Shown piece by piece: positions 1-64,000 of a stretch of DNA of 64,000 nt. This DNA comes from Carcharhinus amblyrhynchos. Taxonomy: Eukaryota. The position numbers and the translations under genes were made by a program. The first letter of the stretch is position 1, and each line of letters starts with the position of its first letter. The stretch covers positions 100,316,001-100,380,000 of the forward strand of contig OZ336872.1 of NCBI GenBank assembly GCA_965287045.1. Direction: 5' to 3'. Under the pieces are notes generated by a model, which was given only the letters and a program-made list of their open reading frames with translations, was not told the origin of the DNA and searched no databases.

Positions 1-51
1 TCATCCAGGGCAGCTCAGAAGTACCACTACCAGGCTGACCGTCATAAAAAC

Positions 52-1600
52 TAGAACCAGGAGTAGGCATTTAACCCTTTGAGCCTGCTCCGCCATTCAC
101 CTTGGTCATGGCTGATAATCAAATTCAATATTCCTATCCCCCTTCTTCTCATATCTCTTGATCCCTTCAGCTGCAAGAGCTATATCAAATTTCTTCTTGA
201 AATCAGACAACATTTTGGCTTGTGATAGTGAATTCAGCACAGTTAACTGCCTTTGGATGAAGAAATTTCTCCTCGCCTCAGTTCTAAAAGGTTTACCCCT
301 TATCCCCAAACTATGTCCCCTAGTTCTGGGAACATTGGGAACATTCTTTCTGAATCTACCCTATCTAACCCTGTTAGGATTTTATAAGTTTCTCTGAGAT
401 CCCCTCTCACTCTTCTAAGCTCGTGGATATAATCCTAACCAATTTAGTCTCATGTGACAGACCTGGCATCCCAGGAATCAGCCTGGTAAAGCTTCCCAGT
501 AGTCCCACTATAGCAAGGAAATCCTTCCTCAGATACGGACACCAAAACTGCACACAATACTCCAGGTATAGCCTCACCAATGCCCGATACAATTGCAACA
601 AAACATCCCTATCCCTGCACACAAATCCCCTCACTATGAAGGCCAACATATCATTTGCCTTCCTCACTGTCTGCTGTACCTGCGCACTTACTTTTAGCAA
701 CTGATGCACAAGGACATCAAGGTCTCGCTGAGTATTCTCTTTCTCAATTTACACCCATTCTCTGTCTACCTATTATCGCTACCGAAGTCGATAACCTCAC
801 ATTTATCCATGTTATACTACATCTGCCATGCATTACACCCACACAATCAGCCTGTCCAAATCATGTTTAAGCATCTCTGCATCCTCCTCACAGCTCACCC
901 TCCCACCCAACTTTATATCATCTGCAAATTTGGAGATAATATATTCAGTTCCCTCTTCCAAATCACTGACGTATAATGTGAACAGTTAGGGTCCTAGCAT
1001 AAATCCCTGCAGAACCCCACTAGTCACTGACTGCCAATCAGAAAAAGACCCATTTATGCTGACTCTTTGCTTCCTGTGTGCTAATCAGCTCTCTCTCCAT
1101 CTCAAGACATTACCTCAATCCCATGTGCCCTAACCTTACAGAGTAGTCTGTTATGTAAGATACTGTCAAAAGCCTTAAACCACATCCACTGGTTGTCCTC
1201 GATTAACTCTACTAGTTACATCCTAAAAGAATTCCAATAGATTGGTCAAGTATGATTTCCCTTCTGTAAATCCATGCTGTTTTGTCTGAATATACTACTG
1301 CCTTTCAAATGCTGAGTTATTAAATTCTTGATAATGGAATCTAGCAACTTCCCCAGTAATGACATTAGGTTCACTGATCTATATATAGTTCCTAACTTTC
1401 TCCCTTCTTTTTGAATAGTGGACTTACATTAGCTATCCTCCAAACTATAGGAACTAGTTCAGAGTCCAAAAATTTTGGAAAATAACCACCAAGGATCTAT
1501 TGTTTCCAGGCCACTTCCTTAAGTACTCTGGGATGATGATTATCAGGACCTGGAGATTTATCCACCATCAATCCCATCAATTTCCCCAAAAATGGTTCTC
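52..1600 (-). mobile_element. CR1-type LINE 3' portion, decayed
   Basis: ORF 407-709 YRALVRLYLEYCVQFWCPY resembles the CR1 ORF2 C-terminus. Confidence 0.85.
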
Positions 1601-1715
1601 TACTAATGCTGATTTCATTCTGCTCCTCACTAAAACTTATCCTAAAGAACATGCCTTTTGGACTTGGTCTGCAGCAGGTGTTGAGAGAGACAAGAGGGAA
1701 AAATCTACTTAAAAC

Positions 1716-2001
1716 TTTTTTTTAATAGTGTCACAAGTAGGCTTGTATTAACACTGCAATGAAGTTACTATGAAAATCCCCTAGTCATCACACACCAGCA
1801 CCTGTTGGGTACACTGAGGGTGAATTTAGCACAGTCAATGCAACTACCAGCACGTCTTTTGAACTGTGGGAGGAAACTGAAGCACCCAGAAGAAAGCCAT
1901 GCAGACACAGGGAGAGCATGCAGTTTCCTCACAGTGGCCCAACCCGGGAATCAAACCCAGGTCCCTGGCGCTGTGAGGCAGCATTGCCAACCACTGTTGC
2001 C
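1716..2001 (-). mobile_element. tRNA-derived V-SINE with alternative (non-CR1) tail
   Basis: A/B-box head, V-core (tttcctcccacagt), tail ...cttgtgacactattaaa. Confidence 0.8.
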
Positions 2002-2984
2002 CTTGACCTTGTACACTCCAATCTATCTGTTGTAGATACATCAGTCCATTATAGTATTTAGTACAAGTGACCACTGCACTGTCCTTATGGAGGCCTAAAC
2101 TTGCTTGTATATTGAAAATTCCCTCCATCGTGTTATGTGGCATTCCCACAATGCTAAATGGAATTGATTTGAAACAGATCTACCATCTCAAAACTAGGCA
2201 CCCATGAGGCACTGTGTGCTATTAGCAGCATAAGAATTGTATATAACCACAATCTGTAATCTCTTAGCACAATATAATCCCCTTACTTCCATTAACATCA
2301 CGCCGAAGGTTCAACACTCATTCAATGAAGAATGCAGGAAGGCATGCCAGGAGCAGTACCAGGTATACAAATCAGCTCCGGTTGATTGGCTAAAAAGCAC
2401 TTGGCCTGGGAGAAGATCCAGGTGAACATGTTTTTTTGAATGCCATGTGCGTCTTGGGAGAAACCTGTGAAATATTGCTCCTTTCTCCACAACCACTCAC
2501 CACCGTCCCCCCACCTCCCCACTGTTAGCGCAGCGGGATGGAAGAATTGTGGCTAGTGTTTCACTAAGGATCCTTTGGAAAGGACTACCAGGCAACTGTT
2601 GTGACCAGTGCTCCATCATCACATGCAGGAACACCAAGTCAATAACATCAGGACTATTCAGAACCTGTATCTTTTTGTTCTCTTACATCACCCTCTGCAG
2701 AGATTTTATTTGTTGTGTACTTTATGTGTTGGAATTTTAGAAGGGAAAAATTGTTTCACTTCCAATTAGAAATTGTGTGTTAACTAGTTTTGCAACTTGT
2801 TCTAAAAAACAAATTTTGTTTCATAATAAATAAATAATTCTGTGTTTCCTGAAAGAAGCCTAATTAAACTATCATACATGCTAGGTCTAGCAGTGGCAAA
2901 GGGAAACAATTGGCCAGATTTGTAAATTATTTGAAAATTTGCACTTATGGTGTGAACTGTGGAGTCTTCCCATCCCAGTTGTAA

Positions 2985-3620
2985 TATTTGAATTGATTTA
3001 TTGTTACATGTATTGGGATGCAGTGAAAAATATTGTTTTTTTTGCAAGCTATACAGACAAAACATACTGTTCAAGGACTACATAAGGCTGAAGGGAAGAA
3101 CATGCAGAATATAGTGTTGCCATTCCCAAAAGGGTGAAGAGAAAGATCAGCTTAATATGTGATAGGACCATTCAAGACTGCTGGCAGCAAGGAAGAAGCT
3201 GTTGTTGAGTTGGATAGTACCTATTTTCAGACTTTCGCATTTTTCACAAGGTGGAAGACAGTATATCTGTGGTGCATGGGGTCCTTAATTATGCTGGCTG
3301 CTTTCCTGAGGCAGCGGGAAGCGCAGACAGAGTCAACAGATGGAAAGCTGGTTTACATGATGGACTGAGTTACATTCATAACTCTTTGTAGTTTTTTGCA
3401 GTCTTGGTCAGAGCAAAGCAATGTCAAGCTGTGATGCATCCAGAAAGGATGCTTTCTACTGTGCATCTGTAAAAATTGTTGAAAGTTGTCGACATACAGA
3501 ATTTCTTTAATCTTCTAAGGTGAATTTTCTTGGAGTGTCTGTGTGGAATGATCAGGTTGTTGGCAATCTGAGCAGCTAGAAACTTCTGACCATCTCCACT
3601 TCACCACCATTCATGAGCCA
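2985..3620 (-). mobile_element. Rex/L2-like LINE 3' fragment
   Basis: Reverse-strand homologue of 27925-28368. Confidence 0.65.
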
Positions 3621-3894
3621 GTCCAAAACCATTGCATTACCTTGTGCATCATTGTGGATGGAATTTAATCTAGCCTATTGTGGATACCATGGCAACCAAG
3701 CCAACCTACTCATGGGAAGCCTCTGCATCAGTCCCCCCGCAGTGGAAAAAAATGCATCAATGGCACTGGAAGCCAGAAGAGATTGATGTGAGATTCCTAA
3801 ATGCCAAAAGTGGGATGTCCATTAGGCTCATTAATGAGCCAATTAACACCTAAACCTACTACAATTCAATGGTGGTTCAGAGATAAATAGACAT

Positions 3895-5040
3895 CACATG
3901 GTTAAAAGTCCATGGTATCCAAGAGAGTGGTAAATTGGATTCAAAAATGGCTTGGTGACAAAAAGCAAAAGATAAATGTAGACAAATGTTTCAGAGATTG
4001 AAATGCTGTTACCAGTGGGGTTCTGTAGGGTTCAATGCCAGGTCTCTTGCTTTTAGTTATGTATAGCAACGACAAACTCAAATGTAGAGCTCTGGATTAA
4101 GAAGTTTACACATGACAAAATAGCTGGTGTGATTGAACGTGAAGAAAGCTGTTGGGTATGGGAAAATATTTTATGGGTCACTTAAATGGGCAAAAAAGTG
4201 GCAAATGGAATTCAATTAAGTGAATGTAAGGGAGGGTAAAGACTAGAGAATACACAATATACAATAGGGTACTGGGAAGTGTAGAGGAACCATAAGAGTG
4301 CTTGTAAAGAGATCCCTTAAGATAGCAGGAAAGATAGATCAGGTGATTGAGAAAGGCATGCGTACTTTCTCTTAGAAAGGCAGGGAGGTTATACTTGAAC
4401 TGTTTAAAATACCAGGTAGGTCACAGTTAGATTACTATGCGTAGTTCTGGCACATTACAGGAAGGGAATGATTGCCATTGGGAGAGTACAGAGAAGATTT
4501 ACAAGTACGTTGCCAGTCATAGAATTTTAGTTGGGAGAAAAGACTCAATAGGATGGGGTTGTTTTCTTAAGCTAAGAAAACAGTTGGGGGAAGATTTAAT
4601 TTGAGATTACAAAACTATCAAGAGCCTAGATACAGTATTTAAGACATGTCACCCAGAGCAGAATCTTTTCCAAACAACACTGTTTATACCTATACCAGAT
4701 GAACTGCAGCAGTTCAAAAAGGCAGTTCATTACCATCTTCTCAAGGGCAATTAGCAGTAAACTACTTCTGGCAACATGCACATCCCATGAAAAAATACAT
4801 TTTAAAAATAACTAATAATTAGCAAAGAGATTAGAGGAAAGTGGAAAACCATTTTCACCAAATGATAGTAGAGGGTCTGAAAGGAAAAGATAGTTGAAAA
4901 CATCATCACATTTAAAAATACTTAAATTCTAAGTGTAATAATCCATTGACCAAGAGATGAAAGTATGAATAGAACACTGGAGGGCTCTCAGTCAGCAGAC
5001 ATACTAGGTCACCTTCTGCTATAAATTTTCTATTTTCTAT
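3895..5040 (+). mobile_element. CR1-type LINE 3' fragment, decayed
   Basis: Degenerate RT C-terminal motifs and a ttctat-type tail. Confidence 0.7.
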
Positions 5041-8000
5041 TTGGTCTTAAAATAGGGAAAGCATGCAAAATTTGAGAATCAGGCCAAGAGTTTAAGTCAG
5101 CTCCTTGGATCTTTAACAGTACTCAAACCACAAGAGGATGTCAGCACTAGCACTCCGGCTATCTTCAGAAAACTGGGGCATCAAGCTTAGGCCTTCATCT
5201 CCTTATTCATCATCGCCAGCCTGTCCAGTGGGATATTTGCTTGATTTTTGCTTCTTATAGACATGGTATCATATAGCATGCTCTCTGTAACCAAATCACC
5301 AACAAGCAGCATCAACTACTCAGCTCCCCAAACAATTGTCAGTAGTAAAATTACAAGATTTCACAGCCCTCTAAGAGACTACAAGTTGGATTACACAGAA
5401 AATGTATCAAACAATTCAAAATTGTTGGTCTGCAAGGGGAAGACATTTTCTCCTCGGATGGTCAAAATGATGCCTTGAGATATTTAAATCCTGGTCATTC
5501 CAGGGCAATCTTGAAGTGTTAGCAACAACAGTAGAAGTGGAAAGCAGAATTGAATCACAGCTGACTTGGATTGGTTTCATGTTAAATCTCAAATGATAGC
5601 TATAAAGTTCAGAATGAAGCACAGGCATTCCTGGAGCTGAAAACAAAAATCCTGGAGTTGAAGCTTAAGGCAATACATCAGTTCTGCACAACATACAATG
5701 GGGATGAATTTATATTTATACAATTTTCTGGCAACCAGGAGAATCACGGCAGAAATTCAAGCCCATAGAATGCTTTGTGAATGACCAATCATTAAGTTCT
5801 GAGTTATGCCCTCCCCCTCATTTCAAAATGTGTTCATTTGATCCCTTAACCTACTTTCTGTTACACTGCAATGACACTGCTGCCTGTGAGGTGAATTACA
5901 TTGTCTGACGAAACCTCTTCACTCATTCAAGGCAGCTGATAACTGACCAGGATAGATGAGAAAAATCTTTGTTATAGAGGCCTAGGCACTTGAAAGGGAG
6001 AAATTCAAACAGAAAGAGACAGATTCATGAAGTATTCATTTTAACATGTCTCTCAAATTATAAGCCTTACTTACTATCTTATTCTCAGGAAGTTGGTATT
6101 TTGACTGACTTAACTGGATCCCATTTCGTAATTGTTTCATTGATAGCTGTGCCAATTTTCACTTGGCGGGATTCATACCTTCATTTGTTCAAATTTAATT
6201 CAAAGAACAACCAAATAGGTGCCAAGATGCCATTATTTGCATGTGTAAGGAACTGAAAGAAATTGGGACAAGAAACTTATTTAAATGCAAGGGATGGAAA
6301 AAGTAGCGGATAAGATTAAAAGTGAAATTAGCAGAGATTTCCCTAAACTTGTAATTTTATTTTGATATTAAGATTTGTTTCTGTATCAATGGAAAAGTTT
6401 ACAAGATTGATTTTGGGCAACAATAATTCCCTGATGATGCTAGCAGTTAAGAGCAGAAATCACAGATCTTGCATTTCAATATACCTTAAATACCTGCAGT
6501 TTTTAAATGAAAAGTCATAAGTGATTTAATGCTATGCTTTATTGAGGCTCAACAATAAACAGAATCTGTAGATAGGAACTATGCATGCAATAAATTGAAT
6601 TGCTAAAAAAATAATTTACAGCAGTACCTATGTATATATATTTATATTCTAACTTAAGTCACTTCAGTGATTTGCATGTTTACCAAGACTTATTACCAGC
6701 AAAAGTGTGAAAAGGAAATTAAATTGATACATTTTTCACGAGCATTTCAAAAATACTCATTTTCTTGTTTTATGCCTACCATGGTTCTTGAAAAGGAGGC
6801 AGTTTGCTCCATTTCATAATTTAAATAGAGTTTACAGAATTAAGTCATCGGTCAGTAGTTTTAAAACGGCAAGGTTCATATATTTCAGGTCATCTCAACT
6901 TTTGTAACATGCAGCTTGAAAAGAAAATTCTCTCACTTTGTGACACATATATATATGTATATAATGCAAACAAGGGGCTTAATTTTACCAGAAAACAAAT
7001 GTATATATGCAGTACTAACATATGCGATTTAGGCATTTATTTATCTTTATATAAAGGAAAACTACCTACCAAAAATTTCATCAAAGGCCTTTTTGGCTGA
7101 ATAACAACTTTTTCAGCAATCATGATTTTCCAAATAAAAATGTATTAAACTGCTGCATCTGGCTGGAACCCCAATTCTAAAGTGGCAGTCCCACAATGTA
7201 GTAAACTGATTGTTCAGGCATCAGGTACTGACATTTAATTAATAGTATACAGCTCCTTCATGTAGCTACAAACTGAAGATAGCAAGAAAATACCTTTCAA
7301 ATGAAAATTAAGTCTTTGGTTCGAGCTGCCCTTTATCAACCTGCTCAAGTGCTTGAAGCAATCTGGTCATCCAATCTATCTAGAGTCTGCATCGTCACTG
7401 GAATTTTTGTTTCCTTCATTCATAAACTTTACTGTATTTTGTATTTAAAATTTCAATGCATGTTAATGAAGATGTTAATTTCTGTATGTGCGAATACAAT
7501 TTGGATCATACAAACATTAAAGTAGCTGAACTGAGTTATTTATCCCTGCAAAAACTGATGACTAATTAAATGAGATTATTAAAAAAAGATTAAAAATGAA
7601 ATCGCCAGACTAGATTTTCATGAATGCTTCTGCAGTAAGCTCAAAACAGAAAGCCAGAATGTTGTACCATTGACAAAGTTACTTCTGCATGGAATTTTCA
7701 GAACTTGTGGTCTGTCTTATCAATTTATTAATTTGACAAAGTTTACAATTATAATTTACATTTTCTGAACACGTGGGATATAGAGGTTATCAAATTAAGG
7801 CAACAAATAACAATAACCATACATATTGTGTTGATAAACTGATATCTCGTTAAGTACCAAAGTGAAAATATTTCACAATGAAATTATGGTAGTCAGTTAA
7901 TAAAATAGATATACAAAATTATCAAATGATACATTAAAAATGCTGCCTTTGGAAACCCCTAGTCCTCTTATCCTTGAAATAAAATTTTGGTTCACACACA

Positions 8001-8676
8001 AATTAGGAAATATGTACAGTTTACAGTTGCCTGTTAATATCCATCCAAAACCATGTATATGATCAGGATTTTTGGCAAAAATAAAATCCTTTGATGAAAG
8101 GTCTATAGGCCATGAAACCACAGTTGCGTTCCTGCTAACCATTTCATACAATAGTTTCCAAGATTATTGTGATAAACAGAGCCAAACTGCTGGTAAATTT
8201 GTTCACTTAGAACAACGCAATTACAAAGTATCAAGAAACTTGAATACATCGAAACTTGTCAATACAGTTCAATACAACCCACCCATTTGGCAAAATGTTT
8301 GTAACAGATCGGTTAAAAAAATTGGTCACATCAATAATTGAGCTTTACAATGAGATACTGGCAATGGCTTAGTAAATGTACTGTAAATGAACTGTGTCCT
8401 ACAATACACCAGACAAACTGAACTCTAAAGGACATCAAAATACATTGGCAAAAGCTTTACAATTTTACCAGGACAATCTGATGCTGAATCCATTAACCCG
8501 TACATATCCTTAGCCCATTAAATACGTCCTTACCAAATACTGAATTACACACTAGGCTTCCAGGGCTGAGGGAAAGAGAGGAGAATGACAAGAAAAGGTG
8601 CAAGTAGCAGCTTCAGTCACACTTCCACTGTACTGTTAATATTGGGAATGTTTCCACAGAAAAAAAATTGTTGCAT

Positions 8677-8778
8677 TCACTCCCATTCCGTGGTTCCAGG
8701 TGGCTTTGAGGTCAAGTCATACATAACACGGGAAATTCCAGGTATCTTCTTGATTTCTCTCACCATTTTTAAAACAAC
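8677..8778 (-). CDS. GMPS: GMPS exon 16 (VVLKMV...[14 protein letters not shown])
   Basis: 102 coding nt ending in TGA. Confidence 0.96.
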
Positions 8779-11700
8779 CTGGACGTGACAAGAATAAATT
8801 AATATTTACTATTTTAATGTGCATTTAAAATTATTTGTCAGGACATCAGCTGAAGTGTTTAACTACAGTAGAATGGGTGAGGGAAAGGCAACTAGTGAAT
8901 CAGTATTCCGATGGCACTTAACCATTGGAAACATCATGGCTGTGGGTATTGGGAACAAAGACAATCATGCTCGGTTGTGATGTCCTGCATGAATGAATAG
9001 TCTTCTGATACACACTGTCCAGAGTCACACTTGAAGAATGGTCATTTTAGCAGGGAACAAATGCAGAGTTTTACCCCAGTAGTCTGAAACTTAAGGCAAG
9101 ATAAAACTAGAAAGTAAAATACACTCGTTGCATATACTTGCAATCCACAATAGTTACAATACCAAGCCAATCACAGAAATTATTTACATTCAATAATACA
9201 TTTCTGCATCAATGCTAGGAAATATCCCCAAAATTGTTGGGGAAAAACTGCCACATTTTCTAAGTAGTACAAAATTCAAATCTCACCTCCTCAGGAATGT
9301 GACTGCCAGGAGTTGCTGGGATGCCAGTCATGAAATCACTTGTAATGAAGGTTCGAATGACCACTGATCTCTGGCAAGATGGCTGCTTCTGGAGTGGGTC
9401 ACGGTCAAAATGCAATGGTATTAAAATAACTGGCATCTGACTAATTTTCCCAGCGCAATCTAGAAGGAAACACACACCACCATTTAGTTAAGAATGTTAA
9501 TGCAGAGCTGGAACTGTAGCTATGCTTCAGTCAAATAATCATGGATTGTGGGAATTTTTACCTTCGGCTTGGAAACAGAATCCCAAATAATTTTGAAAAT
9601 ATTGTTATCTGCAACAATCTAAGAATATCCGAATAGAAAAAAAAGGCAATTCTGTGGCACAGTAGGTAAATAAACTAATGTGCTGCAGCGGAGGATGGAA
9701 CTGTGTTTCTAATAGGAAAGCTCACTTCGAACAAGTCTGAGTTAAAGACAGTTTCTTCACTTCAGGCTATTAATAAAAGTTTCCAAGAGAACTATCCCAT
9801 GCCAATCTCAATTGTCTGCCACAAATCAAGCACAGGTAGTGCCATAGGTCTGGAAGCAGCTATTTCTTGAACATCTCACCAACACATGAAATGAAAGGGA
9901 GTGGGGAAGAATGTTTTTATTGCAACACGACATTTCAGAAAATCAGAACTCTAATTTATCAGATCGAGTAGAAACACCTAGCAAGATTTTAACCAATTTA
10001 TGAATTTCTCAAGAAAGCTTAACTGTACTCCTACCAGATTCTCTAAGAATGTTGTGTGCCTCAAAGTCAGCCTGCCGGAGTGTGCTAAGCACTCCTGTTG
10101 TTAGAAAAGTCGGTGTTACGTCTGTTATGGGTTCTCGGATTTGCGGTCCAAAAATATACACAACTCTGAAACACAAACATTTCTATTAATACAGAACAAA
10201 TTTGCAATAGTTTGCCACAGTAAAAAGTCTGTTAATGTCATACATCACCAAAATAGTATCATGTAAAATCCTCTTCGTATTTACTCTTAGATATTAAAAA
10301 TAGAAACAAACAAACCTGTTAATATTATGACACATTCGTGGAATAAGTCTGGCTAGGAATATGAGGGAATCCCAGTGTGGTGGATCCTTACTAGTTAAGC
10401 CACAGACATAACTATACGACCTACAGTCACCCTTCAAGACAAAAGATAAAATTTTCAGAAAAGTAAAGCAAATTTTATTCCTAAAATACATTTTTGATTT
10501 TATTGGGGAATATACACTATCCTACAATTAAATATATCTTGAGCATAAAAAGTACAATGGTTCATTTTTCCTGAAAATATAGAAATTAATGATGACCAAA
10601 ATCTAGACAAGTGGATATTGATCTCTAATTGATCATGGCAAAATTAAATGGGTGATATTGTCAAATTCAATAAAATATATCCTCACACATAAATAGAATT
10701 ACAGGCAGAGTAACAGCAACAAGTGGGGGTATATTAATTGTGGAAAGAAATTGTGGTTTTCCAATACTTTGACATATTTTAAAAATAATGTACAGTAAAA
10801 TGCAAAGTGCATTAGATTGAATAATTTACATACATGACTTTCCACTTCTAGACAAAATGGTCTTATTTTGACAATTTAATTTTATCCAAACATCATTTAA
10901 AAACAAGTTTAACACTTTCTGGAATGATTTCCCATTACTTCTAGTGTATTACTGACCTGTACTCCAACAGTTTTAATTGGCATCAGAAAAGCTGTGAGTG
11001 AATGCAGGCTTGTAATTTGCATCAATTTTTCTTGTTCCTCATCACTAGTACAGGACCTGACCCTCTGTAGTAAAGTGTGTGGCTGTACAAAAACATAATA
11101 CCATGAGTGTCAAGACTTTTAGAGTCATATTTTTCTGTAAACAATTTTGTTGAAAACATGCTTTAATGCTTCAATATACCATTAACACATTGTAAGAGCA
11201 CTTAAGTAATCTTATATCAGGACTAGTAAAAGAAAATGTACTTCTTTGAATTATAGAATTCTATAGCACAGGTGTCCATTCAGAAACAATCAAACTTGGT
11301 CTGCATCTGTTTTTTTGTCCGTAATCGTGAAAGATTGTCAGCCTGAACAACTTCCTACTAAAGTTACTTTTGTGGAACCAGTTTCATCTTTTCAGGTAGA
11401 ATATTTCAGAACCTGACCACTCTCAGTGAAAATATTTCTTTATCACCTCCCTTATAAATTTTTCACCAACTATTTTTACCCCATGGCCTTGAATTAGTGA
11501 TCCACTCACCAGAGAGAACAATTTTTCCTCTATCTACCAAAATTTATCTTGAAAACCTCCAATTGATTTCTTATTTCTCCTAGCAACAGATCAGGTTAAC
11601 AGCCTAACTTTCTCTATCCTTCATAAATGAAGTTCTTCATCCCTCGATATGTCCTTATAAACTCATCTGCATCCTTTCCAAGGCTTTTAACATCTTCCTT

Positions 11701-14700
11701 GAAGTACGTTGCCCAGAACTGTCCACAATACTCCAACTGAGAACTAGCCATTCAAACATTATATCTCTGTTTATATATACTCAAGGTACCCACATGCCTT
11801 TTTAAACACCTTATCAATTTGTGCTGCCACATTCAAGGAATTGTGCACCTTGAACCAAAGTCCTTTGGTCATCCACATTTTTATGAACTTGTACCAATTA
11901 TTGTATATCATCTGTTAACATTACTCCTCGCAAAGTGCATCAAATTTAGCAAAACTGTAATGGGCTGAGACTTCTAAATGTTTATGTGATATTACCATCC
12001 ATATCAGCATTAATAATGACAGCTTTTGAAATGGAGTCCTTTGACTCAACAAGACCATAAAGACATTTCTTTAAGATCATCAGAATTTTATATTGTTGAT
12101 TTGACAATTTATGTCATAATTGCAAATAGTATACATCATGTTTTTCTTTGGGTTGCCGATTTTGGGCCTCAACTTACATCACAATTATTGTGCAACTGTA
12201 ATCTGTTTCTCACGCTATGAAATTATGATTACAGCATATGAACACCATTTAATAATTTCTGGGGACTCTTGTACTGTGCCACAGAGACCCTCGCTTAAAA
12301 ATAAAAATCACCAAGCTTCCAACCCCAGCCTTTTGCTCCCTCATTAAGTCAACTGAGAGTTTGAAGTCACTGAATTAACAACACTATAATTGGTACCACC
12401 ATTTAAACAATTGCAAAATGGCACTGAAAGACTTAGAATCAGTATTCAGGTACTCAGCAGGTTTTGATACCGTTTAGGTGAGGTTCCCACCAAATAAAAT
12501 TGTATAGTTTAAAAAATTGGAGAGTTATAATTTGGAACAATCTTATTATTTTATGGTCATGAGTCTGCACTGATATCTTTAGCATTCAAGGAAATAACAG
12601 CTTCAGTTTTTGTCTATCAAACCAGCCTTGCTTTAATCTTGAAGCTTTGTTTAAACTAAAACAACAAGCTAATTACTGACACGACTATCAGAGATGAAAT
12701 TAACCATATGTCAGGATGTGCAACATCATTAAGCAATCTTTGCAGACTGATGTTCTTTCACACTGTTTCAAATATAAACAATGCAAAATAGTTAAAGTAT
12801 AAACCCCTAATTCCATTTACACTAATCAATTTTTAAAATATATAAAAGGGAAACCTTCATCATATAAATCACTTTTATCAGAGCATTAAGTGTCATGGTT
12901 CATTCTGCTTTAAGCACGTCTGTGCATAGGATATTAACTCCTCAGTTAGCTGCTGTGCTCACTGTGGCACATCCCAATCCATTTTACGGCAAATTATGGT
13001 GCAAATCTGTCACAGGGGGATCTTGGCAGGGTTGGCACAAAGATTTAAGTACAGTGTTTGCTGTCATCATCACATTTGCAGCAATTTTTTTACTTTTACA
13101 AGTTAGGACAGAGTGAATCATCACCTTCACGAGGTAATCAAAGGTTTTATGGTTTATAAAGATGAGAATCATTTATTGAGCAATACTGTTTCTTATTACT
13201 TATAGTGCTCTTGTTAAAAAACTAAAACGTCAAACGCTGTCTGAATTCATGAATGAAACTTCCATTAATAAGACTGGTGAGTAAAAAAGCAGCAGGAAAT
13301 ATCCACCATAAACTTACCTTTTTTACACTTGCAGAGAAATCAGCTACTATTTTCAGAATGTTGTTTGTTTCTGCAAAGTCTTTGCAAATATATGGCTCAT
13401 CAGCGCAGATTATTCTAATGGCAAGGCCAGGGCCTTTAAAAGAAAATTCAATATAAACCAGAAATTAATTATGTAACTAAATAATGGAATAACTTTGAAT
13501 TCAGTAAAGGTAAGATTGTCTATTCAGTTTACCTGGGAATGGGTGCCTCAAAACAATATCTTCAGGAAGACCCAGCTCTCTGCCTAATGCCCTCACTTCA
13601 TCCTTGTGGAAGTCTTTTAGTGGCTCAATCACTTTACCCTGCAGAACCAAACATAGAGTCATATATGTATTTAGCCTTAACGACAAAATATACTTCCTAT
13701 CTGAAGAATTATGAAATTAAACAAATTTTAATTTCATGAAAAACTGCAAGGAAATGCATGTGCATGGCTGCTCACAGTTTCTCTTACTAACAGACAGAAT
13801 ACTGCTTACTAAAAGACCAAATGAAGCTACAGCATATACTCATACCTGTGAAGTAACTTGTTAGAGAAACGCTGAAAAAATATTAGAATATCAATTATAT
13901 AAACTTTGGTCAAATGTCTCCAATCATATATGGATCATACTAAATAAAGTTGCAGTGATTATCTTACTAAACAAAACTAATAAAATTCATCACTGACCTC
14001 TTCTCTCAATTTTCTGATCAGTTCAGTGTCGTTATGATGAGTTTTGATGACATCTGCTTTCCCACTTGCCTCTCTTGAAGCACTTTCAATTAAATCTGGC
14101 CTCAATGTACCTTGAGCAAGATACACTTCCTCAGGCTTTAAATTCATTTCCCCAATTACCTCATTTGCAATCTAGAATAAGGAGAATCAAGAGAAAAATT
14201 TGGGCCTTTCATTTTTCACAGCTCAAGAAAGATGCTCAAGTAAAACATTTTGAGTACTGTACCACAAGATAAAATTATTATGGGTAATGCCACAAAGTTA
14301 ACTTAAAAAAATACCTTCACAAATGTATCCCCTATTATTTTTCTTTTCTCTTCTGGATTTGTTGTCATATTTAGGGTCTTACTTATTCTTTTTCGAGGAG
14401 TCCTGTCTTCTTCTGAAATTGGTAGAGTTGTTGTACCATTGTAAAATGCATGTGCAGCATTAACCACTGAAAATATTAAAAGGAATTTGCTGTCATAATT
14501 TACAAAAGTAAAGAATTAAATTCTAGTCTTCAAATACAACTTGAAGATGAATACCACAATGGTTAAAACTGTAGGGTATGTAGTTATGCATATAGACAGA
14601 ACAATCTGCTCTAAATAGGTTTGTATCAGTCTTATGCTTCTTGTATTGGCAAGAACTTTATTAACAGCAAGTCAACCAAATAACAATTCAGGATACCAGG

Positions 14701-17700
14701 GTGAGCACTATACAAAAGTAGCACATTACAGACAAAGCATTGGAATCATTTTCAATTTGGCAAAAAAAAACAAGCCATGCCCATTATGTAAAGAGCAGCA
14801 ATACTGGGGAATGCTACAACTTTCTGCAAGTTGTAGATAAGCTTCCTACACGTCAATTGATTACACGTAAATCAACTAAGTAAGAAACATTTCAGCTGCA
14901 TAGTGCTACCAATTTTATTTCTCCCTCATATCCGCAATGCCAACGTACGGTTGGATTCTCAACTTTGAGCTTGGGATATTGGTCACAGAAACAGCACAAA
15001 AAAAGGCCATATACCAGCCAAAAAAATGCTGTCTTATATCCTCTTTGACCACCCAGATTATCAGTCCCACTACTTCAAATGATCTATGGACATCCACTCC
15101 ATGGACCCACTGTTTACACTTCTCAGAACAACCATTTATTGTCTACCCTTGCCTTGCAAACTTTGCATGCCTTTCTAAAATGCATTACTTATCAATTCTC
15201 TCGAGTGAATTCTATGCGCCACTTTCCTGCCTTCCTGACCTGTCTACTGGAATCTTCCTGCTACAACTGTTTTCCGTGCTATTAACCACACGGTCATCTT
15301 TTCCACTATCTGCAAACTTATCAATCACACTTGATACATTTACATCTAAAGCCATGATATATACCATGGTCCATCCGTAAGGTACCAAGCAGAGTTTCGC
15401 AAAACACCACTCAAAATGGTCAGACATACCGATTGATCAATACCTTTGTTTCCAGCCATGGAACCAATTTTGTACCCAACTTGCCAATTGCTCTTGAATC
15501 CCCTGGGCTTTTACTTCTCTAATGAATCTTCTTCTATTCAATTTACCAAAACCTTTCATAATTTTAAATAGTTATATCTCCTCTTAGCTTTCACCGCTCC
15601 AATAAAAACAGCCCCAGCATCCCATGTCCTACCTCAATGATGATTTCCTTTACCTAACATGCCATGAGTTCATACTGTGCAGTGTGGCTTCAATGTCTTT
15701 TCTAAATTTAAATCATATGCTTCATCATCCACGTGCTGTATATAGATCTGTAAATACTCCCGACAGGAATATTCCCACATTGGTTTTATAGTATCACTGA
15801 TTAAAACCAGCTAGAATTCCTTTTGCATTTTTACCTTTAACTTTAATACCAAGTTTCTTCAAGGCCTCCTCAACAGTCTGACTCTCCTTTTTCCGCATGA
15901 AACCATTGTCAATGTGAACAGCAATTACTTGGTCTTGGTTCAAAGCCTTATTTAACAAGGCTGTGCACACTGTAGAATCTACTCCACCACTTAGTAATAC
16001 CTATGGATTAAGTGACAACAGACAGAATTTCCACAGTGAAATCTGGTTATGTTTATTAAAGCAAATGTGTGCAATGGAATGTAAAACATGTTTTTCATTA
16101 TTGTACAAATTGTAAAATATCAGTAAAGCTTACCAAAACTTTGGAATGTCCTACTTTCTTTTGTATCTCTCTGATACATTCTACTTCTCTGCTCTGGACT
16201 GTGAATGTTCCGCTACAACCAGCTATATCAAACAAGAAATTCTTCAAAATGTCTTTGCCATGCTCTGTCAAATCTACTTCCGGGTGGAACTGAACACCAT
16301 AGAGCTTCTTGGATTCATTTGCTATTGCTGTATACAGTTCAAACAGAAAATTAACACACACATTTTAAAATACTCTTTTGTACAAGATCAAGTATGAAAC
16401 ATTTCTAAAATAGGCAATACTCCACATTCTCACTTGTTTTAATTTCATCAACTAAGCATTTCGAAATACGTCCCTTATAAGTAGAAGCTTTACAATAAAC
16501 ATCAACCACAGAAATAAAGTTGTATTATTCATTGATAGAAACAAGCTTACACCAGCCAGCTTCCACACTTTTAAGCTATCTCAGTAGTGACTTTGTGGGG
16601 AATCACTTGACCAGTTACTCACACAAAATTCTTTATTGCCAGTTCCAGAGTGGAACACCTGAAGGCCAGCCCTGGGATATCATATGGAAATCTCACTGTA
16701 GTCATACAAAGAGCTTTGCCAACCCTGGTCTGCCAACCATTAGATATGTTTGGCAGAGCACCAAATTCCCTCTCATTTTTCCTTCTTGTGTAGAACATCA
16801 TTGTACAGCACCTGCCCTCAGAGAAAGCAGTGACTGTTTCTACTATTAATTCGACTGCTTTATTATAGGCAATTACACTTCACTGCCCACAAACACAATA
16901 TACATTCCACTTTGGAAGGGATAGATAGATAGAGCTATAAATTATGATTTTACCTCAATCTGCAATGCAAAATCCTCTTAAAGCAATTACAAGATGAAAA
17001 ATAATGTCCGGGAATTATAGGTTCGCCCATTTAAGACAAAGGTGAGAAGGAATTTCTTCTCTGAAGGTAGTGAATCTGTGGAATTCATTACCATGAAGGG
17101 CTGAGGAGGCTGGATCATTAGGTACGTTCAGGGCTCAACTAGATTATTAAACAGTAAAGGAATCGAGGTTTATGGGGATAAGGCAGGAAAGTGGAGTTGA
17201 GGATTATCATAGAATCCTACAGTGCAGAAGGAGGCCATTCGGCCCATCAAGTATGCGCCAAGCACAATCCCACCCAGGTCCTATCCCCATAACTCCATCC
17301 ATTTACCCTAGCTAGTCCGCCTGACACTAGGAAGCAACTTAGCATGACCAATCCACCTAACCCACACATCTTTGAACTGTGGGAGGAAACCAGAGCGCCC
17401 AGACGAAACCCACGCGGACACAAGGAGAACGTGCAAACTCCCCACAGAGAGTGACCCAAGCCAGGAATTGAATCTGGGTCCCTGGTGCTAAGGCAGCAGT
17501 GCTAACCACTGTGCCACCATGCTGCCCCTAATCATTTCAGATCAGTCATGATCTCATTGAGTGGCAGAGCAGACTTAATGGGCCAAATGGCCTACTTCTG
17601 CTTCAAAGTTACACTCATTTAAATCTTACGCACACTTACTAAACCAATAATCTAACAGAAAGTACTGTGGGCTACAGAGCTTGATCAGGCAGCAGAAAGC

Positions 17701-20700
17701 TTTGACAAAACAAATAGTTTTCTCATTCCTCCCTCCACCACATTTTAGACGATCAGTTTACCAGGAAATAGTTTCAACGGTGGAGTAGGACCAAGGGAGG
17801 AGGAAGCATAAAATAATGCCTTCCTTTCTACGATATTATTCTGAAAAAAATAGTTGAAAGGTCTCCTACCTCACAGGAGATATTCCCAGTTTTACCATAT
17901 ATTTTCTACCATAAGTGGAGGCCCATCATTTAAGGTATCCCCTGCCAGAAGGGAGCTGGTCCACCAGGGCAACTACAAGAACTCCAGAATGCATTGTACG
18001 CATCGGGATTCCTTTGTGGCTCTTGACGCTGATGCAGTGTCTCAGCTGAGAAAATTCATTAACAATTGGATACTGGCATATAAAAATCACCAGACACACA
18101 AGAAAAATCACTGTGATAGTATACTGGTCATAATCACAGCATGGATAAATTGTTGACTTCCCATTTGAAAACAATGCGTCTGTCACACTACATTCAAAAT
18201 GCACGCAAACACAGTCAAACCTGGATTCACAAGTACTCATTGCTAAATATACCTGCTGCAATGTTTCCAGATTGTGCAACGACTTTGAAGCCCTCTGCCA
18301 CCTTGTCCACACTGTCACCGTGAGTGAGCAGAACAACCTCATCTTTCTGCAGACCTCTAATGGAGAGGGAATTTAAGAAATATAGAAAAATAAACAATAA
18401 TAAAACATGAGAACTGCATAAGAGGAGGGTAACGTTTTTAACAATGTTTAACAAAAGCCAAAATGAAATTGCTGATTCCATGGAAAATAATTCTAATTTT
18501 TTTCTTTAGGGCTGGGAAGAGGAGAATTTAAGAAAAAATATGAGACCTAAGCTTTAATGCAGAAAAAATTGCATAAAGCTTTTCAGTTTCAATACATTTC
18601 TAGCCTTGCTTTCTATATACAAAGTAGGTTTCATCAGCATAGCACAAAATGCAGAGACTATGGAAACTAAATAGTGCAAGAAACATTTTGGTATCTTGGT
18701 CAGGAAGGTTCATTAACTTTTCTTCAGAACAAAAAAAATGAAAATACATTTGATTTAAAATACGTCATCAGTACCTGAACAGTGAACAGTTATTATCCAC
18801 ATTTATTGTAAATAGGCCATCTTCTCTCACATTCTTTCTGTGCACTGTACCTCCAAAAACTTTATTCATCATCTGTGAATGTAAATACAAATTGGTTTCT
18901 ATGTAATGCTTCAATCTTCTTCTACATAAAACTTGAAATTCTAATCCACTATCAAACAGACAAACATCAAAGACAACTAATGAAAATCACATTTTACAGC
19001 AGTTAAAAAAAACACAAGTGCATAATTCAGCACAACAGCTTTAAATAAAATTATGCCACCATAATACTTCTAATAAAAAGATATAGACAAAAGCTTTAGG
19101 AACATAGGAAAAAGGAACAGGCCATTCAGCCCTTCCAATCTACTCCACCATTCTAGAAAATCACTGCTAATCTTCTACCTCAGGCAATTTTGCCAACTAT
19201 TTCCACATCTCTTGATATCTTTAATATCAAGAACATTATTGAATACACACAATGGCTGAGTCTTCACAGACACAGTAGAGAATTCCAAAGATTCATCACC
19301 CTAAGTGAAATTAGCCCTATTCTTTACCATACACTTACATTAATGATCTGAATTTGTGCACAGTACCTGCATTCCATAGCAGATTCCAAGAACAGGTTTG
19401 CCAATTGTAAATATTGCTGGATCAAACCATGGAGCATCTTCGGCATAGACAGAACTCGGCCCCCCCGATATGATGATAGCTCTGTAAAGTAGAAATAGTA
19501 TTTAAGAACAACGAACTTGCATATTTGTAAGAATGTGATAACTGCATTACAGTAAGCTGGTAATCAAATTCTATAACGAAAGATAGAAAAACTTACAATG
19601 CAAGAGATTAAGTGGTTTATAATAAAAAAGAAAAGTAGAAAGTAAAAGAGGGAATTCTAAAAAAACTGGAATTTAATACAAAAAGGAATGGAACAGTGAG
19701 TGTGCAAAATAGAACAAGATGTACTGTTGTAGAAAGTGTTGATTGTTTGATTTGACTTATTATTGTCACATGTATTAATATTCAGTGAAAAGTATTGTTT
19801 CTTATGTGCTATATAGACAAAGTATACTGTTCATAGAGAAGAAAAGGCAAGAGTGCAGAATGCAGTGTTACAGTCACAGCTAGGGTATACAGAAAGATCA
19901 ACTTAATGGAAGGTAGGTCCATTCAGAAGTCTGATGGCAGCAGGGAAAAAGGTGTTCTTGAGTCAGTTGGTACATGTCCTCAGACTTTTGTATCTTTTTC
20001 CTCGACAGAAGAAGGTGGAAGAGAGTATGTCCAGGGCGTGTGGGGTCCTTAATCATGCTGACTGCTTTTCTGTGGCAGTTACAAAGTTAGTCTCTCTTTG
20101 TTTTTTATAAAAGCACGATCAATTTGATTGGTGAAATTGGCTAATGAGCACTGCGCTTCAACTCCATGAAAATGCCAGACTTAAGTCATGTTTCCCAGTT
20201 ATCTTAATCACAAGTGCGTTCTTGAACTTAAAAAATTTTAAAGAAAGATACACAAATACATTTCAATATGCTACAATCTAAGTGCTAAAATTAACATACC
20301 ACATGGAAAGTTTTTAAAGCTCTGAAGGCGCAAAACTACCTCTTCTATGTCTTATCTCATTGTTAAAAGTCATTTAGCATTCACATACCAGATATACACT
20401 TACTCCTATTTATGTTCCATTCACTTTTTCGAACCTTGCTGGTATTTTTCATCATTATCTAAGACTATTAAATACATGAACAACACATTCGCATGAAATT
20501 CTGTATTTGTAACTTAAAAGGAATTTGGAATAGGCAACCCAAACAATAAACATACCCCACCATGGAGGTAATTTCAGTAGGACTGCTATTCTTCCAAGGG
20601 GTCTTGCAACCAAGAATGGATGAATGACAATTTTAATGCTTCCCTATTAGGAACATAGAAACCCTAAGTGCAGAAAGAGGCCATTGGGCCCATCAAGTCT

Positions 20701-23700
20701 GCACCGATCACAATCCCACCCAGGCCCTACCCCCATATCCCACTAACCTACACATCTCAGGAAACTAAGGGACAATTTTAGCAAGGCCAATTGACCTAAC
20801 CCGCATATCTTTGGACAATCCAAAGGGCTGGAGTGAAATGTTAGAAAGTTTTACCCACCTAAAAAGTGCTTTATGATTACAATCATATTGTAAAAAAAAT
20901 AAAAAATTATAATATATATATATTTCAAAGTGAATAAATACCAACATCCAGACTCATCCATTTAAGATGCACCAAAAATTGATTCCTACCGAAAACCATT
21001 CTCCTTGATTGCAAAAGCAGGCGTCTCCAATGGCAGGATTTCTGACTGTACAAAAAGTTCTCTGACACGCCGATCAATCACTTTTCCATACTGTGCTCCT
21101 GCATCAAGAATCACAAGGGCCCCTTCATATTGACATCTGACATCCTTGATGTCTCGTCCAGCAGTCTCCTATTCAAGAATGAGGAGGAGTGGAAGAGAAC
21201 TGATGACAGAATATTTTTACAACTGATTTACAAAACTTCTGAGAAATCGCTACGTTGCTGAAAGACATAATGTATTAAACCTTGGTGGACCACAATTGCA
21301 CAATTGAAAGTACACAACAGTTCAATGCTGTGCAATTTTAAAGTCAAACTGGTCAAATTGTTAAATCAAACTCCCTCCCATAACAACGCTGTGGGGCTGC
21401 AGCAGTTCAAGTGGCTTACCAGCACCTGTTCAAGGGCAATAAGGAATGGACATTAAAAACCGATTTTCCTAAGTAAACACTAAAAATTAAACATATGCTA
21501 TAATCTTAAAAGTTTAGGTAAACAAAGTTTCTAGAAACTTTATAAAAAAGAGACTAGATGTCAAAAGTGATCAAAGCATCAAAATCATTTTTATTAACAA
21601 TAAGGCAAATGATTGGAGCTGAAATGATCTAGGCTGCTTCAAGGCACCTATCATTAAAATATAAACCCAAAACCAGTTCTTCTTATACGTTGGAACACCA
21701 AAGATAACATCTCAAACTAATATTAGCTACTGACTGATGACGCCCATTTAGAAAAGTCAGGACAAGAAATTTATTTAGGTTTCTAGAGAAATATAATTCA
21801 AATGCCTGCAGTAAACACTTTCAATTCAAAAGTAATTTCTGGTGCAACTATTTTGGAGATAGTGTCAGCTCCAAACACATCTCAAAAAAAATTGTTGGCA
21901 GTATATATACTTACTCCGTCATATTTTCAATAGCCATCTTCTCCCAGATCACGTCTTCTTTGCCTTCATTTTGCCTGGGGCCAGTAGCAGTAGTAAAATC
22001 CAGCCACTGACAGCACATTATCAATGCAAATTTCATTTGGCTTTGAATATTGATCCATTGTCATTTTTGCTCATTACCTTATCGTAGAATCCCTACAGTG
22101 GAGAGGGAGGCCACTTGGCTCATCAAGCCTGCACCAACAACAATCCCACCAAGGTCCTACCCTGCACTAATTGGTTCATTTGATAGCATCACACAATTCT
22201 CCTAGATTGGGGGTTCAAACTGCCTTTAAACTCGAGTATATTTATCTAGGAGGACATTTCAGTGCTGTGTTACTGTTTCAGAAATGTCATTAATCAGTTA
22301 AAACATTGAACTGGGACCCTATCCGCCTGTTTTGGTCATTTTGTTTGACAGAAAATACCCCAAAGCAATATTTGAAGAACAGAGACTTCCTCTTTCAACC
22401 AAGTAGACGTGTAAATTGCCTTCTGCTTTTACTGACAAGATTTTGATCACACTGCCAGAGAAAAAGTAATTTATCATTGAAATTTTGCAACATCCTGAAA
22501 ACTGTAGTAATGCAAATTAATGCATTACCATTTGAATATACATTATTTCTTACTTCAGAACATAGAATAATAGCACTGTTCTAGGTCAGTCTCTTCTCCA
22601 CCTTTAGGTTGGACCATGTAACCAGGTTTAGTTGAAATCTGTTACTTTCTGAAATATACTGTTTACAAACAGGCAAAAACATCATGTTACAATTATGAGG
22701 GATGATGTTTTGGGACTCTTTTTTTTTTGTTTTTATTCCAATTCAATCCAATCAAGTCCAATTCAGAGTCTCAACAAGTTGAGACATTCCTGATCCAAGC
22801 TAAGACAGAGGTCTCGCCTCCTGTCTTGGGCTTGATCTACATGATCCAAGCTGACTGGAGTAGGCATACCTCCTCCTCCAAGGCTTGATCTCATCTGCAT
22901 CTTACAAAAAGACTAAGGTGCTGCTTTAAAAAATTGCTTCAAATGAAGCTGAAATGTAACCTAATGACTTCAACCAAGCACTGCATGTCCGTACTACACT
23001 TGATCTTAGCCAGAGGTCACGTGTTCTGTTCTCAAATCTGCCTGAAAGCAAGCCTTGATGGTTGGATTGTCAGAGATTGAAGAGATCCAGATTGTTTTTA
23101 CCAGGAAAAAGGTGCAAAGTATTTATACTTGGAGACAACAGCAGCAGCCTGTGTGCTAACAGTGGGTAAACTGAGACACTCCAAGTAGAAGCATTGACAA
23201 TGTTGGGCTGTAAAAATTATAAACTATTTACTTCCAAGATCAAGAAGAGTTGAGATCTCAAGGACAGCTATCAGCGTATCTACTTGGATAAAGATAGTCT
23301 GCCTGGATCCAGGGTAGAACAGGTAGATAGTCTACGGTTCACTGTGTAGAAATGCAGGTGGAAGCACGTACTCGGATTGGGGAGCCCAAATTCGTGGGGA
23401 GTGAAAATGAGGTTGGAAAATTTGCCTAGCTTTAGCTAGAGGGAGATGATTCCAGGAAACTTCATGCCATGAAAGGCAGTTCTGGAGTTAAAAGACTGGG
23501 AAAGGAAAAAGATCAGAAATAAATCCTCAGGAGACAGGAATCATCTTGGACTGATTCTGGTAGAACTGAATGTCTACTTAAAGGGCAATGTAATGTGTAC
23601 AATACTTCTTTTCCAATTACATTAAAAATTTTATTCAGCGGTTTAAAGTATAGTATTTTAGTGTTTAGTCAATAGTGTTTTGGGTCTGTTTGTTGCAGCA

Positions 23701-26700
23701 AGCATCTTAAAACATGAAATCTGTCAGCTATTAACTGGAAATTTGAATTTCCTTTCAAAAGTTCTCAGTCTCTATGGGGATCCAACATTATTGTTGCCTA
23801 TTTGCCTTATCTCCCAATGTTAATGGATCCTTTAAAATATTCCAGAACCGTGATTCCGAACTTCACCAAAAACTAATTAGTTCCTCATTCCCTATGTACC
23901 AAGTTTAATGAAATGAACATAGTAGTTTTTGAGATGTATTGTTTGCAGACAAACAGGCCACCAAACAGGCAAAATATTACCTCACTCATCTTCAATGGCA
24001 GAGGTAATCAGCAAATAACGCAACATCACACTTGAATAGAGGCGCTTGAAAAACAAAACCAAAGAAAGGGGTATAAAGAAGAATAATAAATGGAAATTCA
24101 AAGAGCTTGGGAAGAAAGTTAAAAAATAATTTAGAAAGCTAAAAGAAACTACACAGACGAATTGACCAGTGTTCTACAGGTATGTAAATGACAAATTGGC
24201 ATAGGGTTAGAGACACTAAGGTATGCATAAAACAAACGCCCAAATACTAACAGTGAAATGACAGAAATTTCTCACAGGTAGGCATATTAGAACAGATGGA
24301 AAATAAAAGATATTCAGGTTAGAAATTAGGAAAATATTTCATAAGCTAATCAAACAAGAGGATAAGACCACTAGTTCAGATAGATTGCATCCTCGCATAC
24401 TGAAGTGAGTTACAAAAGAGGTGGCAGAAGCACAATTAAATGAGGGAATAGTGTCAGAGAATGGGTGAACTGGTAATACTATTCCTCAACTTAAAAAGGG
24501 ACAAAGCACAAGTCCAGTAAATGAAAGAAAAGGTGACGGAAAAGATAATGGAACCCTTACACAAAGATATAAACGTCAAATATGTAATAAGAAATTTCAA
24601 AATGGAAGACTTTCTTGACTAACCTTATTGAACTATTTAAAGAGTAACGAAAAGAGTTGACACGGGTCAACTCTTTTTGCATTTAGCAAATGCAACATAT
24701 TAGGATTTTCGAAATGGTCCCCAATAGAACAGTCTCATATTTCAGAATGCACAGAACAATTAGGGCACAGGAGTTGGCCATTTCGCCTAACCATGCTGAG
24801 TCTCTGATGAGCAATCTAGTCAGTCACACACCCTCACTCTAGCCACTTAACCCTGCAAGTTTATTTTCCAGAAGTGCCAATCCAAGTTCCATTCCATACA
24901 GGGCAGCATGGTGACACAGTGGTTAACACTGCTGCCTCACAGTGCAAGGGATTCAAGTTCAATTCGGGCCTCTGGTGATTGTGCGAAGTCTGCACATTTT
25001 CCCCATGTCTAAGTGGGTTTCCTCCAGGCACTCCGGTTTTCACCCACAGTCCAAAGATGTGCAGGTTAGGTTGTTTGGCGGGGGGGGGGATGGTTTGCAC
25101 TAAGGCAGAGTGGGCATATAAGGCAAATAATTTCAATACAGATGATCATGATTATTTTGGGAAGAATAAGGAAGGTGTCTACGGCTTGAATAAGACTTTG
25201 TGTGGGACTGAGGACAAAGGGATCTAGTGGTACAAATACACAAAACACAAACAGTAGCATGCACTGAGATTCACTTTGAGATGAGTCAAATACAAAAGAA
25301 GTTATGTTAAAATCAGGAATTCCAACAAGACCACACTCACAAGTGTGTGTACAGTTCTAGTCTCCGTACCATAAAATATCTAGAGGCATGTGAAAAAGGT
25401 GCAAGAAAGATCAATAAAAATAATCATACCTATCAGGAAAGATTGAACCAAAAGGGTCTTTCTCTTGAAAAGAGGAGAGACCTAAAAGCGCCCTGATTAT
25501 GGAGCTCGATGTGGAAATGACCAGGGGTCATAAATATAATAAATCCAAAAGGGAATTCAGGAAAAACTTTATCTAAATAGGGTGAATGTGGAACATGCTA
25601 CAGTGCAGTAGTTAAGGGAGTTAGCAGATACATTTAAGGGGAAATAGTCATGTGGACTCAAAAGATTAGCTCTGCTGCTCTCTCCAAAAACACTGCCAAA
25701 CCTGTTGCATAATCCAGCATTTTCTGTTCTTATTTTACATTTAAAGGGAAGCTAAAGAAGCACGAGGGATAAAGGAGTAAGATTTCCTGGTAGGGTTGGA
25801 ATGAAGAGGGATGGAAGGAGCTTTGTGTTGAGCAGAAATATTGGCATGGATGCATAGTCTTGTTTCTGTGCTCTAGACGCTATGCTCTGGATTTAATGGT
25901 CAATGGTAAAGGAATTGCTCAGTACACTGACAACTGCTTGAAAAGTTTCCACAGGCCTCTGAGAAGCGGCTTCCTGTCACCCAATCAACCAGACTGTAGA
26001 ATTCTCAGACACAAAGGCCAAATCAGCAAGTATAAATTAGATTCAAATAATGGACAGAAAACGCAGATTAAAAAGCAATAATTAAATTTTGCAATGAATG
26101 AGATTCTACATTTGTAAAATTAAGTTCAGTGCCAGAGATTGCTTGATACTAATTTTGACTTATCACACCATTAAAAACTTACTTACACCTGAACGAACAA
26201 GTTATTTTTCTTCTAGCGCCTTTAGTGTGACTATCACAGGTTCAAGCCTTTAAATAGATTGCAATAAATTTAACCCAGTCTGTGAACCAATAGGGTAATG
26301 TGACCATAACTTCTAGGTTTCTGCATATTCACACTGTCGAAACTAGAAGTCACCATGTGAACAATTACTGACATAAACCCTATAACTGCCTTTAATTTGA
26401 TCTATAACTTTGTTGTGCATCTTTTCTGATGGTGAACCTCTACCAGAGCTCTTCCATCATAGACTGAAAAACCTATTTTTTTTCTGATTTCCTCAGCTCA
26501 ATGTTATGTTGCTAACCTTAGGACGCTTCTCTCCACAACTTCTCTTGAATCATAGTGACCATGTGCAGGGTTGAAAGAAACATAATTCACCAAAGGTAAG
26601 AAATTTACAGTACATCAAAGTACTGACAAGGCATCATCCCGCACAAAAAAACACCGATTCTGAACAGCAATTACAATATTTTATACTCATAAGGCACTTC

Positions 26701-27463
26701 AACCAGAACAGACAACTTTTAAAAAAAACAGGTTACATGTGCCGTGCAGAGTATATTTTCTGCATTGTTTCAAACCTTGCTCCCGAAAAGCGTGTCATGC
26801 TGCAAAGTGACTGCCATATGTTACTCCCGTCTAATATTTACCCATTTTAATAACCATTAGTTACTCTGTTTCTCGAGGTCGCTCCTGCTTCAGGGGGGCA
26901 ATGGCCATTTTGCGACCTCGGATATTAACGATCAGAGATCAGGTGTGAACGGCGCAAGGTTCCTGGACCCCAGGTACAGTTTGACAGAGTGAGGAGCTGT
27001 CCAGAGGCCCCACTCCACTTTCTGGAGTTCCAGGAACACACACTGGAGACGGGCTGGGGAGGAGGGAGCCCAACTCCAGCAGCTGCCGGCCGCTGGCTCG
27101 ATCGATCGGTCTTCCCCATTCCCTCCCGCCAGACAGCAGGCCCGGGATGAAGCCTTGCCTCTCCGACCTGCCAATGCCGACAACAAACAGCCTCCACCCC
27201 CGCCCTTCCCCTCGCCTCCCGCGGCCTGGACATGGGCCCCCGCCCCCAGGTCACCATCCTGGAGAAAGCGGGCAACTGAGCGCCCGGATCCCCCCCAGGC
27301 CGCAGCCTCGACTCCCAGCCCCCCCCAACCCCCCGGCGCAGCACAGCGTTATTGCCCACCACACCTCCCCCGCTCTGGGTGCTGCCGTTCGCCGCCGAGC
27401 CCCGCTCCCCGCCCGGCAGACACCAACCTTGGAGTCGCCGTTACACAAGGCCACCGCCGCCAT
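8677..27463 (-). CDS. GMPS: GMP synthase (glutamine-hydrolysing), complete 16-exon gene, spliced CDS 2088 nt = 695 aa
   Basis: All 16 exons are GT-AG and phase-compatible. The translation has the GATase motifs GICYG and HPE, the SGGVDS loop and the C-terminal KPPGTTEWE*. Confidence 0.98.
9287..9459 (-). CDS. GMPS: GMPS exon 15 ([10 protein letters not shown]...TSDFMTG...PEE)
   Basis: 173 nt, GT-AG. Confidence 0.96.
10035..10165 (-). CDS. GMPS: GMPS exon 14 (VVYIFGP...LRES)
   Basis: 131 nt, GT-AG. Confidence 0.96.
10316..10431 (-). CDS. GMPS: GMPS exon 13 ([11 protein letters not shown]...HNIN)
   Basis: 116 nt, GT-AG. Confidence 0.96.
10957..11082 (-). CDS. GMPS: GMPS exon 12 (PHTLLQRV...KTVGVQ)
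   Basis: 126 nt, GT-AG. Confidence 0.96.
11250..11945 (-). mobile_element. CR1-type LINE 3' fragment
   Basis: cccagaactgtccacaatactcca is the reverse of the LEYCxQFW motif. Confidence 0.7.
13318..13433 (-). CDS. GMPS: GMPS exon 11 (PGLAIRIIC...SVKK)
   Basis: 116 nt, GT-AG. Confidence 0.96.
13533..13638 (-). CDS. GMPS: GMPS exon 10 ([16 protein letters not shown]...RHPFP)
   Basis: 106 nt, GT-AG. Confidence 0.96.
13998..14171 (-). CDS. GMPS: GMPS exon 9 (IANEVIGE...IKTHHNDTE...REE)
   Basis: 174 nt, GT-AG. Confidence 0.96.
14315..14466 (-). CDS. GMPS: GMPS exon 8 (VNAAH...GDTFVK)
   Basis: 152 nt, GT-AG. Confidence 0.96.
15040..15600 (-). mobile_element. CR1-type LINE RT fragment
   Basis: ORF 15212-15427 contains IDKFADS (a decayed KFADD). 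Confidence 0.6.
15835..16000 (-). CDS. GMPS: GMPS exon 7 ([12 protein letters not shown]...)
   Basis: 166 nt, SGGVDS motif. Confidence 0.96.
16134..16327 (-). CDS. GMPS: GMPS exon 6 ([17 protein letters not shown]...KVL)
   Basis: 194 nt, HPE motif. Confidence 0.96.
17207..17528 (-). mobile_element. Full-length HE1-like V-SINE nested in a plus-strand CR1 3' end (17010-17605)
   Basis: tRNA-like head, V-core and CR1-type tail (gatgggccgaatggcctccttctgcactgtaggattctatg). Confidence 0.88.
18253..18356 (-). CDS. GMPS: GMPS exon 5 ([16 protein letters not shown]...)
   Basis: 104 nt, GT-AG. Confidence 0.96.
18775..18872 (-). CDS. GMPS: GMPS exon 4 ([11 protein letters not shown]...SLF)
   Basis: 98 nt, GT-AG. 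Confidence 0.96.
19098..19310 (-). mobile_element. CR1-type 3' end
   Basis: Similar to 52-300. Confidence 0.6.
19367..19481 (-). CDS. GMPS: GMPS exon 3 (AIIISGGP...GICYGMQ)
   Basis: 115 nt, GT-AG, catalytic Cys motif. Confidence 0.96.
19740..20078 (-). mobile_element. Rex/L2-like LINE 3' end
   Basis: Reverse homologue of 28080-28368 with a (tcaaa)n-type tail. Confidence 0.75.
20652..20815 (-). mobile_element. HE1-like SINE 3' half
   Basis: Matches the tail of the 17207 copy. Confidence 0.75.
20990..21168 (-). CDS. GMPS: GMPS exon 2 (ETAGRD...[18 protein letters not shown]...GF)
   Basis: Acceptor TAG|GAG, donor CG|GTAGGA, 179 nt. Confidence 0.93.
22205..22520 (+). mobile_element. DeuSINE-like copy, very decayed
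   Basis: Patchy similarity to 61017-61400. Confidence 0.45.
22719..23018 (-). mobile_element. U2 snRNA-headed, poly(A)-tailed retroposed element
   Basis: 22992-23012 is an exact match to U2 nt 18-38 (TGGCTAAGATCAAGTGTAGTA), followed by ~260 nt of non-U2 sequence, AATAAA and an A-tail. Confidence 0.75.
24901..25075 (+). mobile_element. HE1-like SINE 5' half, within decayed CR1 sequence (~24130-25880)
   Basis: gggcagcatggtgacacagtggttaacactgctgcc head plus V-core. Confidence 0.8.
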
Positions 27464-27810
27464 CACCACTGCCCCGCTCCAGCCACGAGCTGCCTGCTTT
27501 CGCGCGCCCACACTGCCCCGCGCCGAGCCCAGCTTGGTCCCGCCCCCATCAGTCGGCCAGCCCCATACTCTCAGCCCGCCGCTAGGAGGGGCTCCCGAGC
27601 ACAGTCAGCCGGCTCACACTCTCAGCCCGCCGCTAGGAGGGGCGCCCGAGCACAGTCAGCCGGCACACAGTCTCAGCCCGCCGCTAGGAGGAGCTCCCGA
27701 GCACAGTCAGCCGGCGCACAGTCTCAGCCCGCCGCTAGGAGGAACGCCCGAGCACAGTCAGCCGGCGCACACTCTGAGCCCGCCGCTAGGAGGGGCTACC
27801 GAGCAGAATC
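26870..27810. promoter_or_regulatory. CpG island / GMPS promoter and exon 1
   Basis: Strongly GC- and CpG-rich against an AT-rich background. YY1-like GCCATTTTG at 26904-26912. Confidence 0.85.
27428..27463 (-). CDS. GMPS: GMPS coding exon 1 ([12 protein letters not shown])
   Basis: GTGATGG start context, donor AAG|GTTGGT, inside a CpG island. Confidence 0.92.
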
Positions 27811-27812
27811 AG
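27550..27812. repeat. 51-bp minisatellite, ~5 copies
   Basis: gctaggagg recurs at 27581, 27632, 27683, 27734 and 27785. Confidence 0.95.
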
Positions 27813-27924
27813 CTAAACAGCAGCTCATGCTGGAATCTGAAACGAAAAAAATTCTAGGAAGATTCAGCAGATCTGGTAATAAAAGCAAAACACTGCGGAT
27901 GCTGGATGAAAAGCACACTTTCTT

Positions 27925-28368
27925 GTTATATCACAATTTGGTATGACTTCTGCTCTGCCCAGGACCGCAAGAAACTACAATGGGTTGTGAATGAAGCCCA
28001 GTCCATTACGCAAACCAGTCTCCCATCCATTGACTCTGTCTACACTTCTCGCTGCCTCGGAAAAGCAGCCAGCAAAATTAAGGTCCCCATGCACCCCAGA
28101 CATTCTCTCTTCCACCTTCTTCCATCAGGAAAAAGAGACAAAAGTCTGAGGTCAGGTACCAACTGACTCAAGAACAGCTTCTTCCCTGCTGTCGTCAGAC
28201 TTTTGAATGGACCTACCTCACGCTAAGTTGATCTTTCCCTACACACTAGCTATGACTGTAACACTACATTCTGCACGCTCTCCTTTCCTTCTCTATGAAC
28301 GGTATGCTTTGTCTGTGTAGCAGGCAAGAAATTTCACTGTATGCTAATACCTGTGACAATAATAAATC
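27925..28368 (+). mobile_element. Rex/L2-like LINE 3' end inserted among Penelope-like short-element pieces (27827-28500)
   Basis: ORF WY.FCSAQDRKKLQ...HLLPSGKR, tail tgtgacaataataaatcaa. Confidence 0.75.
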
Positions 28369-29749
28369 AAAAACAGAAAGTGCTGGAAAATCTCAGCAGG
28401 GTTGATAGCATCTGGTGGAGAGAAAATTGAGCCAACAGTTTGAGTCTGGATGACCCTTCGTCAGAGCTGCCAGGTCAGTTTTTCCAGCATTTTCTTTTCT
28501 TTTAAAGAAACATAATTTATTGCGGCATACGAGGTAAAACTACTGCCATGGTGTGCACACATTAGTCCCTGCCAATCTTTTTGGCTAATCAAATAAACCA
28601 AATCAACCAAACTGAGGGACAAAGTAAAAGGGGCAATCCTTTAAAATGGTGAGGAAAGGGAGAGGGAACACTTCACAAAGCAAACTATAAAAGAAATGTA
28701 AAACATCAAACCAAAATGTGATTAAATGCGTCAATAATACACCTGTATTTCCTGTTTTTGTGCCAACAATTTAAAAGGTTGAGTGGTATTGCCTCGTACA
28801 AATTCACAAACACGAGCTTTTTTTATCAGTCAGTTCACACACCATGTATTCTTATACTTATCAATAATAATTTATATTTATATAGCGCCTTTAGTATCTT
28901 AAACTGTTTGACAGGAGCACTATGACGCAAAATTTCACAGAACCGTAAAAGGAGGCATTAGGATAGAAGACCAAAAGCTTGATCAAAGCGGCAGGTCTTA
29001 GGGAGCATGTTAAAGGATCAAAGAGTGTTGGAAAGGAAAGGGCATTCTGTTGGGCTTTTAACATGACATAAAAGGCACCAATCACTCAAAAGGGATTATG
29101 TAAACACATTGTGGGTTCACTTATTTAAATTGGGAACATATATACAGGCACAGAAAGTTTGAAGACATCAGTAACACAGCTGTCTGTGCTGTATTCTGTC
29201 AATGGGCCAGAGTGAAATTGAGGTTGGATCATACGGCACACATCCTTTACATGCTGCTATCCCTTAAAGGCAATTCAAAACATCTTTTTTAAAGAGACTT
29301 TCCCCTTTCCTTGCCTCAAGGTTTATTTAATTGTTCCCAGTGATCTATGGGATTGTTATTCTTGGATGTTGTTAATGGTTGTATTTGGGATTATGTCTTA
29401 GATGCAAGAGTACTGTACAGTGGTTGAAAAGCTGAAATGGATCTAGTTTGTCTACGGTTAACATCAATTAACATTCAGATCCCACATCAGCAAAAAGAAG
29501 CCTAAATTTGCTGAAAATGTGCATATTACTGCACAACACTATAATTTGAGTGACTTACTACATTATGCACACCAAGTAGTGATTTACTGAGGTTTCTGCA
29601 CTGCTCCACGCAGACCTATGCTGGAAACATTGAACAGCTATTTTCAGAGTTCTGAATTTCAGTAAATTCAATGGAGACAGCAGCCGAGGATTTGTTGGGA
29701 AATAACAGCATGTTCGTAGTGGTGAGGAACGTAATGAGTGGATATGGAT

Positions 29750-30100
29750 GGGCACATGGTGGCACACAGCTGCCTCACAAAATCAGGAACTTGGGTTCAA
29801 TTCATGTCTTGGACAATTGTCTCTGTCGAGTTTGCTCTTTCTTCCTGTGTCTGCGTGCGTTTCCTCTGGGTGCTCAGGTTTCCTCCCATGGTCCAAAGAT
29901 GTGCAGGTTAGGTGGCTCGGCCATGCTAAATTACCCCTTAGTCTTTAAAGATGTGTAAGTTTGGTGGATTAGCCATGGCAATGTGCAGGGTTAGAGGATA
30001 AGGGCGGGAGGTGGGTGTGGGCCTGGATAACATGCTCTTTTGGAGAATCAGTACAGACTCAATGGGTCAAGTAGCCTCCTTCCACACTGTAGGGATTCTT
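29750..30100 (+). mobile_element. HE1-like V-SINE, near full length
   Basis: Head, V-core and CR1-type tail. Confidence 0.85.
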
Positions 30101-30189
30101 TGGAGAATTGCTGCTAATTGCATAATTTGCACTGCTCTTCTGTTAGCTTTGTGTAAATGTCCATCAGTCTCCCCACGAGTGTGAAGACA

Positions 30190-30505
30190 TCATGGAATCC
30201 CTACAACACAGAAGGAGGCCATTCAACCCATCGAGGCTGCACCAACATTAAGCCCACCCAGGCCCTATCACCATAACCCCACATATGTACCCTGTTGGTC
30301 CCTTCTGACACTCAGGGGCAATTTTGCACGGCTAATCAACCCAATCCTCACATCTATGGACTGTGGGAGAAAATCCTGAGACCCAAAGGAAACCCATGCA
30401 GACATGGAGAGAAAGTGCAAACTTCATTCAGACAATGACCCAAGACTGTAATTGAACCCAGGTTCCTGATGCTCTGAGGCAGCAATGCTAACCACTGTAC
30501 CGCCC
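30190..30505 (-). mobile_element. HE1-like V-SINE, near full length
   Basis: Head, V-core and CR1-type tail on the reverse strand. Confidence 0.85.
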
Positions 30506-31604
30506 ATTGCTGGATTTGCAGCATAGATTTGAACCAAACTCGATCCAGTAAATTAGAGCTGGTGATTCACAATGTAAGAATCAGTTAAATAGCAGAATTT
30601 ATGTTCCTGCAATGCCACTCAATCTGAGAAATTGGAATCTCACTGCTGCAGATAGTAAATTGTCCTTAGGTGTACTTTAAATTTTAACATGTTTTTCTTA
30701 ATTTTCCTGTCTTTTTTTCTCTTACTCTTAATCCAATCTTCCTTTCTTTCTCTTTATTTCTCTTTCTCTCATGAATTTGACATTTATTCACCCCATTCTT
30801 TCTTTCAGTTTATTTCTCAATCCTTAAATTTGTTGAAAGAAAATAATTAATAAGCCCATCATTCACCAAGATCCCAGGTGTTCCATTGACCCTCCTGTGC
30901 CTTTATCAATTCACATTCTCAGCAACAGTGCAAAAGAATTTGACGCTTATTGTCAAGGAAAAAATCCAATTCACATTACAGACCACTCCAATATTTTCAA
31001 AGTTTGCTGAATTATCCCCATTGTGATCCCTGCTCACCATAGCCACCTAAACATCATCATCATGTGTCCTCTGCAGAAAGGTCAAGCACAGCACAGAGGA
31101 AGACACTAATGACTTTTGCAAGAATAATTTCAGTATTGCAGCGCGCAGAAAACCAGGCTTGAGGAATCTGAGCTGGAAGCTTTTGGAAAAAAAAGGATAT
31201 TCGGCTGGACATCATGCAGATTGTACCCAAAAAGAGCATACTTAAAGATGGATTGATAAAGATATATGGCTTGAGAGTGGGTATTTTGGATAACAGGTTA
31301 CTACAAATAGTGGGTTTGTAGAGGTGACTGGTGTCAGGTGGCGTAGAGATTTGGAGTGGTGGATGTGTCAGCAGTTGTAGCAAGGGAATATAGTGAGCTA
31401 TAGATGAGTTTAGAAAGGGCAAAGGGTAGATGAAAATATTGGAAAACGCCAAGTGTAAGGGCTAAAATGCTAGGGAGAGCAAGAGATCAGGGAGGAAACT
31501 GAAATAAATAAGAGGTAAGTTGAGGTATTTAGTGCTTTAAATTGGCTTTGCCATTCAAGCCATCCATTGCCCAGATCCATTTCTTACACCAACCCCATTT
31601 TCAT

Positions 31605-31878
31605 TAGTTCTCTCAGTAGTTCATAGCTCTCTCAATTCTGAGTCATAAGGTTTTAGGTTCAAGTCCTACTCCAGGACAAGCACAAAAGTCAAGGTTACCA
31701 CTCAATGCAGTACTGGGGGGAGGGGGGTGGCGGTTGCTGCATTATTGGAAGTGCAGATTTTCAAATGAGCTGTTAAACCAATACCCCATCTGTTCACTCA
31801 GATAGAAGTAAAAAAATCTTGCACTATATGTTGAAGTGGAGTAGGCAAGTTATCCCCATGTTCTGGTCAATATTTATA
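31605..31878 (+). mobile_element. DeuSINE-like (SacSINE1-type) 5' portion
   Basis: ggttcaagtcctactccagg...aggttaccactcaatgcagtactg, homologous to 61017-61400. Confidence 0.7.
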
Positions 31879-32145
31879 CAGTAAGCAGTCTCACAACACC
31901 AGGTTAAAGTCCAACAGGTTTATTTGGTAGCAAAAGCCACTAGCTTTCGGAGCACTGCTCCTTCATCAGGTGAGTGGGATTTCAGTTCACAAACAGGGCA
32001 TATAAAGACATAAACTCAATTTACCAAATAATGGTTGGAATGCGAGTCTTTACAGGTAATTAAGTCTCAAAGGTACAGACAATGTGAGTGGAGAAAGGGT
32101 TAAGTACAGGTTAAAGAGATGTGTATTGTCTCCAGCCAGGACAGT
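31879..32145 (-). mobile_element. Penelope-like element terminal fragment
   Basis: Carries the hammerhead and a downstream AATAAA, and truncates a DeuSINE-like copy. Confidence 0.65.
31938..31972 (-). ncRNA. Minimal type I hammerhead ribozyme (Penelope-like element type)
   Basis: CAC-CUGAUGA-A-GGAGC-AGU-GCUCC-GAA-AGCU-A-GUG: intact core, 5-bp stem II, palindromic stem III. Confidence 0.8.
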
Positions 32146-32314
32146 TTAGGTGCTCCTGTCTCCAGCAGGTTTTGGGGTCTGAGGTAGCCCTGTTTCCAGC
32201 AGGGTAGGGATTAGGTGCACTTGTCTCCAGCAGGTTTTGGGTGAGGGTTTACGTGCCCCTGTCTCCAGCAGGTTTTGGGGTCTGAGGTGGCCCTGTGTCC
32301 AGCAGGGTTGGCAC
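32127..32314. repeat. Imperfect 30-38 bp minisatellite, 6 units
   Basis: tgtNtccagc at 32127, 32157, 32191, 32222, 32260 and 32294. Confidence 0.9.
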
Positions 32315-32357
32315 GAGCCTCTCCCCCCTCCCGGCTCTGTCAACCCATCAGAATGAG

Positions 32358-32365
32358 CCACGTCA
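32358..32365 (-). promoter_or_regulatory. UPRE / XBP1-type element TGACGTGG
   Basis: Exact CCACGTCA immediately before the putative exon 1. Confidence 0.6.
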
Positions 32366-32438
32366 CTGGTTTGCCGCCGCCGCCGCCGCGCGGAGGAGGA
32401 GCTGGTAGCTGGTGATCTGGGATCGAGCTGCGGCCTAG
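32366..32438 (+). other. SLC33A1: Putative non-coding first exon of SLC33A1 (start approximate)
   Basis: CpG island, (GCC)5 run, donor TAG|GTGAGG at 32438/9. The first coding exon begins at a splice acceptor (36262/3), so an upstream exon is needed. Confidence 0.65.
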
Positions 32439-33831
32439 GTGAGGAGGGAATGTGGCTGTGCCGCAGGATGGGGCCGAGGGCTGCCTGTCCTGGTGTAGCC
32501 CGGGGAGGTAGGGGGTGGTGATAGAGTCGCCGGGCGTGTGGCTGTCGCCGGCTGAGGAAGATGCTTTGCTGCTCAGACCGGCTTTGGCTTCATGCCGGGA
32601 GGCGGCTGCTCAAGTTCGCTTTCCCCCCCGTGATAACCGGCAGTTCAACCGCCGCCTGAGGAGCCTCTGCCCGGGAAACAGGGTCAGGCTGTGCGCTTTA
32701 TCCCATCAATCAGTAAAGCTAGCTAGACATTAAATCAGAATTATCAGCAGAGAATAACATTCCAGTTGATTTTAAACGATTGCCTTTGAATGAGGATTTA
32801 CTTGACCTTATCAGGCAGTAGTTACAGAGCGGCCTGGTAAAGGGTATTTTCCTTAGTCATTGCACTGATTGTAGTTGTAAAACCGGTATACTGTAAAGTG
32901 AATCGTTTGTTTATTTCCTGAACAAAGTTGTCAAGAATTTATGTAATTTAGTCCATGATCTTGGACGTCTAAATATTCTAATCACATGGGTTACAATGTC
33001 TGAGCCTTGGGAATTTGTATTTGTTGTTACGACCAGATGAGGAGGGGTTGAAAGGCACTTTTCCCCCTACTTGTCAAGCTTAACGGTTTATGTGTTGTGA
33101 TTTTATAAAGATGCAGTAGGACAGGTTTTCTGCAGTTGAACAGAGCAAGGGCTTAATTTTATTATATTAAAATCATCCAGATAAAAATACATCTTGGTTT
33201 CCACATGCACTCAAGTTAAACGTGTGAATACATATTTCAGAGTGGAAGGGATACGTTTGGCAAATTAAAAAATGATAAACCAAGTTTATGGTTTGTATCT
33301 TGTTTGACTGCACATGGGATCAGAGAGCTTTGCTTTCAGCACTGGGGCAGTTTAAAATAATAGCTGGTGTTTTCTAGATCTACTGCAGTAATCTAGCTGA
33401 GACTGAACTCTTAATCTATAAGCATAACTTTTCTGGTTTTTCATTCTATAGCCAAGGATCCATTTAACAGCCTTTTCAACCTTTCAGATTGGATCTTCAA
33501 AACCCTGTGTGTGTAACACCGTCCCCCATCTCTCTGCTTCTGCATGCTTTTTTAAATTGTACCATTTGGTTTCTTCAACCAAAACACTTCACGTTACCTG
33601 CCATCTGTCTGCTGTTTCACCAGTCTGTCCATGGTCTCCTGAAATCTGTTACTATTTTCCTCATATCTCATATGTGTGAGTGTGTCCTCCATAAATCTTA
33701 AAATTATGCCCTGTATATCTAAATTATGAGGTCATTATCGCACAAAAAAAGGGCAGTGTTCCCAACACTGACCCTGAAGTACATGATTGCATACTTCCTT
33801 CTAATCTGACAAAGATTCACCATTATCCTTT

Positions 33832-34282
33832 AGAACATAGAACATTACAGCGTAGAACAGGCCCTTCGGCCCACGATGTTGCGCCGACCAGTTAAAAAGC
33901 AATGACCCTCTAACCTAAACCAAACCCTTTCCATCCATAAACCTATCCACGGATCTCTTAAACGCCCCCAAACTAGGCGCATTTACAACTGCAGCAGGCA
34001 GGGCATTCCAATCCCTCACCACCCTCTGGGTAAAGAACCTACCCCTGACATCCGTCCTATGACTACCACCCCTTAATTTAAAGCTGTGCCCCCTCGTGCT
34101 AGCTTTCTCCATCCGAGGAAAAAGGTTATCACTGTCCACCCTATCTAAACCTCTAATCATCTTATATGTTTCAATAAGGTCCCCCCTTAGCCGCCTTCTT
34201 TCTAACGAAAACAACCTCAAATCCCTCAGTCTCTCCTCATAGGACCTCCCCTCTATACCAGGCAACATCCTGGTAAACCTCT
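33832..34282 (-). mobile_element. Young CR1 LINE 3' end nested in older CR1 sequence (~33400-34930)
   Basis: Uninterrupted ORF RFTRMLPG...LFSLERRRLRGDLIETYK...WNALP and a (ttctatg)n-type tail. Confidence 0.92.
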
Positions 34283-36298
34283 GTCTTTCTGTCATTCTGT
34301 CTTTCAGTTAATTTCATATCCACACAGCGATTACTCCTTTTATGGGTTTCAATTTTGTTAACAGACTTATTTGGTACTTTATCAACCTCTTTTGAAAATC
34401 CGTATTAAACCATCAATCACACCACCCTCGTCAACTGTCTCTTATAATTTTGTCGAAGAACTTAATGAAGTTAGTCAAACATAGCTTGTTTTTAAACATA
34501 TCCTTTCTGGCTTTCATTTATTTATCCATATTCTTTCCACATGCCAAGTTTCCCACCACTGATAGTGGATTAATTGACCGGTAATTGCTGAGTGCACCCT
34601 CACCTCTTCGTTGAACAAGTGTCTACATTTGTAATACTGTAGTTCTTATTCACAGCTCCCATATCCAAGGAATATTTTGGATAGAACCTCTACCTTTGCT
34701 TCCCTCAGCAATGTAAGAGATATCCATCATACATGAGGTCAGTTTTTTAAGTACTCCATTTTATGTATTTTTATTCCTTTAATTTTCTCAGCTACTCTCT
34801 TTGTTTGACACTGGAAACATTCTCTTTCAGTGAAGATAATTGCAAATTATTCATCTGGTATCTCAGCTATGCCCTGTGCCTCTGTGAGAAGATACCCTGC
34901 CCCTTTCCTATTTGCATACTTTTATGTTTTATATCTTCTATGCTGCACCACTGAAAAATTTCAATATGGGCAAAAAATTTGAATGCAGACAATTCAAAGG
35001 AAATTTAAATTTTGTTTGAATTTAACAACATGTTGAGATAATACAAAGTAGGAACAGGAAAGTTTAGAGATTGCAAGACGGATTGGAGCAAATAAATGAT
35101 CCAAAATGCAGTTGAGAGGAGCAGACAATACTTAATGTATTTAGCATGATCGTTAATTTGTTAAAAGAGTACTCAGATTCTAACAACCTTGAGTCTCTCA
35201 ATTTTTTCCCCTGTTACTGGAAGAATCCCCAAGAACAGAACCTAAACTGTCATTGCCCCCTTTCAAACCATCAGTACTCCCCCACCTTCCCACTGTTCCT
35301 CGTGTCAGCTCATTTTATGCCCTTGTACCCCATCACCATTTTCTACATCAGCAATTCATTCTCGCCTTGATATTCCTGCCTTAATGCATTATTTCCTCTT
35401 ATGGTTATGATGGAAAATTATAAGCTCATGGTGTACAATATCTTGATGTGTGCTCCGAGCATGTGCCAAATGTAGTAGTCAAAAGATCTGTGATTTATTA
35501 CTCCATTAATGAGTTTGTTAGCTTAATTCAGTCTTTGATTTTGAGTCCACTAACAATCAATGACTTCATAACTACTCAAGTTTTATAGTTTATGCTACTT
35601 CCAAAATTTTTTAAATTTCAAAAATGTTTAGAGATTTTCTATCTAAACAAAACATACAACTCAATACAAACAAGTCCGATTACCAACAGCTGACAGTTAT
35701 GCAATCTCTTCTAATCATTAACAAAGAAATCATGATCACAGATGTTACTGTTCACATGTCTGTCTGAGCAAGTCCTGATAACAACTGTATGTATTAATAA
35801 ATTTAAATAAGTACCAGTGTTGTATAACTTTGTTTTCTTGTCTCAAGACGTGGGTTCAAAACCAGTTCCAATTGAAATAGGTTCAGTAACATTGATAGTT
35901 GTTTCCTCCTGGTTATTGAGAATTTGAAGTAAAATGAGTTTTGATAATTGGTGGTTTCTGGTGCGTTTCAATTTCAAACAAGCAGCTTGAAATTCAGCAA
36001 TTACAGTTACTGGAATGGAGCTTTCATTCAGATAACATATGGAAATTAAAATTATACACAGATGCAGCTGAAGTGCTATTTTGTTACAGGCCTGGTATAA
36101 GTGCTGTAGAGGAAAGCTTCAATTACTCTATATCATTTAAGAGATTCTTAACTAAAATGGAAATTGCTCTTTAACATGCAGAGTTTATTTGTGCTCATTG
36201 CAATGAAGCTTTTTGTCTCACAGTTTATAAAGTTTAATTATTTTTACTAATTTTGGTTTCAGACTCCCAATGTGACATGTTGATTGAAGAAATCTGAC

Positions 36299-37049
36299 AT
36301 GCCGTCTTCAGCTATACCCAAAGAACGTAGCAGGCAACGTATTGAAAATCCCATTGAAGCTTGGCGCATGCAAAATGATGCGTGGAACCATGAGACCAAT
36401 TTGGAAATAGATGAAAGCAAAAGCCTATTAGAAGACCACAACAATCGATTATCAGAACCTAAACGTAAAATTGTCCTAAAAAATGATTTTGATAACATTT
36501 TATTGCTCTTATTCCTCTATGTGTTGCAGGGAATTCCACTTGGTTTGGCTGGGAGCATCCCACTTATACTACAAAGCAAAAATGTTAGTTATTCAGATCA
36601 AGCTATTTACAGCTTCGTGTTTTGGCCTTTCAGTCTAAAACTGCTGTGGGCACCCTTAGTGGATGCTGCTTATTTTCCAAACTTTGGACGGAGAAAATCT
36701 TGGTTGGTGCCAACTCAGTATCTTTTGGGACTTTTTATGCTTTGTCTATCATTCAAAGTGGAGGCACTGCTGAGAAGTGATGAACACACTAGCCCTGATA
36801 TTGTTAAACTCACAGTTGTGTTTTTTATATTTGGGTTTCTGGCTGCTACTCAGGATATAGCAGTGGATGGCTGGGCATTAACTATGTTATCCAAAGAAAA
36901 CGTAGGACTTGCTTCTACTTGTAATTCAGTTGGACAGACAGCTGGGTATTTTCTCGGTAATGTGCTCTTCTTGGCATTGGAATCAGCAGAGTTCTGCAAC
37001 ACATATCTACGTTCTCAATCTCAACCAACTGGAATTGTCACTCTATCAG
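36299..37049 (+). CDS. SLC33A1: SLC33A1 first coding exon (exon starts at 36263)
   Basis: MPSSAIPKERSRQR...GIVTLS, donor G|GTAAAG. Confidence 0.95.
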
Positions 37050-40000
37050 GTAAAGTGCAGACAATCTTACTTAAAAGTAGTTGAAGTTCAAGTATTTTGG
37101 TTTAATTAAGTGTGAATTATGGCTTTAGGTGACACTATTAGTAGCTTTTGAACTTTAGTTGTAAAATTCCTGTCCTCTGATGCATTTTAATGATGCAGAA
37201 GCTGCATGCAGTTTTAGTGTAAAAACTTTGGGTGGCAGCAGTTAGTGCAGGATCAAGGTATGACTATGGAGGATTAGTGTTTTATTGATATGTATTTTGA
37301 ACATTGGCGTTTTAGAAATCCACCATGTTAAATGTTTGTTCTGACTTTTTGGTGTTGGTATGGGGCTTTTTAAAAAAAAATCCCAGTTCTGTCAGTCAGT
37401 GGAACCAAGAGCTGACTGCAGAGTTGAGTTTGGTGGAGGAATAGATGCAGGAGAGACTGAGCTGGTCCTCCAGCCATAGATTCTGTCATTATTGAATAAG
37501 TTATCAATGACTTTAGTCATTATTCTCACTTAATGTTCTAATAATTAGATTACAACTTCCCCTCTGTTCTGTTGATATTGGTAGGAAACTTCGTTTATGA
37601 GGGAGACTAAGGTAAAACTAAAAGCATTGTTCACATACGGTGTGCTTAAACCACTTTTACAGACTGCTAATGCACTAGTGGCCATAGAGGATCTGCATGT
37701 TGGGAGTTGGCAGCTTTAGCACAACGTATAAGTGGCTTCAAAATCTGAATCTATAAATGTGCTCCACTTAGTTTCAAGTGAAGTTTAAAAGTTAATTTCA
37801 TAGATATTCCCTGTGCCCTGTTCATTGCATTGCTGCTCAGTGATTCCCTTTAATGTGTGGATTTGCTTCATAGAATAATTCTGGAGGAAACTATAGTCCT
37901 TGACTGCAAATGCAGCATGCTGTTCCTTTTTGTTATTAAAGGAACCTTATGTTTCTATGTATGTTCTTGCATGTCTATGCTTTTTTGATTTTATGCAAGA
38001 TTGCTATCATTTATCTAATGTGTTTTCACCTTTTATCTTCATGGAGAACTATTTTTTGAGAAAAACTTATGCATTCCTAAAATTATCTGAATTCATGGAG
38101 GACATGACTAAATTCAAACCCCTCTTTCAAATTAATAAGTGGTTACTGTATGTAATAGTACTCTGTGTATGATTGCATCGCATCTTCACAACTGTTGTCT
38201 TTTTTTATCTGCCCCTTCCCCCTTGCACAGTTTTTATATTTGTATCAAACTGCAGTAAATGAGATTATTCTTGAATAGAACGGTTGCTGAAATTTCAGTC
38301 CAAGTTTGAATACCCAATCTTCCAGAAATTTTAAGTTTTTCAAGACTAAGATAATTGGATTTTCTGTGAAGTAATTATTTATTTAGTGAATGCAAAAGTC
38401 CTAAACCAAGCAGTTTTTTCCAGTCCTGCTGATTTGAGTGCAGATAGGTCTCTATTGAGTCTATGGGTTGGACACTCTTCTGTGAGGTGGTGCATAGTTT
38501 GCTGTTCCCCACAGGCACATGGGGACTGGCACTCCTGTCCCATTTGTGGAGATTGGTCAAGTGGGAGCTGTGGCCAGCCCTGAAACTGTTGAAGGTTGGA
38601 CCACTCTTTCTTTGGTAGATTGAAACCAGACAACTGTTGGGTTATGTTTGAGACCAGTTACTTTGTTTGCCGTGTCCGATGATTCCCGTTTATTTGTTCA
38701 GGTAGAATTTGCATTGAAGTCCTGTGTGGGAGGGTTTTTCCAGATCGGCATTCTTGATGGGAGTCATACTTTGGACTCAATAGATCAGTTTGAAGTAGCA
38801 AATTGTGTGTGTGTGTGTTGGGGGGGGGGGGGGGGGGGGTGCATGGTGAAATTTTTTCTATCATTTTATGGGTTGTTGCATGTTGTTAGACGTGGGGTAG
38901 TGCTGTTGCCAGGACAGGAAGCCAAGGGAGTGGTGTAGTATGCTTGGCAGAATTCAGTTGGCTGGCAACTCCGTGTGCACATGCCAACTTGATTGCCAAC
39001 CACACCGACATGCCCACAAGATTGTTTCCTACCCTGGACACCATCTCTGCTTTGGTTTTCTGTGGTATGTGCAGGCTCAATAATATATTATTCCCTTCTC
39101 TCCATCCCATGTGCCAACCCCATTGAGTGTATTTCCACTTTTACAGCTCTTTCTGATCCACTGATGAATGTGTGTTTGACTGTTCCTTCATGCTGAGCAG
39201 TTTGCTGCTTCCCTTTTCTTCCTGCCTGTGCTCCAGAAAACCAATAAGATAATTTAGATGTATTTGAATATTTAACAAGAATTTTCCAGCTAGATATCAG
39301 CTTTAATAATGTATTAACAATTAGTATTTTATGTTGCTGTCACAAAGGATCTCCAGCCATTTTTGTTTGTGAACAGGTTGTAATTTTAACTAAGTGTATA
39401 ATGTTTATTTGAAAAACTGTATAATTTTTAAACTGAAATACAGATAGCATTTTATTTTTGCTGCAATTCACTTCTCTCATATTTCTGCTTTCATTCTGGA
39501 ACCTCAGGTTTGAATCATAGAAGCAAAGGAGTTTTAAATACAGAATTAAGATATTTGGTAGCTCCTTGCTCTCATGGTTTAAAATCAATCCCACTACTCT
39601 GTGGTTTTCCAGTTGTCCAGTACCTTCCTCTGCTTCAAATCTTTATTTCATTTTCTCTTAAAAGATATAGTAGTCTCTGCCTCAACTACTAAAATCTTCC
39701 ATACTCCAATAACTGTCTGTTTAAAAAAAAAACTCATAACCTTTCCATTATCGATTTTTAATCTCTCATGACTGATTAAAACTGTATTAAATTTGTTAGA
39801 TACAAATTTCAATGACCATATGTTAGGGTAATCTGCATAATTGTTCAATATCATCCTTTAATACACTTATATTCTCATTTCCCGCATCCATCTGTAAAAT
39901 CTGATGCAAAATAATTAATGTATTTCCTGTAATACCTTCATCTTCCATGATTGGACTTGTTCTTCATCTCTGAGCAGCTCAACTGTTAATTTTCTATACT

Positions 40001-43000
40001 TCTATATACCCTATTTGTTTTTATGCTATCTGCTACCTATGTTTCATATTCTCCTTTAGCCTTTTAATCTCATTTAGCACCTTATATTTCACTTTTCATC
40101 ACTGAACTGTTCTTTTTATATTTCTCATGCTTTTCCATAGTATTAAAGCTGCAACCTTATTGAATATCTAATTTTCAGTCTGTTTATTTTCCATTTATTC
40201 ATAAAACTCTTGAAGCAATTTTCTGCCTTTTGTGTGTCTTCAATTTGAGGCTTCCCCACTATTGATCCTGTGACCTGTTTACTAATTTTAATGCATTCAT
40301 GGGATGTAGGCATGCTAGGCCAGCATTTTTTGCCCATCCCTAATATTGCCCTTGAGAAGGGGCTGGTGAGCTTTCGTTGGCTACTCCGTCAGCCGAAAAT
40401 GTTAAAACCTGAATTTTTAAGTGCTTATCCGATTCATATCTAAGCTGTCCTGGTTTGTAGCCCCTTTGTCACATCCCACTAATTCTCCTGTTTGTTTAAG
40501 TGATCATTGCAGTAATCTACAAACCACTCATTCCTGACTCTAATTTCCTTGCTACGCTATCTTTCCATTTTCTTATTTTCATTTTGATCTACCCCATATC
40601 TTTTCTTCAGCAGTGTTTTTATCTCTCACTATCTCATTTCCTCTTTCTTCTTTGATAATTACCCACTGTTTACACTTGGATTTGAAACAGAGGAAAATGT
40701 TATTCCAAGGACAGTTAAGGATCCTAAGTAACAAACAGGTGGGCAATCTCAATTCACTTTCTGCTGAGTCCACAGTAGAAACTGCCCAAAATTGTTTCCT
40801 AGCCTTTGCAAATATGTAACAATGATGAGTAGAAATGCTAAGGTGTGGTTGTGTCTGTTAAGAATAAAACAATAGGAAGTTTGAGCTGCAGCTCGTCTGT
40901 GCTAGATCTACAGAGGATATTTATTATTAGAAAGAGAGAATATCCTTGAGAGCTCATATAATCTCTTTGAAGTTAAGAAATAATAAATAAGTTTCAGATT
41001 AGTTGGTGCATTCTATAAGCCATCAGATATTGAGGTGGATATAGATGAGCAGATTTGAAAATAAATTAGTGTGGTACAAGCACTATACAGTGATGATGGA
41101 GAATTTTAATTACTCCAGTATTGCATAAATCAGTTATTGTGGTTAAGTGCAGAGGAGGGAAGGAATTTCTGAAGTATGTTCTAGAGAATTTTGATCAGTA
41201 TGTTTCCTCCCCAAGAAGGAAGCTATATCTAGTCCTGGGGAATGAAGTTGTTTCAGTTGAGAAGCATCTTGGAAGATTTAGATTAGTTATCAAGAAAGAC
41301 AAAGAACAGTCTAGAATTAAAAAAGTAACTGAAAGAGGCTAATTTTAATAATTTGTAGAAGAATCTGGCAGTGGAGTCAAAGAGTGGCTGGTAACTGTTA
41401 CGTATTGACCAGTAGCTAACATAAAGAGGAAGAGTAATGAGGTGCCACACTTGTGAGTTTCAGTAAAACATGATGCAGGTTTATTAAGAAGATATTGCTT
41501 GCTCCAAGACCTAGATGGAAGAGCCACATATTTTTCTGCTTGCATTACTACAGTTGAGACCAGAAGAGTTGCAACTAGTTAACAGTAACAATGGAGAAAT
41601 GGGTAGCCTTTAAAAAGCAGTTGGTTCAGCTACAGTCCAGGTATGTTACAAGGATTGGAAAAGGAGGGACAACCAAAGACAGAGTTCCCAGGATGACACA
41701 GGAGTTGAAGCATAGGATGGAGCAGAAAAGACAAGTATATGAAAGATGTCAGCTTGATAACACAAGAGAGAATTAGGCTGAATTCAAGTACAGAGAAGAA
41801 CTGATAATAGAATTAAGAGGTGGAAGGAGACAGTACAAGAATAGATTGGCAGCTAACAAATAAAAGAATGCAAAGATAATCTGTAGGCATATTAACATTA
41901 AAAAGGCTGATCAAGGAATGGTGAGGCTAATTAGGGATCAAAATGAAGATGTATTGGAGGTGGCAGCACGCACGTATGAGGTACTGAATGAGTACTTTGC
42001 ATCATTGCTTATCACGCAAGAGGACCAAGATGTGATGTTTTGAGTAAGATTTAGCATCATATCAAGCCTAAGATCAGATGCGGTGCCTTTTCTTGTCAGC
42101 TTGCATCTTGTATGTCTCTCCTGTGGGGACCATGAAATGGATTCAATTTGAATTTTTTTTTGGAGCAAGCAAGGAGATAGATTAAGGATAAAAGCAAATT
42201 ACTGTGGATGCTGGAATCTGAAACCAGATTATTACAGATGCTGCCAGACCTGCTGAGATTTTCCAGCATTTTCTGTTTTGGAAATAGAGTAAGGGCTTGT
42301 CCTGTTCACTCTGTGCATTGGTTTTGTAACTTCAAGAATGGAGTAATTTTCTTTTAAAAAGCAGTGTGATCTTCTTCATTAGCAAATGCAAAACAGAAGC
42401 AGAGAGAAAACATGAAGAAAGGAAATCCCAAGTCAGTCAATATTCAACTGTCAGCAGTACCCTGTCCTATTTGCAGCAGGGCCTTTATGACCCAGATCAG
42501 CTTTTTTAACCATCTACGTGCCCACCAGAGCACTACCAAACACCCCAGATTATGAATATGGCCACCTTTGCCTCAAAGGTCAAACAATAAGGCAAGTGAA
42601 CTTGTTGACAACATCCTCAATGACATAGAGGAAATACAGAAAAGGTTTGCAATAAGGTCTGAAGAATGGAAATGTTTACACCCTTGCTCATAAAAGTAGA
42701 GGAAGAATAACCTGGCAGTTACAGACCAGTCAATTTAATATCTGTGGTGGAGAAGCTTTTTGCAACAGTTCAGGAGAGAATTAACAGCCACTTGGACAAA
42801 GCGTGTCTAATGAAGAAAAACAAGCAGGGAGTTGCTAAAGGACAAATCCGTGTTTGACTAACATATTTAGTTTTCTGAAGAGGTAGCCGTAATTGTGGAT
42901 GTTGTCAGTGCACTTGATGTGTGTATGAATGTTCAAAAAGCGTTTAATGAAAGTGAAGAAAATATTAGGAGTTCTCCAATGTTCAGTTCTATGGCAATTG

Positions 43001-46000
43001 TTCTTTTTTGATAAACATTAAAGACTTGACTATGGGACACAGGGTGCAGTTTCTAAGTATGCGGGTGAGACAAAGCAATGAGGAAATTAGTAAATAGATT
43101 TCAGGAAGTTATGGACTGGTGAAATGGGCAGACACATAGCAGATGGAATTAAGCGCAGCAACGTAAGCGGTGGTACTTCTTTTAGGATGAATGAGGAGAG
43201 ACAATAGGAAAAAAGTGATATGATTTTAAAAGGACTTCTAGAGTGTCCTGGAATGTTAATGCACAAAGCTTTGAAGGAGGCAGAACAGGTTAACCAAGAC
43301 ATATGTAACACAAAGGATTTTGGGCTTTATAGATCGGAAAATGGAAGTACAATCATGCTAAACCCATATAGTTCAGCCCCTTTTGGAGAATTTTGTTCAA
43401 TTCGGGGCTTTACCAAGGATGTAAAACTTTAGAGTAGGTACAGAAGAGATTTGATAGAATGGTTCTGGAGATGAGGTTTTGCAGTCACATGGATAGACAG
43501 GATAAGCTGGGTTGCTCTCTTTAGAGCAAAGGTTAAGAGAAGATTTATAAGATATTAAAATCATGAAGAGTTTAAATTAATGAGTAAATAAAGAGAGACC
43601 ATTTCCAAAGACTGGTGAGTCAATACCCAGAGGGCACAGATTTAAACTAATTGCATAAAAAAATCATGTTTTTTTTTGACAATGAGTTATTAGGATTTGG
43701 ATTGCACTGTCTGACCAGTTGGTGGATACAGATTTAATAGTGGCCTTCAGAAAGAAACTGGATAAATATCTGAAGAAAAATTGCAAAGATAAGGCGAAAG
43801 AGTAGGTGTGTGGGAGTTATTGGATTGCTCTTTGAATGAACCAGCATAGACTCGATAGGCCAATGGTGTCCTTCTGACTCATTCAATTCTAATTCTATGA
43901 CACCATGTACAAGATTGAATATCAATTCTTATTCAGCAATGTCAGCATCCCTGCCCGGCCTGTTCAGAAGCCATTTTAAAATACAGGGCTTCTTTGCCAC
44001 AGTACTTCCAAAAGCTTTGTATTTTCTGTGGTATGTCTGTGGCAGTAGGATAGATTTCCCTTAACTGGTGCATGCAAGTAATATGATAGGTTTTCTTGTG
44101 CATGTTGAATATGACTGAGGAAAGAGATAGGACCTGATTATCTAGTTTTAAAGTAAAAACAATGATGTTATTCAGTTTTCTATGTCGTCTCGTTTACATT
44201 TTCTGCAGAGAAATTCTAGCTTTCTCATGTATCTTTTTATTTCAATTCTCTACTTTCAGGTTTTCTCTTTTTCTGGGGAATAATTTTCATAGTGACAACA
44301 ACCTTGGTTTTGCTATTTAAAAAGGAGAACTTGGAACAGACTTCGTTACATCATGTTCCTCAGCAAGGAATCAAGGAAACCTACAAGTTGCTCATCTGTA
44401 TAATAAAGTTACCTGCCATCTTAAACTTCTGCATCATGCTGCTAACAGCAAAAGTAAGCTGACTTAAGTGGATTCGAACAATCTTGAAATCATACAGATA
44501 TTTGACATATTTCAGTGGTGACTTGAAGTTTGACAAATCAATTTTCAAAGTTTATTAATCACAAAAATAAACATTTTTAATCAGTGACTAGTCCACTTGT
44601 GAGTAAGCTGAACTTTAAAAATATACAGAACCATTTACTATATTGGTGTTTAAAATTCTGCCGAGTTTTCCTCATTTGAGTAAATTGCACCTGAGCAGAA
44701 GTTCCAGACTGATATTTTTAGTGAGTAACAAAGTTTTATACCATATTTGTATTTCTTGTTTTAGGTAGGATTTCTTTGGTAAATGAGAGGTGCACTTCTA
44801 GACCACGTTATAAACATTTTGTGTCAGTGTATGTAGAACAAGATCCTCCGTTGAAGTGTAATTGCAAATATTACTGTAAGGAATTTTTGAGGGTTCTCTC
44901 AATCATCGTTTATAACTTCAGCAGTCATCCAGTTTACTTTATGCATCTGGGGTAAAACTGTGATGCCCGATCATGAAAGCTCTCTGGATGAAATTCCTGA
45001 GGTACTATTTTAGTAGTGTTACGAATAGCCACAGATAGCAAGACAGAAGTGAAATTCAGCAGTATGTCCCTTATTTTAGTACTAGTCAGAAATAATTCTG
45101 CTAACAATTGTGCAAGTTCTTTTTATTTCATTGCACACATTTAATCCACCTGGGTTATACAGACATCTTGATTTCCAGGTAAATATTTAAGATGATGGGT
45201 CAATCGTAACCCAGTGATCTAATTTTCATTAAGAACTGTCATAATGGCTAATGGTGGGGGGGTTATGTCTTAGGTTGTTTATTTAAAGACAAAAGTCTGT
45301 GTTACATTTATATAATTTTATTATTTGTAACATTTTCACTTAGGGAATTGGGGTTGTTTATTGATGACTTTCATTCAACGTTTCAATTAATCTTTGGTTT
45401 TGGATGCACCTAAACATGCAGTGTTGACAAAACTGACTTGAGCTTTACGTAGGTATTATTTTACCTCTTTCAAAGACTAAATAATATCAGCTGTGAAGCT
45501 GAATGATTCAGGATACTGAACTTCATAATTATTTCCTGATCACTATTGGCTAATAAAATTTTTTTTTATGGGCTGGCCCAGTAAAACCAGTGGTCACTGG
45601 TGACCCCTAGGATGTTAATGCTGGGACTAGTGCATAACCAGGGAGTAGGGATGGATTTAAACTAAATAATGGGGCAAACAGATTATGTAAGAGGAGCTGT
45701 GATAAATCAAAGGGAAACAATGAGCTGTTGGGGGAGGAAAGCAATTTAGGTAATGATAACAGGAGTGTGGCAGAAAGCTACAGAGTTTAAAGAGTGTGCA
45801 AGCAGATAAGGCCAGAAAGGCCCCAAATCAGTGCGTAGCATTTGGAACAAAATGGATGATTTTTAAGATTTATCCTTTCACGGGGGCATCACTGGCTGGG
45901 CCAACATTTATTGCCCATCCCTCATTGAGAAGGTCGTATGGCACCTCTTTCTTGAAGTGCTGCAGTCCATGTTAGTACAGATGGAAATATCAGTATGACC

Positions 46001-49000
46001 TGATAGCCATTACAGACACATGGTTAAAAGGTAACCAAGGCTGGAACCTGAATATGGAAAAGAGTTTGATATTTTAAAAAGACGGAAAGTTGGAAAAGGT
46101 GCTGGGGTAGCTCTGAGAGGTATGGATGCCCTGAGTCCAGAAGTGAGAGTTTAGCTTGAAAGAGCAAGATATAGAATTAGTTTTGGGTTGTAATAAGAAA
46201 TGGGAAAGCTAGGAGGCCACTAATGGGAGTGGCTTTTCAATCTCCTAGCAGTAATTACAATGTACGACAGAGTGTACAGGAAGGAATAAATGAGGCATGT
46301 AAGAAAGATACCGCAATAATCAGGGTGACTTTATGGGTGAATTAAATTGGTAAAGGTAGTTTTGAAAATGAGTTTGTGTCAAATACACATTTTCTTAGAG
46401 CAGTACATTTTAGAGCCAAACAAGGAGCAGATATTTCTAGACCTGATAATTTGCAATGAGAAAAGATTAATCAATAACCTCATGATAATTGTGCTTTTAG
46501 ATAACAATGATGGTAGCATGATAGAATATCATGTTCAGTTTGAAGTGGGAAAGTGTGGGGCTAAGGCTACTGTTTCAAACCTAAATGAAGGTAACTAAGG
46601 ATGTAAGCTGGGAAACTAGGGTAGAATATAGGACAGTAGAGATATAATAGCAGACTTTTGAGGAGATATTTAATAACTCTTAGCAAATATTTATCCCAGT
46701 GAGAAAGAAAGATTCTTTAAGAAGGATGCATAATCGATGGCTAAAAAAAGAGTTAAAGAATGCACCAGATTCAAAGAAACGCTCTGTAAATCTGCAAAGG
46801 TTAGTGGTAGGTTAGATTTTAAGGACCAAAGTGCTGGAAAAACACTGAAGGTCATGTTCCAAAGAGCTTTATTGGACTCAGAACATAACTCTGTTTCTCT
46901 CTCCACAGATGCTGCCTGACCTGCTGTGTTTTTCCAGCACTTTCTGTTTTCATAACTAAAGTTTGTGTTGGTTCTCTAGAAGATAAGTCTGGAAAATTGA
47001 TAATGAAAAGTAAGGAAATGATGGAGGCATTAAACAGACATTTTCTGTCTGTCTTCATTGTAGAAGACTTAAAAAAAACTTCCCAAAAATATTTGAAAAT
47101 CAAGAGGTAAGGGAGGACTTAAACCAATCACCATTACTACACAAAAGGTGTTGTGAAAGCAATTTGACCTAAAAGCTGACAAGTCCCTAGGACCAGATGA
47201 CCTGCATCATAGGGTCTTAAAAGAAATGGCTGCAGAGATAAATGCATTTGTTATTATCTTTCAAAATTCTTAGATTCTGGAGTTGTCCCAATGGATTAGA
47301 AAATTTAAAAAAAATTACTTTTATTCAAGAAAGGTACAAGACAGAAAGCAGGAAAGTTACAGGCCAGTTAGCCTAACATCTGTAACCGGGAAATTGCTAG
47401 ATTCATTATTAAGGAGCTTATAGCAGGATCCGTAGAAAATCATAATGGATTCAGGCAGAATCAACATAGTTTTATAAAAGGGAAATAATGTTTAACTAAT
47501 CTATCAGGAATTTTTTGAAGAAGTAACAAGCGTGATAGATAAAGGGGAACCTGTGGATTGCATACTTCGATTTCCAGTGTCAGATCAAATGTTACTGCAC
47601 AAGTTAAGAGTACCTATTCATGGGGTTACATATTAGCATGTGTTTGGTTACTTAACAGGAAATAAAAGGTAGGGATAAAATGGGTCACTTTCAGGTTGGT
47701 AAATTGTAACTAGTAACTGTAACAAGGATCTAGGGTCTCCACTACTTGTAATCTTTATCAATGACTTGGATTAAAGAATGTATGCATGTTAATTACATTT
47801 TCTGATGACACAAAGATGGGTAGGAAAGTTAATCCTCAAGAAGAGGTAGAGAGTCTGCAAAAGGATTGAATGGAAAACAATTTGGCAAATGGAATATAAA
47901 GTGGGAAAATGTGAACTTGGAATCATAGAATTCCTACAGTGCAGAAGAAAGCTATTTGTCCCATCAAGTCTGCACTGACCACAATCCCACCCAGGCCCTA
48001 TCCCCTTAACCCCACATATTGGTTTCCCTGCTAATCCTCTTAACACTAAGGGGCAATTTAGCATGGCCAATCAACCTAGCCTGCACATCTTTGGACTGTG
48101 GGAGGAAACCGGAGCACCCAGAGGAAACCCAGGTAGACACAGGGAGAACTGTGGTTTTGATTTAATATGATCTGATTTATTATTAGAAAGGCAAATGAAA
48201 TGTTGGTGTTAGTGCAAGGGAGAATGGAATATAAAAGTAGGGAAGTTTTATTGTAACTGAACAGGTCCAGTGAGACCACATCTGGAATAGTATGTTCAGG
48301 TTTGGCCTCCTAGTTGAAAACTGATATTGCATTAGAAGCAATTTAGTGAAGGTACACTCAACTTGTTCCTGGGATGAAGAGCTTAACTTGTCAAGAAAGA
48401 TTGAATAGGTTGGGGCTGTACCCATTGAAGTTTACAAGAATGAGAGGTGATCTTATTGAAACATACATTATCGTTAAGGGACTTGATAGGATAGATACTG
48501 GGAGAACACTAGAACTAACGGGCCAAAGTTTATGATTAAGAAGTCTCCTTTTTAAGAGACGTGGGATTCTTTTTTCTCTGAGGGTGTTAGTATGTGGTAT
48601 TCTCTTCAGAAGATGGCGGAGACTGGATCATTGAATCTATTCAAGATTACTATTGCTTTGATAGACAAGGGTTGTGGAGATATTGTCACTGGATTAATAA
48701 TCCAGAGACTCAGTAATGTTCCAGGGATTTGGGTTCAAATCCCATCATGACAAATGGTGAAATTTTAATTCAGTGAAAATCTGGAATTAAAAGTGTGATG
48801 CTGACCGTGAAACTATTCTTGATTGTCATAAAAACCCATCTGATTCAATAATGCCCTTCAGGCAATGAAATCTACCATCCTTACCTGGTCTGGTCTACCT
48901 GTGACTCCAGATCCACAGCAATGTGGTTGACTCTTAAATGCCCTTTCTAAGGCAATTAGGGATGAGCAACAAATGCTGACCTGGCCAGTGATGTCCACAT

Positions 49001-52000
49001 TCCAAACAGATCAGTCATAAGAGGCTTTTCTTGCTCCTGTGCGCTTTGTTCTTATATTAATCGTGAGGAATGGTAATGGCTTTGAATGTCAAAGAGAAAT
49101 AGTTAGATTCTCTATGGAGGTGGTCAGTGCATCTGATGGAGAAAGGAATGGGAGGATGTATTGATGGGTTAGCTAGAGAATGGTTGGAGAAGCTGATATG
49201 GAGTATATACACTAGTCTGTTTCTGTGCTGTCATTCTATTTATTACTATTCCTATTGCAACTTCTTAAAATTCTGAAATAATTAATTGTAATGAGCCATT
49301 TTCCAAATTTCTGACATCAAAAGCTTGATTGTTATTTGAGTGGCAAATAGTAGTGAAATTTCAATTCACATTTGTTATCCGCATGTACATCTTCAAGTAG
49401 GAACTGCATTCTTGGTCAGCTTTGTTGTAGACATTGTAGACCATGATTTCAAAATGATCTAAAATTGTTCCAGAGCAACCTGACTCATGGATTCATCACC
49501 AGGGACATATTTGATGATGGCAATAATAGAACAATAGAAATAGGAGTAGGCCATTTAGCCCTTCAAATCATTTCTGCCATTGTGAGATCATGTCTGGTCT
49601 TCAACTTAACTCAATATGCCCACAGTTACTACATAACCTTCAATATCTTTAGTGAACAAAAGCCTGTCAAAGTCAGATTTAAAATTACAATGGATTGAGC
49701 ATAGGTTTGTGGAAAAGAACACCCCTCTTGCATAAAAATGTTAATTTTCCTCCTGAAAAAAACTGGCTCTAAATTTTAGCCTAGATTCAGGTTCCCCAAA
49801 CAATGGAAAAAGTTTCTCTCCATTTACCCCATCTGTTCCTCTTAGTATCTTGAAAACCTTGATAATATCACCTCTTCATTCTAAATTTCAACTTCTTGTT
49901 GGTGTAATCCTTCAACATACCTTAACTCCATGGATTAAAATATAATTCCTGTAAATTTACATTACGCTCCTTCCAAGGCCAATAAATCATTTCCAGAGTA
50001 TGATGCACAGAAGTAAACGCAATATCCAAATGTGGTGTAATTGTACAGCTGAATTATAACTTTTACTCCCATTGTGTTGTAATCCGAGATATAAAGGCCA
50101 ACATTCATTTAGCCTTATTGATTATTTTTTGAACCTGTTCATAACATTTTCTATATGGATGACCTTGCATTTAATTTTATTTACTAATTAGTCACAAGTA
50201 AGGCTTACATTAACACTGCAATGAGGTTACTGTGAAATTCCCCTAGTTGCCACATTATGGCACCTGTTCGGGTCAATGCACCAAACAAGCACATCTTTCA
50301 CACTGTGGGAGGAAACCGGAGCACCCGGAGAAAACCCACACAGACATGGGAAAAGCATGCAAATTTCACACAGACAATAATCCATGCTGGGAATCGAACT
50401 CAGGTCCCTGACACTGTGAGGCAGCACTGCTAACTACTGTGCCACTACTCTGCCCATTTACCTACATTTAAAATGATTTTGCCCTTTATTATTATCTCTT
50501 CCATCTATGCTATTATAATGCTGCCCCTTTTTATGCCATCAGCAAATTTAGGCATATGCCTTCTATTCCATCATCTAAATTGTAATAAATGCAGTGAATA
50601 GGCCCCAACACAGATCTTTGGGGGACTTTGCTAATCACAATATGCAATTAGAGTACATGCCCAATCTCCCTATTTCTTGTGTCCTTTTGTGCAGCCAATT
50701 TCCTAACCAGGTCTTTATTTTCCTTCAATTCTATGGACTTCAATTTTAGCTCATGAGGGACTTTATCAAATTCCATCTGAAGCCTATATAAATAATATCC
50801 TTAAGCATTCCTCAAAAATTCAATCAGGTTCGCCAAGCGTAACCTACCCTCAAATCTGTGCTGTTTCTCATCAGCTGAAAACACTCAAGGTGATTGAATG
50901 CCCTCTCCTTAATTATAGACTCTAACAATTTCATGACAAAGTTATGCCAACTGTTGCTTTTCTTTAAGAGTGCCATGAGCAATTTGCCAATCAAAAGGAA
51001 TAATTCCTGAATTGAGGGTGCTTTGGGAGATTGTATTTGGGGAACTTGCAATGTTATCACATACTTCCTTTAAAACCCTGGGATGGAAATCATCTGATCC
51101 TGGAGATTGTTTGCAGCATTATTTTCTTCATTACTGTTTTTTACTTGTGTTAATTCTGGTGAGTCTCCATCCCTAAAACATATTTTGATTCCTTGATATG
51201 TTTAGCATGCTGATGTCTGGTGCAAAATAGTTGTTCAACATGCTAACTATTTCCTTATTTTCACTGAGAACATTATAATTATCAGTCCTCAAGTGGTCTC
51301 TGATCACTCTGTTCAAATATAATTATTAAAAAATTATGTTGATATTGATATTTCTTGCAAATTCCTTTTAGATACTTCCCCTTTGTAGCTCTTATGGTCT
51401 GTTTCACTACTCTTCGCTGCTGTTTGCATTCTTCCCAGTTGCCAGGATCTATGCTATTTTTTGCATTTTATATTAAAAAGTTTTAAAGTCAATACTTAAA
51501 TGAGAGAAAGGTCAACTTAAAAATACCTGTCTTTTATTCACCTATTTCCTGTGAGTAATTTAGCCATATGTAATTATAATGTATATACACAACTAGCAAT
51601 ATATAATTGATACAACTGCCTATAATTAAGGATGGGCAATATGAGTGCTGGCCTAGCCAAGACACACGTTTCATGAAAGAATAATGTTAAACTATAATTA
51701 TATTGTCATAACATATTTCATACAATCTGTGTAATCAATGACCTGTTGACACTTGGAAAATAATTTTACCATTGGTCACCCAAATTCCATTCTATAACTA
51801 GTGATGTCATTGGAAATTTACTTAACTATCACTAGATGACCATTAAAATGAGAGAAAAACTAGGCAAAATATAAGAACAGTTGCTGAAATACGTGCATGT
51901 CATAGCATGATGACTCTGGGAGGTGATCTGATATAATCAATTTATTAAATTGTGCCTTTTGGAGTCACAAATTTGTGTAACTAAATATTTACTGTTTCAT

Positions 52001-55000
52001 TTAGGAAAGGTTATTTTTAGAATGGATTGCAAGTTAAGATATGTTTTTAAATCTGAAGAATTTTTTATAGACTAAATTAAGTTTTCACTGAACATGTATG
52101 TTTACAGATTGGATTCTCAGCTGCTGATGAAGTAACTGGATTAAAGTTGGTTGAATTAGGTGTGCCTAAAGAACAGTTGGCCATCCTTGCTGTGCCTATG
52201 GTTCCTCTGCAAATATTATTACCATTTGTGATAAGCAAATACACAGCAGGTCCAAAACCTCTAAATGTCTTTTACTGGGCAATGCCATTCAGGTAATTTT
52301 TGTTTCAATTAAAAGGGGGTAAGGCTCAAAATTAAGGATTCAAATATACTTTTTTGTTGTTCTTACGTACTTATGGATGTGCTTATCCAAGTCTTCAATA
52401 CGATTGACAAAATATTGTCAAGTCTCATAGCCTTTGCAGTATCCAGTGCTGTCAGTCTATGCGTCATGTCACCTGGAGCTGAAGACTGGCATCTGTGGTA
52501 CTGCAGGAGGCCGAGACAGAATATGCACATGGCACCTCTGGCTGAAGATTGTAGCAAATTTGCTCAGCCTCATCTTTAGCACTAACATTTTGAGCTCCCC
52601 CATCATTGAAGATGGGGATCATAGAAATCCTAAAGTGCAGAAAGAGGCCATCTGGCCCATTGAGTCTGCACCGATCACAATCCCACCCAGGCCCTACCCC
52701 CATATCCCTATATATTTACCTGATAATCTCAGGACACTAAGGGGCAATTTTAGCATGGCTAATCAACCTAACCCACACATCTGTGGACTGTGGGAGGAAA
52801 GCGAAGCACCCAGAGGAAACCCACGCAGACACGAGGAGTATGTGCAAACTCCACACAGAGTTTGCACGTAGAATTATTTGCAATAAGGGATATTAATGGG
52901 ATAATTGAGGAGTCAGCTCCAGTGAGTTGTGTAATTCTCTACCACCATTCACAGCTGGAGTGATGGGACTGCTGGTAAAAACATGCACTTTTATTCCCAT
53001 TGAATTGTATACCTTATCTCCTGGGAACTATGAGGTTTACCCCAACTATGAACAACAGCCACCAGATGACTACTGGTGCTTAATGGTAGCAGCCTGTAAC
53101 ATAATGAATAAAACAAACCAGTAAATAGATCTGGTAATAAAATCTTGTGCATTTGTATGGATATGTCTCCCTAATGATAATGGATGTATTTTCCTGGAAC
53201 TTCCATGGGGATTTGCCTAATCTCCTTCGATAGTATCAGCAGAAATTGTATAAATGAATTTTGTGCCATATTGTCAGGGCACCTGTCTATGTTTTATCAA
53301 AGTTATGGCAGGAGATAGGGAGAATCCCCTTAGAAATCCTACTCCATTTTCCATTTTTAGCTTTGTATCAAATAGGTTGCAGAATCTTTCTGTAAGTGAA
53401 CCATTATGTATTCTAATAAACTAATGTATAAAAATGAATATCTTACGACTGTATGAATGGAAGCTTATTATAGCCTCAGCTCAAAATATTTACCTTGACT
53501 ATAATTCTATTTTGAATTGGAATATACAGTGAATGTTAATCAGTGAGTATTTTGTGAACTGTTACAATATTAATGTAATTTTGTTAATGTTTATGTACTC
53601 ACTCCAGAGACTATATTGATACTTTATGTTAATTAAAATAGTATTGACTGCATTTCTCCTTTACAGGTTATTTATGGGCATGATATTTGCTTTAGTGGTT
53701 TTTTGGACTCCTATGGTGAAACAGGGCACAGAATTTCCTGTTTATTATTATGGAGTACTGCTGCTCAGTTATGCCTTGCATCAGGTGAGTGTATTCATTA
53801 TGATAAAAGATATCTGAACCTTGGGATAGTCCCTGGTGTCCTTTTCCAAAGGAGTTGCGAACATCCTGTTGACATTATAAAAAATAAACAGAGCTGGATT
53901 GGATTAGAAAATAAGAACTGGAGGTTATTGTTCCAATATAATCTTGTTGCTCTATTAACAGTTAAGATTTAATTGTAGTTAGTAGCCAGAATTCTGTGCA
54001 CACAGATTTGTTTTTCTTTGTCAGCAACTGATACTGACAACATAGGGCGGCACAGTGGTTAGCACTACTGCCTCACAGTGACAGGCACCAGGATTCAGTT
54101 TCGACCTTGGAATGGAGTTTGCACATTCTCCCCTTGTCTGGTGGGTTTCCTCCGGGTGCTCCAGTTTCCTCCTTCAGTCCAAAGATGTGCAGGTTAGGTT
54201 GATTGGCCATGCCAAATTGACCTTTGAGGCCTTATTTTACCATTTGATTCTAAGTGCTGGGCACACTTGAAACTGGGGGTGTTTTAGATCTGACTTTTGG
54301 AACCATTCTCAGGTATCCTCATATGCACTTTGCCTGAAAAAATATCAGCAATTCTGAATCACGCTACAGAAGTCTGTGGGGTGGGGTTTAACACACCCAA
54401 AAACCTGCAGTTCCGATCATTGCCTTAAACTGTGCATATGCAGAAACAAAATGATAGAATGCGGCTCCCCTGCCACATCGCTCCTGAGTCAGATGCCTCC
54501 CCCTGGCCCCCATAGTCAATGCCCCACCACCACAACATTACTGACCTCTTTATACCCCCCACCCTATCCACCACCCAGACTTAAACCCTATCCACCACCC
54601 AGACTAAACCAACACCCCCCCCCCCCCCCCCCCCAGACCATCACAGGCAAAGTGGCAGCAGAACCCCCACCCCCTCATTAATCTCGGGAACTTCCTCACT
54701 AACTGGAATCGGACTTTGGTGGAGTATGTCTGTTCCACGCTGATCTTGGATGGGCAAATGCAGTGGTAAAGAGGGAAGTCCTGGTAAGGTTGAGTATGCA
54801 ACCATTAAGTCAATTTAAATGGCCGTCGCCCCCATTTCAGGCGCAATCCCAATTGTGGCTGTTTTCAGGCCTTGATGAAGGGGGAACCAGCATGGATTGC
54901 GCTACTCACTTCACGTCTGACTTTATCAAGTTTGTGCGCCTGAAAATGAGCGCAACTTCATAGTAAAATCAGGTTCTTGGTATCAAGGGGATTAGCAAGG

Positions 55001-57027
55001 TTAATATCTGGGGTTACAGGAATAGAACCTGGGTGGGAAATATGGTTGGTGAAGTTTTGATGGGTCGAATGGCCTCATTCTGCACAGTAGGGATTCTATG
55101 ATGATGTATCTGTAGATATGTCCAAGCTTAAAATTAGTTATAATTCCATAAACAAATGATCACGCTGTTGAATTGACATTTCAATTTGGGTAAAGGTACC
55201 TCACAGCTAGATATAGATTAATGCCTACTGAATAAACTTTGATCAAATTCAGTGTGGGTCTGGTGAATGTTATGACTTGATTTGTTCTGAATCTCACTGG
55301 AGAAATCTATGGGAAGGTAAATCTGTAAATCATCTTCATCTTATTCCAAGAGGGGAAATTGACAGTCATTGTCCTACTTGTGCATCTAATGTCATCTAGT
55401 TAGAGGTGCGTTAGACTTGAATTTTGTTACTGTATGTTTACCTTGTGCTGCAGAGATGAGTTCAAATAGGAGAAACTTCACAAGTGAATTTGTAAAAAGA
55501 TAGTTAGACAGCAAAGTAACATTATCATTAGAAATATTTTGGGCCTATCTTAATCATTTTTATGTAGATTGTATATGTTTCAAACCCTATATTCTACATA
55601 GTTGAAGAGATTAGAGATATTTCAAGTTTTTGTACATTGTTGTTTAGAGATATTTGAGGCAATACTTGAATTGAAAGATTAGAGGGGTTATACTCAACAC
55701 TTGATCAATTGTTTATGGAATTATGATTTTTGCCCGAATGAATCTAATTCATTGATTATAAACTTGCATTTTTCATTCTGCTGCATCTAACTTTTATTAT
55801 GTCATTCCAAGATATTTCCTCTCCAGTGTGCGGAAATACATTCAAAGTGTCGGTCACTTTGCGTGTCCCACTTCCATGTTTTGAAGAGTAGTCTGGATTA
55901 ACCTTTTCCATGATGTTCATTAATCTTTTTAAATTTAGTACCATTCAGGGAATATGGATGTTCCACTTTTTCTTCCTATGTGCAATACTTAACACTTTGC
56001 ATTAAATTTTGAGAAAAAAGAACCAACATTTTGAGTCTGACAAAAGGTCATCCAGGCTCGAAACATTGGCTGTGTTCTCTCTCCACAGATGCTGTCAGAC
56101 CTGTTGAGATTTTTCAGCATTTTCTGTTTTTGTTTCAGATTCCAGCACTCGCAGTATTTTGCTTTTACATTTGCATGAAATTTTAATTGTTATTAGGTAT
56201 ACTTTCAATTTATTCAGCTCAGTCTGTCATGTCTATCTTTTTTTAATATTCTGTCACCCCAATGCCTAAGGCATTGGCGAAAATTAGAAACAGATTTGAT
56301 TTCAATATTCACGTCCAAATAAAGCTGTGGAAATAAATATCGTCGAAGTTTTTTTTACAAGGCTCCAGTTAAAAATAAATTGTAGCTTTTGCTGATCTTT
56401 CTTATCTAAAGTCCATTACAGAGTTTTAACAACACAATTTACTTGGAATTACATTGAACTATTTGTCTATCATGTTACTGAGTTTTTTTTTTAATATCCT
56501 CTTCCTTTAGGTGACTGTTTACAGCATATATGTTGCAGTCATGGCATTTAATGCCAAAATTAGTGATCCTTCAATTGGAGGAACATACATGACTCTGTTG
56601 AATACTATTTCTAATCTTGCTGGAAACTGGCCGGCTACATTAGCTCTTTGGTTGGTGGATCCGCTTACAGTCAAGAAGTGCATAGGTGCACCTGAACGAA
56701 GTTGTAAATCTGCAATTGATTCTGAAGTGAGTTTTCATTTTCCAAAACTGGAAGTGCTTGATCTATGCTACGATTTGTGTAGTTGTCTTTCAAATGTGAT
56801 CAATTTCCTGTTGGTATAATTGAAACATTAATTCTCCAACTTTTTTTTACCCCACACAGCTTTGTGCAAAATCTGGTGGTTCATGTTCAACCACAACTGA
56901 TGGCTACTTTGTGGAATCTGTATTGTGCATTGTTATTGGGCTCACATGGTGGCTCCGCTGTGGAAATAGATTCAGAAATCTGCAGGATGAGCACCCATCC
57001 ACGTGGCAGTGCAAGAGGAATAATTGA
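36299..57027 (+). CDS. SLC33A1: Acetyl-CoA transporter 1 (AT-1), complete, 6 coding exons, 1632 nt = 543 aa
   Basis: Motifs LLLFLYVLQGIPLGL, ATQDIAVDGWAL and GGTYMTLLNT, C-terminus CKRNN*. All junctions GT-AG and in phase. Confidence 0.98.
38373..38935 (-). mobile_element. Vingi/Ingi-like (I group) non-LTR retrotransposon 3' fragment
   Basis: Frameshifted TPLPWLPVLA, GFNLPKKEW, LHKW and CACGEQQTMHHLTEECP motifs with a (taaa)n tail. Confidence 0.6.
38804..38839. repeat. (TG)n plus poly-G simple repeat
   Basis: Directly visible. Confidence 0.85.
40830..43900 (+). mobile_element. Long decayed CR1-type LINE with internal insertions
   Basis: Endonuclease-to-RT motifs and a 3' tail ending ttctaattctatg. 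Confidence 0.75.
44260..44453 (+). CDS. SLC33A1: SLC33A1 coding exon 2 (FLFFWG...LLTAK)
   Basis: 194 nt, GT-AG. Confidence 0.95.
47920..48150 (-). mobile_element. HE1-like SINE 3' two-thirds
   Basis: V-core and CR1-type tail. Confidence 0.82.
48672..49005 (+). mobile_element. tRNA-derived SINE of a third family
   Basis: B-box gggttcaaatccc. Tail ggcaattagggatgagcaacaaatgctg is shared with fragments near 4740, 21430, 40320, 45900 and 51630. Confidence 0.7.
49525..51470 (-). mobile_element. Decayed CR1-type LINE
   Basis: Reverse-strand CR1 tail and RT motifs. Confidence 0.7.
50175..50446 (-). mobile_element. V-SINE with alternative tail (same family as 1716-2001)
   Basis: gtcacaagtaaggcttacattaacactgcaatgaggttactgtgaaattcccctag plus V-core. 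Confidence 0.82.
52108..52292 (+). CDS. SLC33A1: SLC33A1 coding exon 3 (IGFSAADEVTGLKL...MPF)
   Basis: 185 nt, GT-AG. Confidence 0.96.
52618..52860 (-). mobile_element. HE1-like SINE 3' portion
   Basis: V-core and CR1-type tail. Confidence 0.82.
53667..53784 (+). CDS. SLC33A1: SLC33A1 coding exon 4 (LFMG...YALHQ)
   Basis: 118 nt, GT-AG. Confidence 0.96.
54044..55102 (+). mobile_element. HE1-like SINE split by a 750-bp insertion
   Basis: 5' half 54044-54226, 3' half 54977-55102. Confidence 0.82.
54227..54976. mobile_element. MITE-like non-autonomous DNA transposon (PIF/Harbinger-like)
   Basis: Imperfect 17-bp TIRs (12/17), 3-bp TTG duplication, interrupts a SINE cleanly. Confidence 0.65.
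56010..56167 (+). mobile_element. Penelope-like short element with decayed hammerhead
   Basis: ctgacaaaaggtcatccaggctcgaaacattggct followed by the shared ctccacagatgctg...ttcagattccagca body. Confidence 0.65.
56511..56726 (+). CDS. SLC33A1: SLC33A1 coding exon 5 (VTVYSIYV...DSE)
   Basis: 216 nt, GT-AG. Confidence 0.96.
56860..57027 (+). CDS. SLC33A1: SLC33A1 last coding exon (LCAKSGGSC...WQCKRNN*)
   Basis: 168 nt ending in TGA. Confidence 0.96.
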   Translation, partial: LCAKSGGSCSTTTDGYFVESVLCIVIGLTWWLRCGNRFRNLQDEHPSTWQCKRNN

Positions 57028-58368
57028 GGTCTCGATGAATGTACTTTTGGAGTTTAATTAAATTCAGATCTATTGACCAGTTTTGAAGGGAATCATACAA
57101 AATATGGATTTTATTCAGTTCTTTAAATGTTATTTTGACTATGGTTATTACAAGTGGTGATTGTATGTATAGTACTAATTTTGATTAGGCTTTTTTGCTT
57201 GCTTTGGTTAGAGTAAAAACTACCTATGCAATATCACTCACTCCATAGGTAGAGATCAACTTGCATTGTTTCAGGTGCCATATAAAACAGATCACTATAT
57301 TTTCTTACTTTTCTGTGAAATGCAGGTAACTCGTATAATTTAATTTGCTTTATCTAACCAGCAGATCATTTTGGAAATTGGAAATTGTAGCTCTTTAAAA
57401 GCACTTTTTCCTGGAGAATTTAATTTGCAGTTTTACAGTGTATTTTAAATGGCCTTTGCTTTTTGCATATTAGAGCTATAGATCCTTGTCTGTGGCACTT
57501 TGATACCCTGTATGCAAAACATTTGACCCTTTATTGAAAAGCATTGTCATTAGATTTTTGTCCTGGAAGAGGAAAAGGCCATCTAAAAACATAACTGAAA
57601 TGATGTTGTATAGTATTTTTGAGTTACTAGTAGATAATATTTTATCATACCTAGCTAAAAGATTTCAACCATTGCTTTGCTGAATATCAGTGTTTCATAA
57701 GTGTCTCATTTAATCCATTGTGTACTTCAAAGGGCAACATTCCTTATTAATGCAATACATTCTAAAGACCAAAATGATGAAATAGGCTGGGCTAAAAAGT
57801 AACTGTGCATTCTGATATATTTTGTTGCACACTTGATTACATTAGTATGTGAATAAGCTTCATTGATAGATACTATTACAGAAATTTTTAACTTCATTTG
57901 ACAATTATTGGCCCCTCCTAGCACATCAGAGGAAATGACCATGGAGCTTTCAATAATGTTCAAAGCAGAAACAGTGTGGGTATTTTTCAGTTTCATCGCT
58001 TGGATGATAAATAGCAGATTGCTGGCCTGCTAAATAAAACGGGTGTACTCTACCAGGTTACACCCTAAACGGTGAAGGTGAAAATTATCCTCGGTGCTTA
58101 ATTTTTGTAATGTTGAGCCAGTTGTTTAATAGTACATTCAATCAAATGCGGTCAATAATTACATACTTCTGTTGCCCCAAGGGTTAAACTTTGATGCCCT
58201 GCTTGTAAGCATTCATGCATTCTATCACATACAATAAAGTGGGAAAAAGTTGCATCAAATGAGACTTGCAGAAAATCAGAAGAACTGTACTAGCCAAATT
58301 AAAGTTTGCAATCTGTACAACAAGGGTAACATTTAAAGTAATCCAATTTGTCTGTAGCCCTTATTGTA

Positions 58369-58374
58369 AATAAA
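58369..58374 (+). promoter_or_regulatory. Candidate SLC33A1 polyadenylation signal
   Basis: AATAAA followed by a GT/T-rich tract (ttttgtgttgtgtgtttt). Other AATAAA copies at 58033 and 58233. Confidence 0.5.
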
Positions 58375-58494
58375 ATTCTTTTAATTTTGTGTTGTGTGTT
58401 TTCAAATTAAAATGAAGGCTTGTGTTGCAACTGGGAGTTGTCAGTATTGATTCAGTTATATCAGAGGGACATCATCCAGTTGTAATAGATTGAA

Positions 58495-58860
58495 ATCAAA
58501 AGGTGGTGGGTTCACGTTCCTGTCTAGGACTTGAGTGGCCTAAAATTTTAGTACAGCAATAGAAATGCAAGTTTTGAATAACTTGCTAAGCAGACATCCT
58601 GTTGAGGTGGCTGAGGAAATACTATGGCATGATCTGAAGAAGAATATGGAGTTTTCCAGTGTTCCGACCAAAATTCCTCCACCAACCAAAACTACCAAGA
58701 GCAGTTGAACTGGTTATTCAACTTATTATCTGTTTATTGCTTATTGCTGTGTGCAAACCTACTACAACTGGCTACATAAGAATGGAAAAAATAATGTATT
58801 GATTGAGCTGCTTTGTGGCACCCGGATGTGATGAGCCATTATATAAATGCAAATTATTTT
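58495..58860 (+). mobile_element. DeuSINE-like copy, decayed
   Basis: Patchy similarity to 61017-61400, tail tatataaatgcaa. Confidence 0.5.
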
Positions 58861-61016
58861 TGGAAATGTTTGCAAGCATAAAATCACAAATATTTTGATC
58901 AACTAAGTTGCTTGTTAACTTTATTTAAAGTTGACCTGTACGTAATGACCTGGTTTGCACAATTTGTGTTGCGTTTTACATTTTGATTTTTTTTAGTTTT
59001 TGTATTTGATCATTCTAAATCATAAAGACAAAATGTAATTGTTTGAATGAATTATTCTATTTATTTATCCAGTTTAACTGTGCAGTGTTCTGATTAGTGC
59101 CAACACACATTAAATTCAAACTTTTCAATTCTTGTATAGGTTACATACTCCCATTTAAACTCCTGAGCAAACATTTTCTATTGGCATTCTAAAATTAAAT
59201 GATCAACATTTTCCTGTAGCAATATCTGGCAGTCTAATGGGAATTTCAGTGTTCAATCACAGTGTGTGACTATTAGCTAAGATGGCTGCAGTGTATGTGC
59301 ATTTAAGGTGGTAATGAAAAATACCCTGCATTTCGAGTTGCTAAAATTTCTCTCATTCAAAATCAGATTGGAACACTTTTGTTTTATTTGGTTAGCAATG
59401 TTTGCTTTGTCTTTGTATCTTCTAATGTCTCCACTAAAATTATTCCATGAAAACCTTAGCCTCTCCCAGAGCTCTTGATTTGGACAATATAATTTGCCAA
59501 AGGCTAATTGTACTTTGAGATATTAACCAATTCAATCTACCTAATTGCCTTTGGTGCACTGTGATACTATTTAATCTTCTGAATTGCTGACATATTTTTA
59601 TTCAGTTTTTGGTAGTTTTTAGCTACAACTGTTCTGAAAATTAAAGAAAAACCAAGGATAGATTTTAAAAAGCTTTTTCAGATTAAGTCTATTCACCTTT
59701 TAAATAGGCTCTTTGTGTTAGAATTTGTTGATGTTGACAGAATTTAGTATGTTTTGAGCTCATGTGTGACACAAACGTAGTTGACATTCAGGAAGTAATT
59801 AGAAAAACAAAATTCAATGTTAAGTAATCTCTTGGAAATCACAAACCAATTGTAGCAGACATGAGATTTTCTCGGACCAGTGTTTGTAGGCCTATACTCT
59901 TTCTCTTCCCAGCATTGCCAACAGATTCCACGAAAACATTAAAGAGGCAAATTTCACATACCTTATACCAATTGCCAGATTCCTGTCTCCTCTACAATTA
60001 TGTCAGATGAAAAGAACCACTCTACATTGCATTTTCTGTCTCCATCTAACTCTGAGCAAAATTTAGATTTTCCCCTAACTCAATCCATGGTGTCTTCTGT
60101 TTTGAATGCCACCCAGCTCTATCTACTTCAAGACAAAGCATGTCACAAAATATCAACCTTATGTGGAGTAGATTTTTTTGATCTTAATAATTCAGAGATC
60201 TAATTTGAAATACATTATTGTAAGCATGTCTATATTGCATTTTCCCCAGTTTATTTCTCAGTTTTTGAGATGTTTAAAACACATTTTAATGTGTTGCAGT
60301 TTCAAAAGTGAATTTTTCAGCTTTTAAATTAAATATTTATTTTATGGGAACATGGGCTTTTAGTGTTTAGGAAGTATTTATTTTGTCCATATTCCTATCC
60401 CTATTTCTGTGCAATTACTATCAAAGGATTTTTAAAATTTCAGTTTTAGATTAATTATTTATTCATGACTGTTCGGAAGAACATTGAAAGGAGTTGGGCT
60501 TTTACATGCATGTACAAATGTATATTTTTGTGTCAAGGGTCATGGCAATTGATCAAATACCTGAATATGGACACTTTTCACATATGCCACAGGCAAAGTA
60601 TAATCAGCTTCTCCATGCATTTAATATTTGATGTATCCAGTTATTAATTCATTAGTACCTGCCAATAAACCTTTTCAGTTTGCAGTTGCTCACTGCTGCA
60701 TCATTTATTTCATTTAATTGAGGCACTTCTATATTAAATTATTGATATGCTGTTCTTCATTTATTGATGCACTGGAGGTATGTGGCTGTATAAGTTTATT
60801 CATTTACTAATTATAACTGAAATTAACTAACTTACTGGATGTCATTTATTTGGTAGTGTGCCTGCTAGTCTGTTAATTGACTACCTGTTACATAATTTAT
60901 TAATTCCACCACCTCTATTAATTTCTGATGCCCATTCTCCATTAATTTATTGTCACAATTCCTGTTGTTCCTTTCATATTAACTTGCTGGCGTTTGCTCT
61001 GGTAGTTGCTATGTTC

Positions 61017-61400
61017 AGCCATGGCTCAGTTGGTAGTACTCTCCTCTCAGGTCTGATGTTTTGGAATTCGAGTCCCACTCCAGGACTTGAGTACAAAAAT
61101 CAAGGCTGACTATCCAGTACTGAGGGATTTCTGTACTGTTGGAGCTGCCATCTTTTGGATGAGACATTAAACCAAGGTCCTGTCTGCCCCCTTAGGTGGA
61201 TATAAAAGATCCCATGTCACTATTTTGAAATCTCCTGTATCCTTGCTGAAATGTATCCCTCAATCAACATTACAAAACAGATTATCTAGTCATGATCAAA
61301 TTGCTGTTTGTGGAAACATGCTGTTCAAAAATTGGTTGCTATATTTTTACATTAGATGGAAATACTTCAGAAATTATGTAATTGCTGAGTGACTGCTTTC
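61017..61400 (+). mobile_element. DeuSINE-like (SacSINE1-type) SINE
   Basis: tggctcagttggtag A-box, B-box, central ggatgagacattaaaccaaggtcctgtctg...aaagatcccatg block. Confidence 0.78.
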
Positions 61401-61959
61401 ACCCTTTTTCTATTTCTATAATTTCCTCTCACCCTACAATCCTCTGAAATAATTCTGCTGTGCTAATTATGGTTGTTTCAATAATTCCTGATTTTAATTG
61501 CTATCCATGCCTTAAAGCTGCTAAGGCCCTAAAGTCTGGAGGACATATTGGTGCAGGAACTTCACAGAATATTCTGGAACCAACTATTTTCAGCTGCTCA
61601 GAGATAAATTCCTTGAATCATAAGATCAGAAGGACACAATATTGCTGATAAATATTCAGCTTTATTTGCACAATTCCTTGTAATGAAGCAGACCAAGTTG
61701 GGGTTGAAGAGTGGCAAAAAAAAACCATCTTCAACAAAAGAGCCTAGATGCTTGATGATATTCTATGGCATTACCAAATCCCCCTCTATCAACATCCTTG
61801 CCACACACATGTAGAGCAGGTCAATAACTAAATATTACTTGTGATTCTGCAAAGCATCTCCACCATGTAGAAGATGCAAGTGAATTATGGAATATGCTCT
61901 GAGAGTGTACATGGGTGCAGTTGCAATGACACTGGAGATGATCTTGGGAAAGATAGTCA

Positions 61960-62225
61960 ATTCAATGCACTATGACAAGTTAGTGAGCCCCATCACAAGA
62001 AAGACATCAGGTTACCATGATTTGGCCTTCCACTTTAGGAAGGATGTAAAGGCATTAGAGAGGGTACAGAAAATATTTGCAAGAATCGTTCCAGGATTGA
62101 GGGATTGCAATGATGTGGATAGATAGATTTGTTCTAGCTTAACCTATCTGAGAGGTGGTTTGACAGATATGCTTAAGATCGTAAGAGGTTTGGATAGATT
62201 GGCTGAGATGTAACTGTTCTTGGGG
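61960..62225 (+). mobile_element. CR1 fragment
   Basis: FRKDVKALERVQKIFARIVPGLR. Confidence 0.7.
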
Positions 62226-62269
62226 CAGAGTTACAATGAAACAATGCCCAGGCAGCAGACCCCAAAATG

Positions 62270-62808
62270 CAGATACTCTAATTCATCTAACTGCTCTACT
62301 CCACCTTGACCCCTTTGTTTTCATTCTATTTTGTTTAATTTTTTTACTGTTCTCTGCCTTTTATTTCTTTCTTGTCTTTTTTCATTTTTCTTCCCCCCCC
62401 ACTCTTTCCCCCAACTTTATCCCCCTTCCCTTACCTTTTCTCCCCCTTTTCTAAATTTTACCTGTGTCCCATCCATTCTTCCCCCCTCCCCCCCAAACAT
62501 CTTCATCTGTCACAACTTACCCTCTCATTTTAGCTTCTATGTTGTTTGGCCATTCACACTCTTTAATATCTCTGTGGACAGACATTAGAAGTGTTTTTTC
62601 CCTGGTTTCCGTGGCTATGACTCATCTTTCTTTCTCTCTCCCTGCAGTATAAATATCTCCCACTTTCTATGCTTCTTAGCTTTTCAGAGTCAGCTGGACT
62701 CAATGTCAGCTCCTTTGTCTCCTTACAGGTGCAGCTAGACCTGCTGAGATCTTCTAGCATTTTCTCTTTTGGTTTCAGATTCCAGTATCTGCAGATATTT
62801 GCTTTTAC
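62270..62808 (+). mobile_element. Penelope-like element 3' region, decayed
   Basis: Pyrimidine-rich leader followed by the same body as 56037-56167. Confidence 0.55.
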
Positions 62809-64000
62809 TCTAATTCATGTTGTTCACATATAATTAGGTACATACATATATTGCAAACCCATCCACATCAGAAAAGTCAAAATCACTATTCCCAACCAAG
62901 CAAAGATAGGTGGGACTTATCTAATCTGGTTCAGCTCTTAGTTCTGCACAGGCACAATAGAGACATTCACACTTTCAGAACCTCATTACTGATGCTGCAT
63001 GTGGCCAAGCTTCTGTATATTGAGCAGCATTAGTATCGAATAGGAGAGAACCTTCCCGTGGTGACTGATGGAAGCACAGTGACAGTGTTTGGGCTTTTGA
63101 ATCAGGGAGCATGCAAGCAGGAACAACTATCGTGTGGACAGCACTGAAATTTGAAGTACATACCTAGCCGATGGTGGAGGGGACTAGGATCGCAGGCATT
63201 TAACTCTCTCATCCTCTGTCCTTCACCATACCTCATTCCCCCTCCATCTCACTTGCTCCCCATTCCGCTGTATGAAAATGTAGATTGCATAGGAGTGAGA
63301 GAGCATGATTGGGTGACCCATTTGTATCCAGGCAACAAGCTGAAACTGATAGCAGCCTTCACTTGAGGAGGTGCCCCTGGTATTGTGATGCAGTTGGCTA
63401 CTGGAAGTATTCAAGGAGTAAGTAACCACCATCGTAGTGAGGATGTAGTATACAGGAGTGCACCACTAACTCTAGGAGAGAAAAATATTCTGCAGGGAAA
63501 TGAGATCATGTCTGTCCACTTCAGGCCTGCATTTTCTCAGAAAGAACAATGTATTCTGCTTTTCAATTAATGTCCTTTCTTTGTGTTAGCGCAAGCAGAA
63601 GCAAATCAAGGCAATGACCTATAGGACAGAATCTCAGCACCAAGGCTTTGTGACCTCTTTAGGTTTCCCAACCTAATAAATATCTTCATAAGGATCAAGA
63701 CAGCCATATTAAGCAAAATTCACTAAGAATATTGAGGTTTATTTAGACCTCAGAAGTTTTTGTCAATCATTTGTTTATCCTATTTGAAACAACCACATTA
63801 TATCTAAAATTAGCTATGTATATTATGACACTGATTACTGGTCAGAAATTAGGATGTGTTCTTATGTTCTTGTGTTACCTTATTCAATCTATAGTATGGC
63901 AGAGAAGAGATAGTTGATGTAGGCAAGAATTTCTTGTTTAACAACGCGTTAGTGAATAATTTCCAACTATATTGTTGGTGATGGCAGGAATAGAGAGCAA

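Follow-up and report, generated by a model that had tools for sequence, protein, structure and literature searches.

A minimal hammerhead ribozyme motif in a truncated, probably neutral Penelope-like element copy between GMPS and SLC33A1 of Carcharhinus amblyrhynchos

A hammerhead on the minus strand of the 64-kb window (the whole stretch of Carcharhinus amblyrhynchos DNA analysed here) represents a known kind, namely the minimal ribozyme motif that is standard in the terminal repeat of a Penelope-like element. We consider it highly probable that it sits in a truncated, likely neutral stub of a Penelope-like element (PLE), which probably landed by chance between GMPS and SLC33A1, and that it likely does not cut as a monomer. 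The evidence comes from the motif itself, from the thousands of related copies in the same genome, from the distribution of their 5' ends, and from the surroundings and predicted folding of the window copy.

The motif and its element family

The minimal type-I hammerhead was read directly from the sequence at 31972-31938 (minus strand), and the same architecture was found in full-length elements. Stem I pairs CAC (31972-31970) with GUG (31940-31938) over 3 bp, to which a fourth U.G pair at 31973/31937 could be added. The core CUGAUGA (31969-31963) is followed by an extra A (31962), and stem II pairs GGAGC (31961-31957) with GCUCC (31953-31949) over 5 bp around a 3-nt loop. GAA (31948-31946), the palindrome AGCU (31945-31942), and A17 (31941) complete the motif, for which a cut is predicted between 31941 and 31940. 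Hence, the sequence features of a minimal hammerhead (min-HHR) are present: the catalytic core C3 U4 G5 A6 N7 G8 A9 ... G12 A13 A14 A15.1 ... U16.1 H17, the G10.1-C11.1 pair in helix II, the extra nucleotide after A9, a short helix I, and a palindromic minimal helix III provided by AGCU at 31945-31942. A sequence-only reading of this DNA had claimed a complete minimal hammerhead at 31938..31972 with its cut at 31941/31940, and its parts match that description both in the sequence and in a descriptor scan, which gave 31972-31938 as the sole hammerhead on the two strands of the window. A 32-mer of the hammerhead matched once in the window when up to 3 mismatches were allowed, and not at all in 100 shuffles. 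An AATAAA at 31919..31924 (minus) is a family-wide motif that lies within a 31-mer with 20,561 genomic matches; its presence below the cut had been noted correctly, while the distance given as about 17 nt was measured as 16 nt from the predicted cut to its start at 31924. The proposed check with Infernal hammerhead models gave no support, as the Rfam models missed the motif both in a gathering scan of the window (0 matches) and in an E-value scan of 31700-32200. We infer that this miss reflects a limit of the models for minimal motifs. The E-value scan also returned a group II intron match, which was discarded as chance (E 6.3).

The hammerhead had been regarded as a lone feature, which is contradicted by searches of the shark's own 2.9-Gb genome. 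A 228-nt query around the motif gave 4,668 first-look candidates, and scoring of 40 of them revealed 39 places besides the window copy that are 93-96% identical. The stretch common to the window copy and 29 close genomic copies runs from 32146 to 31878, and these shared boundaries delimit a 269-bp pLTR / 3' UTR copy of an EN+ Penelope-like retrotransposon on the minus strand (31878..32146). Nearly all of the 29 copies extend further 5', and many extend about 35 nt further 3' into an optional tail; since close copies run beyond both of its ends, the window copy is doubly truncated. In the longer copies, an ORF stop lies in the 5' extension approximately 38 nt upstream of 32146, and the end of this ORF was called as GIY-YIG by Pfam (locus L012). 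The window copy accordingly begins some 38 nt downstream of the stop of the family's ORF, contains no ORF, and is without the ~35-nt tail. Genome-wide exact matching gave 353 matches for the 35-nt hammerhead with one loop wild card, 2,056 intact hammerheads when the stems were fixed and N7, the loop, and H17 were left free, and 20,561 and 4,133 matches for two forms of the downstream 31-mer, all of which are lower bounds; reversed-pattern controls gave 0 matches. Contig depths summed over the repeat were set aside as a measure of copy number. The motif therefore sits in a high-copy repeat whose family exceeds 20,000 copies, at least 2,056 of them intact and with the same stems.

Full-length members were located with a GIY-YIG protein piece, which gave 35,722 candidates in the same genome, and several open frames near 900 aa were present among the 150 scored. 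Eight long-frame regions were fetched; three of them (L051, L053, and L055) are organized as hammerhead-pLTR, ORF, and hammerhead-pLTR with the paired hammerheads about 3,020 nt apart, and inverted arms are seen in others. Pfam called RVT_1 on the 893-aa ORF P0001, whose GIY-YIG was uncalled although the motif is visible in the sequence, and gave 0 matches on an ORF piece of L007. The single ORF with RT and C-terminal GIY-YIG that characterizes EN+ PLEs was thus identified at the family level, from RVT_1 on P0001 and GIY-YIG on L012. A CX2-5CxxC linker lies between RT and EN (CHSNLCKTC in P0001), which is common to Neptune, Nematis, and Naiad, and points to an element of the Neptune/Nematis type. 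The full-length elements constitute a younger subfamily, which matches at about 72% in the pLTR and at 76-80% across the protein piece. Several uninterrupted ~900-aa PLE ORFs were seen in L051 (C13:53307500-53314000) and other regions, which suggests that a PLE subfamily was recently active in this genome. The copies further display the variable 5' truncation, inverted forms, and 30-40-bp tail of EN+ PLEs, and a tail-like sequence was detected by a loose pattern in 71 of 124 sampled copies. Stem II sequences differ between the subfamilies yet keep pairing: among 54 13-nt stems, found with a search pattern that required the core, four changed A-U to G-C at pair 3 and three changed G-C to A-U at pair 4. 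The assignment to the minimal hammerheads of PLEs, with their palindromic stem III, was hence borne out by AGCU together with the identity of the family.

These properties resemble those of known systems, as far as they are described in the parts consulted of the papers cited here. The min-HHRs of metazoan PLEs (Cervera and De la Pena 2014, PMC4209133) share the type I form, the absence of a true helix III, the palindromic 15.2-16.2, the extra nucleotide between 9 and 10.1, G10.1-C11.1, and the short helix I, and likewise occur in thousands of mostly single copies with stems variable within one genome. Fishes, coelacanth, Xenopus, and reptiles are the hosts named there, and sharks are absent from the consulted parts. 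The listed differences are the 5-bp stem II and the 3-4-bp stem I of the shark element, whose family also exceeds the copy numbers of 4,000-9,000 quoted in that paper. EN+ PLEs of the Neptune/Nematis type, as covered in part of Craig et al. (2021, PMC8557442), share the single ORF with RT followed by GIY-YIG, the CX2-5CxxC linker, partial tandems, inverted 5'-truncated copies, and the optional 30-40-bp tail.

Several further observations were made on the repeat and its copies. Head-to-head inverted pLTR pairs, a known Penelope insertion form, occur in 11 of the 29 close loci (L002, L004, L005, L008, L010, L015, L022, L024, L025, L027, and L030), and a ~120-bp repeat at about 30385-30506 is present in many of the fetched loci. 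The two hammerheads of one element differ in stem/loop II in both L051 (positions 1361 and 4385) and L053 (1374 and 4399), while the 45 nt above them are identical; these differences echo the unexplained hypervariability of PLE hammerheads described in the consulted parts of PMC4209133. A 34-bp minisatellite (32148-32306, TRF) adjoins the 5' end of the window copy, and its core resembles the first ~20 nt of the copy, which may be due to microhomology at the 5' junction or to seeding of the repeat by the element. No target-site duplication was seen by eye around the window copy.

Copy 5' ends and the likely start of the element RNA

The 5' ends of genomic copies were examined in two samples, namely 96 copies located by one anchor (98 of its first 100 listed matches lay in fetched regions) and 28 copies located by a second anchor (the first 30 of its list). 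Ends within +3..-8 of C3 were found in 28 of 68 copies still at risk in the first sample and in 7 of 16 in the second. Taken together, these 12 nt contain the 5' ends of 35 of 124 copies, compared with 31 ends in the 40 nt that flank them (p about 1e-7), with a mode at -7 (10 copies); the 12-nt interval was chosen after the first sample, and the copies, which all lie in the first 15 Mb of a single contig, include some paralogous pairs or two arms of one insertion. At the cut site, by contrast, no excess of ends was detected in the same 124 copies (5 at -2..+1 vs 18 in the 22 nt above, p=0.27), a comparison that would miss an excess of a few percent, and the idea that copies begin at the cleavage site was thus unsupported in this sample. 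A similar position was obtained independently from joints in four other DNA runs: of the 217 joints, 15 were listed, and 14 of these are strand switches with ends at 31971-31977, six of them at 31975 and three at 31976.

The fetched loci contain 84 distinct hammerhead cores, and 56 of these carry a TATA in the 45 nt above. Its spacing is 35-36 nt above C3 in 51 of the 56 TATA-bearing copies, across two subfamilies that are only ~72% alike. CCCACT or TCCATT occupies -9..-4 in 42 of the 56, and both presumably fit the initiator consensus. In the window copy, the TATA-like box of the pLTR lies at 31999..32004 (minus), 35 nt above C3, and is likely the core promoter, while the initiator-like CCCACT at 31973..31978 (minus) places the likely RNA 5' end at about 31976/31975. 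Since the ends pile up at the 5' edge of the hammerhead, approximately 29 nt below the TATA, and show no excess at the cut site, the element RNA likely starts at this edge and is mostly copied uncut. The simplest reading of this pattern is that the pLTR promoter, with its TATA at -29/-30 and Inr, would start the RNA about 6-7 nt above the hammerhead core, and that RT would run off this end on uncut RNA; the most frequent end, however, coincides with the C that precedes the expected +1 A, and the ends are blurred by a few bases through microhomology. The element's RT would prime at a DNA nick and start inside the RNA near the ORF start, yielding copies with or without the tail, and would stop early or at the RNA 5' end, so that uncut RNA would be the source of most genomic copies. 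Cutting by the ribozyme would require the pairing of two copies via the AGCU palindrome, probably with the element's protein as a chaperone.

A TATA and an Inr-like motif were likewise proposed for the Pen2a pLTR of Adineta vaga (Arkhipova et al. 2013, PMC3846280, in part). In comparison with Pen2a, the TATA spacing of the shark element is held across subfamilies and coincides with a 5'-end pile-up at the hammerhead edge. The Drosophila Penelope is described as having a TATA-less internal promoter in the part consulted of PMC2377424. The Poseidon element of Anolis carolinensis, PAc (Frangieh et al. 2024, PMC11167929, in part), shares the pLTR hammerhead, two 3' ends with and without the tail, and insertions made from uncut RNA. 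Its ORF starts inside stem II, whereas the ATG of the shark element lies ~124 nt below C3 (L051) and its protein has the Cys linker. In searches of the main texts of the open literature, we found no paper on such a 5'-end pile-up or on shark PLE hammerheads.

The same ends bear on the idea that the hammerhead belongs to a separate non-autonomous family, either a SINE or a non-LTR retrozyme, whose members would be mobilized as one fixed unit. Many copies are indeed short and ORF-less, 35 of the 124 share a 5' end, and retrozymes derived from pLTRs have been described (bioRxiv 10.64898/2026.07.22.740005). A fixed unit is nevertheless at odds with 5' ends that are spread without a gap between the motif and points over 1 kb inside the ORF, with the absence of a head-to-tail tandem array, and with the single copy in the 64-kb window. 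The window copy moreover starts at an unshared point, beyond which almost all close copies extend. We therefore regard this idea as extremely improbable and, for the window copy, as largely refuted; a truncated PLE stub remains our preferred reading.

The locus between GMPS and SLC33A1

An open frame with a large coding exon of SLC33A1 (acetyl-CoA transporter) was identified at 36284..37084 on the plus strand (Pfam Acatn, E 3.4e-64), and GMPS-type exons (GATase / PP-loop) lie on the minus strand at 14-21 kb. The likely first coding exon of GMPS is at 27428..27463 (minus), in a GC island ~4.4 kb from the hammerhead; Pfam gave no match on this putative exon, whose translation we take to match the human GMPS N-terminus. 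With SLC33A1 on plus and GMPS on minus the two genes are divergent, and the claim that the motif lies between them agrees with these exons. The motif had also been placed about 400 bp from the SLC33A1 TSS; this distance fits the GC-rich segment at 32350..32440 (plus), a putative promoter or non-coding first exon in which position 32439 marks a GT donor-like site, and the TSS there stays putative. Just above this GC-rich putative start, at 32358-32365, lies CCACGTCA, presumably the reverse complement of the XBP1s/ATF6 UPRE motif TGACGTGG. Mammalian AT-1/SLC33A1 has been placed downstream of XBP1s in a preprint consulted in part (10.1101/2020.03.25.008557). A 51-bp GC-rich tandem repeat (27567-27813, 4.8 copies, 91% matches) is located in the GMPS GC island ~100 bp above the likely start codon. 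Another repeat near the copy, at 33915-34307 (minus), translates like what we take to be the end of a LINE ORF2.

The age and decay of the insertion were evaluated from related copies. Compared with the majority sequence of the 29 close copies, the window copy is changed at 8 of 269 sites (3%), and within the hammerhead 1 of 35 sites is changed (a CpG change in loop II) against about 1.0 expected, a comparison of little power over 35 nt at 3% divergence and with copies picked for their similarity to the window copy. The decay likely fits neutrality, and this comparison gave no sign of selection. Intactness is a minority state but not rare, as 71 of the 124 copies sampled by a downstream anchor span the motif and 15 of these 71 are intact. 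The sequence-only reading had listed the orthologous site in other sharks as a check, which was obtained in part. Contigs of four other organisms contain the flanks of the copy at high identity, and relatives' contigs also cover the minisatellite at 32148-32306; the X6 contig reaches 22 nt into the 3' end of the copy and the X5 contig 29 nt into its 5' end (both below the 31-letter bar), and the listed pieces of the X7 and X8 contigs cross no junction. These pieces, outside which the hammerhead lies, hint that the insertion may predate some close relatives, a hint that concerns age and carries no information about selection.

The closeness to SLC33A1 had been given special significance. If 15,000-25,000 promoters are assumed, chance alone would place 2.6-4.4 of the 2,056 intact copies within 500 bp of promoters on the right strand. 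As at least 2,056 intact copies exist and about 3-4 are expected near promoters, the position of the hammerhead needs no special explanation. The window copy at GMPS/SLC33A1 would thus be a passenger.

A passenger might still influence transcription. The window copy keeps its TATA, Inr, hammerhead, and AATAAA, all of which point toward GMPS 4.4 kb away, and we consider it possible, though rather unlikely, that the copy acts without its ribozyme, either because the AATAAA ends the SLC33A1 upstream-antisense RNA after ~400 nt, or because the TATA/Inr fires toward GMPS, or both. Early poly(A) signals can end promoter-upstream transcripts, and on the minus strand below 32400 neither another canonical signal nor a GGTRAG donor precedes the AATAAA at 31924; the TATA and Inr are intact as well. 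The same motifs, however, sit in thousands of copies, the next AATAAA at 30814 would serve without the insertion, and a biochemical effect need not be selected. A search of sequencing runs listed no RNA run with the sequence, a negative that has no bearing on expression. Should the copy affect upstream-antisense RNA at all, the cause would more likely be the AATAAA or the TATA/Inr of the copy than the ribozyme.

Predicted cleavage and its meaning

Two-dimensional folding, which ignores tertiary contacts and chaperones, was performed in four contexts of 46-501 nt. Stem I formed with a probability of 0.00-0.11, the hammerhead fold lay 2.5-6.3 kcal/mol above the MFE, and a competing hairpin over the cut site had a probability of 0.20-0.87. 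These predictions suggest that the window hammerhead likely does not cut as a monomer, and with the monomer fold disfavoured, the earlier remark that a single copy would need a partner was upheld. No partner hammerhead in cis was found on either strand of the 64-kb window; an 18-nt match at 53791-53774 was considered for this role and rejected, as it is without a surrounding hammerhead. The nearest exact same-strand copy among the matches listed is 55 kb away. The AGCU palindrome duplex was evaluated at -4.5 kcal/mol, and a cofolded pair did not form a double hammerhead. Dimer cleavage of such hammerheads has reportedly been described by Lunse et al., going by the title.

Efficient dimer cleavage of PLE minimal hammerheads had been taken as established, but the consulted parts of PMC4209133 report no monomer cleavage and low cleavage of dimers and trimers, even in cis. 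For the anole PAc, cleavage was observed only with the element's protein, insertion in vitro needs no cleavage, and no RNA-seq ends occur at the cut site, according to the part consulted of PMC11167929. These results weigh on the proposal that the hammerhead cuts divergent antisense RNA in trans with family RNAs via AGCU, limiting read-through toward GMPS. Its core is intact and its orientation is right, every intact member (2,056 copies) offers the same palindrome, and the young full-length ORFs could supply protein. The weak duplex, the cofold, the competing hairpin, and the 55-kb distance argue against it, together with the low activity in cis dimers, the lack of RNA-seq ends at the cut site of the anole element, and the genomic copies that show no excess at the cut site. 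We accordingly hold trans-cutting to be very unlikely. We give as little credence to co-option of the stub as an SLC33A1/GMPS antisense terminator, with its hammerhead switched on in trans by family RNAs (and protein). As regards domestication, the copy number is high, the decay is as neutral evolution predicts in the low-power comparison above, and the orthologous pieces stop short of the motif. If co-option were true, cleavage of a promoter-upstream transcript of the host would be gated directly by the expression of a retrotransposon, and trans-activation at host promoters, if real, would add a novel route by which retrotransposons affect host RNA.

For a probably neutral, chance-landed stub, the locus itself carries little weight, being one of thousands of retrotransposon hammerheads of known type. 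The family is of wider use, as the role of hammerheads in endonuclease-bearing PLEs is still called unclear in the part consulted of PMC8557442. The pile-up of 5' ends predicts that the transcript of the element would begin with the ribozyme, over its initial ~36 nt, so that the cap would be lost on cutting. It also predicts that uncut RNA would be the usual template in vivo, in line with what was observed in vitro for the anole element (PMC11167929, in part). The 5'-end data of this shark family hence provide a testable handle on the role of the hammerhead in endonuclease-bearing Penelope elements.
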